Positions 1 through 64,000 of a stretch of 64,000 nucleotides of DNA are shown piece after piece. Origin of the DNA: Sulfolobaceae archaeon (lineage in GTDB: Archaea > Thermoproteota > Thermoprotei_A > Sulfolobales > Sulfolobaceae). How positions within the stretch are numbered: position 1 is the stretch's first letter; the number at the start of each line of letters is the position of its first letter. The translations under genes and the position numbers were made by a program. Under the pieces are notes generated by a model. The model did not search any database. It was not told where the DNA came from and was given only the letters and a program-made list of their open reading frames with translations. The DNA is taken from assembly GCA_038893355.1 (NCBI GenBank), contig JAWARQ010000002.1, positions 32,001-96,000 of the forward strand. Direction: 5' to 3'.

Positions 1-556
1 TCATATCCCTTATTGTTGGAGTCAGATCTCTCCTTACTCCGCCTGGTATTATGTAAGAATTTGTAACTCTAGCACCAGTAAGAGCTTGTAGTATCTCTAC
101 CCAAACCTCTCTATCACCAAATCCCCACATAAATCCTGTAGAATGACCTAAAAATATTGCTAAAATTCCGATTCCATATAAGTGGCTTGCTATTCTATTT
201 ATTTCTGCAGCAAAGCTCCTGAGATACTGAGCTCTAGGAGGAACATCAACTCCGAGTATCTTTTCTACGGCGAGTATATATCCCAAATTCATATGTATTG
301 AATCTAAGATAGCTGGCCTTTCGACAAGTGGAATTAGATGAATATAATTCCTATTCTCGCCTAATTTCTCAACAGCTCTATGTACATACCCAACATCTAA
401 CTCTACATCCTCTATAATATCTCCATTTAATTTTACAAATATCCTCATATGGCCAGATCCGGGATGTTGAGGACCTACGTTTAATTCCCCAGTTACTGGA
501 ATAAACTCAACTTGCATACCTAATCTTTCTAGAGCTTCATTCAGATTCTCTGTCAA
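1..556 (-). CDS. nuoD: NADH-quinone oxidoreductase subunit D (5' part, runs off window)
   Basis: Manual translation gives [15 protein letters not shown]...[12 protein letters not shown]; TTG start with GGAGGGG upstream, overlapping nuoC. Confidence 0.9.
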
Positions 557-1058
557 CAAACAACCCCTCCAACTTTATTTTATAACTCTTTCTCAAAGGA
601 TATACACCTTCAAAATCTTCTGGTAAAAATAATCTACTTAAATTAGGATGTCCTTGAAATATGACGCCTAACATCTCATATGTTTCTCTTTCTCCAGTCC
701 ATGCACTTTCCCACACAGAGTATAAAGAGGTAATTGTAGGATCTTTATAAGTTACATAAGTTCTTAAGGCTAAGATTACTTTTGCTAGCTCTATGTTTGA
801 ATAAGAGGATATATGATAGACTACCTCTATCCTTTCTTGATCTGGATAATCAGTTCCAGTAACTGACTTAACGTGATCAAATCCTATCTCTTTTAAGACC
901 TTTGCCACGCTTAAGATTTCCCCTTTATCAACTTCTATGCTTAGTCTATTCTCTGAATCTACCTTAATTTTCAAATTAGGAAGTTTAGATTTAATCAATT
1001 CAGCGACCTTATCTGCAATTTTTTGTTGGACTAGACTCATTACCTCCTCAACTCCCAA
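537..1058 (-). CDS. nuoC: NADH-quinone oxidoreductase subunit C
   Basis: [18 protein letters not shown]...YPLRK motif. Confidence 0.93.
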
Positions 1059-1429
1059 AGTTCTATCTTATCTGATTCCCTTATTCCAAAATAGATTACT
1101 GGATAAAGGAATAATAGAAAGCTACCTATTATTAATGCTAGATTTCTAAATAGTACATTACTCGCATAATAAGGAGCTTGCGCAGCTATAAGTAAAATTA
1201 CTATTATTGGTTCTAAACTCATATAAACTAATACATAACCATAATATTGTAACGGAAACCATAGTCTGCCTTCTCCGGTTGGAATGTTACCAGCTTCAAA
1301 CCTACTAACTTTAACTGGATTATACCTTGAAGGTGTAACTAACTGCAGGAATTTATATAGGGCATACCCTAACCCTAGAAATATTAAAATAGGTAATCCA
1401 AATGCTAATAATGCATTTATAATACTCAT
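1040..1429 (-). CDS. nuoA: NADH-quinone oxidoreductase subunit A
   Basis: Three TM segments, [11 protein letters not shown] loop, operon with nuoC/D. Confidence 0.88.
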
Positions 1430-1511
1430 CTAGAATACTTCTTCTTGACGACTTAAATAACCTTTCATCAATACTATTTAACGTTTAAAATAAACTTGTA
1501 AAATTGTGTTT

Positions 1512-2282
1512 TTACATATCAAGTATTTTTAATACTTGTCTAGAATTATTTATACATTTAACTATTCCCTCCTTGGAAACGCCTTCGATACATCTTTGTG
1601 AAATCCACTCCTTCTTATCTATTTCATCTAAAGTTATTGGATCTTCCCTTATGAAGTTTTCATGAACTATGCAATTAGGCCCAGCATACCTAAATAGCCT
1701 AGGATGAACTTTCTTAACTTCCTCTAGCATCTTCCATGCAACTAACCTTATCTCCCATTGTGCCCTTGAGCATAACCTTAATGCAAAGAAGTTGTATAAT
1801 TCTCTAGCATTCATTGTAACTACTATATTCGTGTTAACGCCATTAGGTAAGACATATCTAGCATCCTCCTCCGGCACACCGCTTTCTAAAAGCTTATAAT
1901 ATTTTTCATAAGCGTCCCTATAAGCTTCTTCTACAATCTCCTTAGCCCTCTTTCCTGCAGATGGTGGGATTATTGGTTTATAATATTCATCTATGGGCTT
2001 GGCAAACCTATGACTCATTTGAGTATAAGATGCTATCCTATGTCTAACTAATTGGTGTGAAGCTACTCTACTCAGACCCTCTATCGAGAAAGTATACACG
2101 GAATGCTCTAACACACTCCAATAACCGTGAAGTATAGCATCCCTAATCCAAACCTCTATCTCCTGCTCACTCATGTCCTTTTCATGATATTCCCAACCCT
2201 TCCTTGACCTACTCATTTTCGCAGCTATAGCTACAACTCTTTCACCATCTTTAGTAAAAGATACTAGTCTAACACTAATCAT
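1512..2282 (-). CDS. thyX: Flavin-dependent thymidylate synthase
   Basis: [21 protein letters not shown] ThyX motif; RAQWEIR. Confidence 0.95.
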
Positions 2283-2361
2283 TTATTTAACTCTTTGTGC
2301 AAAAACAAAAAAACACTTTTTACTAAATATTACTCTAATACTAATACACTAATTATTACTC

Positions 2362-2700
2362 TTAAAAACCTGCTAGTTTCTCCACTAATCGCGTTAAGAT
2401 TGCTGAATTCTTTTCTGCATCTTTTTCAGCCTGATCTAGTGTCTTCTTAACTTCTTCATCCTTAACTTGACTTAACTTCTGCTTATACTTTACAATCATT
2501 TTTAATTCCTCCTCAAGCATATCTATTACCGCCTCTAATGTCTGTTTGTCTTTAACCTTATCAGAAGCTAACGCCTTATTTTTAAAGCAGTTAAAGTGCA
2601 CAACTTCTTTATTTATTGTATACGTAAAGAGTTCATCCCAATATATTGTGTTTTTACAAATCGCACAACTCCATCTTGTAGCAGCTCTACTCGAGCTCAT
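2362..2700 (-). CDS. Conserved crenarchaeal Zn-binding protein (DUF2175-like)
   Basis: CxxC...HxxC N-terminus followed by coiled coil. Confidence 0.7.
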
Positions 2701-2748
2701 AACAATAAAGATAAATATTGTAGAAAAAAAGATTACGGTGTCATAAAA

Positions 2749-3903
2749 ATGCTTACAGAAAAACTGCTTTCGGATTCGAAATTCTACAATAAACCAATAA
2801 GTATCTTCTTTACATCTAGAAATTGTAGTATATGCGATAAACTCTATAACGAGATAACAAGTAAGTATATTTCTTCTAAATATTACTGGTTAAGGATAGA
2901 CAGTGAAGAATATTTACATTACTTCATTAGACTAACTAGAGGAGTAATACCATCAGTAGTAGTAATGAATGGAGATCTTAGAATTTTAGGTATAATAGAA
3001 TCTAATAACAGTGATTTTATTGAAAATGCATTAAAAAATATTTATGAAAATTTAGAAAATAAAAAACTTATAGCTTCTAACGTACCACACTTCGTACCAG
3101 AGCCGCAAGAATTTGACCCGTTTATCGTCCATGAAGTAGTTCTTAGAATTATTAATGGTGAAGTGGTAGACCATAGGGCACTAGAAGTAATAGAATTCTA
3201 TAAAAGAAATTATACTGAATTCTCAAATATTCAGAAATTTATTACTAATTATGATGTTATTACAAAATCTATCTTATATAAAGAAAAAATAGAAATAAAT
3301 AATTCTTATACTGCAGGAGTTCTCGTTGAAAATGGGATTGAAGATCCCAAGGTACTTCTTGAATATATTAATGAAGACGGTAGTGTGTATAGGAGTAAGA
3401 GGAAGGAAGTTAGCGGACTTTTAATAGATGAGAGTATTGCTGGTAATGCTCTTTTAAAGGCATATGAATTATACGGTGAGAAAGAATATTTAGAATATGC
3501 TAAAAAAATATATGAATATATAATAAAAAATAATGTACATGAAAAAGGATTTCTCGACGTACCTAAAAGAGACCCATTAAGTAATATCGAGTTCTTAGAA
3601 CCTTTAGCAAATGCAGAAGCTGGAATATTCTTCTCGAGGTACTATTTACTTACAAAAGATGAAAAAGCTAGAGAATACTCTGAAAAGGCTATTAGATGTG
3701 CATATGGCGGTTCTAAAAATACAAGAGTTTTAACTCGAGTAATTATTGCATACCTTAAATTAAAACATTCAATATTAACCAAAAATATGAAGATAACCGA
3801 TCCACGAATTGAATACTTGGAAAATCCATGTAAAGATGAGGAATTCTATTACAATAATAATTGCTATAAGTCAATAGACGAAATTACTATAGAACTACTC
3901 TAA
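2749..3903 (+). CDS. Thioredoxin-like domain plus alpha/alpha-barrel protein (DUF255/YyaL-like)
   Basis: CxxC (CSIC) N-terminal domain; start moved to ATG 2749 to avoid overlap with the divergent gene. Confidence 0.65.
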
Positions 3904-4599
3904 TCTTTTAAAAGTTCTAACGACGTACTTATTAATGTCCCTTGCAGTAGCTCCCTCACATATTGCCCTAAATACTTTATACTTATCTATAAATTCAAGC
4001 CTTTCTACTGCCTCAAATCCATGAGATTTTAGAGTTTTCGGCGCATACACACTTGATATTCCAACGAGTAATAAATGATCCGTCGAAGTATTATTTACTA
4101 TGTAGTCAATTGTAGAGTTAATTAGTGCAGAACCAAAAATTGCAGCTACATCACAACGCTCAGAAGTAAATGAATTAAAAGGTTTAACTTGGATTTTTCC
4201 CCTTTGAAGATACTGTGGATTATAAAAATCATAAATTATTATTGAAGAGAAATTTTGGACATTAACATTTGGGGAGAATCCAAATACGCATAACTTATTC
4301 CCTGAATATTGAGTAAGAATATCGCCTCTTTCGAATCTTTCAGATAACTTTATTGCATTAAGTATTGCCAAAGCGATACTCCTTGATAACGGTGTCTCAA
4401 TGTCTTTAACCACCTCATAAGGATTTGTAGAAATTATTTCACCACAATATTTTGAAGATCCTTCTGGAATTGTATGGGATACTCCTAAAGATCCATCATC
4501 TAACATTACTGCAGTATATGCAATACCAACACACATGTTTACTACACGCCTTTGCTTAAGTATGAAGGAAAGCTCCTCAATTATTTCATTTAAAATCAT
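3895..4599 (-). CDS. Rossmann-like DUF364 family putative heavy-metal-chelating protein
   Basis: VGIAYTAV...G.G..T, ALAILNA, GSALINSTID pattern. Confidence 0.7.
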   Translation of the reverse strand: MILNEIIEELSFILKQRRVVNMCVGIAYTAVMLDDGSLGVSHTIPEGSSKYCGEIISTNPYEVVKDIETPLSRSIALAILNAIKLSERFERGDILTQYSGNKLCVFGFSPNVNVQNFSSIIIYDFYNPQYLQRGKIQVKPFNSFTSERCDVAAIFGSALINSTIDYIVNNTSTDHLLLVGISSVYAPKTLKSHGFEAVERLEFIDKYKVFRAICEGATARDINKYVVRTFKRLE

Positions 4600-5681
4600 A
4601 ATACTATCTTACCTCTTTCTATAATTGAAGAATGAACTTCTTTATAGGGTAAAATCATAACGTTTTCGGCTATAACTACACCGTCTCCCGTATAAACTTC
4701 CTCACCCAAGATACTTCCTTCTAGAATATGATTCCATCTTCCTATCTTACATTTGTCTGCTATAATTGAGCCATTAATATATGAGTAATTAGATATTTCA
4801 ACATTATCCATAATTACACTATTCGTAATATTTACACCTTTATTTACTTTTGAGTTGGAGCCTATTATTGATTTTCTTATTCTTGTATCCTCAGAAACTT
4901 TTGCATTACTCGCTATATAATATGGTTCTTCTAGACTTACACTTTCAGAAACATTAGCACTAGGATGAATAAACCCCTTTGGGTATTTTAACTCAAGAAG
5001 AATTTGGTTAATTAACATATAATCTGATGGAAGACCGATGTCCGCCCAAATACCCTTATACTCGTAAACTATAATTTCATAATTCTCTCTAAGGAGGGTA
5101 GGAAGAAAGTCTTTACTTATTGAAGACGGGAATTTTATATATTTAAATAATTCCTTTTTAAATATATAAATTCCTGCATTTATTAGATTACTTTCTGCAC
5201 TCTCTGGTTTTTCTATTAATTTTATTAATTTTCCATCTTTCTGATAAATTACACCATATCTTCTTACATCCTTTACGGTAGTTGAAACTATAAGGGTGTG
5301 AGCATTTTTACTAAAATAAAATTTTATTAAATCATTAAAATTAACCTCAGAATATATATCTCCATATACTACCAGAACATCATCACTCAAAGGATATCTT
5401 TCACTTATAAATCGCAAAGGTCCAGCGTCACCTAAAGGTGTATCTTCTACTACAAACTGGATCTTACTACTTACATTCCTATATCTCTCTATTATCCTGT
5501 CAGCCATAACCCTTAATGCAAGATAAATTCGATCAACCTCTGCATCTAAATCTAATAGACTTTCTATCACATAATCAAGCACAGGCTTGCCTAAAATCGG
5601 TAATAATGCCTTTGGCTTAGTTAAACTTAATGGTCGAAGGCGAGTAGCATATCCACCAGCTAATACTATTGCAGAAACCAT
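4596..5681 (-). CDS. Sugar-phosphate nucleotidyltransferase (NDP-sugar synthase)
   Basis: LAGGYATRLRPLS...PKALLP motif plus C-terminal hexapeptide repeats. Confidence 0.92.
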   Translation of the reverse strand: MVSAIVLAGGYATRLRPLSLTKPKALLPILGKPVLDYVIESLLDLDAEVDRIYLALRVMADRIIERYRNVSSKIQFVVEDTPLGDAGPLRFISERYPLSDDVLVVYGDIYSEVNFNDLIKFYFSKNAHTLIVSTTVKDVRRYGVIYQKDGKLIKLIEKPESAESNLINAGIYIFKKELFKYIKFPSSISKDFLPTLLRENYEIIVYEYKGIWADIGLPSDYMLINQILLELKYPKGFIHPSANVSESVSLEEPYYIASNAKVSEDTRIRKSIIGSNSKVNKGVNITNSVIMDNVEISNYSYINGSIIADKCKIGRWNHILEGSILGEEVYTGDGVVIAENVMILPYKEVHSSIIERGKIVL

Positions 5682-5696
5682 ACAATAAATAAAAAA

Positions 5697-6332
5697 TTAT
5701 TTACTTAAATATTTCTGTAACTTCTTTTCTGCATACTCCCAATTAACTACATTCCACCACGCATTAAGATAGTCTCCCCTCTTATTCTTATATTGTAGAT
5801 AATATGCATGCTCAAATTCATCAACTATCAATATAATTGGAAGCTCAGCAATATGATTTAGGAAATGGTTTTCAATCGTCATGATTTCTAAACCGTTATT
5901 CTCAGGATCATATAGTAGTGCAGTCCATCCACTTCCTGGCAGGGAAGTAGCAGCTTCTGTGAAAATCTGCTTAAATCTTTCAAAACTTCCATAATGTTTG
6001 TTTATTAAGTCTGCTAATGCACCACCTGGCTTTCCTCCACCTTTACCTGGAGGAGCCATATTTTCCCAGTATATGGCATGAAGTTTATGACCATTTATGT
6101 TAAAAGTTAGACCTCTTAGTATACCTTGAATATCATAATTACCTTGTGCTAAATCACCTTTTATTACCTTTTCTAAACGTTCTAATAATGAATTGGATGC
6201 ATTAACATATCCTCTGTGGTGGCCATTATAATGTACGTCCATTATTTCTCTACTTATATAAGGCTCTAATGCATCTAACTTATATGGAAGGGGCGGTAAT
6301 TCATACCTCTTGAACTGAACTTGTAGACTCAT
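5697..6332 (-). CDS. sod: Fe/Mn superoxide dismutase
   Basis: [25 protein letters not shown]. Confidence 0.96.
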
Positions 6333-6503
6333 ATGCATTGATATAAAAAATCCAAATTAAAAATCCTATTTATTAATCGCTATGATGATATTTGATGTTT
6401 TATTAAAAATTTATAATTTAATAATAATTATATCAAAAAGATTATTGTTTCAAGGTGAAGAACATAATGGAAACTTTTTATCTATTAAACTAGATTATTC
6501 TAT

Positions 6504-8309
6504 ATGAAAATGAAATTCTTATTAGGTTTCAATACACTTGATATTATACAAAGAATAATAATTGCTATCCTTTCATGGTTTGTTATAGCATTTATAAATA
6601 ACTTTATACCACAATTATCTAATTATATAATAATTTTACAAATAATTTCAGCTATTTCAGCATTCTTTTTCCCGTTTATAGTTAGCCCACTGCTAATTGT
6701 AACGTATACTTTCCTTAACATCCTTCAAGAATTTATAAAGAATATAACAATATATAATTTTATAATATTTTTATCGTATTTAATATTTTGGATAATAACA
6801 ATGTTTTATGGTTTAATAAAGTATAATGGTCTTAGACATGTTATAACTACTTATTCACTAGTAGCCTCACAATTAGGTTTTAGCTACTTACTATATAGCG
6901 GGTTAGGATTAAAGACAGATTATAAATTAGGAATTTTCGCCTCATTGCCGTTTTTACCAATATTTATATTATCTTACTTACCTAGTATTCCGCCAATTCG
7001 AAATATTATTGGGATAGTATTAATATTCCTGTCCAGTTATCTCTTCTCGATTAAGGGATACTATAGTATTATTGGTATAGTGCCCATTATCATAACTGTC
7101 TACTTAATAAATCAAAATTATCTATTTATTATACCACCTTTAGTAATTAATATAATATTAATAACCACAGACTTAATAAGCGATCTTAATGCTAAGAAGA
7201 GGAGTATAAATGAACAAAAAATCCATAATGAGAGAATAATAAACATGTTAATGGAAAATATGATGTTATTAGAAAGAGAATTAAAATTAATTTCGGATTT
7301 TAATTTAAAAGAATATCAAAATAAACTTTTAGAGCTCTTAAAACAGAATGCAACCTCAAATAAACTAGAAGAGCTTAAAGATATAGAATTTGAAATAAAT
7401 TCAATAAAGACTGAAATAAATTCAGTAATAAATAACTTTATCTTTGATTTAAATAATCAATATAAGAAAATATTTCTTGAACTACAGAACTTGGGATTTT
7501 CATCACAATTTGAACCGCTCTCAGAAGAAATTAAAATTGAAGACCCATTAACTTTTAAAATATTTTCAAATAATATACAAGTTATAAATACTATCTTTGT
7601 AAGGACAATATCAGAGATAGAGAAGTTTGCCAAAAAAATGGAGATGTTAATTGGAACAGAAATTAGAAAACCCACAATTAATAGGATTTCTGAATTAAAG
7701 GATTATATAGAATATTTAAAGCAACTTTTTTCAAAATCCGAAATTGAAAATTGTATGAATAAAGCCGAATTTATTATTCAAACACTAATTAAGACTAATC
7801 CGAGTTTATCTAAAGAAATTTCATACCTCTTAATACAATACAATACTGAAAGAGTACCAGTAAAGAAATATGAAATCGTATACGAACTATTAGAAAAAGT
7901 TAGAAGATATATAGAAGAGGAGCTAAAGAACGCAGTTATTGATCTTGAAGAGTTGATACATAATTACAAATTGATAAGTTTACAAGAAAACTTAAAACTA
8001 TTACAGCCAGCTATTTCAGAAGGTTTAAAAGGTAGTCATTGTAATGTAATGTCCTCATTAATCTCTTTAATTGATATTATTAACTTTACTCTTGAAGTTA
8101 GAAGGGACAAGGAAAGTATAGTTAATATAATTTCCACTTTATCAAATCTTGATAATATTCTAGAGAATTTAATAAGGGCAGGGAGTTGTATAAATGTGAA
8201 AGAATTTGGACTTTCACAGAAATATGACTGGGTAGTTAAAGATTACTTAAAGTCTAAAGGATACAATTTAACTACAGTAGGTGAAGAAATTTGCCCTTCA
8301 TCATCTTAG
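6504..8309 (+). CDS. Hypothetical protein, N-terminal multi-TM region and long helical/coiled-coil C-terminus
   Basis: 601-aa ORF; hydrophobic first ~220 aa. Confidence 0.7.
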
Positions 8310-8528
8310 TCTACGAATAATTATTTCAGCATGATCCCCTACAACGTCTGCCTTAAATAAGTATCTAGGTGTATTTCTTAATAACTGATGAGTACATATT
8401 ACCCTATCTTGATCAGCTATTACCTTTATTGATTCACCTGCTTTCATATTAACTAAATATCTTGAAAGTTCTAGGATATATTCTTCACATGTTTTTCCTC
8501 TTAAGTCTAATTGCGCAATAACTGCCAT
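8301..8528 (-). CDS. TusA/SirA-like sulfur carrier
   Basis: LDLRGKTC motif, 75 aa. Confidence 0.8.
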
Positions 8529-8558
8529 AGTAAAAACTATTGAAATATATTTTAAAAA

Positions 8559-9350
8559 TTATAATGTAAGCATCCTCTTACTTTCTCTTTCTTTAATTTT
8601 GTCTTGCTCTTGAATAACTTTAAACCATAACTCATCATAGTTCTTAAATAAATAATCATAAACTTCTGCTATTCTGGATAACACGTTTACATTTGATAAT
8701 GAATGGATTCTTAACCCGACTCTGCCTACTGCACCACCCCTAATCATTAACCAATGCGCAAAAGTCTCTAATGGATATTTTCTTTTTACCTCTTCAGCAT
8801 CTATCTTACGATTATATAACCAGTACAATTCTCTAACAAAGTTAGTTGCAATTCTTCTTATCATTACATCTTTCCACTTCTCTAGATACTTCTCTCCTTC
8901 TTTAAGCATAATTGTCCTTAAATAATTATATAACTCTTCACTATTGCTAGAGTTTACTAGACCAGTTATGGCCATTATGAATTCCTTCTGAGCAAAAAGT
9001 GCATCAAAATCTCTATTGACATAAATCCATGCAGTAACAGCAAAAGAATTAGTTATACCCTCCATTAGTTTTTCGACTAGTTTCTCTTTATCCAAATTAC
9101 TCTTAACTGGAACGGTATCAAATTCTAATATCCTTTCTAATTCATCATAATCTACTACTCCTGCAAAATATAATTTCCCATCCACAAATATTGATGGTGT
9201 TGATAATACGCCCCTTTCTAATGCTAAAAAAGGGTATAACTCTGTGTCTATCACTTGAACTTTCCCTAGCAAATTTTTTTGTTCTAACCAGTCCAGTAAT
9301 ATATTACAATCTACACAATTCCTATGAATGAATATCTCTACCTTTTTCAT
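8559..9350 (-). CDS. Thioredoxin-fold protein
   Basis: CVDC and GVLSTPSIFVDG. Confidence 0.8.
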   Translation of the reverse strand: MKKVEIFIHRNCVDCNILLDWLEQKNLLGKVQVIDTELYPFLALERGVLSTPSIFVDGKLYFAGVVDYDELERILEFDTVPVKSNLDKEKLVEKLMEGITNSFAVTAWIYVNRDFDALFAQKEFIMAITGLVNSSNSEELYNYLRTIMLKEGEKYLEKWKDVMIRRIATNFVRELYWLYNRKIDAEEVKRKYPLETFAHWLMIRGGAVGRVGLRIHSLSNVNVLSRIAEVYDYLFKNYDELWFKVIQEQDKIKERESKRMLTL

Positions 9351-11002
9351 TATAACCTAATCTTTTTAGAATTAAAACACTTTAACTTTTGCTTCCACCA
9401 GATCCCTTCAAATCTCTTATCTAACAACCATACAGTAACCCTATCATTTATATCCCTTATAGCCCTTCCAATAGCTTGCTTAACACTTATCATGGCTGGT
9501 ATCCTATATAGAGACTCATTAACCTCATACCCTAATCTCTTACTTATTAACTCACTCTTAACCTTCATATAATCATCAGGAGGTGGATAAGGAATACCAA
9601 CTATAACCACATCACTAATTAAATTCTCGTTATTAATTCGAAATTCTACTCCTTCAGAAAGTTTCCCTCTACTGACAATCCCTATTATCATCTTATCATG
9701 GCTATTTGAAATAATTTTTTGGGCCTCCTCTATTGTTGAATTTTCAGATTCAATATATTTGGGAATATTTGTAATAAGAGAAAGTATTTTATTCATTATT
9801 TCATAACTGGGGAAAACAACTAGTATATTTTTCTTTGAATTGTAATATATTTTCAGAATATATGAGGCATAATTTTTCCACATTCTCTCATTCCTTAAAC
9901 TATAGGCCGTCGTAACATCGGTAGCTATTATACATTCATAATTACCTGAAACCTTAGATCTAGTCTCCTTCTCTACATCAATATAGAAAATTTTCCTTTT
10001 TATACCAATTATATTTTCAAGATACTCTTTTGGCGGCAATGTACCAGACATAAGTAGGATTGAAAGTTTTTCATCATTTAAGATTTCTAAATATTTACTT
10101 GAATCTATAACTTTAGATACTAGACCTTCAGAATAAGAGAACAAACTCCTTCCCTCTTCATTTAAAGACTTCAAAAATTTTATTATACTGCCTAAATTTA
10201 ACCTCTTTATCTTTCCCTCCTTTAGCATCTTCTCTTTTAACTCTTCGTACTCAGCATCAAGTATTTCAATCTCTTCTTGTGTAATATTAGTTATCTTATC
10301 TACTAAAATATGCCTTTCTTCCTTATAAACTCTCTTAGAGAACTCTTCTTCCAATTTAGTCAATATCCTTTTAGCCTCTTCAGATGATACTTCTCTTAAA
10401 GCACCTTCAATAGTCCTCTTACTTATTCTTCTCTCGTCTAATTCATTTATAGAATCTAGATTATGTGCTTCGTCTATTACTATTAAGTATTCCTCAAGCT
10501 TAACATCTATCAGACTTCTTAAGTTAGGTAAAAAGAAATACGGATAAGATATTACTACCACATCACTTTCCCTTATATTTTCTAGTAAGGTGTAATATGG
10601 ACAAAAACCCTCTCTATAACCTTGTTCTTTTAACTTAAATATCTCCTCATGAGGTGGATCTTTTATTTCATAATTGTTGAGTACACTTTGATACTCGCAA
10701 GAGCTACATTTTATATCCTCTGGATTAGCGTCAGAAGATGCAAATATGCATGAGATGGGTTTACCCATAACAAATCCAAATTTCTTATCCCTTGCTACTC
10801 TCATGTATTCCCTATATATGGGATAATACTCGTTATGAGTCCTTACTACAAATAATACTTTACCTTTAAGTTCTAAACCTACTAATAATGAGAATAAAGT
10901 TTTCCCACTGCCAGTAGGAGATTGTAAAGCTACTATATACTCTTCTTTTAGTGCATTAATTACTTTATCCTTTAACCTCGCTTGCCAGTCCCTTAACTTC
11001 AA
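9350..11002 (-). CDS. xpd: XPD/Rad3 Fe-S DNA helicase
   Basis: SPTGSGKT, four-Cys Fe-S domain, DEAH, QAIGRAIR. Confidence 0.93.
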   Translation of the reverse strand: MKLRDWQARLKDKVINALKEEYIVALQSPTGSGKTLFSLLVGLELKGKVLFVVRTHNEYYPIYREYMRVARDKKFGFVMGKPISCIFASSDANPEDIKCSSCEYQSVLNNYEIKDPPHEEIFKLKEQGYREGFCPYYTLLENIRESDVVVISYPYFFLPNLRSLIDVKLEEYLIVIDEAHNLDSINELDERRISKRTIEGALREVSSEEAKRILTKLEEEFSKRVYKEERHILVDKITNITQEEIEILDAEYEELKEKMLKEGKIKRLNLGSIIKFLKSLNEEGRSLFSYSEGLVSKVIDSSKYLEILNDEKLSILLMSGTLPPKEYLENIIGIKRKIFYIDVEKETRSKVSGNYECIIATDVTTAYSLRNERMWKNYASYILKIYYNSKKNILVVFPSYEIMNKILSLITNIPKYIESENSTIEEAQKIISNSHDKMIIGIVSRGKLSEGVEFRINNENLISDVVIVGIPYPPPDDYMKVKSELISKRLGYEVNESLYRIPAMISVKQAIGRAIRDINDRVTVWLLDKRFEGIWWKQKLKCFNSKKIRL

Positions 11003-11299
11003 GAACAGTAACTATTAGAAGTATAACGATATAAGCTTTTAAGAAGAAATCAGGATTTTAGACTTATAAGGAGAAGGAAGGAATAGTCTTATAGCATATT
11101 TTTAATTTTATTTAGATATAAAATTAAAATACAAATACAATGAATTTGAAATCGAATCTGGAGTTATTAAAGAAATAAATGATAATACAACTGGGATAAC
11201 CTAAAATCTCATGAAAAAATTATTTGTACTTATACCTCGCCTTACAGTAAAAAATATTTATATTTATTAAAATAATATATAACATAGGGTCTAATAATT

Positions 11300-11584
11300 A
11301 TGTCAAACTTAGAGGTAATAGTTGAAGATAAGTTGGACTTTAGAATGAAAGAACTTATGGATATTTATCCAAACATACAAGTCACAGCAATTTTAGTAGT
11401 CAATGGGACAATATCTGAAGATTTATTAAATTTAATAAATTCAAAAAATATAGAAATAATTAGATCATATCCATTTATGAGGACAATAAAAGTTAAGGGA
11501 AAGGTAAAAGATATCGCAACAATTACCTCACTAGATAGGATTAAATACATAATGTTAGACGAAATTTTAAGCAAATCGATTTAG
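11300..11584 (+). CDS. Small hypothetical protein
   Basis: 94-aa ORF with TATA-like element upstream, co-oriented with the Rieske gene. Confidence 0.6.
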   Translation: MSNLEVIVEDKLDFRMKELMDIYPNIQVTAILVVNGTISEDLLNLINSKNIEIIRSYPFMRTIKVKGKVKDIATITSLDRIKYIMLDEILSKSI

Positions 11585-11592
11585 AAGAGTTT

Positions 11593-11895
11593 ATGGAGAT
11601 AGAAATTAAGGGCCTTAAAATTGGTGAGAAAAAGAAAATAATAGTAGATAATAAAGAATTACTACTTATTTTTTTAGGTTCTAATAAAATTATTATTTGT
11701 GATGTTAAATGTCCTCATCTAGGATGTGATTTATATAAATATGGGGTTCTAATTAGAGAGGAAATAATATGTCAATGTCATTTTTCACATTTTTCAATCC
11801 ATGACGGAAAAGTAAGAAAGGGCCCTGCTGAAAGGCCATTAAGAATCTATAAGTATGAATATGTCGATAAAGATAAGATTAAAATTTATATTTAA
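11593..11895 (+). CDS. Rieske [2Fe-2S] ferredoxin
   Basis: CPHLGC...CQCH motifs. Confidence 0.9.
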   Translation: MEIEIKGLKIGEKKKIIVDNKELLLIFLGSNKIIICDVKCPHLGCDLYKYGVLIREEIICQCHFSHFSIHDGKVRKGPAERPLRIYKYEYVDKDKIKIYI

Positions 11896-12529
11896 ATAAC
11901 TCATTAATGATCTTTACAATTTCTCTATACATTAATTGACCTTTAGCAGTAGGTTCAGTTACAAAACCATATAAAAGTCTCGAGCCTAGAATACCAAATG
12001 CTATTCTCTCTAAAGGGTTCTCACTCATAGGAATTACTACTACATTATCCGAAATTTCGAGTAAATTGGCAAGAAGACTTTTATATCCAGGTTTAGCTAT
12101 AACTGCAATTTTAAAAAATAAGACGTCCTTAGAATACTTTTCTATTTCATTTTTTAACAAATTAAAATTAGGTAAATCTCGAAAATAATGTACTGATATT
12201 ATTTTACTTTTATATGGTATATCGTATTTTTTAACAAATTCTAGCTCTACATCATACAAAAACCCTTTTTGATTCGCATACTTTAAGAAAGATAATTTTT
12301 CCACATCCTCAATTTTATTAATACCGCCTTCATTTATATCTCTTATAGTTATAATCAATTTAGATTTATATTTTTCTAATGTATTCAGATCAACTTCTTT
12401 TAATGATTTTAAGTAATCTAATCTTAATTCTATAAAATCAGCATCAGTTATTTCATCTAACTTTTCTAAATCATTTATTGACTTTATCGGTAAACTAGCT
12501 ACGACTAACGGTCTATTCATTTTTATCAC
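11879..12529 (-). CDS. aroD: 3-dehydroquinate dehydratase type I
   Basis: IELRLDYL, TIRD..EGG, PTAKGQ. Confidence 0.9.
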   Translation of the reverse strand: MIKMNRPLVVASLPIKSINDLEKLDEITDADFIELRLDYLKSLKEVDLNTLEKYKSKLIITIRDINEGGINKIEDVEKLSFLKYANQKGFLYDVELEFVKKYDIPYKSKIISVHYFRDLPNFNLLKNEIEKYSKDVLFFKIAVIAKPGYKSLLANLLEISDNVVVIPMSENPLERIAFGILGSRLLYGFVTEPTAKGQLMYREIVKIINELFKYKF

Positions 12530-13767
12530 ACTATTTCTATCCTTCCTCCTATTTTCTTAATATCAATCCAAAAATTAGGATTGCTCTTATTAACACATTC
12601 CGCCTCCCCAATAGTACCACCAAGCTTTAATATAAACGGTGTTGCCATCATGGCTATCCTATGATCTTTAGGGCATATAATAGAACCACTATGAAGCTCC
12701 TTAGAGCCAATAATTATTAACTCATTATTACCCTCTTTGACTTTAACCCCAAAAGCTCTTAAGGTCTCCGATATAGTCAATATCCTATCACTTTCCTTTA
12801 TCCTTAATCTCCTAACTCCAGTTATCTTACTTTCACCTAAAGCTATAGCAGATAATGGTGCAATAGACGGAGCGAGATCTGGTGCATCGTCTACATCAAT
12901 ATTTATATTATAGTATTCGTTTTTACTTTCAATCACCCATTCCCCTTCCTTATAATAGCTTATTGCACCCATCTTATGATATATTTCTACAATGCTGTGA
13001 TCTCCAAAGAAATCATAAGGCGCGTATAAATTGGAGATTCTTAATTTACCGCCAGTAAAGAGTGAGGAGAGAGCATAGTATGAGGAGAGAGCATAATCGC
13101 CTGGAACTCTTCCCGCATATTTATTAATCTTACCGCATCTTATCTCAATAATATTCTCACTCTCATAAAACTTAATTTTCGCGCCTAGTGAATTAAGGAG
13201 ATTAATTGTTAGAAGAATGTAACTTTTAGAGGAAATTGGTGGGATTATGCTTATTCTACCTTCACCAATCATACAAAAGCCTATTATAAATCCAGAAATG
13301 TACTGACTACTTTCACTCCCATCTATACTAATATTATTCACATCTAACCTACCTTCTATAGTAAGAGGAAGTTTTTCAGAAGAAATACTAACCCCCTTAA
13401 CAGCTCTTAAGAATGCAGATATCGGTCTTCTTCTTAATGTTTCATCACCATCTATACTTAACCTCTTACCTAATATCGCAGCTATAGGAAGTAAAAATCT
13501 TAATGTAGTACCAGAACCACCTACGTAAACCTCCTTAATTTCTTCATTTCCTTTACGCTGTAACTTTACCTTATTCCCTTCAAATTCTACACTAACTCCC
13601 AAACTTTTTACTGCATTTAATGCTGATTTTACATCCTCTGATAAGACTAAATTCTCCAGTTCAATATCCGTAAGTAATGAAAAGAATATTAACCGAATTC
13701 CTATACTTTTAGATTGTGGTGCTTCAACTTTACCGTTAATTACTGACGGAAAACCTTTCACTATCAA
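12526..13767 (-). CDS. aroA: EPSP synthase
   Basis: SGTTLRF, SSQYISG, LRIKESDR, DHRIAM. Confidence 0.94.
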   Translation of the reverse strand: MIVKGFPSVINGKVEAPQSKSIGIRLIFFSLLTDIELENLVLSEDVKSALNAVKSLGVSVEFEGNKVKLQRKGNEEIKEVYVGGSGTTLRFLLPIAAILGKRLSIDGDETLRRRPISAFLRAVKGVSISSEKLPLTIEGRLDVNNISIDGSESSQYISGFIIGFCMIGEGRISIIPPISSKSYILLTINLLNSLGAKIKFYESENIIEIRCGKINKYAGRVPGDYALSSYYALSSLFTGGKLRISNLYAPYDFFGDHSIVEIYHKMGAISYYKEGEWVIESKNEYYNINIDVDDAPDLAPSIAPLSAIALGESKITGVRRLRIKESDRILTISETLRAFGVKVKEGNNELIIIGSKELHSGSIICPKDHRIAMMATPFILKLGGTIGEAECVNKSNPNFWIDIKKIGGRIEIV

Positions 13768-14542
13768 TTTTAACTGCCCTTGTAATAATTACATTACCCT
13801 CTCGGTTAAAAATATCATATATTTTACCTTCTTCTCCCTCCTTAACTATTGCAAATATTGAAGGACCGTTGCCAGTTATCCCCGCAGCTAATGCCCCAGC
13901 ACTTAATGCCTCTTTAATTATTGAAGTATCATATCCCAATATCTCGGCTACTGCAATACCATTAAGCCTAGCAGCTTTGATAATATCACCAGAATACGCA
14001 ATGTTAAATATTTCTTCAAATAATAATTTATATTTAAATAGATTACTTAGTTGAATTGAAGAAGGTCTATCTCCCCTAGGTAATATTATAATACTAATAT
14101 CATCTATAGGAGGATTAATAATTTTTAATAATTTAAATTCTTTATTATATGTAAATGAAATTCCTCCATAATATGCGGCTGTTGCATCATCATATGCACC
14201 AGTCACGGAGACGTTTGCTTTTAGGGAAATTATCGATGCCAATTTTGGCACATTAACCTTAATACCGTACCTTTTAGATATTGCATCTATAAGTGCAACT
14301 GCAACTGCACTGCTACTTTTTAATCCGCTCCTTTGTGGAATCTCTGAATTAATATTTACGCAGATTTTCTCAATCCTATACTCCTCCTTAAAAAATTCTA
14401 GTATCTTATCTATCAGAATAGAAGAAGAATTCTTACAGTCCCCTTCCCATATATTCACTCTAACCTTTAGATCTATTGCCATAGTTGAACCATACCATGA
14501 AGGTAATGCATTTACTATTGAGATCCCTGAATATGCATACAT
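13736..14542 (-). CDS. aroK: Archaeal (GHMP-type) shikimate kinase
   Basis: [12 protein letters not shown] motif. Confidence 0.92.
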
Positions 14543-15690
14543 GACTTCTTATACCTCTCCCAGTTATTTTCAATTATATTTACATCTTCTTCAGAAAGTT
14601 TTACTGAAGGTAATTTATTTGAAATCATCATATGATCTACAAGAACTAATGCCATCATAGCTTCTGCAACACTTACACCCCTTATTGCAACTACCGGATC
14701 ATGTCTACCAATTACAGATATTTCAGTAGGTTGAAGTGTCCTTAAATCCACTGTTTTCTGGGGCTTTCTTATTGAACTTGTTGGTTTAAATGCTATCCTA
14801 ACAACTATATCCTCGCCTGTAGAAATTCCACCTAAAATTCCACCACTGTAGTTATACCTCCAACCTAATTTTCCGTTCTCCTTCACTACTATTTCATCTG
14901 AAGCTTCACTCCCTCTCATTTTAGCAAGTCTAAAACCTAAACCGTACTCAAAACCTACTACAGCTGGAATTGATAACATTGCTTTAGCTAAATCAGCCTT
15001 TAGCTTATCAAATACTGGATCACCAATTCCTGCTGGAACATTCTTAGCTACTATTTCTGCAATTCCACCCCAGCTATCTCCTTCAACAATAGCTTGCTTT
15101 ATAATTTGCTCATACCTTTCTTCTAAATTCTTTTTAGAAGCCCTAACTGCACTATATTTTGAACATAAGATTTCCTCAAAACTCACACTCTCCTCTAAAC
15201 TAACGGGACCTATACTAATTAAATGCCCAGCTATCCACGTATTAGTTAACATTAATAGCTTTTTAGCAATAGCTCCTGCAGCCACTCTACTAGCTGTCTC
15301 CCTTGCACTAGCCCTCCCGCCACCTCTATAATCCCAATTTTCATAACCATATCGAAAGATGTATGGCAAATCTGCATGACCTGGTCGAGGCTTATATTTT
15401 ATCTCTTCATAAAGTGAAGATATAACGTCTGTATTTCTTATAACTATACTTACTGGAGCTCCAGTAGTCCTACCATTGAACAAACCACTTAATATCTCGA
15501 CTTCATCCTTTTCCCTTCTACCAGAAACTAGATATCTTCCAGGCCTTCTAAATGATAATTCAAACTCTATATCCTCTTTCGATAATGGTAGTCCTGCTGG
15601 AATTCCATCAATAATAACACCTACTGCAGGACCGTGACTCTCTCCAAACGTTGTTATCCTCAACATTCTTCCGAAAGTATTTCCTGGCAT
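14515..15690 (-). CDS. aroC: Chorismate synthase
   Basis: TFGESHG, RPGHAD, RASARET. Confidence 0.96.
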
Positions 15691-16490
15691 ATGTATTCCC
15701 TTATTTGTTCCTCATCTAGAGATTTACCAAACCATATCTTTTGTGCTTCTATTGCTTGATTAATTAGAATAGATAACCCATCTATTATATCTATCCCCTT
15801 TTTCATTGCATTTAAAATAAGGTATGTCTTTATTGGTCTGTAAACTAAATCAACAACTAGTAAACCCCTTATACATTCTTCACGTATGTTTTGAGGATAA
15901 GGTGTTGCATTAACTAAAACATCATAATTTAAATTACAGTCATTCACATATTCAGCTTCAATTCCAAATGAACTAAGATTCTTAATTACTTCTAAAGCTC
16001 TTTCCTTAGTCCTATTGTTAATCAAAATTTTACAACCTAATTCGCCTAAAGCATAAGCAGCAGCTTTACCTGCACCACCTGCACCCATAATGTAACACCT
16101 GAATCCATTAAGACTCTTAAGCTTCCTCTGAACTAACTTTTTTATTGCAATATAATCAGTATTATAACCCCTCTTATTATAAATCGTATTTACTGCACCT
16201 ATTCTCCTTGTAACCTCATCTACCTCATCAAGATGCCTTATAATTAATTCTTTATAGGGAATTGTTACATTTACTCCCTCAATAACCTCTAATAATCCAT
16301 CTATCGCTTTGTTAAATTTATCTTCATTTAAATCAAATACAACATAAACAGCATTAATATTTAATTTATTAAATGAGAAGTTATGAATATAAGGTGATAG
16401 AGAATAACTTATACCCTTTCCTACTAGAGCATAAATTTTTGTTGTGGGACTAATTAAAACAATTTTTACTCCCCCTCTCCTGATAGGCAT
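15660..16490 (-). CDS. aroE: Shikimate dehydrogenase
   Basis: [23 protein letters not shown]; exact start uncertain. Confidence 0.92.
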
Positions 16491-17536
16491 TGCTTCGCAA
16501 AACCCTTTATAGTTTCAATGGGGACTTTTGCACTTTTCCAACTGCCTATTCTTACTGGAAATGGCATTAAGACGTAGTCATTTCTCACCTTCTTATCCTT
16601 ACTAATTGCCTCTAATGCTACTTCTAAATTAATTTTTACACCTAATTTCTCGGGTAAGTAAGGAAGATCGTATAAACTTAATAGCCATACTACATCCTCT
16701 ACAACACCTTCTTCCGAGATTCCCATTTCCTCAGCAATCTTTGTCTCACATAGCATCCCAACGGATATGGCATAACCATGTGGGACAGAAAAGTTTGATC
16801 CAGCCTCAATAGCATGACCTATTGTATGCCCGAAATTAAGTACTATTCTTACCCCCTTCTCTTCTCTCTCATCTTCCTTTACAATTTTAAGCTTATTTAA
16901 TGCAGATCGATAAATTACTTCTTCAATTGCACTTTCTTCCTTATTTAATATTTCCTCCTTATTTAAAGATAAAAAATCATATAATTCCTTATCCAAAACT
17001 AAAGCATATTTTATAACCTCTGCCAACCCCTTCTTTAATTCCTCAATAGGTAACGAATCTAAAAATCTTAAATCTGAGATTATTAGTCTAGGCTGATAAA
17101 AGGTTCCTATAATATTCTTATAATTCTCGAAATTTACTCCATTCTTACCGCCAATAGCAGCATCTACCATTCCTAATAATGTCGTTGGTACATTTACTAG
17201 ATTTACACCCCTAAGATATATTGATGATGCAAAACTTACCGTATCTAATAGTGAACCACCACCAACTCCTACTACGTAATCTCCTCTATCAATACCTATT
17301 TCCAAAAATTTCTTTATTAAATATATTACTGAATTTAAATTTTTGAAACTTTCCCCGTCATTTACTTCTATCATATAAGTTTTATCGTCTACAATTTCAT
17401 TTAAAATTGATTTATCTATTTTATTTGAAAATATAATTACTTTCTTCTCAGTTATTTTAGTTAATTCATTTAGAACTCCTTTACCTACAATAAATTTTGT
17501 CTTAGAGCAACATATGTCCTCTTCTATCTCCATCAT
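16466..17536 (-). CDS. aroB: 3-dehydroquinate synthase
   Basis: VPTTLLGMVDAAIGGK, LNFGHTIGH. Confidence 0.95.
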   Translation of the reverse strand: MMEIEEDICCSKTKFIVGKGVLNELTKITEKKVIIFSNKIDKSILNEIVDDKTYMIEVNDGESFKNLNSVIYLIKKFLEIGIDRGDYVVGVGGGSLLDTVSFASSIYLRGVNLVNVPTTLLGMVDAAIGGKNGVNFENYKNIIGTFYQPRLIISDLRFLDSLPIEELKKGLAEVIKYALVLDKELYDFLSLNKEEILNKEESAIEEVIYRSALNKLKIVKEDEREEKGVRIVLNFGHTIGHAIEAGSNFSVPHGYAISVGMLCETKIAEEMGISEEGVVEDVVWLLSLYDLPYLPEKLGVKINLEVALEAISKDKKVRNDYVLMPFPVRIGSWKSAKVPIETIKGFAKQCLSGEGE

Positions 17537-18537
17537 AATGACCTTCCCAACACCTCAGCTATTCCCTTAATTCTATTCATTAATAATTCAAATGAGTCCG
17601 GAGTTAATTGTTGTTCTGAGTCGCTTAATGCCTTTTCAGGATTTGGATGAACTTCTATTAATAACATATCAGCACCCGCTGCAACAGCTGCTAATGCTAA
17701 TGAATGAACCAACTCCCTTTTTCCTGCAGGATGACTTGGATCTGCGCAGACTGGTAAATGTGTTGATTGCTTAGCAACAATCATTCCACCAATATCTAAT
17801 GTAAATCTAGTAGATCTCTCAAAAGTTCTTATACCCCTTTCACAAATTACGACATTGCCATTGCCTTGTAACATTATGTATTCTGCTGTAAGTAACCATT
17901 CTTCTACAGTATTCCCTAATCCCCTCTTTAATAGTACTGGCTTCTTAGTTCTACCTACCTCTATTAATAAATTAAAGTTTTGTGCATTTCTTGCACCTAT
18001 TTGCAACATATCTACATTCTTTTTAAATATCTCAATATCTCTAATATCCATTATCTCGCTAACAATCGGCATTCCTACATCATCACCTACTTTCCTAAGT
18101 AACTTTATACCCTCCTCTCCTAGACCTTGAAATGAATAAGGACTAGTCCTAGGCTTATATGCGCCGCCCCTTAATAATCTAGCACCAGCTCTTTTTACTG
18201 CTCTTGCAACCGTATATAATTGCTCCTCACTTTCAACAGCACAAGGACCTGCAGCTACTACTATTTTCTTTCCACCTATCTCTACTCCACTTACATTCAC
18301 AATTGTAGGATCTTTTTTCCATTCGTTACTAACCAATTGATAGGGCCTCTTAGTTTTTACTATAAGTTCTATACTCTCATCAAAAATTTCTTGATGAGAT
18401 AACGTATCAGGCCACGTTACAACTATTTTCTTTCCATAAAGGTCTAGGAATTTATATGATAGTGAAGATTTATTTAATTTTTCTTTTAATAATGAATAAT
18501 CTTTACCCTCTTTTAATATGAGGATCACTCTTCCCAC
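17533..18537 (-). CDS. aroF: DAHP synthase (class I-beta)
   Basis: AGPCAVES, KPRTSPYSFQG, DPSH. Confidence 0.93.
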   Translation of the reverse strand: MGRVILILKEGKDYSLLKEKLNKSSLSYKFLDLYGKKIVVTWPDTLSHQEIFDESIELIVKTKRPYQLVSNEWKKDPTIVNVSGVEIGGKKIVVAAGPCAVESEEQLYTVARAVKRAGARLLRGGAYKPRTSPYSFQGLGEEGIKLLRKVGDDVGMPIVSEIMDIRDIEIFKKNVDMLQIGARNAQNFNLLIEVGRTKKPVLLKRGLGNTVEEWLLTAEYIMLQGNGNVVICERGIRTFERSTRFTLDIGGMIVAKQSTHLPVCADPSHPAGKRELVHSLALAAVAAGADMLLIEVHPNPEKALSDSEQQLTPDSFELLMNRIKGIAEVLGRSL

Positions 18538-19561
18538 CCAGACCTTCTGCCAATTTTTTAAGCTCCGATAATCCTATTTCCCTAACTTTATAAGCATAGG
18601 AGTTCATCCTTTGTATCTCGATTACTACTGGCAAAATACTCTCAATTCTTTCCAATATTTTTAATATTTCTCTAAAATTATAAGTCTGAAATTTTTTATA
18701 ATCTATGTTAAATTCTCTAGAAAGACTCCTTATGGAATTAAGTAATCCTAAGAGATAATAGTGAGTAAGTACTTGAACAATAGCCATGCCCCGCTCATGC
18801 TCATCTTTAGTTGAAATAATCGGAACTAATCCAGATCCTCTCCAAAATTCTACAACCTCTTCAAACCTATCTTTACTGGTTTTTGATGGAATAATTACTA
18901 TGTTCTCACCAACTGGGTATGTAATAGGCCCAAATAACGGATGCGTGGATATATAATAAAAGCCATACTCTTCAGACTTAGATTCTAGATATTCAAATAT
19001 TAAATTCTTAGAAGAAAATATATCCATTACTACTTTGTCTTTTGATAATTTAAATATTTTATTTATAATCTCGTCTTTTATTATTTCTGGTGAAGTAGTT
19101 ATGATTATATATTCAGCTAATTTAATTGCCTCATCAACATTAGCTACCACACATTTAAATTCATCAATAAGTCTCATTGCTTTTGAAATATTCCTACCAG
19201 TTACGATAACATTGTGACCGGCTAAAGATAGTAACGAAACTAATGATCTCGCCATTCCACCATAACCAATAATCGTAACTTTTCTCCTAATAGAAGGGCT
19301 TATTTGGAACATTTTTGAAAAGGAGAGTATTAGGTCAAAAATTCTATCTATTAATGTTTCTGGTATACCTAAGTTTTTCCCTATTTGAAACCATCTTGAC
19401 TTTAATTCAAGCTCCCTCTCTAAATCAGTTATGGGGATTTTATTTTCATACTTAAATTTCCCAATTTCTTTTGAAATCTTAAGCCTATTACTAATAATCT
19501 TTAATAACTCCTCATCTAATTTATTAATCTCCCTTCTGAGAAAATCTAAATCTTTACTCAT
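18503..19561 (-). CDS. tyrA: Chorismate mutase-prephenate dehydrogenase fusion
   Basis: N-terminal LRREINKLD AroQ motif; GYGGM Rossmann fold; HPLFGP. Confidence 0.85.
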   Translation of the reverse strand: MSKDLDFLRREINKLDEELLKIISNRLKISKEIGKFKYENKIPITDLERELELKSRWFQIGKNLGIPETLIDRIFDLILSFSKMFQISPSIRRKVTIIGYGGMARSLVSLLSLAGHNVIVTGRNISKAMRLIDEFKCVVANVDEAIKLAEYIIITTSPEIIKDEIINKIFKLSKDKVVMDIFSSKNLIFEYLESKSEEYGFYYISTHPLFGPITYPVGENIVIIPSKTSKDRFEEVVEFWRGSGLVPIISTKDEHERGMAIVQVLTHYYLLGLLNSIRSLSREFNIDYKKFQTYNFREILKILERIESILPVVIEIQRMNSYAYKVREIGLSELKKLAEGLGGKSDPHIKRG

Positions 19562-20503
19562 TCACTTTAAAAGTTCTAGAGCGCGATTTATAATATTATT
19601 ATAGTTAATATGATAATAGTCCAAGAGCTCCCTTTGGCTTCTCGCAGATCTTCCAAAGGTTGTGGCACCGATAAACCTCATGGGTACCGGATACTTATTA
19701 ACAACAACCTCAGCAACAGCTGATCCTACTCCAGCATATATACTATGCTCCTCAATTACAATAATCCTTCCAGTCTTTCTTGCATAATATTCTATAGTAC
19801 CCTCATCTATTGGTTTAATTGAAAATAGATTAATTACTGCAGCACTGACACCCATTTTTTCTAATTCTTCTGCAGCTCTTAAAGCATCCCAAAGCACTAC
19901 GCCTGCACCAATAATTGTTATATCATCACCATCTCGTAGTACATAAGCCTTACCCAGTTCAAACCTATAGTCGAAATCTACAGTTATTGGAGGAGAATAA
20001 TCTCTACCAATCCTATAATATAATGGACCTCTTATTTCCTTAAGTATAACTGGTAAACTTCTTTCAACATCCTTAGAATCAGCGGGAATTACGACCTTCA
20101 TATTTGGTAGTACTCTCATTAGTGCTATATCTTCTAGACATTGATGACTTGACCCATCTCCACTATCGCTATAACCAGAATGCGTTGCTACAAACTTTAC
20201 ATCTAAATTCATTCTAGCTACAGTGTTCCTAATCATTTCCCATGCTCTCATTAAGAACATTGCAAAATCAACTACTAATGGCTTCTTGCCAACAGCTGAA
20301 AGGCCCGCAGCAAAATTAACCATATCTTGTTCTGAAATACCTACATTGAAGTATCTATCAGGAAATTTCTCTCTAAAATAAGAAGCTCTAGAAGAATCTC
20401 CAACGTCAGCAGTTACTACTACTAAATCTTTTATTTCTTCTCCTAATTTTACTAATAACTTTCCAAAAGTTTCACGAATTGAGGAGATAGTTGCGTGCAT
20501 CAT
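19562..20503 (-). CDS. Transketolase C-terminal subunit
   Basis: [18 protein letters not shown]. Confidence 0.92.
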
Positions 20504-21296
20504 CTACTGATGCCCTCTGCCGCTTTGTGTTCTCAATTACTTTAAATCCTTTACCTCTAACTGTTTTTGCAAAAATTACAGACGGGGCTTTAGCCTTTAT
20601 TGCTTCTTCTATACTACTTGCTATACTTACTATGTCATGACCATCACAACTAAAAGTCCTCCATCCTATTGCTTCATAAACTTTTTGTAGGTAGCCCTTT
20701 GGCTTTATTTCTTCGGTAGACCCATCTAACTGAAATCCATTAACATCTACGATTACTATTAAATTATCTAACTTTCTTACTGGAGCATGAGTTATAGCTT
20801 CCCAGACTTCTCCCTCATCATGTTCACCATCGCCCATTATTACAAATACCCTACCCCTTCCTCCATTCATCTTTATACCCGTTGCAACACCAATTCCATA
20901 ACTTAAACCTTGACCTAGGCTACCAGTTGACATATCTACTGTAGGTATTGATATCTCTGGATGTCCTTGTAAAATTCCTGAAATATCTTGTATTTTCCAT
21001 AATTCGTCATAAGATATAACACCTTTTTCTGCCAAAAGCGCATAATATGCCGGTGCCGCATGGCCCTTACTTAATATTAGCCAATCCTTATTTATAGGAT
21101 TAGAATCTTCCCTCAAATATTTAAATAATAATACAGTTAATATTTCAATACTGCTTAGCGAAGAACCTACATGAATAGTTTGGTCATAAAACAACATTTT
21201 TACAACATTTTTTCTTACCCTTTCTGCTATATCCTTTAACTTACTTATTTCCTCTACGGATAGAGGGGTGTTATTATTTTGATTACTCATTTCCAT
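20472..21296 (-). CDS. Transketolase N-terminal subunit
   Basis: SKGHA, GHPE, TGSLGQG, GDGE; start likely ATG 21296 or 21290. Confidence 0.9.
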
Positions 21297-21367
21297 TGGA
21301 ACAATATGCAACCCCTTTTCCACAATAGCAAAAGCCACTTTTAAACTTTATTGTAGAATATAAGTCT

Positions 21368-22261
21368 GTGGAATTAGAGAGGTATTCTCGACAACTACTA
21401 GTATTAGGATTAGAAATACAACAGAAAATGAAAGAGCTTACAGTTACAGTTCTAGGTTGCGGAGCATTAGGGACTACAGTAGCAGAATTGTTAGCAAGAA
21501 TGGGAATAGGAAAAATTAGAATTATAGACGCTGATATAGTTGAATTAAGCAATCTCCATAGAACTCATCTCTTTGATGAGAACGACATAGGTAAGCCTAA
21601 GGTTATTGCTTGTAAAGAGAAGATAAGAAGAATAAATAATAATGTAATTGTTGAAGAAATAATTGATATTATTGATGAAAGTAATGCTGAAGAAATAATT
21701 AAAGATTCAAATATAGTATTTGATGCATTAGATAACTTATATTACAAACTTTTAATTAATGATGCTTCTGTTAAAAGAGGAATACCTTTAATACATGGTG
21801 GAATAGCAGGTGAATTTGGTTCTGTGAAACTAATAATCCCTGGGGTTACTTCTTGTCTATCTTGTTTTATAGAATACAATAGTAATGATACAAGGAATAG
21901 TTGTGATATAATAGGAACCTTACCAACTATAGTTGATATTACTGCATCACTTCAAGTTCAACTAATGTTAAATTATTTAAGGGGTGAAATAGATGGAAGT
22001 TATTATTATATAGATGCTAAAGAATTAAGAATAGATAGAATAAATATACAAAAGAATGACAAATGTCCTAGTTGTTCTCTTAGGCAATTCCCTTATCTCA
22101 CGGGAAAAATAAAAATGGCTTGTGGATTAAGTAGGATAAATAATGAAGTTAAATTTACGGATCTTGTCTTTCAAAACGAGTACGTTAGGATCTATAAGGA
22201 TTTTAATGGTATGATACTATGTTATTACAATGGAAAGTGTTTTCTTAAAAGAAGTAGTTAG
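21368..22261 (+). CDS. ThiF/MoeB (E1-like) adenylyltransferase
   Basis: RYSRQ, GCGALG, SNLHR, CxxC pairs. Confidence 0.9.
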   Translation: MELERYSRQLLVLGLEIQQKMKELTVTVLGCGALGTTVAELLARMGIGKIRIIDADIVELSNLHRTHLFDENDIGKPKVIACKEKIRRINNNVIVEEIIDIIDESNAEEIIKDSNIVFDALDNLYYKLLINDASVKRGIPLIHGGIAGEFGSVKLIIPGVTSCLSCFIEYNSNDTRNSCDIIGTLPTIVDITASLQVQLMLNYLRGEIDGSYYYIDAKELRIDRINIQKNDKCPSCSLRQFPYLTGKIKMACGLSRINNEVKFTDLVFQNEYVRIYKDFNGMILCYYNGKCFLKRSS

Positions 22262-22269
22262 GGGATTAA

Positions 22270-23193
22270 ATGTTTAAAAGAATAATCTTAATGGCAATAA
22301 TTCCACTTATAATAATTTTGATTTATAGTTATATATTTAATTTAAATTTAATAACAGTAATTGGTGATATTGAACCTAGGATTATTTTCTATTTTATCAT
22401 ATTTTATATAATTTCGAATATTATATTTGCATATAGAGATTCACGAATAGCAAATTCTAAATTGACTACTGCAATAAAAGCTAGATTCTTAGGAAATGCG
22501 TTTTCGTTAATACTACCAGGTTGGAGTGGTGCAGAATTGGCAAGAGCATTAGTTTATTCTAGTGCAGAGAAGATGGATTTTGTTAAATCTTTTTCATACT
22601 CTCTAGTTTTTGGATTTTACGACGTAGTGGTAGGTAGTTTATTATTTTTAATCTTAAGCCTGTTTTATTTTAAATCAATTTTAATAATATTTATAATTTA
22701 CTCTTTAATAAGTATAATAACATGGATTAGTGGATTTGGTTATTTGTATTTCTCAGGAAATAAACTTAATAAATTTGAAAAAATTATATTTGAAAAATTT
22801 AAGATTATAAATAAATTTTCTGGATTATATATTTTATCAAAAAATACTATAAGAGAAGGCTTAAACAAATTTAAAATCATTCAATATATTTTGTTAAGTA
22901 TAATAGCATATATATTACAGTCATTATCGTTCCTATCAATAGTTAAAGCACCATTCTCGATCTTCTTAAACCAGCTTTATTTAATAGCACTTTTAGTACC
23001 TACACCATCTGGTGCTGGAGTAAGAGAAATACTCCTGTCTATTTATCTTACTCCAGAATTAGTAATTCAAGTTATCTTAGTTGAAACTCTTTGTTACCTT
23101 TTAGGATTTGTATTTATAGGAGAAATCGACATAAAAGAACTTAAGAATCAGATAAGAAACATATTTCGAAATGGAAACTTTTCTCAATCCTAA
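22270..23193 (+). CDS. Lysylphosphatidylglycerol synthase TM-domain/flippase-like membrane protein
   Basis: Multi-TM; PTPSGAGVRE motif. Confidence 0.75.
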   Translation: MFKRIILMAIIPLIIILIYSYIFNLNLITVIGDIEPRIIFYFIIFYIISNIIFAYRDSRIANSKLTTAIKARFLGNAFSLILPGWSGAELARALVYSSAEKMDFVKSFSYSLVFGFYDVVVGSLLFLILSLFYFKSILIIFIIYSLISIITWISGFGYLYFSGNKLNKFEKIIFEKFKIINKFSGLYILSKNTIREGLNKFKIIQYILLSIIAYILQSLSFLSIVKAPFSIFLNQLYLIALLVPTPSGAGVREILLSIYLTPELVIQVILVETLCYLLGFVFIGEIDIKELKNQIRNIFRNGNFSQS

Positions 23194-24190
23194 TGCTGAA
23201 ATATCAAAGAAACTACTGGAAAAATTTAGCTCCTTAAAGTCTAACTGTCTTAAAGTAAACTATGACCTTGACTCTTTATTATTTGCATATATAATAAGTA
23301 AAGAATTTAAGGATAGTTTCTACATAACATTTACCTCTAATTGTCCTAATCAACTATTAAAAAAAGATAATAATAAAATTTTAATTATAGAAGGAAATGA
23401 GATAAATATAGGAAGAAACTCCTTCTGTACATTATTACCAATAACTACAGAGAATTTTTTAGGAGTATTAGTTGGTATTATGTATTCTTCTATATTTGAA
23501 AGGAGACAATTTACAGAAGAAGAGAGGAGTATTATAAATAATAGTAAAAATTACGGAATAGTAGTAGAGAATAGTATAAAACTTATTAATTATAAGGAAT
23601 TGCCGGTTTTCTTATCACTAATCCTTACAATAGATCCATATATTGTTGGAGTTAGCGGCAATAAAGCTTCTGCATTGAGTATAATAAGAGAACTAAACAT
23701 ATCAGAAACTGCTAAACTTGAAGAACTAGATGAACCTAAACTAAACTCATTATTATATAGAATAGTTAGTAATATTTTAAAATATAATCCAAAATTTACT
23801 AGAGAAGATTTATTTTCTGAAAGGATATTTTATGAAAGATACGATATTTTAGAGTTGGCAATAGCGTTAGCGTATTCTTTAGATATAATTGGCTCTTCAG
23901 AAATTTTTAAGTTTATATATTATAATAAATATATTGATATTATAATAGATAGATATAGAAAAGATTTGTCTAAAGATTTTGAAATTAAAGAATTTGAAGA
24001 TAAAGGAAGTTATTATGTAGTAAGTAGTGAATTAAGATCTCCTTTACTGCTCTCCCTAATATTAAAGCAAATGGGTAAGATTAAGTCAGAAAAACCTATC
24101 TATATAAAGATTGATAATGAGTTATATACAACAAGGTATTTTATGAAATCGCAGAAGGAGGGTTTAATTAAAATTGAAAGCAAAAATTAA
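23171..24190 (+). CDS. Degenerate RecJ/DHH-related protein (probable RecJdbh/Cdc45 homologue)
   Basis: TIDPYIVGVSG motif of archaeal RecJ-like proteins, no intact DHH motif, directly upstream of Pcc1. Confidence 0.55.
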   Translation: METFLNPNAEISKKLLEKFSSLKSNCLKVNYDLDSLLFAYIISKEFKDSFYITFTSNCPNQLLKKDNNKILIIEGNEINIGRNSFCTLLPITTENFLGVLVGIMYSSIFERRQFTEEERSIINNSKNYGIVVENSIKLINYKELPVFLSLILTIDPYIVGVSGNKASALSIIRELNISETAKLEELDEPKLNSLLYRIVSNILKYNPKFTREDLFSERIFYERYDILELAIALAYSLDIIGSSEIFKFIYYNKYIDIIIDRYRKDLSKDFEIKEFEDKGSYYVVSSELRSPLLLSLILKQMGKIKSEKPIYIKIDNELYTTRYFMKSQKEGLIKIESKN

Positions 24191-24422
24191 AATAAATATA
24201 AAGTATAAAAATCCAGAAATCTTATACCAAAGTCTATTACCAGACAATATCCAAATACCTAAGGGTTTAAATATTGATATGAAATATGATAACGAAAATT
24301 TAAATATAATCTTAGAAATGATAATTAAAGATCCTAAAGATATTTTGACTCTCAGAAATACTGCAGACGAGATATTGACACATGTCAATTCGATAATAGA
24401 AGTGCTAGATAATTTAAAATAG
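24174..24422 (+). CDS. pcc1: KEOPS subunit Pcc1-like
   Basis: SLLPDN and TLRNTADE patterns, 82 aa. Confidence 0.65.
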   Translation: MKAKIKINIKYKNPEILYQSLLPDNIQIPKGLNIDMKYDNENLNIILEMIIKDPKDILTLRNTADEILTHVNSIIEVLDNLK

Positions 24423-24451
24423 TAGAGCGTGGATTATTACATTGATTAAAA

Positions 24452-24994
24452 ATGCCACTAAGACCTGGTAGATGTTATAGACATTTTTCTGGTCCTCCAT
24501 ATACTAGAAAAGAGTACATTGATGGTATCCCAAACCCAAAGATAACTAAATTTACAGCAGGTGATCCTAATAAGGACTATGATTATGAAGTAAGGGTCGT
24601 AGCAACAGAAATGGGTCAGATTAGGCATAATGCATTAGAGGCTGCTAGAGTTATAGCATTAAAGCAATTGTCAAAAAGGATAGGAAATGAAACAGACTTC
24701 TTCTTATGGGTAGTAAAGTATCCTCATCATGTATTAAGAGAAAATAAAATGATGGCATTTGCAGGAGCTGATAGATTGCAAGACGGAATGAGATTATCTT
24801 TCGGAAAGCCAATAGGAACTGCTGCAAGAATTGAAAAGATAGGTGATGTAATACTTTTAGCTAGGGTAAAAAAACAGCACCTAGAGGCTGCAAAGGAAGC
24901 ACTCAGAGTTGCAGCTTCTAAACTGCCGTTAAAGTGTAGAATAGATATAAAGGAATTAAAGCCTGCCGTGAAGGAGGAGGCTGTAAGTAGGTGA
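24452..24994 (+). CDS. rpl10e: 50S ribosomal protein L10e/uL16
   Basis: [23 protein letters not shown]. Confidence 0.97.
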
Positions 24995-25992
24995 ATTATA
25001 ATTTCAACGAGACTTTTGTTATTGAAGAAATAAAAAGAAGAAATGCTAGAAAAGTTCTTTTACAATTTCCAGAAGGTTTAAGAATTTATTCTTTAGATAT
25101 TTTAAAAAAATTAAAAGAAGAATTAAGTAATGTAGAATTTATAATTTCGGCAGAACCAAATTGGGGAGCATGTGACGTTGCAGAAGATGAAGCGCAAATT
25201 TTAGGCGTAGATTTAATAGTACATTTTGGACATTCGCCCTATACATGGTACTTTCCTAAATTCCCTACAATCTTTGTTGAAGTAGAAAGTTTATTAGATA
25301 TTAACGAGAACATGCTAGAAGAAACAGTAGAGAAGTTAAGATATTATAATGCTAAAAAGGTTTCAATTAATGCTACGGCCCAACATAGGAGGTTAATAGG
25401 AAAAGTAAAAAGTTATCTAGAAAGATATTTTGAGGTAGTAATTGGAAAGCCATCAAATAAATTTATGTTTGATGGACAAGTATTGGGATGTGACTATTAT
25501 TCAGCACTTACTACTAATGCTGATACGCATGTAATTATATCCGGTGGAGTTTTCCATGCTATAGGTTTAGGGTTAGCTACAAATAAGCCTGTAATTAAAA
25601 TTGATCCGTATACCTCTAAAGTTGAAGACATTACTCCAATAGTATGGAAGACCTTAAAGGTCAGAATCAGTAAGGTTTTTGAGGCGATGAATGGTAAAAG
25701 ATGGGTTATAATTCAAGGTCTTAAAGTTGGGCAAAATAGACCACTGATGGTAAAATTTTTGAAAGAGAAGTTAGAGGAGAAGGGATTTGAAGTTTTTGTG
25801 GTAAGTAATAAAGTGCTTAGCGTAGATACTTTAAGAAACTTAGATAGAGGTAATGTTGATGTATTCGTAGTAACTTCATGCCCAAGGATACCTACTGATG
25901 ATCTATATGACTATGAAAAACCAGTCTTAACTCCAGGAGAGGCTAAAATGATTATTTTAAATAAATATGACAAATACATATTCCCGTGGTGA
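24991..25992 (+). CDS. dph2: Diphthamide biosynthesis protein Dph2
   Basis: QFPEG, WGACD, HFGH, GQVLGC, SCPR. Confidence 0.93.
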
Positions 25993-25998
25993 GCTATA

Positions 25999-26577
25999 AT
26001 GAGGAAACAAGGAGAATTAGTGCTCCCAGGCGAGTACTTAAATGTTCTTGAAGAGTTTACGGTAGGTGATGGTGTATATGAGATAAATGGAATAGTAAGA
26101 GCTTCAGTTATAGGAAAAATATTTTATGATATGATAAATAGAAGAGCGAATGTAATTGTAATTAAGAGACCCATATTTCAAGATTTAAAAAGAGCTAAAT
26201 ATGTAATTGGACAAGTAATTTCTATTAAAGAGGATATTGCATATGTAAATATTCATAGTATTGAGGAAAGGTATTTAACAACGAATATAACCGGGTATGT
26301 ACATATTTCACAGATTACCAATAAGTACGTGAATAATATATTAGATATGTTAAAAGTAGGAGATATTATAAAGGCCAAACCATTAGCCAACATCATACCA
26401 ATACCTCTAACTATAAAGCAAAAAGATCTTGGAGTTATTTATGCAAGATGTTCAGTATGTGGTAGTACTTTGGTAAAGAGGGACGAAGAACATTTAATTT
26501 GCCCTAATTGTAATAATGTAGAGACAAGAAAATTAGGAGTATATCTGGTGAAAAAAATTGCAGGTCAGAGTCATTAA
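25999..26577 (+). CDS. csl4: Exosome subunit Csl4
   Basis: VLPGE start, S1 domain, C-terminal Zn ribbon with ETRK. Confidence 0.92.
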
Positions 26578-26842
26578 AAGTACAATTAACTATTTAGAAC
26601 TAGAGGTAGAAGGAGAAGAGCATACTTTAGGAAATCTAATAAGTGGAATATTACGTGAAATCAAAGGAGTAAAATTTGCCTCTTATTACCAACCTCATCC
26701 TTTAATTCAAAAAATTGTAATAAAGATATTGACTGATGGGTCTATATCGCCAAAAGAAGCATTGTTAAAAGCAATAAACAATGCAAAAGAAATAACCAAA
26801 AAATACTTAGAGGAAATTAAAGAAATTGAAAAAGGAAGCTAG
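26558..26842 (+). CDS. rpoL: RNA polymerase subunit L (Rpo11)
   Basis: [16 protein letters not shown]. Confidence 0.94.
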
Positions 26843-27092
26843 AGTAGGAGTAATTATAAAGGCTAATAAATTATACGGTATTTGTATATTTAGGGGAAAA
26901 TTTCTAGAGCATTTATTTTTAGGATATTCTGCGGAAGATGTCTTAAAAAAATTAGAAGATAGTAGAGTTATTGAGGAGATTAGATATAGTAATTTTAATG
27001 TAGGTAATTCATTTGTTGATGAGGCAAATAACGAGAAAATAGTCATGTGCAGAAGGATTATAGAAACAATTGATAAAAAGTTAAATATATGA
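26826..27092 (+). CDS. Hypothetical protein
   Basis: 88-aa ORF within the operon between rpoL and tfs. Confidence 0.6.
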
Positions 27093-27123
27093 GTAGAGTA
27101 ACCTAGATTTTATGTGATCAATA

Positions 27124-27453
27124 TTGAAGTTCTGTCCAAAGTGTAACAGCCTAATGACGCCTAGGAAAATAAATAATAAGTCAATATATAAATGCAATAA
27201 ATGTGGATATGAAGAAGAGGCAAAACAATCAATAACCATATCCACTAAAGTAAAGCATACTGAAAAAGAGAAAATGTTGGTTATAGAAGAAGAGAAGCCT
27301 ATAGGTGCACAAAGGATAAGAGGAATTGTATGCCCTTCTTGTGGAAATGATGAGGCATATTTTTGGATTTTACAAACTAGAAGAGCAGACGAACCGCCTA
27401 CTAGATTTTATAGATGTACAAAATGTAATAAGGTTTGGAGAGAATACGAATAG
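27124..27453 (+). CDS. tfs: Transcription factor S
   Basis: Two Zn ribbons; QTRRADEP. Confidence 0.95.
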   Translation: MKFCPKCNSLMTPRKINNKSIYKCNKCGYEEEAKQSITISTKVKHTEKEKMLVIEEEKPIGAQRIRGIVCPSCGNDEAYFWILQTRRADEPPTRFYRCTKCNKVWREYE

Positions 27454-27497
27454 CTATACCGCAAACGTTATTTTTAAGTTGATATATATTATCTTAC

Positions 27498-27588
<91 letters not shown>

Positions 27589-28050
27589 CTACTCTAAAGC
27601 TTCTCTCCTTAATAAGTCTTTTACCATAACATACGCATGTTTACCTCTACCATAGTAATTTTTATGAAATTTTACTATAATATATCCCATTTTTCTATAA
27701 AAATTAATAGCAGGAGTATTATTTATTGCGACTTCGAGATAAGAATATCTACAATTAAAATCCTTAAATCTCCTTTCCAGTTCAGATACTAACATACTCC
27801 CTATTCCCTTATTTCTCCATTCTCTTCTTACTGCAATAGATACGATATGACCCCTTATATTGAATTGTATAACACCAATAATGTAGCCCAAAACTAGATC
27901 TTGTTCTTTTGCTACTAAATACAAATTTCCTGAAATGTATAAATATGCTCTTAATAAGGAAAACGGATAGGGATTTTCAAATGATTCTCGTTCTATATCA
28001 TATATCTGGAATAAATCCTCTTCAGTAGCTCTACTTATAATTACTGACAT
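27589..28050 (-). CDS. RimI/Ard1-family GNAT acetyltransferase
   Basis: GHIVSIAV, RNKGIG, LEV..N..AINFY; start moved to ATG 28050. Confidence 0.88.
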   Translation of the reverse strand: MSVIISRATEEDLFQIYDIERESFENPYPFSLLRAYLYISGNLYLVAKEQDLVLGYIIGVIQFNIRGHIVSIAVRREWRNKGIGSMLVSELERRFKDFNCRYSYLEVAINNTPAINFYRKMGYIIVKFHKNYYGRGKHAYVMVKDLLRREALE

Positions 28051-28069
28051 TACTATAAACGTATTAGAG

Positions 28070-29089
28070 ATGCAAGTATTAGAATTCAATGAAAAAAAGG
28101 GTATATTAAAGATTAAGGTAGAGGATGAGGACGATTTGTGGATCTTAAATTACTCATTAGAAAAAGGGGATAGGGTTATAGCTAGGACAACTAGAGACGT
28201 TAGCTTAGGTAATGAAGCTAGAAGGATTCCGATAATTGTAGAGCTAGAGGTAGAAAAAACGGAATTCCAGGCATTTACATCAAGATTAAGGATTCATGGT
28301 GTAATTCTTGATGCGCCAGAAAGATATGGAATAAAAGGATCCCACCATACTATAAACTTAGATATAGGGGACGAAATTGTAATAATTAAAGGAAAATGGA
28401 AATCTCATATATTAAGTAAAATATTTAAAAAAGCTGAAAAAAGGTTTAAAGTTTTAATAGCAATAGTGGATTTTGATGAATTTTTAATAGCAGTGCCTAT
28501 GTTACAAGGAATTAAAATACTAGAAGAGAAGAGCCTTAGGAGCATAACGAAAGAAGAGGATGTAATAGAGAAAAATGCAGAAGAGATCGCTAAAATAATA
28601 AAGGATTATTCTATAAGATTAGAAGTTGATGCGGTAATTATAGCAGGCCCTGGACCTTTTAAAGAGATAGTTAACAAAAAGCTTGATCTAAAAAATAAAA
28701 AGGTTTACTTAGACTCAGTATCATCTGCAACTAGAGCAGGATTAAATGAATTACTAAGAAGGGATATAATCACTCAAGTTGTTAGAGATTATGAGCTCTC
28801 TGAAGCACAAAAAATTTATGAGAAATTTATGGAGGAATTAGCTAAGGGAAGTAAATTAGTTGGATATGGTATAGAAGAAATCAAGAATGCAGCAATTTAC
28901 AATGCAGTTTCTAGTGTTCTAGTATTAGAAGACCTTCTAGGAGAGAACAGGGAAATTATAAATAACATTCTTGACGAAATCGAAAAGAGAAATGGAAGGG
29001 TGTATATAATTCCAAGAGATTCGCCTATATATTATCAAGTGAAGAGCTTAGGTGGAATAATTGCATTACTCAGATTTCCTATATATTAA
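28070..29089 (+). CDS. pelA: Pelota/Dom34 ribosome rescue factor
   Basis: [27 protein letters not shown]. Confidence 0.94.
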
Positions 29090-30148
29090 TTCTTCCGTAA
29101 TTCTTAGCCTTCTAGCATCAGGATGTTCCTCAATCAATACTATTTCATCAATTTTCTCTCTATATTTTTCTATAATATCATTAATATGTTTAACAGAAAC
29201 ATAATAACCGTTACCTTCCCTTCTACTTTCACCATAATCCGAAAGGTCGACATTAGTTTTTACAAAGGCTCTAATAATAGTACCTTCTCCGCTTATCTCT
29301 TCATAGGGTTTAGTGGAGTATCGAGCAGTTCGTAAAAATCTAGTTCTCGTTTCCACTAAATCCTTATAAATCGAACTACAATAATGAACTATAATCTTAT
29401 CCTCACTAAATCTTTTAATTATCTTTTCTGCAGTTTCAGCACTTCCTTTAGCACCAGTGAGACCATGTGCAACTTTAAAACCACGAATGATCATATTTTG
29501 TATGTTTCTTTCATTTATTTCTAATTCATTTAAGTTAACAAATTTAACTTTCTTTGATTTCGCCCATTCAATTAATTTAATTATTTTTTCCTCATCTCCT
29601 GGTATTGCAGGTATTTCGATCCCCACATCGAAAGAATAATTTAATGCCTTCTCTACTGCAACTAAATACTCTTCTTTAATGGGATGAAACCTAATTTCAT
29701 CTAACCCTACCCTCTCTAGAGCCCTTAGAACTTCATGAGTTACATATCTTCCAGTAGTATATAAATGAATATGAAATCCTTCTCCAAATTCTTCCTTTAA
29801 AAGTTTTATTAAATTAGTAACTCTATCTAGCCTTAAAATAGGATCACCACCAGTTATTCCAGCTCCAAGTGCATTCATCCTATATGCTTCATAGATAAAT
29901 TCAATTAAATTATTAATTTTTGCTTCATTTGCAAATATTACATCTTTTCCAAATCTTTCAGAGCTGACTGGGCAATAAAAACAATTATCATCGCACTCAC
30001 CAGTTATAAATACTACTAATTTAGAACCTAATCTACATAATTCACAACCTTTCGGCAAAATCCCGTTATAAAGTCCTATTTCCTTATTTCCTAAGATCGG
30101 CAATTCTATTCTGAATAAAAACTCTGGCTTCTGGATTTTTAACTTCAT
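29066..30148 (-). CDS. Conserved archaeal radical SAM protein
   Basis: CxxxCxxC (CDDNCFYC), TGGDP, LDEIRFH; true start probably somewhat downstream. Confidence 0.85.
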
Positions 30149-30620
30149 CTAATAGTTTGTATAAGTAGTATAACTCCTCCCTCGAGTTAATGGGTAGATT
30201 TGCTTGAATCTTAGGAAGACCCTCATTTCCTCCTTCAGTAAAGTACCAATCCTTAAACCATACGAATCCTGCATATAATAGAGAGAGGCCTAATGGCGTA
30301 TTTACTATAGCTTCACCTTTGTACAAAAGTTCTCTTGTTTCATAATCTTTATGATAAGTTACAAAGATCTTTCCACCATTACCTAATTCTCTTCTAATAT
30401 AGGAAAATAAACTAATCTCAATTCTTTCTCTTCTTGGCCAAGGGTCATAAATTATTTCAATCCAAGGCTTATACTCTCCTCTACCAGAAAAGTAGAATGA
30501 CTTTCCAACATATTTATCATCTATATATAAATCAAATGTATATAATTCTCTAATGTGTAAATTCTTCAGATTTTTTATAGTTATGGAATGTTTATCGTCT
30601 ATTTTACCCTCTCGAATCAA
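30084..30620 (-). CDS. DUF1122-like protein
   Basis: [17 protein letters not shown] motif. Confidence 0.75.
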
Positions 30621-31266
30621 TTACCCTCCTAAAGAATTTATTAGTTTTATATAAATATCTTATTGCACTTTGGAAATCCTCTTCGGGTGATAATAAGTAA
30701 TATAAAAATACTCCAGAATGTCCCCTTTCTTCTCTTTTAGTAAGTAATTCCTCTCTCATTCTAATTGTATCAACTGAGATCTTCAGTATCTTACATGCAT
30801 AATCTTCATTACCTTTTAAAGGTAACTGTATATGGCCATTCTCTGTAGGAATAATTAACTCGAGCCTCTTATTAACCCCTGGTACTCTCTTACCGCTAAT
30901 TATTCCCTCGTAATCTAAAATTCCTCCAAACCAATAAAATTCTAACTCTTCTCTCCTTAATTTCGTAATAGGAAACGATATCACTATTTTCTCATCGGCA
31001 TCTAGCGATATGTAAGCCTTTGGTGTAGAATAGGGCGTTGGTTGTACTATAAATTTATGATGAGCTTCTAACAAATCTAGCTTTAGTATATTTGGTTCAA
31101 AGACTACAATATCAATATCACTATCTGCATTTACATCACCCCTTGCAACAGATCCATATACGAAACCATTCTGAAGTAGATCTCTCAGCTTATTAAGAAC
31201 TTCAATTGCAATTCCCCTTTTAGATTTTAATAATTCCCAGTGCTCCTTCGTGTATACTATATCCAT
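30604..31266 (-). CDS. Pol-beta-superfamily nucleotidyltransferase
   Basis: YGSVARGD...SDIDI; RVPGVNKRL. Confidence 0.85.
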
Positions 31267-31305
31267 GTATTATAATTTATATTTTGGATTAAAATAAGAG
31301 AACTT

Positions 31306-32388
31306 ATGAATCCTTATGTTATTGCACTAGTAATCTTTATACTTTTTTGGATAATGATTTATGCACTCAGAAATCGTTTAAAGAAATACGGTTTAGAAGT
31401 ATATCCATTACTACTCTTGTGGAAGAGGAAATCTAGGGAAGAGTGGTTTCCTAAAATTTCAAGGTCAAAATATTATATAGTATTTGATAAATTTTCAATA
31501 ATTTTAGGAATTATCTCAATGATTGGCGGAATTTATTTAATATATATGGTACTGATAAATTTAATACTTAGCCCTAATAATTCAACCATTAGGCTTCAAC
31601 CAATAATACCTCTAGTTACTGTGGGTCTTGATCAATTACCATATTTATTACTCTCACTATCAATTTCTGTAGCATTACATGAAATATTTCATGCTATATC
31701 AGCAACCTCAAATAATGTTAAAATTAAAAGTGGAGGTATTCTAATTCTAGGAATATTCCTTGGGGCTTTTGTAGAGCCAGATGAAAAATCTTTCAATAGT
31801 GCACCATTAGTAAGCAAATTGAAAATAATTTCTTCTGGAATAGCATTGAACTTAATTCTTAGTTTGCTATTCTTACCTATAATATTAAATATTCCCTCAT
31901 TATCACAGGGCGCATTAATTACTAATGTAGAACCTAATTCTCCAGCATTTAATTCTTCAATTAAACCATCTTACATAATATTGGAAATTAACAACCAAAC
32001 GATAAAAACACCTCAAGATGTTTCCAAATACCTAAGACCGGGGAGTTTAAATTATATAACGCTATTAACCTCATCTTCAGAGGTGAAAGAAGTAAGTGTA
32101 TATATTCCAAATTCTACTGGAAAATTAGGGGTTATGCTAAATTATTACTTTCCTACTCCTCTAAATTGGATAATATACTTTTCAATCTGGATGTTTAACA
32201 TAAATCTTAGCTTATCACTACTAAATGGTGCTCCATTAATAATTACTGATGGTGCTAAAATATTCACAGAAATAATGAAGAGAAAATTTGGAGAGTTAGG
32301 AGAAAGAATTTCCTTTGGACTTCAATTAGTAATTATATTATCATTAGTATCTGCAATTTATCTTTCTCTTATTAGTCCTCTTGGATAA
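31306..32388 (+). CDS. Site-2 protease (M50) with PDZ domain
   Basis: HEIFH, GAFVEP, NGAP..TDG. Confidence 0.9.
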
Positions 32389-33865
32389 TTTTTGAACTTA
32401 GCATGGGGAAAGGAATAACTTCTTTAATACTATAATTTGAAGTAAGAAGCATCACTAATCTATCTATTCCTATCCCTAAACCACCGGTTGGTGGCATACC
32501 GTAGCTAAGAGCTCTTATAAAATCTTTATCGTATGGATGTGCTTCCTCATCACCGCTCTTTAACATTTCTTGCTCTCTCCTAAAGAATTCATCTTGAAGT
32601 ATAGGATCATTAAGTTCAGTATAGGCATTTGCTAACTCCATTCCACCGATATATAATTCAAAACGTTCTACTAAACCTTTCTTATTCTTGTCCCTATGAG
32701 GTTTGCACAAGGGGGTAGTCTCTACTGGATAGTCGTAGATAAAAGTAGGTTCTATCAGATTTGGAGTAACTAGTTTATCGAAAAGCTTTTCTATCATCAG
32801 ACCTCTAACATATACTCCGCCTCTAGGCTTAATCCCTAACTTTTGAAGGTATCCTCTTAATTCGTCATCTGAAATGTTTTCAACATTCTTACCTAAAACA
32901 TTTGATAAAGATTCAAACATACTTAGCCTTCTAAATCGTTTTGAAAGGTCTATCTCAAATTCTCTATCTAAACCCTTATATCTTATTATTGTAGTACCTA
33001 AAACCTTTTTAGTAACCTCCCTTATCATCTCTTCTGTTAATTCCATAATATCATTATAATCTGCATATGCCCAATATAATTCTAGCAACGTAAACTCTGG
33101 ATTATGTGTAACATCAATATCCTCATTTCTAAAAACCTTTCCTATTTCAAACACCTTATTAAATCCACCAATAATATATCTCTTTAAGTAAAGCTCTAGA
33201 GATATTCTTAAGTACCAATCTTCATCTAGATAATTTACGTGAGTCTTAAAGGGTTTAGCTAAAGCACCACCATATACTGGTTGTACAACTGGAGTCTCTA
33301 CTTCAATAAAGCCCTTATTATATAAAAATTCCCTAATTTCCCTAATGACCTTAAACCTAATCTCCATAGTTCTCCTTGCGTTATCATTATAGAGAAAATC
33401 AATGTATCTATGTGCATATCTAAACTCTGGTGATAATTTAGTCCAATCTGGAGGCTCAATTAGTGCTTTCGATAACAATTCATAATCCCTTACTAGTAAC
33501 GATAGCTCTCCACGAATCGTATAAAATAGATCACCCTTTACTCCTATTATATCCCCTCTATCAAAAATTTCAAAGAACTCATCATATCTTTGACCAAGTT
33601 CATTGACTCTTAATAATAACTGTAATTTTTCACCCTCATCGAATATGTCAACAAAAGATAACTTCCCATGCCTTCTTATATTTGCAATTCTACCCGCTGT
33701 CGAAATATTAAACATAAAGGCTTCATTAGATTTCTTATCAAAATTTTTACTAATCTCCCTAATCTGAGGTATAGTATGAGTAATCTGATACTTATGAGGA
33801 TATGGATTAATTCCCTTCTTTCTCAAATTCTCTAAAACCTTTAACCTATTTTCGTCCCACTTCAA
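32372..33865 (-). CDS. lysS: Lysyl-tRNA synthetase, class II
   Basis: [28 protein letters not shown]. Confidence 0.97.
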
Positions 33866-33949
33866 CTCTAACTCTTGTTTAAATACTTACAACCTTCTAT
33901 AAATATTATCCACTCGTTTTTTAATTATGAAATAAGGTAGTATAATATA

Positions 33950-34978
33950 GTGTTAAGGCTTCAAAATAGGGATTTTATAAGGATTGGGTATGATGTAGAA
34001 TTACCGTTAATAGGTAGTATTGCATTTGGAATTATAGATAGGGGAACAAATATACTACAAGTTAGAGCTAATAGTTATTGTCCTTTAAATTGTATATTCT
34101 GCTCTACAGACGCAGGGCCTAATTCTAGATGGAGAAGATGTGAGTACAGAGTAGATAAAGATCTTTTAGTATCATGGGTTAAGGAAGTTGTTAAGTTTAA
34201 GAAGAAAGATGTAGAGATACATTTAGATAGTGTAGGAGAACCATTAATGTATGATAAATTACCTGACCTAATTCAAGAACTAAAGTCTATACCAAATGTG
34301 AAGGTAGTAAGTATTCAAACTCATGGTTCCTTACTTAGTTATAAGTATGCCGAACGTTTAACTTCAGCAGGATTAGATAGGATAAATCTTAGCATCGATA
34401 CCTTAGATCAAGAAAAGGCGAAGTACTTACAAGGAGCAGAATGGTATAACGTTAAGAGAATAATGGAAATAACTGAATGGATCTTAAGAAATACTAATAC
34501 TGATATACTACTAGCACCAGTATTATTGCATGGAATTAATGATACTGATGTGGAGGATGTAATAAAGTGGGGTAAAAGTATAGGAGTAGGTAAGAGATTT
34601 CCCGGATTTGGTATTCAAGTATTTATGAAACATAAGCATGGCAGAATTCCTAAAGATGTAAAAATCATTAATATGAAAAAATTCGAAAAAATTCTTTTAT
34701 TATGGGAGAAGAAATATAATGTAAAATTAAGATTAAGTGAGGAGGATTTTGGTATCAAAAAGCTTCCTATGATACCCACAATTTTTAAGGAAGGAGAAAA
34801 GGTGAAAGTTAAGATAGTTGCACCAGGTTGGTTAAAAAATGAGTGGTTAGCGGTCCCAGTTGGTAAAGAAGAGAGTAGAGTCATAACCGTTATTGGCAAA
34901 GAGTTAGATATAGAATCTAAAATTAATGTTAGAATAATTAAAAATAAACATAATATATATTTAGCCCGACCCTTATAA
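33950..34978 (+). CDS. Archaeal radical SAM protein with C-terminal TRAM-like domain
   Basis: FGIIDRGTN, CPLNCIFC, GEP. Confidence 0.85.
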   Translation: MLRLQNRDFIRIGYDVELPLIGSIAFGIIDRGTNILQVRANSYCPLNCIFCSTDAGPNSRWRRCEYRVDKDLLVSWVKEVVKFKKKDVEIHLDSVGEPLMYDKLPDLIQELKSIPNVKVVSIQTHGSLLSYKYAERLTSAGLDRINLSIDTLDQEKAKYLQGAEWYNVKRIMEITEWILRNTNTDILLAPVLLHGINDTDVEDVIKWGKSIGVGKRFPGFGIQVFMKHKHGRIPKDVKIINMKKFEKILLLWEKKYNVKLRLSEEDFGIKKLPMIPTIFKEGEKVKVKIVAPGWLKNEWLAVPVGKEESRVITVIGKELDIESKINVRIIKNKHNIYLARPL

Positions 34979-35555
34979 CCTCGCTATCTCATTAACTCTT
35001 TATTATTCATTTATTCCAAATATTTCATAAAAGAGGGCAAAAAGATAACTGGATAATACTACTTAAGATGTAATATACTTTTAATCTTTAATAAATTGCT
35101 TATAGGGCACAACTTTTCCTTACTTTTAATTACGCCACGGTACCTCTCTTACGGTTACAAAATTATGTTTATAAGAGGCACAGCACGTAGTAACTCTTAA
35201 GAATCATAAACTTTCACCCTTAACTTATTGGGGCTAGTCGAGGGAAACGAAATATAAACATAATTCATAATAAAGATAATATCGAGAATTGATTAAAAGT
35301 AGTTAAAAATTTTGTAAAATTGTTATAGTCTACCCGTAATTTGATTAAGAAAAGATACGATTAAAAGAGAATTTAGAGTTACGTAAAACTTTATTAGAAA
35401 TTAAAAGTCATAAGGATTTCTAAACCCTCGAAAATCATCATTATATCAATATTTCTTTACCGTTCAGTATAATCCCACTTTCTTTTTCACTATCTAGAAA
35501 TTATTGCGATGATTATTAAAGAGAGCTTTATTAATAAATAATAAAAAGAAACACT

Positions 35556-36263
35556 ATGGCTACTGAAGAACTATACCTAAAGGATTGCTATATAAGAGAA
35601 TTTAAGGGAAAGGTAATTAGAGTAACAGATGATGGAGGTATTATTCTTGATAAAACTGCATTTTATCCAGGAGGCGGTGGACTAGATGCAGACACTGGTG
35701 TGATAGTTTTTAACGGAAATGAATTCATAGTTAAAAAAGTCTATAGAAGTGAAAATGGAGAAATAATTCACTTAATAGGTCGAAAAATTGAGGAAGGAAG
35801 TGAAGTCATAGGGAAAATAGATTGGGAAAAGAGATATAGGATTATGAGACTACATACAGCATCTCATATAATAGCAGCTATTGCATTTAACAAATATGGT
35901 GCATTAATCACAGGTGGTCATATAACTGCAGAATATGCCAAAGATGATTTTAATCTGGACGAAAAGGAGAAATTAATTGACATAATAGAACAAGCTAATG
36001 AAATTGCTAAGAGGGGTATAGAAGTAAAAATATATTTCTTGCCAAGGGAAGAGGCATTAAAGATTCCAGGAATAGTAAAGCTTGCAGAAAGAAATCCACC
36101 TAATTTACCAATATGGAGAATAGTTGAAATTCCAGGAATAGATATTCAGGCTGATGGAGGACCACATGTTAAAAATACAAGCGAAATTGGTGAGATTGTA
36201 TTGCTAAAAATAGAGAATAAAGGTAAGGGTAGGAAAAGAGTCTATTATAATGTAAAGCCGTAG
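35556..36263 (+). CDS. alaX: AlaX trans-editing protein
   Basis: FYPGGGG, HTASH, DGGPHV. Confidence 0.92.
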   Translation: MATEELYLKDCYIREFKGKVIRVTDDGGIILDKTAFYPGGGGLDADTGVIVFNGNEFIVKKVYRSENGEIIHLIGRKIEEGSEVIGKIDWEKRYRIMRLHTASHIIAAIAFNKYGALITGGHITAEYAKDDFNLDEKEKLIDIIEQANEIAKRGIEVKIYFLPREEALKIPGIVKLAERNPPNLPIWRIVEIPGIDIQADGGPHVKNTSEIGEIVLLKIENKGKGRKRVYYNVKP

Positions 36264-36378
36264 AACTTAAAAATCATCAGAACTGCAAGTTAACCACTTA
36301 CAGAAAGTGATTAGACCACTAAATATGAAGAATCAAATTTCCGAAAATAATTAAAATTCTAAGCTATTTTACTATCTT

Positions 36379-36924
36379 GTGAGCTACTATATTTTAGAAA
36401 AATTGAAGAATGAACTATTATTATCAGATGCAGAAATAGAATTTGCAATAAATAAGGCAAAAGGCATATTATTAGGATATGCAATGGAGTATAGGGCATG
36501 TAAAATTTTAGAAAGATATAATTTTAAAAATATAAAGTATGTAAACTTACCAACACATGATATAGAGGCAGAGAAAGAAGGGGAGAAATATTATATTGAA
36601 GTAAAGGCGACTAGCAAATCACCAACCAGAGAATATACTGCACATAAGGTCGTAATGATTGCATTATTAGATGGTACACACTTAACACTTTTAATGAAAC
36701 CTAAAGAGGAACTTTACCTAACTAGACAAATATTAAGTGAACCTAAAAGAGTATTATATGATTTCTTTAAAACTTTAAGAACAAGAGGGGAAGTAGAAGC
36801 TATAAGGTTCATAGAGAACCCTATACACTATAACATACTTAAAAGTTATCAGCGAGTTCTATTTACTTATAAAAACCTACTCACTAAAAAGATAATTGAA
36901 TTACTTAATATTTCTTCTTATTGA
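36379..36924 (+). CDS. PD-(D/E)XK nuclease-family protein
   Basis: E...HDIEA...YIEVKA catalytic pattern. Confidence 0.7.
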   Translation: MSYYILEKLKNELLLSDAEIEFAINKAKGILLGYAMEYRACKILERYNFKNIKYVNLPTHDIEAEKEGEKYYIEVKATSKSPTREYTAHKVVMIALLDGTHLTLLMKPKEELYLTRQILSEPKRVLYDFFKTLRTRGEVEAIRFIENPIHYNILKSYQRVLFTYKNLLTKKIIELLNISSY

Positions 36925-37437
36925 ATCTAATTTCTTCTCCTTAAGATCAATCTCTGCTCTATCTAAGTATTTATAAACAGTAGAATGTTGTCTACCATCC
37001 ATTAGCATTAAAATTGCATTTTTAGCAACCTCTACTTGATCATAACTCCCAAGAATTGCAATATAATTATCTCCAACTTGTATTACCACATCAGTATATT
37101 GCTGAATTATTTTCTTAGTCCTACCGTGTTCTCCAATTATTCTACCTTTTATCCTCCTCATTTCTTCCTGATTTCTTGTAAATTCTTTTAAATCTATTAC
37201 CTCAAGCCTATAATCATCACTAAGTAGCTTCATTGCATCTTCGACTTTAAAACCATAATTTATTGCTTTAATTACATTAATTACCTTTAAAGTATCATAA
37301 ACATTTCCAGAGTTCGGAATTACTCTAATATTTTTACTTTTCTCATCTATGAGTATCTTCACATTAACAATCCTTTCTAGATCACTTACTATCTTCTTAA
37401 TAACTGGTATCTTATCATCATTTAGACTCACATACAC
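36901..37437 (-). CDS. KH-domain rRNA processing protein (Dim2/Pno1-like)
   Basis: GRIIGEHG, GRQHSTVY. Confidence 0.88.
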   Translation of the reverse strand: MYVSLNDDKIPVIKKIVSDLERIVNVKILIDEKSKNIRVIPNSGNVYDTLKVINVIKAINYGFKVEDAMKLLSDDYRLEVIDLKEFTRNQEEMRRIKGRIIGEHGRTKKIIQQYTDVVIQVGDNYIAILGSYDQVEVAKNAILMLMDGRQHSTVYKYLDRAEIDLKEKKLDSIRRNIK

Positions 37438-37471
37438 TTATTAACACCTTCCTAAATTGTCTTTCCTAATA

Positions 37472-38227
37472 TTATTCTAATATCATCTTAAATATATCTT
37501 CTAACGGCATAACTCTTATCCCTTTAGATGAGAAAAAGTTATTTATGTTTCTTAAATCTCGTTCTAATAATTCCTTCCAATTTTGGTGATCTATTGTTAT
37601 AGACTGACTAACATCAATGATGTAGGGCTTAGAATTATGAACTAACACATTGTACTCACTTAAATCACCATGAACCAGTTTTGCTACCTTTACCATTCTC
37701 TTTATTTGCTCGATAAGATCCATGTATAACTCTTGAGTTATTAAGTCTTCATTAACGTCTTTAAGTAAAGGTGCGCTAACTCCGTCCTCGCCTATAAATT
37801 CCATTACTAATACGTTCTCGAGGACTAAATAGGGCCTGGGTACTCTGACATCAGCGTCATAAAGTCTCTTTAAATTCTTAAACTCCTTTTTAGCCCACGT
37901 TGAGATTAAATGCCTAGTACTCTTCGGCCTAACCTCCATAAATCTAGGATCACCCATCATGTACTTCTTTACTGCCCTCTTATGTGAAGCAGTAGAAACA
38001 TAGTATACCTTTATAGCATACCAATTTTCTTTATCATCCATAGCTGGATAAACCTTTGCCTCCTTCCCTGAAGAAATTGCTCCAAAAATCTTAACAATAT
38101 TTAACCTCCTTGATATCTCAAATAAAATATTTTCAGTTCTTGGATCAATTGTTGAATCGACAACCTTTATAAGATCTTGATCCTTCCACCTCTTCTCGGC
38201 CTTTCTCTTACGTTCTGGAAACTTCAA
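37472..38227 (-). CDS. rio1: RIO1 kinase
   Basis: SSGKEAKVY, HGDLSEYN, IDVSQ. Confidence 0.94.
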   Translation of the reverse strand: MKFPERKRKAEKRWKDQDLIKVVDSTIDPRTENILFEISRRLNIVKIFGAISSGKEAKVYPAMDDKENWYAIKVYYVSTASHKRAVKKYMMGDPRFMEVRPKSTRHLISTWAKKEFKNLKRLYDADVRVPRPYLVLENVLVMEFIGEDGVSAPLLKDVNEDLITQELYMDLIEQIKRMVKVAKLVHGDLSEYNVLVHNSKPYIIDVSQSITIDHQNWKELLERDLRNINNFFSSKGIRVMPLEDIFKMILE

Positions 38228-38246
38228 ATAACCTTTCCCACCATTC

Positions 38247-38573
38247 TCAACTCTTACTTAAGGTTTCTAAAACATCCTTATCTACAACCTTTTCTTCTAT
38301 AAGTTTCTTTATCTCATCAGTACCATATTTATGAACTATATCGCACTTATTTTGTTGAAATTCCCATACTGCAACGAGAACAACATCACCTTCCCTTAAC
38401 CATACTCTTTTCCTCATCTTACCTGGTATTCTACCCATTCTTTCCTTACCATCAGCACAAATAACAATAGCATGATCTGCACCAACTAGCTTTTTAACTA
38501 CACATATCTGCTCGCCTTCGGCAGGCTTTAATACTTCTTTTGTATTTCGAATTGGCTCCTTTATTTTAGGCAA
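38247..38573 (-). CDS. eif1a: Translation initiation factor aIF-1A
   Basis: [11 protein letters not shown]. Confidence 0.93.
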
Positions 38574-38645
38574 ATGATTCCCTATGTTTATACTATCATA
38601 GCTTAATATAAAAGAGTTTATACTACACTTTCACTTTTATAGAAA

Positions 38646-38719
38646 CAGTCTGGCGTTCAGTAATAAACCTTTTGGTCAAACCTCAAGCATAATCTCAACT
38701 AAGATTGCCACGTGGGCCC
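38646..38719 (+). repeat. Left 74-bp inverted repeat
   Basis: CAGTCTGGCGTTCAGTAATAAAC...CCACGTGGGCCC. Confidence 0.85.
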
Positions 38720-38727
38720 TATATAGG

Positions 38728-38858
38728 AGATAGTGTCACCACTAAGCTACAAAAATCCCTTTTACCCTATAACATTTCATGAAAAATTACATTTTACACC
38801 TCTACTCTATAAAGGGAATTTTCATACAATAATTTATAGCTTAATAGTGACACTATCT
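38728..38858. mobile_element. MITE-like element, 131 bp
   Basis: 26-bp terminal inverted repeats match 23/26 (AGATAGTGTCAC...GTGACACTATCT); no ORF. Confidence 0.7.
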
Positions 38859-38990
38859 GATTTTTTCTAATTAATTATAAATTATAATTAATATGTATAT
38901 ACTAATAAAATTTTAATTTAATATAAATTAATATGTATCTCTTCCCATTATCATTGCTCTTATGAAAATTCTTATACATCTATAATTCAC

Positions 38991-40133
38991 TTAACTCTTC
39001 TTTTCCTTTAAATATCCAAATAAGTAAGTTATGCCTGATATAAGGACAAAGATAGAGTCAAAATAAAATGGTAATGTATAGCTAGCATCATATAAATATC
39101 CAGAAATAGCATAGCCTATAATGCTACCCAAGTCTTGAGAAGCAGAAATAATACCAACTGCAGAACCCTTAATACTCACTCTTCTACCAATATACGCGGG
39201 CCAAAGTGTGTACAGTGCATTAATAAGAATTGCATTAATGAAAGCGATTAATATAATAACAAATATATTTTTAGAAAGATAAAATAATATTAATATTGAA
39301 GATATTATCAAATTGGCACCTATAATTAAAAATTCATGTAAATTTTTACCATAATTTCCCCATAACTGTGATGCTAAAATATTTCCGATACCAATCATTG
39401 TATAAGTTATACCCACATAACTTGCATTAAGATCTAAAATATCTACTACGAATAATGGAAAAACTATTTGAAATATGCCAAGTCCAATATATTCAAAAAA
39501 GTTACCTAATAAAACTATTAAAATTGATATATTTTTTAAATTTTGAAAATTTATATTATTATTCATCATGTTAATATTATAAACTTTTATATAATTTTTT
39601 AAAGAAAATAAAATTATTAAAGAAAATAATAAAATAATATTTACAAATAGAAAGAAAATTTTATGATTGAAGGTATATAATAGGGATCCAATTAAAGGTC
39701 CTATAGTAGTTGAGATGTAAGAAAGACTATTATATAATCCAAAAGCTTTCCTATATTCATCTTCTTTACTTATAGTCATGATATAAGCTATTAATGAAGG
39801 TCTAAGGAACGAAGTACCAATACCTTCTATCAATCTAACGAGAAATAGATACTGCCAAATCTCTATGAAGTCATAGATGATAAATGCAATTAAATAAAGG
39901 ATAAGTCCTAATAATAATATATTATACTTATTCTTAATATCGAATAGAAAGCCTGTTATCGGTTGAATAATTATCCTAACTATTACATAATTAACTACTA
40001 AAAGTCCTATAGTATAAGTAGGTGCCCCCAGATTTTGGGCGTATAGTGGGAAAATGATAAGAAATGAGAAAAACACAGTATTCACAAATATACTTACAAT
40101 AGAGAGCATTAATAGTACATGAAGTTTATACAA
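38991..40133 (-). CDS. MFS transporter (probable exporter)
   Basis: About 12 TM helices; G.LFD motif-A-like segment, RLIEGIG, IGPLIG. Confidence 0.88.
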   Translation of the reverse strand: MYKLHVLLMLSIVSIFVNTVFFSFLIIFPLYAQNLGAPTYTIGLLVVNYVIVRIIIQPITGFLFDIKNKYNILLLGLILYLIAFIIYDFIEIWQYLFLVRLIEGIGTSFLRPSLIAYIMTISKEDEYRKAFGLYNSLSYISTTIGPLIGSLLYTFNHKIFFLFVNIILLFSLIILFSLKNYIKVYNINMMNNNINFQNLKNISILIVLLGNFFEYIGLGIFQIVFPLFVVDILDLNASYVGITYTMIGIGNILASQLWGNYGKNLHEFLIIGANLIISSILILFYLSKNIFVIILIAFINAILINALYTLWPAYIGRRVSIKGSAVGIISASQDLGSIIGYAISGYLYDASYTLPFYFDSIFVLISGITYLFGYLKEKKS

Positions 40134-40136
40134 TTT

Positions 40137-41201
40137 CTAATCCCTTAGTGTTTTTGGACAAAATGGGTCTGGAGCGTAAATATCATTTAAGAAAAGGTAT
40201 GCAAATACCCTTGAACCACCTCTGCATTTCTCTACGAATTCACAACTTATACAAGGTTCTTTGAACCAATCATTCTGTCTAAACATATTAAGAGCAACAG
40301 AATTTTTCCATATTTTATCTATAGAATTTTCCCTTACATTATCAAATTTAATAACCCCTTCATAAAGTAATGTGTCTGCAGACTCCACTAAAGGTAAAAC
40401 GTAACCTTCAGGATTTATTATCATACCATAATATCCCCATATGTTAGGCTTAACTTTAAAGTAATCTTTAGCACGATTAATAATTTTAAAACTAATATGC
40501 CTATTATATTCTGCTTCTAAATCAGAAACAATTTCATTAATCTGTATTATTTCTTTAAATTTTGGAATAATCTTAGGATTCTTATAAGCGAAGCCTGCCG
40601 GCAAAACTGGCTGAATAATTAAAGCGTCTAGCTTCCTATATTTTGCATCTAGTTCAATTATTAATTTTAAAATTTTCTTTAGTTTCTCATATAAATTAGC
40701 ATAAATTGACAAATGAAATATTGCAGCCTTATGTTCTCCTTCTTTTTCTTTAAATAATATAATTTTTTTGTAAAAATATTCTAAATTTCTGAATATATTA
40801 TAATCATCACTATTGGCATATCTATATACATGTAGGCTTAATTGCATTAAATCTAGGTAATCTCTAATAATTTTAATGCCATTTTCATTTAATAATAATC
40901 CATTAGAGGAAAGAGCAGTAATCGTATTAAACGATTTAGCATATTTAATTAATTCAATTACACCCTCATATTTTAGAGGCTCTCCTCCAGTAAATATCAA
41001 AATTTTAGTACCTAGCTCAACCACTTGCTTAATTATAGATTTCCATTCCTCTATACTTAACTTTTTTCTATCCATATGAGTTGGGTTAAAACAATATGGG
41101 CATCTGAGATTACAGTCATAAGTTAATTGTAATTCTACAATATGTGGTATCTTTGGATCTAAAGATAATAATTTACTTTGATTTTGTAAAAAATCAAGCA
41201 T
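40137..41201 (-). CDS. Radical SAM/SPASM enzyme, PqqE-like, putative peptide maturase
   Basis: ELQLTYDCNLRCPYCFNP, FTGGEP, INPEGYVLP, CxxCxxxxxC...PDPFC. Confidence 0.88.
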   Translation of the reverse strand: MLDFLQNQSKLLSLDPKIPHIVELQLTYDCNLRCPYCFNPTHMDRKKLSIEEWKSIIKQVVELGTKILIFTGGEPLKYEGVIELIKYAKSFNTITALSSNGLLLNENGIKIIRDYLDLMQLSLHVYRYANSDDYNIFRNLEYFYKKIILFKEKEGEHKAAIFHLSIYANLYEKLKKILKLIIELDAKYRKLDALIIQPVLPAGFAYKNPKIIPKFKEIIQINEIVSDLEAEYNRHISFKIINRAKDYFKVKPNIWGYYGMIINPEGYVLPLVESADTLLYEGVIKFDNVRENSIDKIWKNSVALNMFRQNDWFKEPCISCEFVEKCRGGSRVFAYLFLNDIYAPDPFCPKTLRD

Positions 41202-41213
41202 GTTGTAAACCTT

Positions 41214-41366
41214 TTACAATTTTTCCAACGATATCGCTATAACTCCTATATATAATGAAGAACTGATAGGATTGTAATCTACTATATCTTTGTTTCTACT
41301 TAATTCTTTTTTAATCTCATAGACTTTATTTATAGTTATGAATTTAGTAGATAGGTTTCCTTGCAT
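41214..41366 (-). CDS. 50-aa putative RiPP precursor peptide
   Basis: ATG 41366 preceded by GGGGGA and an A-rich/TTTAAG promoter-like element; stop 12 nt before the rSAM start. Confidence 0.6.
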   Translation of the reverse strand: MQGNLSTKFITINKVYEIKKELSRNKDIVDYNPISSSLYIGVIAISLEKL

Positions 41367-41390
41367 TTTTATCCCCCAGATTATCTTTAA

Positions 41391-41411
41391 CTTAAACGGT
41401 TTTTTTTTTTT
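41391..41411 (-). promoter_or_regulatory. Putative BRE/TATA of the peptide operon
   Basis: A12-CCG-TTTAAG ending 24 nt upstream of ATG 41366. Confidence 0.45.
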
Positions 41412-41530
41412 AACTCTCAATAATTCTAAAAAGTTATCATAAATAACAGTTATTATGTCAATAAAATTTAAACACTTGTCATTAATACTAATATCATATA
41501 TAAACAATTTTTAATAAACCTTAAGAATTA

Positions 41531-41895
41531 CATTCCCGTAGACCCCAAATTCATCACCTCGAAAATAATTCTAGAGAGTTAAAAATTGGATAGAATAATT
41601 TAACTGAATATTCTTGAATCGTAGTAATATTACCTTACAAAACAAAATCAAGATAATTAGTAGTAAGCGGAAGTCCTCTTTGCTTGTTGTTCCCCTTGAA
41701 GAGTAGGTAAAGCGTGTAAATTAACATTGCCAAAGCGAAGATGAACAAGCGAACTAACCAACTCCTTGATGAGGTAAAGATGAGAAATGATTTGATTAGC
41801 TTGTAAGAAGTCTCTATTGGTGTCCTAACCTTGTCATACCAATTTATTACAATACTCCTATGCACGTCTAGGTTCGTCCCCTTGGCCAAGTACTC
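41531..41895 (-). pseudogene. ISH3-family transposase 3' remnant with frameshifts
   Basis: YDKVRTPIETSYKLIKSFLIFTSSR..RLFIF; frameshifted continuations KEDFRLLL and NSLELFSR*; 5' part absent. Confidence 0.75.
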
Positions 41896-42000
41896 TATAT
41901 AGGAAGTTGATTAGGATTGTATTGAGTGTTTGATATAATAATAAGCCTTACGAGCCTAAGTGATTGAGGAACCCTCCCCTAATCGCCACGTGGGCCCTTT

Positions 42001-42074
42001 AGACCCACGTGGTAATGTTAGCTTACACTATGCTTGAAATATGACCGAAAGATTTATTACTAAACGCCAGGCTG
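42001..42074 (-). repeat. Right 74-bp inverted repeat
   Basis: AGACCCACGTGG...GATTTATTACTAAACGCCAGGCTG. Confidence 0.85.
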
Positions 42075-42258
42075 CATAGAAATATCCAAACAACTTAATT
42101 GCTAATTTTTCGAAATTCTTTAGTATTAGTATATAGATAACAAGGGCTAATTAAAATTATAAATTATATTATATAATTAAAAAGATAAAAAATTATTTTA
42201 TTATTTTTAATTAAATTATGAATACATCTAAAAATTGAAATTTAATTTTAAAACTTTA

Positions 42259-42344
42259 CGCCGGGGGCGGGATTTGAACCCGCGCGGGGGAAACCCCCAG
42301 CGGCTTAGCAGGCCGCCGCCCTGGCCAGACTAGGCGACCCCGGC
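42259..42344 (-). tRNA. tRNA-Ser(GCT)
   Basis: GCCGGGG acceptor stem, GCGGC-CTGCTAA-GCCGC anticodon arm, long variable arm, GGTTCAAATCC. Confidence 0.94.
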
Positions 42345-42400
42345 AATATATCATATTTATTTACTCCTTAAAAACTCTTATTCACTTAGAATTGATTTCT

Positions 42401-42467
42401 TGTCATCTTCACAGAGGCGAGGGCTATCCATCTTCACCTTAAAGAAGCAAGCTTCCTGTCCTCAACC
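42401..42467. mobile_element. Possible degenerate IS200/IS605-family end
   Basis: GC-richer patch CAGAGGCGAGGGCTATCCATCTTCACCTTAAAGAAGCAAGCTTCC resembling remembered Sulfolobales IS605 ends; not verified. Confidence 0.35.
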
Positions 42468-42902
42468 CATATAGAACATTCCGATTTTGTAAGGATAAAT
42501 ATAAACTTACTAAACATCCCAAAATTTGGTTTAGTTTGCTAGGTGAGAAGTAAAGATATTTTATTCTAATCTTAACTTCTAGATGCTAAGGGTCAAGGAA
42601 CCAATGCTAAGAAATTCTATAAAACGCTCTTGAATATTCTTAAGAGCTCATAATTTTGATGAGAGAAAAACAATACCCAGAAGAGAACTTTACTTTATAA
42701 CGCGCTTAGAACTATAGTCATACATTAAAGAGATCTCTATACTATTCTATACTATTCTCTTGTTATAAATTTACCGTTGACGAAAAATTATATAATTACT
42801 ATACCTTAAGCTGTATTTTATCACTAGTTATTTGTAATTTTATAACAAATGCATGTTTAAATGCAATAAGATTTTTTATATTAGATATACAAAGCCCTAG
42901 TA

Positions 42903-43195
42903 ATGAGTCATGTGGATGAAATATTAAAAAAGAGATCATATTTTTAGAGCTATCTAATATAATGTCGATTAAAGAATATCGGATGATTAATTTAAAAGTT
43001 GTAAATAGCATACCTAAATTTTTAGATAACATTTTACCGAAAACCGTTAATAAGATTTTGATACTTTTACCATCGCAAATGTTAGGAGAGTGTAAAAAAG
43101 TAAAGGAAGAAGTGAATTTAATCAGAAAAGCAGAAGTAGTTTGTATTTATGGAATAGCGATTGATAAGGATACAATTTTGATTGGATTTTCATAA
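42903..43195 (+). pseudogene. Small hypothetical gene split by a -1 frameshift (pseudogene or recoded)
   Basis: TTTATA box ending 22 nt before ATG 42903; frame 0 stops after 14 codons; the -1 frame is open from A_AAA_AAG to 43195. Confidence 0.5.
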
Positions 43196-43304
43196 TTTTA
43201 ATTATTACTGTAAAAACTCTATAATGTTAGAATATATCCTGCTTAAAAAAATAGATGATTAAACACATATAAATTTTAAAAATTACTAGGTAAACTTTAA
43301 TCTG

Positions 43305-45875
43305 ATGATTAGGAGAAATTACAAGAAGCTTATTGAAGATATAAATTATTACCCTCTTATGGATTTAGAAGAATTAGGTTTTAAAATTTCTAAATTACCT
43401 TATTCTATTAAGATACTTATCGAAAATGTTTATAGAAATTTAGATGGGGAAAAGATTACTGAGGAAGATTTAGAAGCAATAGCAAATTGGAAAGTAGGAA
43501 AGGAGTTTGCATTCTTACCCAGTAGAGTAGTACTACAAGATTATACTGGTGTTCCGCTTTTAGTTGACCTAGCTGCAATGAGGTCCGAATTAAAGAGGAG
43601 AGGATTACCGGCTGATAAAATAAATCCAATAATTCCGTCTGACTTAGTAATAGATCATTCAGTCCAAGTTGATTATTATGGTACCAGTAAATCTTTGCTT
43701 TTAAATATGAAGAAAGAATTTGAAAGAAATCTAGAGAGATATAAATTCCTTAAATGGGCCCAATCGAGTTTTAAAAATCTTAGAGTAGTCCCGCCTGGGA
43801 ATGGAATTGTGCATCAAGTAAATTTAGAGTATCTAAGTAAAGTAATAGATGTTAGGGAATTTAATGGAGTAAAAATAGCATTCCCTGAAGTAGTTATAGG
43901 TACAGATTCCCATACTCCGATGGTTAATGGACTTTCAGTATTAGCATGGGGAGTAGGAGGATTAGAAGCAGAGGCTGTAATGTTAGGAGAGCCATATTAT
44001 ATGCAAGTACCGGAAGTCGTTGGAGTGAAACTAGTAGGAGAGCCGGTAGAAGGTGTTACAACTACTGATATTGTCTTATATATAACAGAACAGTTGAGAA
44101 AGAAAGGAGTTGTGAACAAGTTTGTAGAATTTTTCGGACCAGGTCTTTCTCTACTTTCAGTTCCTGAGAGAGCTACAATAGGAAATATGGCACCAGAATA
44201 TGGTGCAACAGTAGGATTTTTCCCAATAGATAATGAGACGTTGAAATATCTAGAAGCTACTGGAAGAAATTCTAAGATTGTTGAAATTTACTCAAAGGTT
44301 CAAGGACTATTCTATTCGTACGAACCAATTTATACTGAGGTCGTAGAAATTGACTTATCAAAAATAGAACCCTCAATTGCTGGTCCACGTAATCCGGATG
44401 AGAGAATTCCATTAAATAGAGCTAAAGAGACAGTATCTTCTTTAATTAGGAAAGAAAGAAGAGTATGTGGGGAGATATTTGATGGTGCAGTTGCACTGGC
44501 TGCAATAACTAGTTGCACTAACACCTCAAATCCTTCAGTATTAATAGGAGCTGGATTATTAGCTAAAAATGCAATAGCATATGGTTTAAGAACTAAGCCC
44601 TATGTTAAAACCAGTTTTGCCCCTGGCTCACCAGTGGTTGTTGAATATTTAAAGAATGCCGGATTATTGCCTTATCTAGAAGCTTTAGGATTCCATATAG
44701 TAGGATTCGGATGCACTACATGTATAGGTAACTCTGGACCATTACCAAAATCTGTCGAAGAGTGTGTAAAGAATAATGATATTCAAGTTTTTGGTGTTAT
44801 TAGTGGTAATAGAAACTTTGAAGGAAGAATCCATCCCCTACTAAAAGGTACTTTCTTAGCTTCGCCTATATTAGTAGTCGCATATGCATTAGCTGGAAGA
44901 ATAGATATAAATTTTGAAAAGGAACCTATAGGTTATACTCCTTATGGAGATCCAGTGTATTTAAGGGATATATGGCCTACACAATCTCAGGTCAAGGAGT
45001 ATATTAAACTAGCCTATGATCCTACGCTATATATTGAGAAATATAAGAGAATATTTGAAGGTGATGAAAATTGGAAATCCTTAGATGTACCTTTAGCCTC
45101 AGATACTTATAACTGGGATGAGAAGTCAACGTATATAAAGGAACCACCTTGGTTTTCTGGAATAATAAAGCCGATAAGTGATGATATAGTTAATGCCAGA
45201 ATATTATTACTTTTAGGCGATAAAGTAACTACAGACCACATTTCACCAGCAGGACCCATCTCTCCAGACTCGCCAGCAGGAAAGTTACTAATCGAAGCTG
45301 GAGAAAAAGATCTTAACACTTATGGCGCAAGAAGAGGAAACCATGAAGTAATGTGGAGGGGAGGATTTGCAAATCCAAAATTGAAAAATCTATTAGTTGA
45401 TAAAGAGGGTGGATTTACTATTCATTTCCCAAGTGGGAAAATTGCATCAGTATATGAGGTATCTGAAATATATAGGAAAGAAAATACCCCATTGGTAATT
45501 GTAGCAGGTAAGCAATATGGATCTGGAAGCTCAAGGGATTGGGCTGCCAAGGTTACTGCACTATTAGGTGTTAAGGCAGTTTTAGCAGAATCTTTTGAAA
45601 GAATACATAGAAGTAACTTAGTTGCAATGGGTGTGCTTCCGATACAAATTCCAGATTGGAGAAAGTTAGGAATTAAAGGTGATGAGTTAGTAAACATTAG
45701 AGGTTTAAAGAATCTTGAACCTAGGAAAGAGGTTGAGGTAGAATTCATAAGGCAAAATGAGTCTATAAAGATTAAAGGGATTGCATTAATAAATACGAAA
45801 ATAGAATTGGAGTACTTAAAGCAAGGTGGAATTTTAAACTATGTATTTAAAAAATTCTTAGATGTTAAGGGCTAG
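43305..45875 (+). CDS. acnA: Aconitate hydratase A
   Basis: QDYTGVP, DHSVQVD, SCTNTS, CTTCIGNSG, GSSRDWAAK. Confidence 0.97.
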   Translation: MIRRNYKKLIEDINYYPLMDLEELGFKISKLPYSIKILIENVYRNLDGEKITEEDLEAIANWKVGKEFAFLPSRVVLQDYTGVPLLVDLAAMRSELKRRGLPADKINPIIPSDLVIDHSVQVDYYGTSKSLLLNMKKEFERNLERYKFLKWAQSSFKNLRVVPPGNGIVHQVNLEYLSKVIDVREFNGVKIAFPEVVIGTDSHTPMVNGLSVLAWGVGGLEAEAVMLGEPYYMQVPEVVGVKLVGEPVEGVTTTDIVLYITEQLRKKGVVNKFVEFFGPGLSLLSVPERATIGNMAPEYGATVGFFPIDNETLKYLEATGRNSKIVEIYSKVQGLFYSYEPIYTEVVEIDLSKIEPSIAGPRNPDERIPLNRAKETVSSLIRKERRVCGEIFDGAVALAAITSCTNTSNPSVLIGAGLLAKNAIAYGLRTKPYVKTSFAPGSPVVVEYLKNAGLLPYLEALGFHIVGFGCTTCIGNSGPLPKSVEECVKNNDIQVFGVISGNRNFEGRIHPLLKGTFLASPILVVAYALAGRIDINFEKEPIGYTPYGDPVYLRDIWPTQSQVKEYIKLAYDPTLYIEKYKRIFEGDENWKSLDVPLASDTYNWDEKSTYIKEPPWFSGIIKPISDDIVNARILLLLGDKVTTDHISPAGPISPDSPAGKLLIEAGEKDLNTYGARRGNHEVMWRGGFANPKLKNLLVDKEGGFTIHFPSGKIASVYEVSEIYRKENTPLVIVAGKQYGSGSSRDWAAKVTALLGVKAVLAESFERIHRSNLVAMGVLPIQIPDWRKLGIKGDELVNIRGLKNLEPRKEVEVEFIRQNESIKIKGIALINTKIELEYLKQGGILNYVFKKFLDVKG

Positions 45876-47139
45876 AATAAGGGGAATCTATGCTACTGCA
45901 TTAACATATATTTTTTCCAATATTTTTAAAATAGTGCAACAATCTTTAGAAATCTCTCAAAGATTCAATAAAGAAATAATTAAAGAACCAGCAGAAGTTA
46001 CTATTAAGGACAGTGAGGAAGATAAGGGAAAATTGATTGTAATAAGTGAAAAGGATATACTCGATATCTTAAAGCAAGTATTTAAGTATTCATTTATCTG
46101 GAAATCCCCAGTAAAATTATATGAGGTAATAGAAACAGATGAAGAATGCAAATATAAAGGGTTCATAGTAGAACCTTGCATAAATAAGGGAATGGTAGTA
46201 AGGAGCACATTAGACGGGAAAATTATCCTAACAGAACCGAGGGCAGTAGGGAGAAACTTAATGATCTGGAGAGGGAAGGGAAGAACGTATTTCTCCGAAC
46301 ATATAAGGGATCCATTATTAAAGGCAAAATTATTATCAATAAGTTCATCCATTAATAGAAAAGGTTATGATGTAAAATGGAGAAGTAATGCGGCATTTGC
46401 AAGTCTTGATGAGATAAAGGACGAAATTAGTAGACTGCTAATAAGACTTGAATCAGAAGACTATAAGGGACAAGGAGAAGAATTTTATACTATTACTCTA
46501 TCCTTACAAGATAAATTAGAGTTAGATGAGGTAAGAAAGAAAGTTGTACCCACTACAAAGTTTCACCATATGCTAAAACTAAGTTATGGTAAGGAGGTCG
46601 ATGAAATAGAGATGAAAGGAATAGAATGCCCAAAAGATTTACTTGAAAATTTAATTAATGAATATATTCAAATAGAACATATAAAATTTGATAATAAATT
46701 AAAATTAAAAGCTGGCAAGGTTATTAAGTATAGTATCTATGAATGTGGATATGAAATTTTACTAAAAAGAGAATTTAATAGTCAAGGCATTTATGATGGT
46801 TTAGGAGTTAGTAAAGAGCCTGGAGACTATGATCTAATGTATGTAAACTCTAGTAACTGGTATCAGATACATAAATATTATTCTAAAGATAATAAATTAA
46901 AAGGAATTTACATAAATATTTCAACACCACCGGAATTATTAAGAGGAAGTATAAGATATTTAGACCTTGAATTAGATGTGGTAGTTAAAGAAGGTGGAGA
47001 AGTATACATTATAGATAAAGAAGAGTTAGAGAGAAAAAGAGATCTACTTACTGAAAGCTTATACAATACTGCACTACGAAAAGCCGAAGAGATTGTTAGA
47101 GATATTAAAAATGGAAATTTTAAAGATTTAGTTTTCTAA
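45862..47139 (+). CDS. fau-1: FAU-1 AU-binding RNase (DUF402 domain)
   Basis: [10 protein letters not shown] start, [17 protein letters not shown]. Confidence 0.85.
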
Positions 47140-47786
47140 TTTTCTTGTAAAATTTTCTTACCATGATACATTACATTATTTGGTAAGAATGAATTTAATC
47201 GAAATACTCTATTTTCTATAGTTAAAAAACCAAATTTTTCCATGATCTTTCTTAACTCCCATGGAAAATAAAACCTATAAAATCTATATAGTTTTCTGCC
47301 ATTAAAATTACTAATTAACCATACATTCCTCCTAAATAGAAATTTAAACTGAACAAGCCATACTGTTACTATTATCTCTCCTCCTACTTTTAAAACCCTA
47401 TACATTTCTGATATAGCAAGTGAAGGGTCTGGAAGATGATGAAGCGTAGCTAGACAAAGTATTGTAGAAATACTATTATCTCTAAATGGAAGAAATTCCA
47501 TATCTGCCTGAACAAGATTTTCACATCCCCTCTTTTTAGATTCTATTAATTGTTTTTCCGCAATGTCTAAACCTATTACATACCCCTTTAATTTACTACA
47601 ATTATACCCTGCACCGCATCCAATATCTACTACTGGGTCTTTTTTAACTAAATCTAAAAATTTAGAAGGTTTTCTTCTATGAATAATGAATTCGTAAGCT
47701 TCTTTAACCCTCTCTTTAATTAAGTTCTTTTGCGAGATAGGGTCCAAAGTCACGATAGCCCCTCTTTCTATAGTATTCTTTAACAC
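47136..47786 (-). CDS. Class I SAM methyltransferase (Trm9-like candidate)
   Basis: DIGCGAG, LPFRD, LATLHHL, RVLKVGG..TVW; start uncertain, overlaps elp3. Confidence 0.8.
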
Positions 47787-49131
47787 CTACCCCAGAAAGT
47801 ACCAGTATTCTTTTTGCATCAAATTCTTCCCTCGATATCCTTTCAGCCTCTCTAAGTAACAAAGTACCGTAACCCTTATGTTGGTAAGCCATTTCATCCC
47901 ACTCGCCTACAGGAACTTCTATTCCATAAATATGGAGCTCTCTTATTATCGTAGTTTTCTCGTCTATCTCATTTCTATGAGCCTTTTTAGACGGTACTCT
48001 TAATCTTAAGTAGCCCACTAAAATATCTTGTTCGTCTTCTAGAGATAGGAAAATTTCTATACCTTCACTTGCTTCGTATATTTCCTTCTTTAAACTAATA
48101 TTTTTAGGAGTAATATTTCTATGTAACCACATATAACCTACTTCCCTATATCTAATCTCATTAATTTTTATGCCCTTTTGTAGTGCCCTCTGCTCTACTA
48201 GTTCCCTTAAATTCCCCTTAATATTCCCAGCTAATATCACATCAGCTGGAATATCCCTCTGAATCCTCATTACCCTAACCCATTTTGGTATGTATCTATA
48301 CATTTCAGAAATTAATTCAACTAAAGTCTCTGTATCATATGGCTTATAAAGTCCTTTTTTCCAAAGATATACTAAAGGGGCAGTCTCAACTACTAGGGTA
48401 GGATAAATCTTAAGCATGTCTGGTCTAAAATCTGGATTTCTAAAAATCTCCTTAAATGCTTCTAAGTCTTTGTCTGGATCAGAGCCTGGTAATCCTAGCA
48501 TTACGTGATAAACTACCTTAAATCCCGAATCCTTTAAAATTCTAGTAGAATCTATAGAATCCTTTACAGTATGACCTCTATTCGTTATTTTTAATATTTC
48601 ATCATATATCGTCTGTACTCCTAATTCAACCTTAGTAACTCCCAAATTTAACATAATATCAGCCTGAGGTTCTTTAGCCCAATCTGGTTTAGTCTCTACG
48701 GTTATTCCGACTGCTCTATGAACTGCTTTTTCATTTCTCGTTTTAGCATCTTCAAGATAAACGAATTTTGGCTTTTCTTTACTCGGATATCTATTCATGG
48801 CTTCTAATGCCATGGTAACGAACCATTCTTGATAATCTAAAGGCATCGCAGTAAAAGTACCACCCATTATAATTAATTCAATTTTACTAGGATTATGGCC
48901 TAGATAGTAGTACTGAGAAAGCCTAGAATATACTTGATAATAAGGATCAAAATTATTCTCAATTGCTCTCATTAATGCAGGTTCTCTGCCATAATAACTT
49001 TGGGGCGTATTATATTCTACTCCACCAGGGCAAAAAATACATTTACCATGAGGACATCTACTAGGACTTGTCATAATTGCTACTATACTTACTCCAGCCA
49101 TCATCCTTGTTAACTTTCTTATAACCTTCAT
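47716..49131 (-). CDS. elp3: Elp3 tRNA U34 carboxymethyltransferase (rSAM + KAT)
   Basis: [35 protein letters not shown]. Confidence 0.95.
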
Positions 49132-49193
49132 CTAATTATGATAGTGAATTTCAAGTATTTATTCTCGTTCATTTTCAAAACATTTTAGAACAA

Positions 49194-50312
49194 ATGAAGC
49201 ATTATACTAGCGAATTGGATAAAATATATGCATATGCAAACGCAGTTGCTAGAATCTTAAAGTATCATATATCATCAGAATTGGCTTTTAAAATTGTTAA
49301 AAGTAAATATTCACTGAATAATTTAGATTTTAGTGAATTTCTTAAAATAATTAAATATTTTTGGTATTATAAAGAAATTTATCCATTCAGAGATATAAAT
49401 GAAATTATTGAGATCATATTAAAATCTCCAAATGAAAAAATAGATATATCTAAAATATTGCCAGATTGGATGTATGAAAAATTATTTAAATACATAGGTG
49501 AGGAAGGTATTAAAGGCATATTTGAAAGGAAGTATTGGATAAGAATAAATAAACTAAAAGGGGATGTAGATAAAGTTGTAAAGAGACTAGAAAATCAAGG
49601 ATTTACTTTAGTCCAAGATGAAAATTTTTCTAATCTATTCTATATAGAGGAATCACCATATCCAATATCTAGAACTAAAGAATTTAAAGAAGGTCTAGTA
49701 ATTCCCAATGATAAGTCAAGCATGCTAGTGGTCTCAGCGTTAAATCCTAAGCCTAATGAAGTTATTTTAGAAATAGGTAGTGCACCCGGAATTAAGACTA
49801 GTATTATTCAAGAATTTACTGAGAATAAAGCAAGAGTAATATGTGTTGACCTCTCAGAAAGAAGGATAAATACTCAAAAAAAGTTAATGAAAAAATTAGG
49901 AGTAGATAATATTGAATTGGTAAATGCTGATGCATTAAATTTATCATTAAGAAATTTCGATATTGATAAAATATTATTAGATGCACCGTGTAGCAACAGT
50001 GGAACGATCAATACGGATCCTAGTATTATTATAAAACTAAATAAAGATTTAGTGAATTTCTATTCAAAACTTCAACGAAAACTTCTCTATAGATTATCTT
50101 TATTAGAAAAACCCATAGTATTCTCTACCTGCTCCCTTTTTTATGATGAAGGTGAAAAAGTTGTAGAGAATTTTTCAAAATACTTAAAAAGACCATTAAA
50201 TTTAGATAAAAGTTATAATGGTTATGGGAAAAATTCTGATAAAGTAATTAGGACTTTTCCACATAAGCATAAAACTCAAGGATTTTTTATTTCGCTAATA
50301 GATTTATCTTGA
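49194..50312 (+). CDS. RsmB/NOP2 RNA m5C methyltransferase
   Basis: SAPGIKT, DAPCS, FSTCS. Confidence 0.9.
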   Translation: MKHYTSELDKIYAYANAVARILKYHISSELAFKIVKSKYSLNNLDFSEFLKIIKYFWYYKEIYPFRDINEIIEIILKSPNEKIDISKILPDWMYEKLFKYIGEEGIKGIFERKYWIRINKLKGDVDKVVKRLENQGFTLVQDENFSNLFYIEESPYPISRTKEFKEGLVIPNDKSSMLVVSALNPKPNEVILEIGSAPGIKTSIIQEFTENKARVICVDLSERRINTQKKLMKKLGVDNIELVNADALNLSLRNFDIDKILLDAPCSNSGTINTDPSIIIKLNKDLVNFYSKLQRKLLYRLSLLEKPIVFSTCSLFYDEGEKVVENFSKYLKRPLNLDKSYNGYGKNSDKVIRTFPHKHKTQGFFISLIDLS

Positions 50313-50380
50313 TATTAGAAAGAACGAGAATAATGGAAATACTTAATACTATGAAGAATGAATAAGATACTTTTAATACT

Positions 50381-51049
50381 TTGAATTCAAGAATGAATTT
50401 TATGGCTAATAAAGGAGGATTAGGAGAAGTAGTTTATGAAAAACTTAAGCAGGATATTCTCTCCGGAAAATTCTCACCTAAGGATAAGTTAAATGAAAAT
50501 GCTATTGCAGAACTTTATAAAGTAAGTAGAACTCCAGTTAGAGAAGCTCTACAAAAGTTAGCAAAAGAAGGATTAGTAGTGAAGAAAGAAGATGGCTATT
50601 ATGTAGCATATTTAACAAAGGAAGAGATATTAAAGGTTTTTGAAGCAAGGATTGCACTTGAGACGTATATAGCTAGTAAAGTTTCATCTATAAAAAATTT
50701 AGAAAAAATTAAAAAGTTATCAGAAATAATAAATGATTTAGAAAAAATTAAGGAAAATAATGATAAAATAAAAGAGATAGAAGAATTAATAAATAGGTTT
50801 CATTTAGAGCTAGCTAAGGCTTCTGATAACGAATTCCTTTATGAGTTTGTAGAGCAATTGTTATCTAGGTTAATTGTGACTAAAATTTCTTCTGTTATAG
50901 TAACTGAAATGAAGTTATCCATAATTGAGAGACTAAAGAAAATTCTCGAAGAATTAGAAGCTAATAATCCAGAAATGGCAAGGAATGAGATGAAAAACTA
51001 TCTTGAAGCATTAGTTGATTATATAAAGAAAACCGTAATAATTATTTAA
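50381..51049 (+). CDS. GntR/FCD transcriptional regulator
   Basis: VSRTPVREAL HTH; FH..L FCD motif; start may be ATG 50402. Confidence 0.9.
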   Translation: MNSRMNFMANKGGLGEVVYEKLKQDILSGKFSPKDKLNENAIAELYKVSRTPVREALQKLAKEGLVVKKEDGYYVAYLTKEEILKVFEARIALETYIASKVSSIKNLEKIKKLSEIINDLEKIKENNDKIKEIEELINRFHLELAKASDNEFLYEFVEQLLSRLIVTKISSVIVTEMKLSIIERLKKILEELEANNPEMARNEMKNYLEALVDYIKKTVIII

Positions 51050-52059
51050 AACATTGCTGCTACCAATTCATCTTCTTTAACTTCAACATCTTCCTCTCCA
51101 CTTATTCCTATCTCTGGCATAGATGGGACTTTAATTCCGTATTTCTTTAATCCGCCGGCAATTCTAATCACTGCCTCTTTCCAAATTTTTTCCCTTTCAT
51201 CTAAAGGCGGTATACCTAAACCGCCTAAATTTGCAAGTTCCTCCATTTTTTCATGAACCTCCAAATACCATGCAGGTAATTTCCAAAATTCCTTAGGAGG
51301 TCTATAGGTAATTAATGAAAGAAATACGAAGCCGGCCCTTATTTGCTTGGTTATAAAACTCTTTTTCTCATCATTCATCTTAGCTACATTCTCATGTAGT
51401 AATAGATGAGTAAAAGCGTAATGCCTAGTTTCATCGGTTGTTAAATTCCTAAATGCTTGCCTAAAAGTAGGTATCTTACTTCTGTCCTTCATACTACTGA
51501 AAATTGAGGTTGCAGCAGCTTCTCCCATCATAAATGAAGTGAATAAGACATCCAAAGTATATTTTTTATAGGCCTCTAGATATCCTTTCCAATACCTAGA
51601 ACCATTCCACCATACCCACTCAACATTTAATATAGCCTTTCTTTCTAAATCGTCTTTTGGTTTATAATTAAATGGAAATCCAGGAATTGCATTCTCTATA
51701 GCAAGCCCGCATAGAACATTATGTCTATTCTCGTCATAAGTTATTGTAGTAAGCAAGGCTCTTACTGGTAATGGCATTTTCTTTTCGGTAGCTTTGATTA
51801 ATGCATAGGCAAATACTGGCGTTGCGTTATCGAAATTGGAAAGTAGTGCCCACCAATAAGCAATAGCAAACCTCTGTTTATGATCTAATCCATTAATTAT
51901 CTCTTTATAGCTTTCCCAATCTAGCTCTTCCTCATCCCATTGCTCTCTCTTAGCTCTTCTATACAACTTCCACGCTAAATTATTATCAAAATCCCATTTA
52001 GGTGGATATATATTATCTTCAGGATATATTGGGTCGTTATCATAATTTATATTTTCCAT
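51046..52059 (-). CDS. Ferritin-like di-iron protein
   Basis: Two ExxH motifs (DENRH, DETRH) with intervening GE. Confidence 0.75.
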   Translation of the reverse strand: MENINYDNDPIYPEDNIYPPKWDFDNNLAWKLYRRAKREQWDEEELDWESYKEIINGLDHKQRFAIAYWWALLSNFDNATPVFAYALIKATEKKMPLPVRALLTTITYDENRHNVLCGLAIENAIPGFPFNYKPKDDLERKAILNVEWVWWNGSRYWKGYLEAYKKYTLDVLFTSFMMGEAAATSIFSSMKDRSKIPTFRQAFRNLTTDETRHYAFTHLLLHENVAKMNDEKKSFITKQIRAGFVFLSLITYRPPKEFWKLPAWYLEVHEKMEELANLGGLGIPPLDEREKIWKEAVIRIAGGLKKYGIKVPSMPEIGISGEEDVEVKEDELVAAMF

Positions 52060-52169
52060 ACTATCACATATATATGTTATTAATTGTTATATATAAGCAT
52101 TACTACAATAAACTCTTAACCTTAGTTTCTACAATTATAATATCTTTTTATAAAAAACAAATAAAAATT

Positions 52170-53192
52170 TTATAAATTAAATTCTTTTGCATATTCAAAT
52201 ATTCCTTTAGGCCAATTAAGTCCTAGCTTAGTAGCAATATTTATATCATCACGTGATGCTACACCCTCCATTTCTAGCCAATAAGCTTCCTTAATAGCTT
52301 CAATGAGTAACTCTTCCTTTCGTGGTTTCTTAGAAACACTTTCAGGAATTTTAGGCTTATTGCTACTCCAATCATAAAATCCTTTACCGGTTTTTAAACC
52401 TAATCTTCCTTCTTTTACTAATTTTTCAAAATAATCACAAGTAAAATCAAAACCCCTTCTTCTAACTTCATTCGAAATTTGATAGTTTATATCTATTCCA
52501 GTATAGTCTAAAAGTTCAAATATGCCCATAGGAAACCCTAATTCATACTTAGCTACATAATCTATCTCTTCATGAGAATAATTTTTAAGCAATTTACATG
52601 CAGTAGAGAAAATCCTAAATAAAATTCTATTAACAACAAATCCTACAACATCCTTTCTAACTGCTATTGGAACTTTTTCAATTGATTTTACTATTTCTAT
52701 AGCAGTAAGAAACACATTATCTGCAGTATAATTCCCCTTTATAACCTCCACTAGCCTCATTAGTACTGGTGGATTAAAGAAATGCATTCCCAAAAATCTA
52801 TGTGGATTTTTGACTGAAATTGAAAGTTCAGTTATAGGTATACTACTAGTATTTGTTGCAATTATAGAATTAATATTTGCGTACTCACTAACTTTCTTAA
52901 AGAGGTTAGATTTAATCTCAAAGTCCTCTGGAACAGCTTCTATTATAAGTTCAGAATCTTTAACCGCAATTGCTAAATCTCTTGTAGTTACAATATTTGA
53001 CATAATATTGTTTATATCAGATTTTAATTTACCTTTCTCCTTAAGTTTTATTAAAGATTCCCTTATTCTTTGAATTGCCTTATTTAATGCTTCATCGAAT
53101 ATATCATATAAATAAACTTTATTGCCATAAATTGCAAAAACTTCCGCTATTCCATGACCCATAGTTCCTGCTCCAAGTACAGAAACAATCAT
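52170..53192 (-). CDS. 3-hydroxyacyl-CoA dehydrogenase
   Basis: GAGTMG, EAVPE, TNTSS, MHFFNP. Confidence 0.92.
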   Translation of the reverse strand: MIVSVLGAGTMGHGIAEVFAIYGNKVYLYDIFDEALNKAIQRIRESLIKLKEKGKLKSDINNIMSNIVTTRDLAIAVKDSELIIEAVPEDFEIKSNLFKKVSEYANINSIIATNTSSIPITELSISVKNPHRFLGMHFFNPPVLMRLVEVIKGNYTADNVFLTAIEIVKSIEKVPIAVRKDVVGFVVNRILFRIFSTACKLLKNYSHEEIDYVAKYELGFPMGIFELLDYTGIDINYQISNEVRRRGFDFTCDYFEKLVKEGRLGLKTGKGFYDWSSNKPKIPESVSKKPRKEELLIEAIKEAYWLEMEGVASRDDINIATKLGLNWPKGIFEYAKEFNL

Positions 53193-54481
53193 TGTCTTAT
53201 GATCACCCTCCTAGACTTTCCTTCCCATCTAGGTAAAGTTCCAATTGGTACAATCTCAATTTCAGGTTTTACGAAAGCGACCTCCATAATACCTTCCTCT
53301 AGCCTTTTCTTATCTATTACTTCTTCTGCTTCAATTTTAATAATTACTTTTCCTTCTATTTTATCTACAATTATTTGATATTCTCTTACAGGAAATCTCA
53401 TAATTACAGACTCTACTGCCATAGGATATATCTTAACACCTTTAAAGAATATTACATCGTCTATCCTACCTTTAATCCTCTTAATTTTAGAGTGTGGAAT
53501 ATCATCATCACTATGTCTTATTGCAGTAATATCCCTAGTTCTGTATCTTATTACAGGCATAGCATCCTTACTTAAGGTCGTTAATACTAATTCTCCTTCC
53601 TCTTCCTCTCCTCCTACTAGTTCACCAGAGGTAGGATCTATAATTTCAACATAGAAATGATCCTCCCAAATATGCAGCCATTCATGATTATCATAGGGAC
53701 ATTCTTGTGCAACGCCAGGTCCAATAGCTTCTGTTAAACCGTAAATTATTCTAGCGCCACCACCTCTAGATTTTAGACCTAATCCTTTTTCTATCTTTTC
53801 TAGCATTTCCACTGTCATTGGTTCTGCTCCTGGAATTGCAAGCCTTAGATTTAATTCTTTTTCTGGATCTATGCCCAATCTCTTTATAGTTTCCACTATA
53901 TATAGCTCATAAGATGGAGTTCCAGTAATTACTGTTGCCTTAAAATCCTTAATAGCTTTAATCAAAGCTTCTGTTCTTCCAACACTCCACGGGATAACCT
54001 TAGCGCCTATTCTTTGAATTCCAATATGTAACCCAATACCACCAGTAAATAAACCATATCCATAAATATTTACAACTATATCTTTAACTGTAACACCTGC
54101 AGTCCTTAAACATCTACCAACTAGATCAGCCCATAATTCCATATCGTTTTTAGTATAAGCACCAACAGTAGGTATACCTGTTGTGCCAGACGTCATGTGC
54201 CACCCTACTAACTCCTCGAAATTTACAGCAAGAAACTCCCCACCGTAAGGATAAGCATAGTTTCTTAAATCATCTTTAGTAGTAAATGGCACCTTCTTTG
54301 AAAAATCCTCTGGTGATTTTATATCCTCTGGCGTAATTCCCCTACTTTTGAATACCTTTCTATAGAAAGGTATGTTTTCATAAGCCCTCTTTATTAATTT
54401 TCTTAACTTAAACCATTGAATTTCCTTAATTTCTTCTCTTTTTAACGCCTTAGGATCTGTTTGGTCATATTCCTTTATCAT
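53189..54481 (-). CDS. paaK: Phenylacetate-CoA ligase family protein
   Basis: TSGTTG.P, YGYGLFTGG, YGLTE, RYRTRD. Confidence 0.85.
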   Translation of the reverse strand: MIKEYDQTDPKALKREEIKEIQWFKLRKLIKRAYENIPFYRKVFKSRGITPEDIKSPEDFSKKVPFTTKDDLRNYAYPYGGEFLAVNFEELVGWHMTSGTTGIPTVGAYTKNDMELWADLVGRCLRTAGVTVKDIVVNIYGYGLFTGGIGLHIGIQRIGAKVIPWSVGRTEALIKAIKDFKATVITGTPSYELYIVETIKRLGIDPEKELNLRLAIPGAEPMTVEMLEKIEKGLGLKSRGGGARIIYGLTEAIGPGVAQECPYDNHEWLHIWEDHFYVEIIDPTSGELVGGEEEEGELVLTTLSKDAMPVIRYRTRDITAIRHSDDDIPHSKIKRIKGRIDDVIFFKGVKIYPMAVESVIMRFPVREYQIIVDKIEGKVIIKIEAEEVIDKKRLEEGIMEVAFVKPEIEIVPIGTLPRWEGKSRRVIIRQ

Positions 54482-54864
54482 TCTATCACCTCCGCAATAA
54501 CCCTTAAACCATCAGTTGTTAATCGTACTTTACTTCCAACCTTTGGCTTTCCTTTAACCCAACACATTAACCCTATTCCATCCTTATTCTTCACTATTCC
54601 TACAATATAATCTGAATAATTTTCAAAACCTTGAGGCTTTTGCACTACTATACTATAAGTCATGAGTTCTCCTTCTTTAGATAGACTAAACCACTCCATG
54701 TCACTCGATTTACAGTTTGCACAATCTAACTGTGGAGGATAATATATCTCGCCACATTTTTTACACTTAGTTGCTAAAATTTCTCCTTTTTTAAGACCTT
54801 CTATATATTCTCTTGGGTATTCAATGGTATATCTTAGATTTAACGGTATTGCATCGATTTGCAA
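54478..54864 (-). CDS. Zn-ribbon/OB-fold (DUF35) thiolase partner
   Basis: CxxC...PP...CxxC. Confidence 0.88.
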   Translation of the reverse strand: MQIDAIPLNLRYTIEYPREYIEGLKKGEILATKCKKCGEIYYPPQLDCANCKSSDMEWFSLSKEGELMTYSIVVQKPQGFENYSDYIVGIVKNKDGIGLMCWVKGKPKVGSKVRLTTDGLRVIAEVIE

Positions 54865-54868
54865 TATC

Positions 54869-56038
54869 TCACCTCTTAAGTATCATTACATATGCAAAGT
54901 GTCCAGTTCCTCCAACATTATGAACAAGACCAATATATCTCTTTAATGGATGCTGTAAAGGACCTGCCTCTTCCCTAAGTTGTTTATATATTTCATAAAT
55001 CATACTAAGCCCAGTTGCCCCTAGTGGATGACCTTTAGCCTTTAAGCCGCCAAATAAATTTACTCCTACTTTTCCTCCCTTCTCACTTTGACCTTCTTCA
55101 ATAAATTTACCACCCTTTCCCTTTTCAACAAAGCCCAAATCTTCATAACCTATTATTTCCGCAATAGTAAATGCATCATGTACAGTTGCTACTTCAACCA
55201 TATTAGGCTCAATCTTGGCCATTTTATATGCAGTTCTTGCTGCAAGTTGAGTAGCTCTAAAACTCGTCCATTCTCCTCTTCTAGCAACATAAGCATAATC
55301 ATTTGCATAACCTATGCCCTCTACCCATACTGGGTCACTAATCTTTAATTCCTTCACTTTATCCTCAGAAGCAAAGATTACTGTAGCAGATCCATCACTA
55401 ATGGGACAAGAATCTAAAAGTTTAATTGGCCATGCTATAATCCTAGACTTTAATACATCTTCAACTGTTATTTTATTCTGGAAGTGAGCCTTAGGATTCA
55501 TTGAACCATACTTATGAGCTTTAACGGCAACCATTGCCATTTGTTCTTCAGTAGTACCATATACTGCCATATGTCTAGTAGCGTACAGTGCATAATACAT
55601 AGGGAAAGTTGTACCGTAAAAATGATATTCCCAAATATAATTACCTCCTCTACCTCCTATTGCTAATGAAGTAGAAGTATCAACTTCCGTCATCTTGTCC
55701 ACACCGACCGCCATAACTATATCAGCTAATCCAGAGGATATCATATTTACCGCAAGAAATGCAGCTGCTAGACCAGTTGCACACATTGCCTCAACCCTCA
55801 TCGGCAACTTTCCTACCATCTTTGAGTAATCAGTTACTGGTAACGCAGGGTAAATTTCCACACCCCTATATGCAGTACTTCCAACTACTATACTATCAAT
55901 GTCTTTCTGATCAATCCCACTATCCTCAAAAGCTTCTTTAATAGATTCCCATGCTAATGAGGAAACTGTCTTGTCTTGCCTCTTGCCGAATTTAGAATTT
56001 CCAGCACCAATTATTGCAACTTTTCTTCTTAACGACAT
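54869..56038 (-). CDS. Thiolase (SCP2-type)
   Basis: EAMCATG, HDAF, GHPLGATG, HNVGG. Confidence 0.92.
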   Translation of the reverse strand: MSLRRKVAIIGAGNSKFGKRQDKTVSSLAWESIKEAFEDSGIDQKDIDSIVVGSTAYRGVEIYPALPVTDYSKMVGKLPMRVEAMCATGLAAAFLAVNMISSGLADIVMAVGVDKMTEVDTSTSLAIGGRGGNYIWEYHFYGTTFPMYYALYATRHMAVYGTTEEQMAMVAVKAHKYGSMNPKAHFQNKITVEDVLKSRIIAWPIKLLDSCPISDGSATVIFASEDKVKELKISDPVWVEGIGYANDYAYVARRGEWTSFRATQLAARTAYKMAKIEPNMVEVATVHDAFTIAEIIGYEDLGFVEKGKGGKFIEEGQSEKGGKVGVNLFGGLKAKGHPLGATGLSMIYEIYKQLREEAGPLQHPLKRYIGLVHNVGGTGHFAYVMILKR

Positions 56039-56114
56039 CAGTGTTATCTTGATATAATGGGATATAAATGTTTATATGAAAAATTATATATGCTATCAGT
56101 TCCAATAATTTTTA

Positions 56115-56888
56115 ATGACCCTAGTATATGAAACGATAAAAGTTGAAAAAATAGGGAGAATATGCATAATTAGACTAAATAGGCCTGATAAACTTAACGC
56201 AATAAATATAAAAATGGTAGACGAACTTGTAGATGCACTTAATCAAATAGAGAATGATAATGATATAAGAGTAGTGATAATAACCGGAAGTGGAAGAGCA
56301 TTTAGTGCAGGTGCTGATGTTAAGGAAATGGTTGACTCTAAATTAGAATTTATAATTAGAAAAGGCCATTTACCGCTGTGGGAAAGATTAAGGAACTTTA
56401 GAAAGCCAATTATTGCAGCTCTTAATGGAATTACTGCAGGCGGAGGATTAGAGTTAGCTATGGCTTGTGATATAATAATAGCAGCAGAATCTGCTATGTT
56501 AGGGCAACCGGAAATTAATCTAGGAATAATGCCAGGGGCAGGTGGAACGCAAAGATTAACAAGGACTATTGGAAAGTATAAGGCAATGGAATTGGTTTTA
56601 ACTGGTAAGCTTATTTCCGCAAGAGAAGCAGAAAGACTTGGTCTTGTTACAAAAGTAGTACCAGATGAGGCGTTGTTAGATGAGGCGTTAAGACTTGCAA
56701 ATGAGATAGCTTCAAAGCCACCTTTGGCCGTAGAATTAGCTAAAGAAGCTGTAAATAGAGCTCTAGAGACTAATCTGCAGCAAGGATTAGATATAGAAAG
56801 GAGAAATTTCATTTTAACATTAGCTACTGAAGATGCAAAAGAAGGAATGATGGCCTTTTTAGAAAAGAGAAAACCTAGGTGGTCTTAA
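56115..56888 (+). CDS. Enoyl-CoA hydratase (PaaF-like)
   Basis: AFSAGAD, GGGLEL, PEINLG.MPGAGGTQRL. Confidence 0.9.
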   Translation: MTLVYETIKVEKIGRICIIRLNRPDKLNAINIKMVDELVDALNQIENDNDIRVVIITGSGRAFSAGADVKEMVDSKLEFIIRKGHLPLWERLRNFRKPIIAALNGITAGGGLELAMACDIIIAAESAMLGQPEINLGIMPGAGGTQRLTRTIGKYKAMELVLTGKLISAREAERLGLVTKVVPDEALLDEALRLANEIASKPPLAVELAKEAVNRALETNLQQGLDIERRNFILTLATEDAKEGMMAFLEKRKPRWS

Positions 56889-57637
56889 TGTTAGAGACAG
56901 TAATTAAAAATAAGTATGCTATAGTAACGTTAAATAGGCAAGATAAACTTAATGCTCTAAATAAGGAGTTAAGGTCAAAATTATTAGGAACATTAAGGCA
57001 ATTAAATAATAACCCTGAAATTAGAGTTGTGATACTAACTGGTGCAGGTAGAGCATTCTGTGTAGGTGCAGACGTAAGCGAAGATGTTAAAGATGTTTAT
57101 GAAGATTTAAAGTATAGTTTTCATCCATTAATTTATGAAATAAGAAATCCTAACAAAATATATATTGCGGCAATAAATGGGGTAACAGCCGGTGCATGTA
57201 TAGGATTAGCTCTATCTTGTGACATAAGGATAGCCAAAAAGGGTGTAAGATTTATAACTGCGTTTCAAAGATTAGGTTTAACATCAGATACTGGCGTAGC
57301 GTATTTCCTCTTAAAACTTGCACCAAATCAAAGAACTTACGAGCTTTCCATTATAGGGGGAGAGTTTACTTCTGATGAGGCTAGTATATGGGGTTTAATG
57401 AAATTAGCCGATGAGCCCTTAAGCGAAGCTGAAAAGATAGCAACTCAGATAGTTGAAGGTCCATTCTTATCTTATATCAGTGGAAAGAAAATGGTTAACA
57501 TGGTACTGTATCATGATCTAGATAGATTCCTAGACTACGAGGCACAATTACAAGGTATGTTAGGTAAAAGTGAAGATTTTAAGGAAGGTGTTTCTGCATT
57601 TAGGGAAAAGAGAGAACCTAAGTTTAAAGGGGTCTAA
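56888..57637 (+). CDS. Crotonase-family isomerase (PaaG-like)
   Basis: AFCVGAD, AFQRLGLTSD with Asp in place of the catalytic Glu pair. Confidence 0.8.
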   Translation: MLETVIKNKYAIVTLNRQDKLNALNKELRSKLLGTLRQLNNNPEIRVVILTGAGRAFCVGADVSEDVKDVYEDLKYSFHPLIYEIRNPNKIYIAAINGVTAGACIGLALSCDIRIAKKGVRFITAFQRLGLTSDTGVAYFLLKLAPNQRTYELSIIGGEFTSDEASIWGLMKLADEPLSEAEKIATQIVEGPFLSYISGKKMVNMVLYHDLDRFLDYEAQLQGMLGKSEDFKEGVSAFREKREPKFKGV

Positions 57638-57660
57638 TCTATTTCTACTATAAGTAGAAG

Positions 57661-58611
57661 ATGAGGTTTATGCCAAATAAGGAGGGTAGTAGTATAAGAA
57701 GGATCCAAAAAATTAAGGGTGGTAGCTATATTATAAGCATACCACCCGACTGGATAAGAAGAAATGGTTTAGATGTGAAAAGTGAAGTTGAAGTAATAGA
57801 AACCTCTGAGGGTCTTATAATCAGACCTATTAAACCTAAAGAGGCTGTTAAAGAAATAAAGTTCACGAATATCGAGACTGTTGAATACTTAATAACTGCA
57901 TACTACATGCAAGGTGCTTCAAGAATAATTATTAGGGGAGAGAGGATTATTAGACCAGAGGACAAATTAAGGCTGAAAAACCTTCAACTTGAATTACCAG
58001 GGCTTGAGGTTGAAGAGGAAGGATTTGATAGTATTATATTTAGAGTAAATTACTCTTTAGACACTGATATAAAGTCTTCAGTATCTAATTTTGCTACAAG
58101 AATTGGCGACCTTATAAGTGATTTAAAAAAGGCGATAGAGAGTTCTGATAGGGCAATGGCTGAAGATATTAAATTAAGAGTAGATGAATTAATGAAAAGG
58201 TATAGAACGATAATTAGACAAATAGCGTTAATAATACAATTAAATTATTTTGTACTACCATTCAAAGATATTGTGCTTTTTGCAATAGCTATGAGGGATA
58301 TGGGGAGAATAATACATCATATAAAAACATGTGCAATGATTTTATCAAAATGCGAAAAAATATCTAATGAAATAGTAAAGGAGATAGAAGAAATAGCAGA
58401 GTTATTTAGGAAATCATTTAAAGTATTTGATGTAGAAGACCTTTCATTAATTCCGGAAATTAGAAGAAAAACAAAGGAATTGTATTCTATAAATGAAAAA
58501 ATAATAAGGAATAATCATTGTTCAAGTGAAATTGCAAAAGAATTAAATAGAATGCTCAGTTACATTATTGCATTAATGGATGATGGAGTTCATAAGAGTG
58601 TGCGAATTTAA
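57661..58611 (+). CDS. AbrB/PhoU-domain regulator
   Basis: RRIQKIKGGSYIISIP N-terminus; PhoU-like helical bundles. Confidence 0.82.
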   Translation: MRFMPNKEGSSIRRIQKIKGGSYIISIPPDWIRRNGLDVKSEVEVIETSEGLIIRPIKPKEAVKEIKFTNIETVEYLITAYYMQGASRIIIRGERIIRPEDKLRLKNLQLELPGLEVEEEGFDSIIFRVNYSLDTDIKSSVSNFATRIGDLISDLKKAIESSDRAMAEDIKLRVDELMKRYRTIIRQIALIIQLNYFVLPFKDIVLFAIAMRDMGRIIHHIKTCAMILSKCEKISNEIVKEIEEIAELFRKSFKVFDVEDLSLIPEIRRKTKELYSINEKIIRNNHCSSEIAKELNRMLSYIIALMDDGVHKSVRI

Positions 58612-59158
58612 TAGCTTCTAAAAATGTCCTCTTATTCTCCTCACCCTTAATAACATTTAAGAAATGTTCTTCTGAAATTAGGTCTTTAAAAGCACCTAGA
58701 CCTATTAAAAAACCTAAAACTGCTATGTTAACACCCCTAGGATTTTTAGTATTTTCAGCAATTTCATTTGCACTAATCCAGATTTTCTTAAAACCGTTAA
58801 GTTTCTTATCTATCTCCTCAAAATTTAAGACTTTTACCTTCGGTAATACCGGCCTTATGATACTCTTATTTATTATAATAACTGTCTTATACTTTGAAGC
58901 ATAGTTTATATTTCTTAAAACTTCCATTGCTTCAAGACCCAAAAGATAATCTGCTTCACCAAATGGGATTAAAGGCGCATAAACCTTATCACCTATTCTA
59001 ACATGCACATTCACTGCTCCACCTCTTTGTGCTAAGCCATGCGTTTCGGCTACAATCGCTTTTAAACCTGCGTTTAAGGCTGCATTAGCTAAAATCTTTC
59101 CTAAAGTTATTATACCCTGACCACCGATTCCTGCGATTAATATATTTACTTTAACCAT
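58565..59158 (-). CDS. iorB: Indolepyruvate ferredoxin oxidoreductase beta subunit
   Basis: [16 protein letters not shown]. Confidence 0.92.
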
Positions 59159-60951
59159 AAATCCCAGCCTTCTGGATATTCTCCCTCAATACTTATCGCC
59201 TTAAATGGACAAATAGGTACACATGCACCACATCCGATACATAGCTTATTATCAATTATAGCCTTCTTGTTATCTAAAGGAATAATTGCAGGACAAGTAA
59301 AGTAATCATAGCATATGCTACATCCAGTACACTTATTTAAATCAACTTTAGCCCTTGGCAAATCACCTTTTATATTATCTAAAACATCTAATGCACATGC
59401 CCTCTTTGCTATTACAACTGCAGGCTTGAAATTCTTTTTAACCCATTTTACTGCTTCCGAAATTTTTTTAATAGATTCAGTGTAATTAAATGGATCTATT
59501 ACTTCTACGTATTCCACTCCCAAACCCTTTACAACCTTTTCTATATCGATCTTCTTAGATGGACTAGGTTGTTGGCCCGTCATTGCTGTAGCTCTGTTAT
59601 CTAGTATAATAATAAGTATAGGTAATTCATTATACACAGCATTAGCTATTCCAGATAAGCCAGAATGGAAAAATGTAGAATCACCGATAATTGCAACAGG
59701 GATTTCATTGGTAGCTCTATACACACCATTAGCTATTCCTAAACTAGAACCCATTTCTAAAGAAGTATCTTGCATATTAAACGGCGGAAGTACACCTAAA
59801 GTATAACAACCTATATCACCTGAGAAAAACGTAGTATTCAATGAACCCATTATTAAACCTTTCTTTAAATCAACATATGTAGACCTATGAGGACATCCTG
59901 CGCATAACGCTGGAGGCCTAGGGGGTACTTCAGGATTTAAAGGTTCTGGAATTGGAGTCTGTATATTAAAAAGCTTTCCTATTGCATATCTAACTCTATC
60001 TATAGTTAACTCTCCTATCCTTCCTATTAACTCTTTTCCATAAACTTTTATCCTAATCCCCTCATCATAGAGAATATCTTTAAGTTGCATCTCGACTATA
60101 GGCTCTAACTCCTCTACAACCAGTACTCTCTCAACGCCATCAATTGCTTTTAATATACAATCTTTAGATAGCGGTACTGGTACTGTAAGTCTTAGTATCT
60201 TACATTTTATCGCTAATTCCTCTACAACCTCTTTAACATATGCATATGCAATCCCGGAAGCAATTATTAAAGTAGAGCCATCGCCTTCAATTTCATTTAA
60301 TTTCGAGACGATCTCTTTTGCCCTTTCCCATCTTTTTAACTGTTCTTTCCTTAGCCTTCTTGCATTTTCTGGTACAAGCACATATCTTGAAGGATCTTTA
60401 ATTAATTTTCCTTTAATAGGCTTCTTAGGCGGTAATAGCTTTACCGGACCCCTAACATGACTCACCCTAGTTGTGGTTCTAAATATTATTAAAGATTTAA
60501 GTTCATCACTTATTTCAAATGCCTTAATTACTAAATCATATGCACTTTGAGGATCATAAGGTTCTATAACTGGTACTAGAGCATGCAATCCATAATATCT
60601 ATTATCTTGTTCATTTTGAGAAGACCACATTGAAGGATCATCAGCTGAAACTACAACTAAAGCTCCTTCAACTCCACTATAACTAGCACTCATTAATGCA
60701 TCTGAAGCAACATTTAAACCTACATGTTTCATTGCTACAATAGCTCTTGCACCAGTAATTGCTGCGCCAAAAGCAGTCTCAAAAGCTAATTTCTCATTAG
60801 AACTCCATTCAACATAAACTTCCTCGCCGTATTGCTTTAAAGTTTCAATTATTTCAGTTGAAGGAGTCCCTGGATAACCTGCAGCAACTGCAACACCAGC
60901 AGAAAGTGCACCAAAAGCTATTGCCTCATTACCTAGCAGCAATCTTAGCAT
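59146..60951 (-). CDS. iorA: Indolepyruvate ferredoxin oxidoreductase alpha subunit
   Basis: [26 protein letters not shown], two ferredoxin motifs. Confidence 0.94.
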
Positions 60952-61144
60952 TTTATATCTAAAGCTATTTATAATTTATATAAAATAAATCTTTATAACA
61001 TGCCATTCTGAAAACATTTAAATACATATATTTAGACCTTGATAAAACATATAAGATTATAAAAACCTTTATATAATTTTTTAACACATTATTTTGATTA
61101 TAAAGGTTAGACTAATAAGGCTCTAAAAAGAATATAAAGTAATA

Positions 61145-61606
61145 ATGACCATTATAGTTAGAAAGACGCATAAAAAGGGTGAAAAAAGAATATGGATAAG
61201 AATTGGGGAAAGTCCACCAGTAATAAAAGAGGGTAAAATTAAGGATGGAGCATTCTTCGTAATAGTTGGAGATGATGAAGGTGAAAAGAAAATTCGATTG
61301 ACAGATCAAGAGGCTTTAGATATCGCGAACAGGATAATTATAGCATATAGAAAGCATATAAGGCAATATATGGAGCTAGATAAAATGGCTTATGCCGAAT
61401 ATAAGCAAAGAGTTAAAGAGGAGGAAAAGATTTCAGAAAAAGAGATTGAACTTGAATTATTAGAGTACCTCATTAAGAATAAGGGGGAGGTTAATATAGA
61501 AGATTTAAGAAAAGATTTAGGCGTGAAACATGCAGATGAAGTATTTCGTCTTGAAAGAAAAGGGATAGTAAAAATAATTGAAAATAAAGTTAGATTACTT
61601 ATTTAA
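61145..61606 (+). CDS. Hypothetical protein, possible C-terminal winged helix
   Basis: 153-aa ORF; L..L...G.V....L...LERKG pattern. Confidence 0.65.
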   Translation: MTIIVRKTHKKGEKRIWIRIGESPPVIKEGKIKDGAFFVIVGDDEGEKKIRLTDQEALDIANRIIIAYRKHIRQYMELDKMAYAEYKQRVKEEEKISEKEIELELLEYLIKNKGEVNIEDLRKDLGVKHADEVFRLERKGIVKIIENKVRLLI

Positions 61607-63772
61607 AAGTTTAAGAATAAGTTCTGGCTTAACTGGCATAAGATTAATTACTTCACCTATTGCATCTTCTATAGCACTGACTATAGTTGGTGTTGATATT
61701 ATTGTTGGTAACTCTCCAATACCTTTAGAGCCTAATGGAGTAGCTGATCTTGCAAGAGATATAGGAGTCCACGAGACCTTAGGCATTTCATATGAAGTTA
61801 ATATTGCATAATCTGCTAAATTTGAGTTTACAAGTATACCGTTTTCATCATAAACAGCCTCCTCAAGTAATGCCTGCCCAATACCCTGGGCTATACCACC
61901 ATGCACTTGCCCTTCTGCTAATAATGGATTTACAACTACTCCCACGTCATCGAAAGCTTTATATTCTAATATTTTGACAAACCCAGTCTCCCTATCAACC
62001 TCTACTAATGCTAAATGAATCCCATATGGTGTAGTATAGTCTTTCATGACATAAACTGACGATTCCTCTGGCATAATCCCCATTCTTAATGCCTCTCTTG
62101 CAACCTTTCCTAAATCCATAGTATCTCCATTTCTTCTATTTATAAATTTCCCTTCTCTATATTCAACTTCATCTAAGCTTACACCAAACTTCTCAGAAGC
62201 AATCCTCTTCAATTTTTCTAAAAGTTTAACGGAGGCATCGTATACTGCAGAACCTCCTACTGTAAGAGTTCTACTACCTGCAGTAAGATAACCTTGTGAT
62301 ATTAATTCAGTATCTCCCCATAAAACCTCTATATTTTCTGGCGAAATATCGAAAACTTCAGCAGTAACTTGTGCAAAAGCAGTAGCATCTCCTTGCCCTT
62401 GTGGACCACCACCAGTTATAACTACTAATTTTCCATTAGGATTTACTCTAACCTTAGCAGTACCATAAGGACCAAAGGATGCTATTTCAATGGGAAATGC
62501 TATACCTAAACCTACTAATCTTCCCTTTTTCCTTAATTCGTCTCTATACTGCTTAAGCTCCTCATAAACAGACTTTACGCGATTCATGAACTCCTTATAT
62601 TCTCCGCTATCAATATAGATTCCTGTCGGCGTAGTATAATTATATACTCTATCTAGAGTATTTCTCTCCCTAATCTGCCATCTATCAATACCTAAGCTTC
62701 TTGCTATTATATCCATTAATCTTTCAGAGAAATATGCAGCCTCAGGCCTACCTGCACCTCTATATGCACCTATGAAGGTTTTATTCGTATTAACACCATA
62801 AACGTTAATTCTTACATTAGGAATATTATAGTGACTTACAATAAGTCTACCAGCTATATCACTCATCCAAAATGAGTCTTCATTAATAGCTGGATTTGGT
62901 GCACCTAAATCGTGTATAATGACCCCATCAATTCCTAAAATTCTACCATAAGAATCAACAGCAACCTTATACTTAAATTTCATGTCTCTACCATGATTAG
63001 TTGATATCATATCTTCTGTTCTAGTATTAAAGAATTTCACTGGCCTATTTAACATAACGGCAAGATATGCAATTACAAATTCTTCGGGATAAATAATTAT
63101 TTTACTACCAAAAGCTCCTCCAACAAAAGGTTGTATCACCCTAACTTCCCCAATACTGAAATGGCTAGCAATAACTTCTTCAATTTCTTTTTTTAATGAA
63201 AATGCGTCTTGAGTGCTACTCCATATCGTGAGCCTTTTCCCATCAAAGTGTGCTATTGCCCCTCTCGGTTCCATTGCGAGTGGAATGACGCGCTGATTCA
63301 CTAACGTACCACTAATTATCTTGTATGCCCTCGCAAAAGCAGATTCTACATCGCCATATTCAATTTTACTTTCTTTGAATATATTCGTTTGAAGATCTGA
63401 CCTAACTTTTGGAGAATTTTTATCCATAGCTCTTTCTGGGTCTAGAACTGGCTCTAGTGGCTCATATTCTACTTCAACTTGCTCAGCCAAATCTCTAGCC
63501 TTATACTCGTCATCAGCAACTACTACAGCAATAGGTTCCCCGAAATATGTTACTTCATCTTTTGCAAGACCAATTTCTACTGAAAAATCTTTTGCAGTAT
63601 AGCAACCGGAAGGGCAATTAGATATCTTGAATTTAGCATGTGCATATTTACTCCTTATAAAGACTGCATAAAGCATTCCTGGCAATGAAATGTCATTTAC
63701 ATAGTTTCCCTTACCCTTAATTAAAACAGGATCCTCAATAATTCTCTTAATCGGTTTTCCGATATATTTCAT
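61595..63772 (-). CDS. Molybdenum hydroxylase large subunit (CutA/CoxL-like aldehyde oxidoreductase)
   Basis: GGAFGSK, AYRGAGRPE, GQVHGG, KGIGE. Confidence 0.92.
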   Translation of the reverse strand: MKYIGKPIKRIIEDPVLIKGKGNYVNDISLPGMLYAVFIRSKYAHAKFKISNCPSGCYTAKDFSVEIGLAKDEVTYFGEPIAVVVADDEYKARDLAEQVEVEYEPLEPVLDPERAMDKNSPKVRSDLQTNIFKESKIEYGDVESAFARAYKIISGTLVNQRVIPLAMEPRGAIAHFDGKRLTIWSSTQDAFSLKKEIEEVIASHFSIGEVRVIQPFVGGAFGSKIIIYPEEFVIAYLAVMLNRPVKFFNTRTEDMISTNHGRDMKFKYKVAVDSYGRILGIDGVIIHDLGAPNPAINEDSFWMSDIAGRLIVSHYNIPNVRINVYGVNTNKTFIGAYRGAGRPEAAYFSERLMDIIARSLGIDRWQIRERNTLDRVYNYTTPTGIYIDSGEYKEFMNRVKSVYEELKQYRDELRKKGRLVGLGIAFPIEIASFGPYGTAKVRVNPNGKLVVITGGGPQGQGDATAFAQVTAEVFDISPENIEVLWGDTELISQGYLTAGSRTLTVGGSAVYDASVKLLEKLKRIASEKFGVSLDEVEYREGKFINRRNGDTMDLGKVAREALRMGIMPEESSVYVMKDYTTPYGIHLALVEVDRETGFVKILEYKAFDDVGVVVNPLLAEGQVHGGIAQGIGQALLEEAVYDENGILVNSNLADYAILTSYEMPKVSWTPISLARSATPLGSKGIGELPTIISTPTIVSAIEDAIGEVINLMPVKPELILKLLNK

Positions 63773-63841
63773 GCTACTAGCTGATAGTTCTAGATAATTA
63801 TAAATTCTACTTATAATCTACTATTAAAAGTACTAATTAGA

Positions 63842-64000
63842 ATGAGGAACAGTTTAAAGAAACTAAGTATAGGCATAATATTGTTAGTGATTGCACTAGT
63901 GACTGATATTGTATTCTCGTCTGTTATACCTAATTTGCTTGCATTGATAATTTCCTTATCCTTAGCTATAGCTGGTGCAATAATAGGTCTCAGAGGTCTA
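63842..64000 (+). CDS. Small membrane protein (5' part, runs off window)
   Basis: MRNSLKKLSIGIILLVIAL... open to window end, two hydrophobic segments. Confidence 0.6.
   Translation, partial: MRNSLKKLSIGIILLVIALVTDIVFSSVIPNLLALIISLSLAIAGAIIGLRGL

What the first reader, a model, noticed from the sequence alone, without database searches (positions are those of the whole stretch)
38638..42082. Hidden 3.4-kb cargo element: long inverted repeats plus target-site-like duplication around a biosynthetic operon
Seen: 74-bp arms at 38646-38719 and 42001-42074 are inverted copies (59/74, no gaps), both with CAG at the outer end. They are immediately flanked by TATAGAAA and CATAGAAA (7/8 direct repeat). 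No intact transposase or integrase lies inside, and the cargo is visibly more AT-rich than the flanks. Inference: a non-autonomous transposon or relic composite element that delivered the peptide-rSAM-MFS operon between aIF-1A and tRNA-Ser, mobilised in trans.
Basis: partly seen in the sequence, partly recalled or inferred. Interest (0 to 1): 0.75.

Follow-up and report, generated by a model that had tools for sequence, protein, structure and literature searches.

The report
Fossil transposon carrying a peptide-maturase cassette
A 3.4-kb stretch in an archaeal chromosome is bracketed by inverted repeats and a duplicated target site, the scars of a jumping-gene insertion, and holds an otherwise unknown three-gene set for modifying and exporting a small peptide; it looks immobile today and is a modest, not a spectacular, find.

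Summary
The 74-nt arms (38646-38719 and 42001-42074) match at 59/74 positions, both start with CAG, and they are the only long inverted repeat in the 64-kb window. They abut TATAGAAA and CATAGAAA (7/8; empirical chance about 0.001).

One correction: the interior is not free of transposase. Positions 41536-41897 are a frameshifted 3' fragment (residues 230-340 of 340) of an ISH3-family transposase gene. This fragment has its own insertion-sequence (IS) terminus at 41536, so it is nested debris and not the partner of the arms.

The arms match nothing else:
- no other copy in the window;
- no archaeal copy in 185,579 species genomes (exact 20-base pattern only);
- nothing in the plasmid or phage collections.

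The cargo is intact and nearly orphan:
- a 50-aa peptide with no relative;
- a PqqE-like radical-SAM enzyme, best non-self hit 38% identity;
- an MFS (major facilitator) exporter with one 73% relative.

Its GC content is at the low end of the window's genes but is not an outlier.

Best reading: a fossil, single-copy, non-autonomous transposon of the "mobile insertion cassette" kind, inserted between aIF-1A and tRNA-Ser. Partly supported; moderate interest.

The parts
38638..38645 (.). left copy of the target-site-like direct repeat, TATAGAAA
   Evidence: 7/8 with 42075-42082; empirical P about 0.001
38646..38719 (+). left terminal inverted repeat (arm), starts with CAGT, GC 0.46
38704..38723 (+). 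inner 20 nt of the left arm; repeated directly (18/20) at 41982-42001
   Evidence: (family D7, 90%)
38728..38858 (.). 131-nt hairpin just inside the left arm (26-nt stems 38728-38753 / 38833-38858, 88%); role unknown
   Evidence: pair I4; no other copy in the window
38991..40133 (-). MFS transporter gene, intact (380-aa longest ORF; the database form P0128 has 372 aa and would start at about 40109)
   Evidence: (PF07690, E 2.7e-40)
40137..41201 (-). radical-SAM enzyme gene with a reduced SPASM-type C-terminal domain, PqqE-like, intact (354 aa)
   Evidence: (TIGR02109: 168.6 bits, cut-off 381.35)
41214..41366 (-). 50-aa peptide gene (presumed substrate of the rSAM enzyme); the longest ORF, from TTG at 41507, would give 97 aa
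   Evidence: the only database entry is the 50-aa form, P0161
41385..41396 (-). TATA-like box about 25 nt upstream of the peptide ATG (my inference; no tool for archaeal promoters)
   Evidence: read
41536..41897 (-). nested 3' fragment of an ISH3-family IS: transposase residues 230-340 of 340, two frameshifts, stop at 41554-41556, own IS terminus at 41536
41982..42016 (.). near-palindrome at the inner edge of the right arm (a direct copy of the left arm's inner end, TTTA, then the right arm's own inner end)
42001..42074 (-). right terminal inverted repeat (arm), starts with CAGC on the minus strand, GC 0.41
42075..42082 (.). right copy of the target-site-like direct repeat, CATAGAAA
38247..38573 (-). 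left neighbour: aIF-1A gene; its start lies 72 nt from the left arm
   Evidence: (PF01176, E 3.3e-23)
42258..42345 (-). right neighbour: tRNA-Ser(GCT); its 3' end lies 183 nt from the right arm

Best explanation
The segment 38646-42074 (3,429 bp) is a fossil of one transposition-type insertion into the roughly 250-bp spacer between the aIF-1A promoter region and the 3' side of tRNA-Ser(GCT).

Mechanism (inferred): a DDE-type transposase, not encoded here, bound the two 74-nt terminal inverted repeats. It joined their CAG ends to a staggered 8-bp cut at (T/C)ATAGAAA, and gap repair produced the flanking direct repeat.

The element is non-autonomous. It carries a self-contained passenger cassette read on the minus strand:
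- a 50-aa peptide gene;
- a PqqE-like radical-SAM maturase gene;
- an MFS exporter gene.
It also carries a nested, decayed ISH3-family IS fragment that is unrelated to the arms. In kind it is a mobile insertion cassette, or an IS with passenger genes that has lost its transposase.

It is single-copy and probably immobile now: the arms are 80% alike and no partner was found.

Shown: the repeats, the direct repeat, the gene content, the foreign IS fragment with its own end, and the orphan status of the cargo.

Inferred: that transposition made the repeats, that the cargo travelled between the arms, and that the cassette makes and exports a modified peptide.
For: Repeats and duplication:
- The inverted repeat is 71-74 nt at 80-82% identity, E 2.3e-14, and is the only long inverted repeat in 64 kb.
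- Its boundary is sharp at CAG on both sides, directly abutted by a 7/8 eight-base direct repeat with empirical chance 0.001.
- No 4- or 5-base direct repeat is present: 2/4 and 1/5.

No working mobility gene:
- There is no working transposase or integrase between the arms.
- 0 of 12 short open frames next to the arms hit any NCBIfam model at E<=1.
- 0 of 53 other ORFs of at least 150 aa in the window are transposases or integrases; they are core genes such as the shikimate pathway, AspRS, RIO1 and aconitase.

Cargo is absent from other genomes:
- rSAM: best non-self hit is 38% identity, among 165 hits with E<=1e-3 from 2,467 scored candidates.
- Peptide: 1 hit, itself, in 1.84 billion representatives.
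- MFS: one 73% relative on a 1,512-bp contig, all others 36% or less.

Cargo is intact:
- Open frames of 354 and 380 codons occur where a stop is expected every 11.5 codons (chance 1e-14 and 1e-15).

Excision leaving one repeat copy would give a 247-bp spacer.

The kind is described: mobile insertion cassettes and ISs with passenger genes (passages of PMC3129680 and PMC2266710).
Against: - Only one copy exists in what I could search, so mobility is not shown.
- No autonomous partner with the same ends was found.
- The window's own genome is not in the scanned collection (no self hit), so its other 2-3 Mb stayed unseen.
- The empty site in relatives was not examined.
- Cargo composition is within the host range (GC3 about 1 sd below the mean), so composition gives no independent sign of foreign origin.
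- A 20-nt direct repeat (18/20) at the inner edges of both arms fits a later entry of the interior into a small palindromic element at least as well.
- The arms have GC 0.41-0.46 while the interior has 0.26, which could mean different origins.
- Mobile insertion cassettes are rare compared with MITEs (miniature inverted-repeat transposable elements).
Confidence: 0.5

Rival explanations
1. Arms first, cargo later. A small palindromic MITE-like element, or an ordinary IS, inserted at (T/C)ATAGAAA and made the 8-bp duplication. The two arms back to back would be about 150 bp. The 3.26-kb interior (operon plus ISH3 debris) entered its centre afterwards, by site-specific or break-repair integration. 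The arms therefore did not deliver the operon.
For: - A 20-nt direct repeat (18/20) at 38704-38723 and 41982-42001 brackets the interior exactly at the inner ends of the arms.
- The motif CCACGTGGG(Y)C occurs 3 times in 64 kb, all at these edges. Chance expectation is 0.11, and 0 of 100 shuffles reach 3.
- The arms are much more GC-rich than the interior (0.41-0.46 vs 0.26).
- The nested IS fragment shows the interior has taken up insertions.
- MITEs are common in Sulfolobus genomes: SM1-SM4 at 25-44 copies, stated in passages of PMC10969869.
Against: - A 20-bp duplication is not what DDE transposases make.
- No integrase or remnant of one lies inside.
- The core CCACGTGG is self-complementary, so a fold-back duplication at the right arm alone can create the same 20-nt repeat.
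- A 3.3-kb insert landing inside a 150-bp target is unlikely a priori unless the palindrome is a hotspot (my reasoning).
- No other copy of such a MITE exists in the window or in the scanned genomes.
Confidence: 0.25
2. The arms are two independent copies of a scattered repeat, or the outer ends of two decayed IS copies (a relic composite transposon), that happen to flank a resident operon.
For: The left arm alone is followed by TATAGGAG, a 6/8 match to its left flank TATAGAAA (read). In this AT-rich DNA, 6/8 or better has a chance of 0.009 per register, so the match is weak.
Against: - The 7/8 repeat lies at the outer ends of the pair, not around each arm.
- The right arm has no duplication of its own (read).
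- There are no further copies in the window.
- There is no second IS body. The only IS fragment has a different terminus.
- The operon has no relatives in other genomes, so it is not a resident lineage gene set.
Confidence: 0.07
3. The arms are the ends of the ISH3-family IS whose transposase fragment lies inside. On this reading the whole thing is one ISH3 element that swallowed the operon.
For: - The fragment lies next to the right arm, in the same orientation as the cargo.
- The arms begin with CAGT and CAGC, close to the family's CRGT end consensus (Table 1 passage of PMC2266710).
Against: - The fragment runs to the natural stop of the transposase and then, 7 nt later (positions 41546-41536), to a terminus motif. 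This motif aligns with the right end of ISSis6 on plasmid pYN01 (NC_012624), after which similarity stops.
- ISSis6 has the matching inverted repeat at its other end and a 4-bp duplication, AATA.
- The arms show no similarity to either ISSis6 end beyond shuffles: 5, 130, 290 and 85 of 300 shuffles reach the observed scores.
- ISH3 elements make 4-5-bp duplications (PMC2266710). Here 4- and 5-mers do not match.
- No N-terminal transposase remnant lies next to the right arm.
Confidence: 0.03
4. This is not a mobile element. The inverted copies arose by a local rearrangement (inverted duplication during repair), or are conserved spacer DNA, and the direct repeat is chance.
For: It is single-copy and no cognate transposase was found. 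The flanking octamer is AT-rich and TATA-like.
Against: A sharp repeat boundary and an adjoining 7/8 repeat (chance 0.001) are not expected from an inverted duplication. The genes between the arms are orphans.
Confidence: 0.1

Closest known systems
Mobile insertion cassettes (MIC231 of Bacillus cereus) and ISs with passenger genes ('transporter ISs')
   Same: IS-type terminal inverted repeats and a target duplication bracket non-transposition genes, with no transposase of their own. This is the definition given in passages of PMC3129680 and, for the IS231 passenger genes, PMC2266710.
   Different: MIC231 shares its ends with a known autonomous IS231 that moves it, and it occurs in several copies. 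Here no partner IS, no second copy and no mobility are known. The arms are far longer (74 nt). The host is an archaeon.
MITEs of Sulfolobus (SM1-SM4) and the pTC1 MITE
   Same: Non-autonomous elements with inverted ends and flanking direct repeats in Sulfolobaceae. They can decay until immobile (passages of PMC10969869 and PMC4390865).
   Different: MITEs are short (the pTC1 MITE is 142 bp), non-coding and multicopy. This element is 3.4 kb, carries three intact genes and is single-copy. I could not compare the sequences of SM1-SM4, because they are not held in any tool here.
ISH3-family insertion sequences (e.g. ISSis6 on pYN01, NC_012624)
   Same: The nested fragment at 41536-41897 belongs here: NF033541 with E 5e-13; 65-91% identity to 7 proteins of Saccharolobus, Sulfurisphaera and metagenomes (3 of them 340-342-aa transposases, 4 of 175-195 aa); and a terminus homologous to that of ISSis6.
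   Different: The arms are not ISH3 ends, and the duplication length (8) is not that of the family (4-5).
PqqE / PQQ biosynthesis and other radical-SAM/SPASM peptide maturase clusters
   Same: A small peptide gene lies directly upstream of a radical-SAM enzyme. The enzyme aligns end to end with PqqE (PDB 6c8v, E 1.9e-24, residues 24-349) and is followed by an exporter.
   Different: - The score is far below the PqqE cut-off (168.6 vs 381.35 bits).
- The two cysteines that precede the CxxC block in PqqE are absent (alignment).
- No PqqB, PqqC or PqqD genes are present.
- The peptide has no relative.
- The closest enzyme is 38% identical.

Membership tests
Non-autonomous TIR transposon / mobile insertion cassette | terminal inverted repeats at both ends | tested here: met
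   59/74, E 2.3e-14, the only long inverted pair in the window
Non-autonomous TIR transposon / mobile insertion cassette | target-site duplication directly abutting the ends | tested here: met
   TATAGAAA / CATAGAAA, 7/8, empirical chance 0.001
Non-autonomous TIR transposon / mobile insertion cassette | no transposase of its own; passenger genes inside | tested here: met
   Only MFS, rSAM, a small peptide and an unrelated ISH3 pseudogene fragment lie inside. 0 of 12 short frames beside the arms hit a family.
Non-autonomous TIR transposon / mobile insertion cassette | an autonomous element with the same ends that can supply transposase | tested here: inconclusive
   None in the window. None in 185,579 species genomes for an exact 20-base end pattern: 2 bacterial chance hits and no self hit, so the host genome itself was not searched. 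None in the plasmid or phage collections. ISfinder is not available.
Non-autonomous TIR transposon / mobile insertion cassette | more than one copy, or an empty site in relatives (evidence of movement) | not tested
ISH3 family IS (as the identity of the arms) | ends CRGT | tested here: met
   CAGT (left) and CAGC (right) against the consensus CRGT (passage of PMC2266710). Only four bases, so this is weak.
ISH3 family IS (as the identity of the arms) | 4-5-bp target duplication | tested here: not met
   4-mers match 2/4 and 5-mers 1/5, while the 8-mer matches 7/8.
ISH3 family IS (as the identity of the arms) | the ends bracket the ISH3 transposase gene, with the right end just after its stop | tested here: not met
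   The fragment has its own terminus at 41536, homologous to the ISSis6 right end. The arms are unlike either ISSis6 end.
Composite transposon | two copies of an IS flanking the cargo | tested here: not met
   There is one truncated IS fragment only. The arms are 74 nt with no coding remnant beside them.
Integrase-type integrative element at a tRNA gene | tyrosine/serine recombinase gene and direct att repeats that include part of the tRNA | tested here: not met
   No recombinase inside. The right arm lies 183 nt from the tRNA. No direct repeat involves the tRNA.
PqqE (TIGR02109), as the identity of the rSAM enzyme | score above the curated equivalog cut-off | tested here: not met
   168.6 bits vs 381.35. 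It is PqqE-like in fold and order, not PqqE.
Radical-SAM/SPASM peptide maturase cluster (RiPP-type) | CxxxCxxC radical-SAM core plus a C-terminal auxiliary-cluster domain, next to a small peptide gene | tested here: met
   PF04055 E 2.1e-17 and PF13186 E 1.2e-06. The peptide gene ends 13 nt before the rSAM start. Enzyme-peptide pairing itself was not tested.

The most novel reading that the evidence does not exclude
The arms are the ends of a so far undescribed archaeal transposon family: 74-nt inverted repeats with a CACGTG-containing inner palindrome and an 8-bp duplication. Its transposase, encoded elsewhere, moves a complete, otherwise unknown peptide / radical-SAM / exporter cassette as a unit. 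That would make this an archaeal mobile insertion cassette for a natural-product gene cluster.
Probability: 0.3. Interest if true: 0.6.

Novelty: new member of a known kind. Interest (0 to 1): 0.35.

Why it matters
If the reading is right, this shows how a thermoacidophile-type archaeon acquired a small natural-product-like gene set: as the passenger of a transposon dropped into a core, housekeeping part of the chromosome. Passenger-carrying non-autonomous transposons are described mainly in bacteria. An archaeal case with an unknown end family would widen that picture and would give a handle (the arm sequence) for finding the partner transposase.

The cargo is also of some interest on its own. 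It consists of a PqqE-like enzyme with a reduced auxiliary-cluster domain, an orphan 50-aa peptide and a dedicated exporter, with a 38% relative of the enzyme and a 73% relative of the exporter as the only kin found.

The value is limited because the element is single-copy, decayed and without demonstrated movement.

Tried and rejected
1. Arms as the ends of the ISH3 IS inside. This was my first idea. It was rejected by the fragment's own terminus and the comparison with ISSis6.
2. An N-terminal transposase remnant beside the right arm. tblastn of 7 transposase relatives found only residues 230-340. A four-residue LINF match that I read by eye is chance.
3. Extension of the inverted repeat beyond 74 nt. 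MAFFT continues it after a 15-nt gap, but a local alignment of the inner extensions is not above shuffles (299 of 300 reach it), so I do not claim it.
4. Arm pattern scan of genome contigs. It returned 2 loci, Rosenbergiella and an Oxalobacteraceae MAG (metagenome-assembled genome), matching only the 22-nt pattern. These are chance hits. There was no self hit, so the host genome is not in that collection. Copies differing in any of the 20 fixed bases would be missed.
5. Plasmid and phage collections. There was no DNA match to the right-arm region or to the whole element. The transposase relative P0006 hit one plasmid record (ISSis6, 48%) and no phage.
6. Rfam. Only the tRNA appears in 38000-42800 at E<=1, plus two sub-threshold overlaps of the tRNA. 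The whole window holds two tRNAs.
7. Fold of the 97-aa ORF. Mean pLDDT was 57.3 and pTM 0.42. That is too poor, so no fold search was made.
8. ESM Atlas for the 50-aa peptide. No usable hit.
9. NCBIfam on 12 short open frames beside the arms. 0 hits at E<=1.
10. The listing of cluster members for six window proteins could not be made because the database is switched off. The host's taxon therefore rests only on the Sulfolobaceae relatives of the IS fragment.
11. Strand folding of the arm regions failed on a length limit and was not repeated.
12. A review on archaeal ISs that I looked up by a recalled PMC id is not held.
13. Additional file 9 of PMC2266710 (alignments of ISH3 ends; a PDF) was not seen and could bear on the end comparison.
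14. Literature. Searches for ISC1359/ISH3, for ISC1439/ISC1217/ISC1058, for 'mobile insertion cassette' plus archaea, and for Sulfolobus MITEs turned up no description of this element. I read only passages of PMC2266710, PMC13343696, PMC3129680, PMC10969869 and PMC4390865.

Full report
The two arms, 38646-38719 and 42001-42074, are inverted copies with 59 of 74 positions identical and no gaps. Both start with CAG at the outer end. blastn of the arm regions against the whole window finds only this pair (71 nt, 81.7%, E 2.3e-14). A 27-nt degenerate arm pattern occurs twice in the window and never twice in 100 shuffles. The only other inverted pair of 44 nt or more in 64 kb is a 44-nt, 70% AT-rich one.

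The repeat boundary is sharp, and directly outside it lie TATAGAAA (38638-38645) and CATAGAAA (42075-42082), a 7/8 match. Random 8-mer pairs from this window reach 7/8 at a frequency of 0.0010, and 57 of 60,500 pairs do so at the same spacing. Shorter candidate duplications do not match (2/4 and 1/5).

**What lies between the arms.** All of it is on the minus strand, listed here from the right arm inward:
- About 100 nt of non-coding sequence comes first. It includes a near-palindrome at 41982-42016.
- Next is a fragment of an ISH3-family IS at 41536-41897.
- Next is a small ORF. The longest form has 97 aa, but the only database entry is the 50-aa form starting at the ATG at 41366.
- Next is a 354-aa radical-SAM enzyme at 40137-41201.
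- Next is an MFS transporter at 38991-40133.
- Last come 270 nt of non-coding DNA with a 131-nt hairpin at 38728-38858.

So 'no intact transposase or integrase' is correct, but a transposase remnant is present.

**The remnant is not the partner of the arms.**
- It matches the last 62 positions of the ISH3 transposase model (NF033541, E 5e-13).
- It also matches residues 230-340 of 340-aa transposases. Seven relatives were found, at 65-91% identity, named from Saccharolobus islandicus, Sulfurisphaera ohwakuensis, Sulfolobus sp. S-194 and metagenomes.
- Reading together shows two compensating frameshifts and the natural stop at 41554-41556.
- A motif follows 7 nt after the stop (…GGGGTCTACGG on the minus strand, ending at 41536). 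It aligns with the right terminus of ISSis6, an intact ISH3-like IS on plasmid pYN01 (NC_012624). Similarity ends after it.
- ISSis6 has the matching inverted repeat at its left end and a 4-bp duplication, AATA. This agrees with the family description: ends CRGT and duplications of 4-5 bp (passages of PMC2266710).
- The arms show no similarity to either ISSis6 end beyond shuffles.

The fragment is therefore a 5'-truncated IS with its own end, nested inside the arm-bounded segment.

**The arms themselves remain unidentified.**
- They have no further copy in the window.
- A scan of one genome from each of 185,579 species for an exact 20-base end pattern gave two bacterial chance hits, limited to the pattern itself, and no archaeal hit.
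- That scan also found no self match. The window's own genome is therefore not in that collection, and the rest of it was never searched.
- The plasmid and phage collections hold nothing similar to the element.
- Rfam finds no RNA family in the arms.
- None of 12 short open frames beside the arms hits a protein family.
- None of the 53 other ORFs of at least 150 aa in the window is a transposase or integrase. They are core genes: the shikimate pathway, ribosomal protein L10e, diphthamide synthesis, AspRS, KH/RIO1/aIF-1A, aconitase and beta-oxidation.

**The cargo is intact and almost without relatives.**
- The radical-SAM enzyme has the CxxxCxxC core and a C-terminal SPASM-type domain.
- It aligns end to end with PqqE (PDB 6c8v, E 1.9e-24).
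- It scores far below the PqqE cut-off (168.6 vs 381.35 bits), and it lacks the two cysteines that precede the CxxC block in PqqE (alignment).
- Among 5.8 billion clustered proteins, its best non-self hit is 38% identical and the next hits are 30% or less.
- The peptide has no relative among 1.84 billion representatives. The Atlas gave nothing.
- The MFS protein has one 73% relative on a 1.5-kb metagenome contig and otherwise nothing above 36%.
- The identical rSAM and MFS proteins were each seen on 4 contigs.
- In this composition a stop is expected every 11.5 codons, so open frames of 354 and 380 codons (chance about 1e-14 and 1e-15) show that the genes are maintained.

A peptide gene followed by a radical-SAM maturase and an exporter is the usual layout of a modified-peptide cluster. 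That function is my inference. The TATA-like box at 41385-41396 is also read by eye.

**Composition.** The interior is AT-rich (GC 0.258, window 0.318). The two genes nevertheless sit within the window's own spread. Their GC values are 0.256 and 0.279, against a mean of 0.321 (sd 0.035). Their GC3 values are 0.194 and 0.192, against 0.228 (sd 0.035). Five other ORFs are equally AT-rich. Composition therefore does not argue for or against foreign origin. The arms are GC-richer (0.46 and 0.41).

**Best reading (about 0.5).** This is one transposition-type insertion of an element bounded by 74-nt inverted repeats. An unknown DDE-type transposase made it, cutting the target with an 8-bp stagger, in the roughly 250-bp spacer between aIF-1A and tRNA-Ser. 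The spacer would be 247 bp after notional excision.
- The element is non-autonomous and carries the cassette as a passenger.
- In kind it is a mobile insertion cassette, or an IS with passenger genes that lost its transposase (definitions in passages of PMC3129680 and PMC2266710).
- The 20% divergence of the arms, the single mismatch in the duplication and the decayed nested IS fit an old, now immobile copy.

**Main rival (about 0.25).** The arms were first a small palindromic element and the interior came later. Its best support is a 20-nt direct repeat (18/20) at 38704-38723 and 41982-42001, placed exactly at the inner edges of the arms. CCACGTGGG(Y)C occurs three times in the window, all at these edges. 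The core CCACGTGG is self-complementary, so a fold-back duplication at the right arm explains the repeat equally well. I leave this unresolved.

**Minor rivals.** These are independent repeat copies or a composite relic, the ISH3 element itself, and a non-mobile rearrangement. Each is contradicted by specific results listed under the rivals.

**What stayed open.**
- The empty site in relatives was not examined.
- The rest of the host genome was not searched.
- ISfinder could not be consulted.
- The flanks of the two distant cargo relatives were not read.
- The listing of cluster members could not be run, so the Sulfolobaceae placement rests on the IS fragment's relatives only.
- In print, my four literature searches found no description of such an element in archaea. 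I read passages only, and most of the older Sulfolobus IS/MITE papers are not in the library.

**Verdict.** This is a new member of a known kind, of moderate interest (0.35).

Noticed in passing
window 27499-27588 (+): A 90-nt tRNA. Rfam scores it as tRNA (58.7 bits), but ARAGORN cannot name the anticodon. It probably has an archaeal intron.
   Followed up: no
window 41982-42016: A near-palindrome at the inner edge of the right arm. The motif CCACGTGGG(Y)C occurs 3 times in 64 kb, all at the inner edges of the arms. It could be a protein-binding site or a fold-back scar.
   Followed up: partly
window 38728-38858: A 131-nt hairpin with 26-nt stems (88%) between the left arm and the end of the MFS gene. 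It has no other copy in the window. It could be a nested miniature element or a structural feature.
   Followed up: partly
window 41400-41411: A run of 12 T (A12 on the coding strand) just upstream of the 50-aa peptide gene, inside the alternative 97-aa reading frame. It is a possible slippage-prone tract.
   Followed up: no
window 29066-30148 (-), 33950-34978 (+), 47716-49131 (-): Three further radical-SAM ORFs in the same window, the last with a Radical_SAM_C domain. They are unrelated to the cargo enzyme as far as Pfam shows.
   Followed up: no
window 2596-3903 (+), 6504-8309 (+), 23171-24190 (+), 36379-36924 (+), 61145-61606 (+): ORFs of 153-601 aa with no Pfam match at E<=1e-5. The ORF at 6504-8309 is as AT-rich (GC 0.256) as the cargo.
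   Followed up: no
window 57661-58611 (+): A 316-aa ORF whose only Pfam match is an N-terminal MazE/AbrB-type domain.
   Followed up: no
L001 (NC_012624.1) 1049-2273 of the locus: The ISSis6 copy on pYN01 has ends CGGTAGACCC… and …GGGTCTACCG and a 4-bp duplication, AATA. The duplication sits within a palindromic target, CCCTAATA / AATAAGGG.
   Followed up: partly

Follow-up and report, generated by a model that had tools for sequence, protein, structure and literature searches.

A candidate three-gene peptide-modification and export cassette with a PqqE-like radical SAM enzyme in a Sulfolobaceae archaeon

The stretch of DNA analysed here, referred to as the window, is 64,000 nt long and comes from a hot-spring Sulfolobaceae archaeon (GCA_038893355.1, JAWARQ010000002.1) represented by a 1.4-Mb, 84%-complete genome; all coordinates are positions in this window. 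Three intact ORFs follow each other on the minus strand in the ORF listing: a small ORF (41214-41366), a radical SAM (rSAM)/SPASM enzyme gene (40137-41201) and an MFS transporter gene (38991-40133). The small ORF is separated from the rSAM gene by 12 nt (41202-41213) and the rSAM gene from the MFS gene by 3 nt (40134-40136), the latter gap holding only if the MFS gene begins at its TTG. The cassette has a GC content of 26.6% versus a genome mean of 32.4% (SD 3.1%), and so ranks among the lowest 1.4% of 2732 equal-sized windows. Contigs from four DNA runs carry the cassette sequence with no differences over the parts covered, and tRNA was the only Rfam family detected in the region.

The cassette is located in a mobile-looking island flanked by IS and MITE debris. 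In the left flank (38646-38861), the left arm of a 71-nt inverted repeat (38646-38716) is accompanied by a MITE-like element whose terminal inverted repeats of 26 nt lie at 38728-38753 and 38833-38858, and the segment 38640-38870 has 20 matches in the same genome. The right arm (42004-42074), which is 82% complementary to the left one, is a dispersed module with copies on C9, C1 and C2. Between the cassette and this arm lies a minus-strand IS remnant (41536-41889), made up of a multi-copy IS end (41536-41622) and a fragment of an ISH3-family transposase (41635-41889) that preserves its last 62 residues and matches positions 237-298 of the 298-position profile NF033541 at 48.8 bits. Copies of the remnant are found on C7, C1 and C17, IS-derived modules of the right flank occur on C1, C7, C9 and C17, and many contigs with differing flanks terminate at the remnant. 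The island sits at a synteny break, with a minus-strand tRNA-Ser(GCT) gene (42258-42345) at its border. The idea that tRNA-Ser was ancestrally next to aIF1A and marks a tRNA-targeted integration gained no support, as tRNA-Ser was within 1.5 kb of aIF1A in none of 15 relatives; a thiolase-like ORF was present there in 7 of the 15 (Pfam-confirmed in the two scanned). A first-pass annotation of the locus had described three same-direction genes with 12-nt and 3-nt gaps in an AT-rich, repeat-bounded island, all of which agrees with the coordinates, composition and multi-copy flanks given above. Its upper limit of 41411 had to be abandoned, as no start codon is found there, and comparison favors the ATG at 41366 as the start.

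The middle gene encodes a 354-aa protein which belongs to the radical SAM superfamily (PF04055, 64.2 bits, cut-off 29.5) and has a SPASM-type C-terminal domain (PF13186, residues 256-320, 29.2 bits, cut-off 21.5). The CX3CX2C motif (C30/C34/C37) is the same in all sequences of alignments A1 and A4, and the GGE motif is intact. Only four cysteines are kept in the SPASM-type domain (C317, C320, C326 and C348), which occupy the positions of auxiliary cluster II (AuxII); the seven-cysteine SPASM pattern covering auxiliary clusters I (AuxI) and II is absent. Alignment places a gap, L, S and V at the PqqE AuxI ligands C248, C268, C323 and C325, and Cys326 opposite PqqE Asp319. The ligand assignment is that of PMC5715301, which gives Asp319 as an AuxII ligand in all PqqE homologues. 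The Asp is retained by the PqqE-like matches P0003, P0004 and P0018. Since AuxI, and with it the electron path of known crosslinking SPASM enzymes, is missing, the enzyme could carry out different chemistry or be impaired.

PqqE (TIGR02109) is the top NCBIfam model for the enzyme, at 168.6 bits and thus below the cut-off of 381.35. It is also the best sequence match in the PDB (6c8v, E 1.9e-24) and the nearest fold in Foldseek (6c8v, E 1e-16), followed by SuiB, SkfB and CteB (ranks 2-10), so that its closest relatives of solved structure are enzymes that mature peptides. Judged by its sequence, the enzyme is PqqE-like, not PqqE. The PqqD-like RRE model PF05402 had no match in the enzyme or elsewhere in the window, and there is no space for an N-terminal RRE because CX3CX2C begins at residue 30. 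In the genome, PqqD-type RRE matches were found on C4 and C15 only. PqqB and PqqC models gave zero matches in the 84%-complete genome, the PqqC model also being silent in control genomes. The island holds no RRE, protease or immunity gene, and no peptidase was detected among the 12 flanking ORFs scanned. These searches bear out two points of the first-pass annotation, namely that pqqB/C/D, an RRE and, among the flanking ORFs scanned, a protease are missing from the window and that the rSAM, SPASM and MFS content is PqqE-like without forming a PQQ operon.

The downstream gene encodes a 12-TM-type MFS transporter of 380 aa when read from its TTG start; the public gene call starts 8 codons later and gives 372 aa. 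PF07690 matched in two stretches corresponding to both six-helix halves (138.8 bits, cut-off 33.4). The top NCBIfam matches are generic drug and metallophore efflux families, all under cut-off, and the protein is described as a putative exporter whose direction of transport would be outward. A search with it found one 73%-identical protein (P0284), encoded on a 1.5-kb contig.

The first gene of the trio starts with ATG and encodes 50 aa, exactly the product contained in public gene calls, while its frame remains open as far as a TTG at 41507, which would give 97 aa. The 50-mer has no Cys, no Trp and no Glu-X3-Tyr; it includes the stretch DYNPISSSLYIGVIAISLEKL and has tyrosines Y31 and Y39 in its C-terminal half. 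No homologue other than itself was found in 5.8 billion proteins, and the Atlas gave no usable match. Prediction of a complex between the enzyme and the 50-mer, run with no controls, scored 0.30, 0.49 and 0.06 (median 0.30, mark 0.32).

The region upstream of the small ORF resembles that of related loci. A Shine-Dalgarno-like GGGGGAT (41371-41377, minus strand) ends 4 nt before the ATG, where relatives have GGGGGTG or GGGTGA. Comparison with the relatives also revealed a conserved 18-nt motif, TATTGAGAGTTAAAAAAA (41405-41422, minus strand), which is a candidate promoter or operator. L004 carries it without a mismatch, and L002, L021, L022, L035 and L120 with one or two, at an equal position relative to the small ORF, and in L004 its spacing to the Shine-Dalgarno-like site and the ATG is that of the window. 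The motif is not coding, because the TTG frame that runs across it meets stops in L002 and L004. The 1.4-Mb host genome has one exact copy. Across 47 genomes there was no genome-wide enrichment (30 matches versus 28 for the reversed control), and 6 of the 30 matches adjoin an rSAM gene. The TATTGAGAGTTAAAAAAA element also precedes three other, unrelated clusters of a peptide and an rSAM gene, on C15 of the same genome, on contig L056 and in genome G002. Position, promoter-like motif, Shine-Dalgarno-like site and ATG together make the small ORF a candidate precursor gene, which would be translated and provide the substrate of the enzyme.

The enzyme family is small. With a threshold of 240 bits, its profile identified members in 9 of the 351 genomes analysed from the class, and only four clusters at 50% identity exceeded 260 bits among 1.84 billion representatives. 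The enzymes of relatives are 27-31% identical to that of the window and their MFS proteins 23%; the closest enzyme, P0002 (38% identity), is encoded on a 16-kb Logan contig. In all seven complete loci inspected (L002, L003, L004, L021, L022, L036 and L056), the rSAM gene is immediately preceded by an ORF of 39-47 aa and immediately followed by an MFS gene, the MFS assignment having been checked with Pfam in L002 and L036. Most of what a scan of metagenome contigs brought up was bacterial PqqE (27-31% identity), alongside one true pqqBCDE operon (L060, GC 61.5%) and further Saccharolobus-type copies (L056 and L059), and a scan of genome contigs returned only a truncated copy (L120) and unrelated rSAM genes.

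The small ORFs of the relatives are Tyr-rich, and PPSYYM is common to the L002 and L036 peptides across enzymes that are 27% identical. These ORFs are coding genes under purifying selection, with pN/pS between 0.00 and 0.64 in 10 of 10 pairs and, for L021 versus L056, five synonymous and no non-synonymous differences. The window 50-mer shows no detectable similarity to them: it was absent from the 301 matches of an HMM of four relatives' peptides at E<=100 (21785 genome ORFs), and BLASTP against the peptides of L002, L036 and L204 gave no alignment. A MAFFT alignment did show 18-27% identity, with S-K-E-Y-I-I placed against S-T-K-F-I-T and two tyrosines aligned, but this resemblance was not used because neither the HMM test nor BLASTP backed it.

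Among known systems, PqqE/PqqA is similar to the window cassette in that the enzyme joins an rSAM core to a SPASM-type C-terminal domain and does not itself contain an N-terminal RRE, and a short peptide gene with tyrosines in the C-terminal half of its product lies upstream. It differs in that the window cassette lacks the AuxI ligands, Asp319, an adjacent PqqD and Glu-X3-Tyr, and has an MFS gene in place of pqqB-D. The operons of SuiB (streptide Lys-Trp crosslink) and of CteB and SkfB (thioether) likewise combine a precursor, an rSAM enzyme and a transporter. In those enzymes, however, about 100 residues at the N-terminus form an RRE, and there are one or two auxiliary clusters, the AuxI position among them, whereas the window enzyme has AuxII ligands only. 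The window peptide contains neither Cys nor Trp. Microcin C MccC and bottromycin BotT are MFS pumps which are the sole transporters encoded in their small-RiPP clusters; nothing in the sequence ties the window transporter to them more closely than shared superfamily membership.

Saccharolobus solfataricus "PqqE-1" (AAK40864.1) and its Saccharolobus and Acidianus orthologues belong to the AuxI-less family of the window enzyme and have the layout and upstream motif seen in the window, although the window enzyme is only 30-31% and the MFS protein 23% identical to these. Their peptides are rich in Tyr and Trp (...KYMMYYT..PPSYYMVSW) and unrelated in sequence to the ...DYNPISSSLYIGVIAISLEKL of the window. 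The proteins carry no annotation beyond "radical SAM protein" or "PqqE"; no publication on them was found in the literature searched. The first-pass annotation had proposed a novel archaeal RiPP system and suggested looking at the neighborhoods of homologous enzymes. Such enzymes do adjoin an MFS gene and a short ORF that is conserved among them and evolves as coding sequence, but the window ORF has no detectable similarity to those peptides. The new chemistry and the exported antimicrobial or signal peptide that the annotation also put forward are conjectural. As to novelty, the family is undescribed in the literature searched, but the kind of cassette is not new, because a genome-mining study (10.1101/2024.10.07.616454) has already counted rSAM-type RiPP clusters across archaea, including TACK; in the literature searched, such archaeal clusters have so far been counted only.

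We regard it as reasonably probable that the island encodes a RiPP-type cassette of three genes for the modification and export of a peptide. The promoter, including the conserved 18-nt motif, would drive a single transcript over the cassette, and the first gene would give the 50-aa precursor. The PqqE-like enzyme, having lost AuxI and kept a fully Cys-ligated AuxII, would use SAM and its CX3CX2C [4Fe-4S] cluster to abstract hydrogen from the peptide. Lacking both an N-terminal RRE and an adjacent PqqD, it may recognize the substrate directly or via a PqqD-like protein encoded elsewhere. Most likely, a tyrosine in the C-terminal half would become crosslinked through a carbon-carbon (or carbon-heteroatom) bond, with Y31 and Y39 as candidates. 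The MFS pump may then export the product, which a protease encoded outside the island would probably have trimmed first, and the peptide might be bioactive. A wider reading appears doubtful to us: a peptide class restricted to Sulfolobales that would be the first to be defined from Thermoproteota, with a PqqE-derived, AuxI-less and RRE-free maturase bearing a four-Cys AuxII, an undescribed Tyr crosslink and dedicated MFS export, and with TATTGAGAGTTAAAAAAA as the operator through which one shared regulator co-induces several peptide-modification cassettes.

The enzyme and the MFS protein could be functional while the window ORF, a chance ORF or an unrelated micro-protein, is not the substrate, the target being the product of another locus, peptide or protein, or else a small molecule moved by the MFS protein. 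The dissimilarity of the ORF to the family peptides and its lack of homologues anywhere searched speak for this, as does the presence of DesII, BlsE and MoaA, which act on small molecules, among the lower fold matches. When the 433-nt spacer was shuffled, an ATG ORF of at least 50 aa was rare but still arose in 482 of 20000 cases (2.4%), and an open frame of at least 97 aa, as observed here, arose in just 3 of 20000, which makes the window ORF longer than expected by chance. RiPP precursor cores often diverge past recognition while their enzymes remain 30% identical, and the exact 18-nt motif, the Shine-Dalgarno-like site and the ATG are placed as at the starts of the relatives' peptide genes, which occupy the equivalent position in every complete family locus inspected. 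We therefore consider a non-substrate ORF rather unlikely. A peptide-derived redox cofactor, comparable to the products of PqqE/PqqA and MftC/MftA, would be in keeping with PqqE as the best family and structure match, with the mycofactocin maturase model among the NCBIfam matches (63 bits) and with the Tyr-rich cores of the relatives. The PqqE score, however, is less than half of its cut-off, AuxI ligands and Asp319 are missing, neither PqqB nor PqqC was detected in the genome, nor PqqD in the window, and the window peptide has no Glu-X3-Tyr. Moreover, a dedicated and conserved MFS gene suits export better than cofactor supply, and a patchy, decaying and IS-flanked distribution is unlike that of a cofactor pathway, all of which makes a cofactor in place of a secreted bioactive peptide very improbable.

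The low GC and the IS and MITE debris in the flanks are also what would be expected if the trio were inactive cargo of a decaying, mobile-element-rich island, with an enzyme crippled by loss of AuxI. Other family copies have indeed decayed, as seen from two stops in G055, truncation in G288 and fragments in G060 and in a second G053 copy. Against such a relic, all three window ORFs are intact, the relatives' peptides are constrained, and the four AuxII cysteines and the rSAM motif are invariant across the family alignment. The AuxI-less pattern is common to all family members and to P0129, P0134, P0135 and P0149, and the state is thus old and maintained and not recent damage. A relic is quite unlikely on these grounds, and the peptide-modification and export cassette remains our preferred reading.

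No characterized ribosomal peptide natural product of Sulfolobales was found in the literature searched, where PMC10105419 names protein toxins (sulfolobicins) only. If the preferred reading is true, a thermo- and acid-stable crosslinked peptide would be of interest to peptide engineers. A SPASM enzyme with AuxII and without AuxI also represents a natural experiment on the role of each auxiliary cluster. Knock-outs and heterologous tests are feasible at 75-80 °C and low pH, because genetically tractable Saccharolobus strains carry family members. The window copy, the most divergent member, would reveal how much divergence of precursor and enzyme is possible under a constant layout and promoter element.

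The cassette consists of three co-oriented genes on the minus strand: a small ORF encoding the candidate precursor (41214-41366, ATG at 41366, 50 aa), a radical SAM (rSAM) protein of 354 aa (40137-41201) lying 12 nt past the end of the small ORF, and an MFS transporter of 380 aa with a TTG start (38991-40133), 3 nt past the rSAM gene. An ORF listing confirmed the orientation and both gaps. The upper limit of 41411 in the first-pass annotation proved to be no start codon; the small-ORF frame runs stop-free as far as a TTG at 41507 (97 aa), and comparison with relatives favors the ATG at 41366, which has GGGGGAT four bases upstream and yields exactly the protein called by public gene callers. 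When the 433-nt spacer was shuffled, an ATG ORF of at least 50 aa arose in 482 of 20000 trials and an open frame of at least 97 aa in 3 of 20000. The public call of the MFS gene is 372 aa, starting 8 codons later than the TTG. Pfam domains were Radical_SAM (64.2 bits) and SPASM (29.2 bits) in the enzyme and MFS_1 (138.8 bits) in the transporter; the small ORF had no Pfam match, and an Rfam scan of the cassette region matched only the neighboring tRNA.

All seven related loci that are readable on both sides (L002, L003, L004, L021, L022, L036, and the metagenome contig L056) have an ORF of 39-47 aa before the enzyme and an MFS gene after it, the latter Pfam-checked in L002 and L036. Peptides of the Saccharolobus type (L002) follow the pattern ...EY(I/V)IKKFE.EI....RKY.MYYT...P.YYM.S(W). 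The peptide of genome G094 (L036), whose enzyme is only 27% identical to that of the window, is otherwise unlike these, yet PPSYYM is common to both. Across ten pairs of relatives' small ORFs, pN/pS was 0.00-0.64, and those of L021 and L056 differ by five synonymous and zero non-synonymous changes. The first-pass annotation had made its RiPP proposal depend on a conserved peptide beside homologous rSAMs; such peptides are present in the relatives, and for the family the proposal thus withstands this check.

The best NCBIfam model for the enzyme is PqqE (168.6 bits, cut-off 381.35), and the closest solved relative by sequence is PqqE 6c8v (E 1.9e-24). Fe-S ligands were read from an alignment to PqqE and PqqE-like proteins using the assignment in the available text of PMC5715301. 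At the PqqE ligands of the auxiliary cluster AuxI (C248, C268, C323, and C325), the window enzyme has a gap, Leu, Ser, and Val, whereas the AuxII ligand positions are all filled in the alignment. Asp319, described in that text as conserved in all PqqE homologues, is replaced by Cys326, which would give AuxII a ligand set of four Cys (C317, C320, C326, and C348), as in anSME. The CX3CX2C motif begins at residue 30, leaving no N-terminal PqqD-like recognition element (RRE). On these features, the enzyme is PqqE-like but not PqqE.

The consequence of AuxI loss for the chemistry is the most interesting point raised by the cassette. The PqqE model in the same source places AuxI about 16 Å and AuxII about 28 Å from the RS cluster. 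In known SPASM enzymes, AuxI is the cluster closest to the active site. Its loss, judged from the alignment, would mean that the enzyme either resolves the radical intermediate in another way or carries out chemistry unlike that of known crosslinkers.

The family is small. A single-protein search of 40 relatives gave 31% identity for the closest matches, and among 5.8 billion proteins one match reached 38% (P0002), the rest being at most 30% and mostly named PqqE. A profile built from five members, at a threshold of at least 240 bits, found the family in 9 of 351 genomes of the class (G000, G017, G018, G024, G053, G055, G060, G094, and G288). Among 1.84 billion representatives at 50% identity, only four clusters exceeded 260 bits, and the next score was 219; the largest contains Saccharolobus solfataricus AAK40864.1 (“PqqE-1”) with proteins of S. 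caldissimus, S. shibatae, and Acidianus hospitalis. The AuxI-less pattern also occurs in four unnamed proteins at 170-200 bits (P0129, P0134, P0135, and P0149). The window holds the family's most divergent member. In L035, a contig of G288, which is classified in a different family of the order, the ORFs around the broken cassette translate identically to those of L021 (G055), suggesting either recent transfer or an artefact of binning.

rSAM-type archaeal RiPP clusters are already known as a kind. Genome mining has counted them across archaea, TACK included, according to the available part of 10.1101/2024.10.07.616454; that of PMC13635244 describes ranthipeptides as only recently reported in archaea, and that of PMC10105419 names only sulfolobicins and halocins as archaeocins. 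In the main-text literature on RiPPs, radical SAM, SPASM, and PqqE proteins of Sulfolobus and Sulfolobales, we did not find the family described, and supplementary genome-mining tables may include the Saccharolobus loci among generic BGC calls. This family, in which an enzyme lacking AuxI is paired with Tyr-rich peptides and an MFS partner, is a variant of that kind not yet described.

The window's own peptide is the weakest link in this case; position and cis-sequence are what tie it to the family. The 18-mer TATTGAGAGTTAAAAAAA at 41405-41422, the sole exact copy in the 1.4-Mb genome, is exact in L004 and has 1-2 mismatches in L002, L021, L022, L035, and L120; the DNA alignment places an SD-like G-run and the small-ORF start codon after it, with matching spacing. 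In L002 and L004, stops interrupt the TTG frame that crosses the motif, which is therefore not coding. Searched against all 21785 stop-to-stop ORFs of the genome, an HMM built from the peptides of four relatives gave 301 matches at E<=100, the window ORF not being one of them; BLASTP gave no alignment to the L002, L036, and L204 peptides, and no 27-88-aa protein in the 5.8-billion collection other than itself shared words with it. A MAFFT alignment with relatives' peptides (18-27%) was therefore dropped as evidence. Precursor cores often diverge beyond recognition, and we therefore rate the ORF a probable precursor; that the enzyme acts on some other substrate seems unlikely, though worth keeping in mind. 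The RiPP reading is thus partly supported, strongly for the family and by position only in the case of the window peptide.

We propose that a promoter containing the 18-nt motif would give a single transcript of the cassette, from which the 50-mer would be translated. The enzyme would reductively cleave SAM at the CX3CX2C cluster and take hydrogen from the peptide, forming a crosslink for which Tyr31 or Tyr39 is the likeliest site by analogy with PqqE and SuiB, and the product, probably trimmed by a host protease, would leave via the MFS pump. That the cassette is instead a decaying relic strikes us as improbable; its three frames are open. In favor of this alternative, broken copies occur elsewhere in the family (two stops in G055, a truncation in G288, fragments in G060 and as the second G053 copy). 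Still less probable is cofactor biosynthesis. The earlier description of a PqqE-like enzyme outside a PQQ operon was borne out by the score below the PqqE cut-off, the missing AuxI ligands and Asp319, and the lack of matches to PqqB and PqqC models in the 84%-complete assembly. In the AlphaFold model of the enzyme (mean pLDDT 77.6), the predicted fold is nearest PqqE, then SuiB, SkfB, and CteB, all peptide maturases.

The 18-nt motif also precedes three other, unrelated peptide and rSAM clusters. On contig C15 of the same genome (about 7003-8595, minus strand, outside the window; locus L028 345-1937), it has 2 mismatches and is followed by a 60-aa ORF, a PqqD-like gene (87 aa, PF05402 41.9 bits), and an rSAM/SPASM of 374 aa in which the seven-Cys pattern is complete. 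L056 carries two divergent cassettes back to back (34-1378 minus and 1978-4483 plus), one of the family type with MFS and the other with a 62-aa ORF and a 370-aa rSAM/SPASM; a motif copy precedes each, exact at 1361 for the non-family cassette and with two mismatches at 1978. In G002, the motif (1 mismatch of 16) stands ahead of a Cys-containing peptide of 31 aa and an rSAM of 362 aa. With a homologous peptide in G007, it forms another Sulfolobaceae peptide family (L204 of G002, 1501-2739; L018 of G007, about 1340-2547), with peptides of 31-35 aa sharing an MSELQ..A.L.HI.SI leader and a Cys-containing C-terminus, directly upstream of seven-Cys rSAM/SPASM proteins of 358-362 aa. Across 47 genomes, the 16-mer (at most 1 mismatch) was not enriched (30 matches, 28 for the reversed control), and for only 6 of the 30 was there an rSAM/SPASM gene no more than 1.5 kb away. 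We regard the association as a lead towards a shared promoter or operator, not an established regulon. The PqqD-like genes of the genome lie on C4 and C15, not on the cassette's contig; the C4 protein (C4:169123-169308; locus L027 1411-1695; 94 aa, 49 bits) stands alone without an adjacent rSAM and could act in trans as a peptide-binding partner of RRE-less maturases.

The cassette has a GC content of 26.6% (genome, 32.4%), which ranks it among the bottom 1.4% of 2732 windows of its size. On its upstream side, rightward on the plus strand, lies an ISH3-family transposase remnant (last 62 residues) adjoined by a multi-copy IS end (41536-41622) and then a repeat module. This IS end is common to many metagenome contigs with unlike flanks; in four metagenome runs, contigs end or diverge at this element, where sequencing depth is several-fold above that over the cassette. 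Downstream are an inverted copy of the repeat module, with arms of 71 nt (82% complementary), and a MITE-like element; flank sequences recur about 20 times in the genome. The description as an AT-rich, repeat-bounded island is therefore correct. Within the IS end, 41567-41585 is an inverted near-copy (19 nt, 89% complementary) of part of the promoter-like motif (41407-41425).

Surrounding housekeeping genes encode a class II tRNA synthetase, an AlaX-like protein, a KH protein, Rio kinase, aIF1A, tRNA-Ser, and aconitase. All 15 relatives examined retain Rio and aIF1A as a pair, 14 of them with the KH protein alongside; none has the cassette or tRNA-Ser at this site, and seven have a thiolase-like ORF at the island's position (both of two Pfam-scanned are thiolases). 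The cassette thus sits at a lineage-specific break in synteny. Elsewhere in the window, ARAGORN called a tRNA with undetermined anticodon at 27499-27589, which may be an intron-containing archaeal tRNA. Two housekeeping-type radical SAM genes, unrelated to the cassette, lie at 33950-34978 (plus, 342 aa) and 47716-49131 (minus, Elp3-like with Radical_SAM_C, 471 aa).
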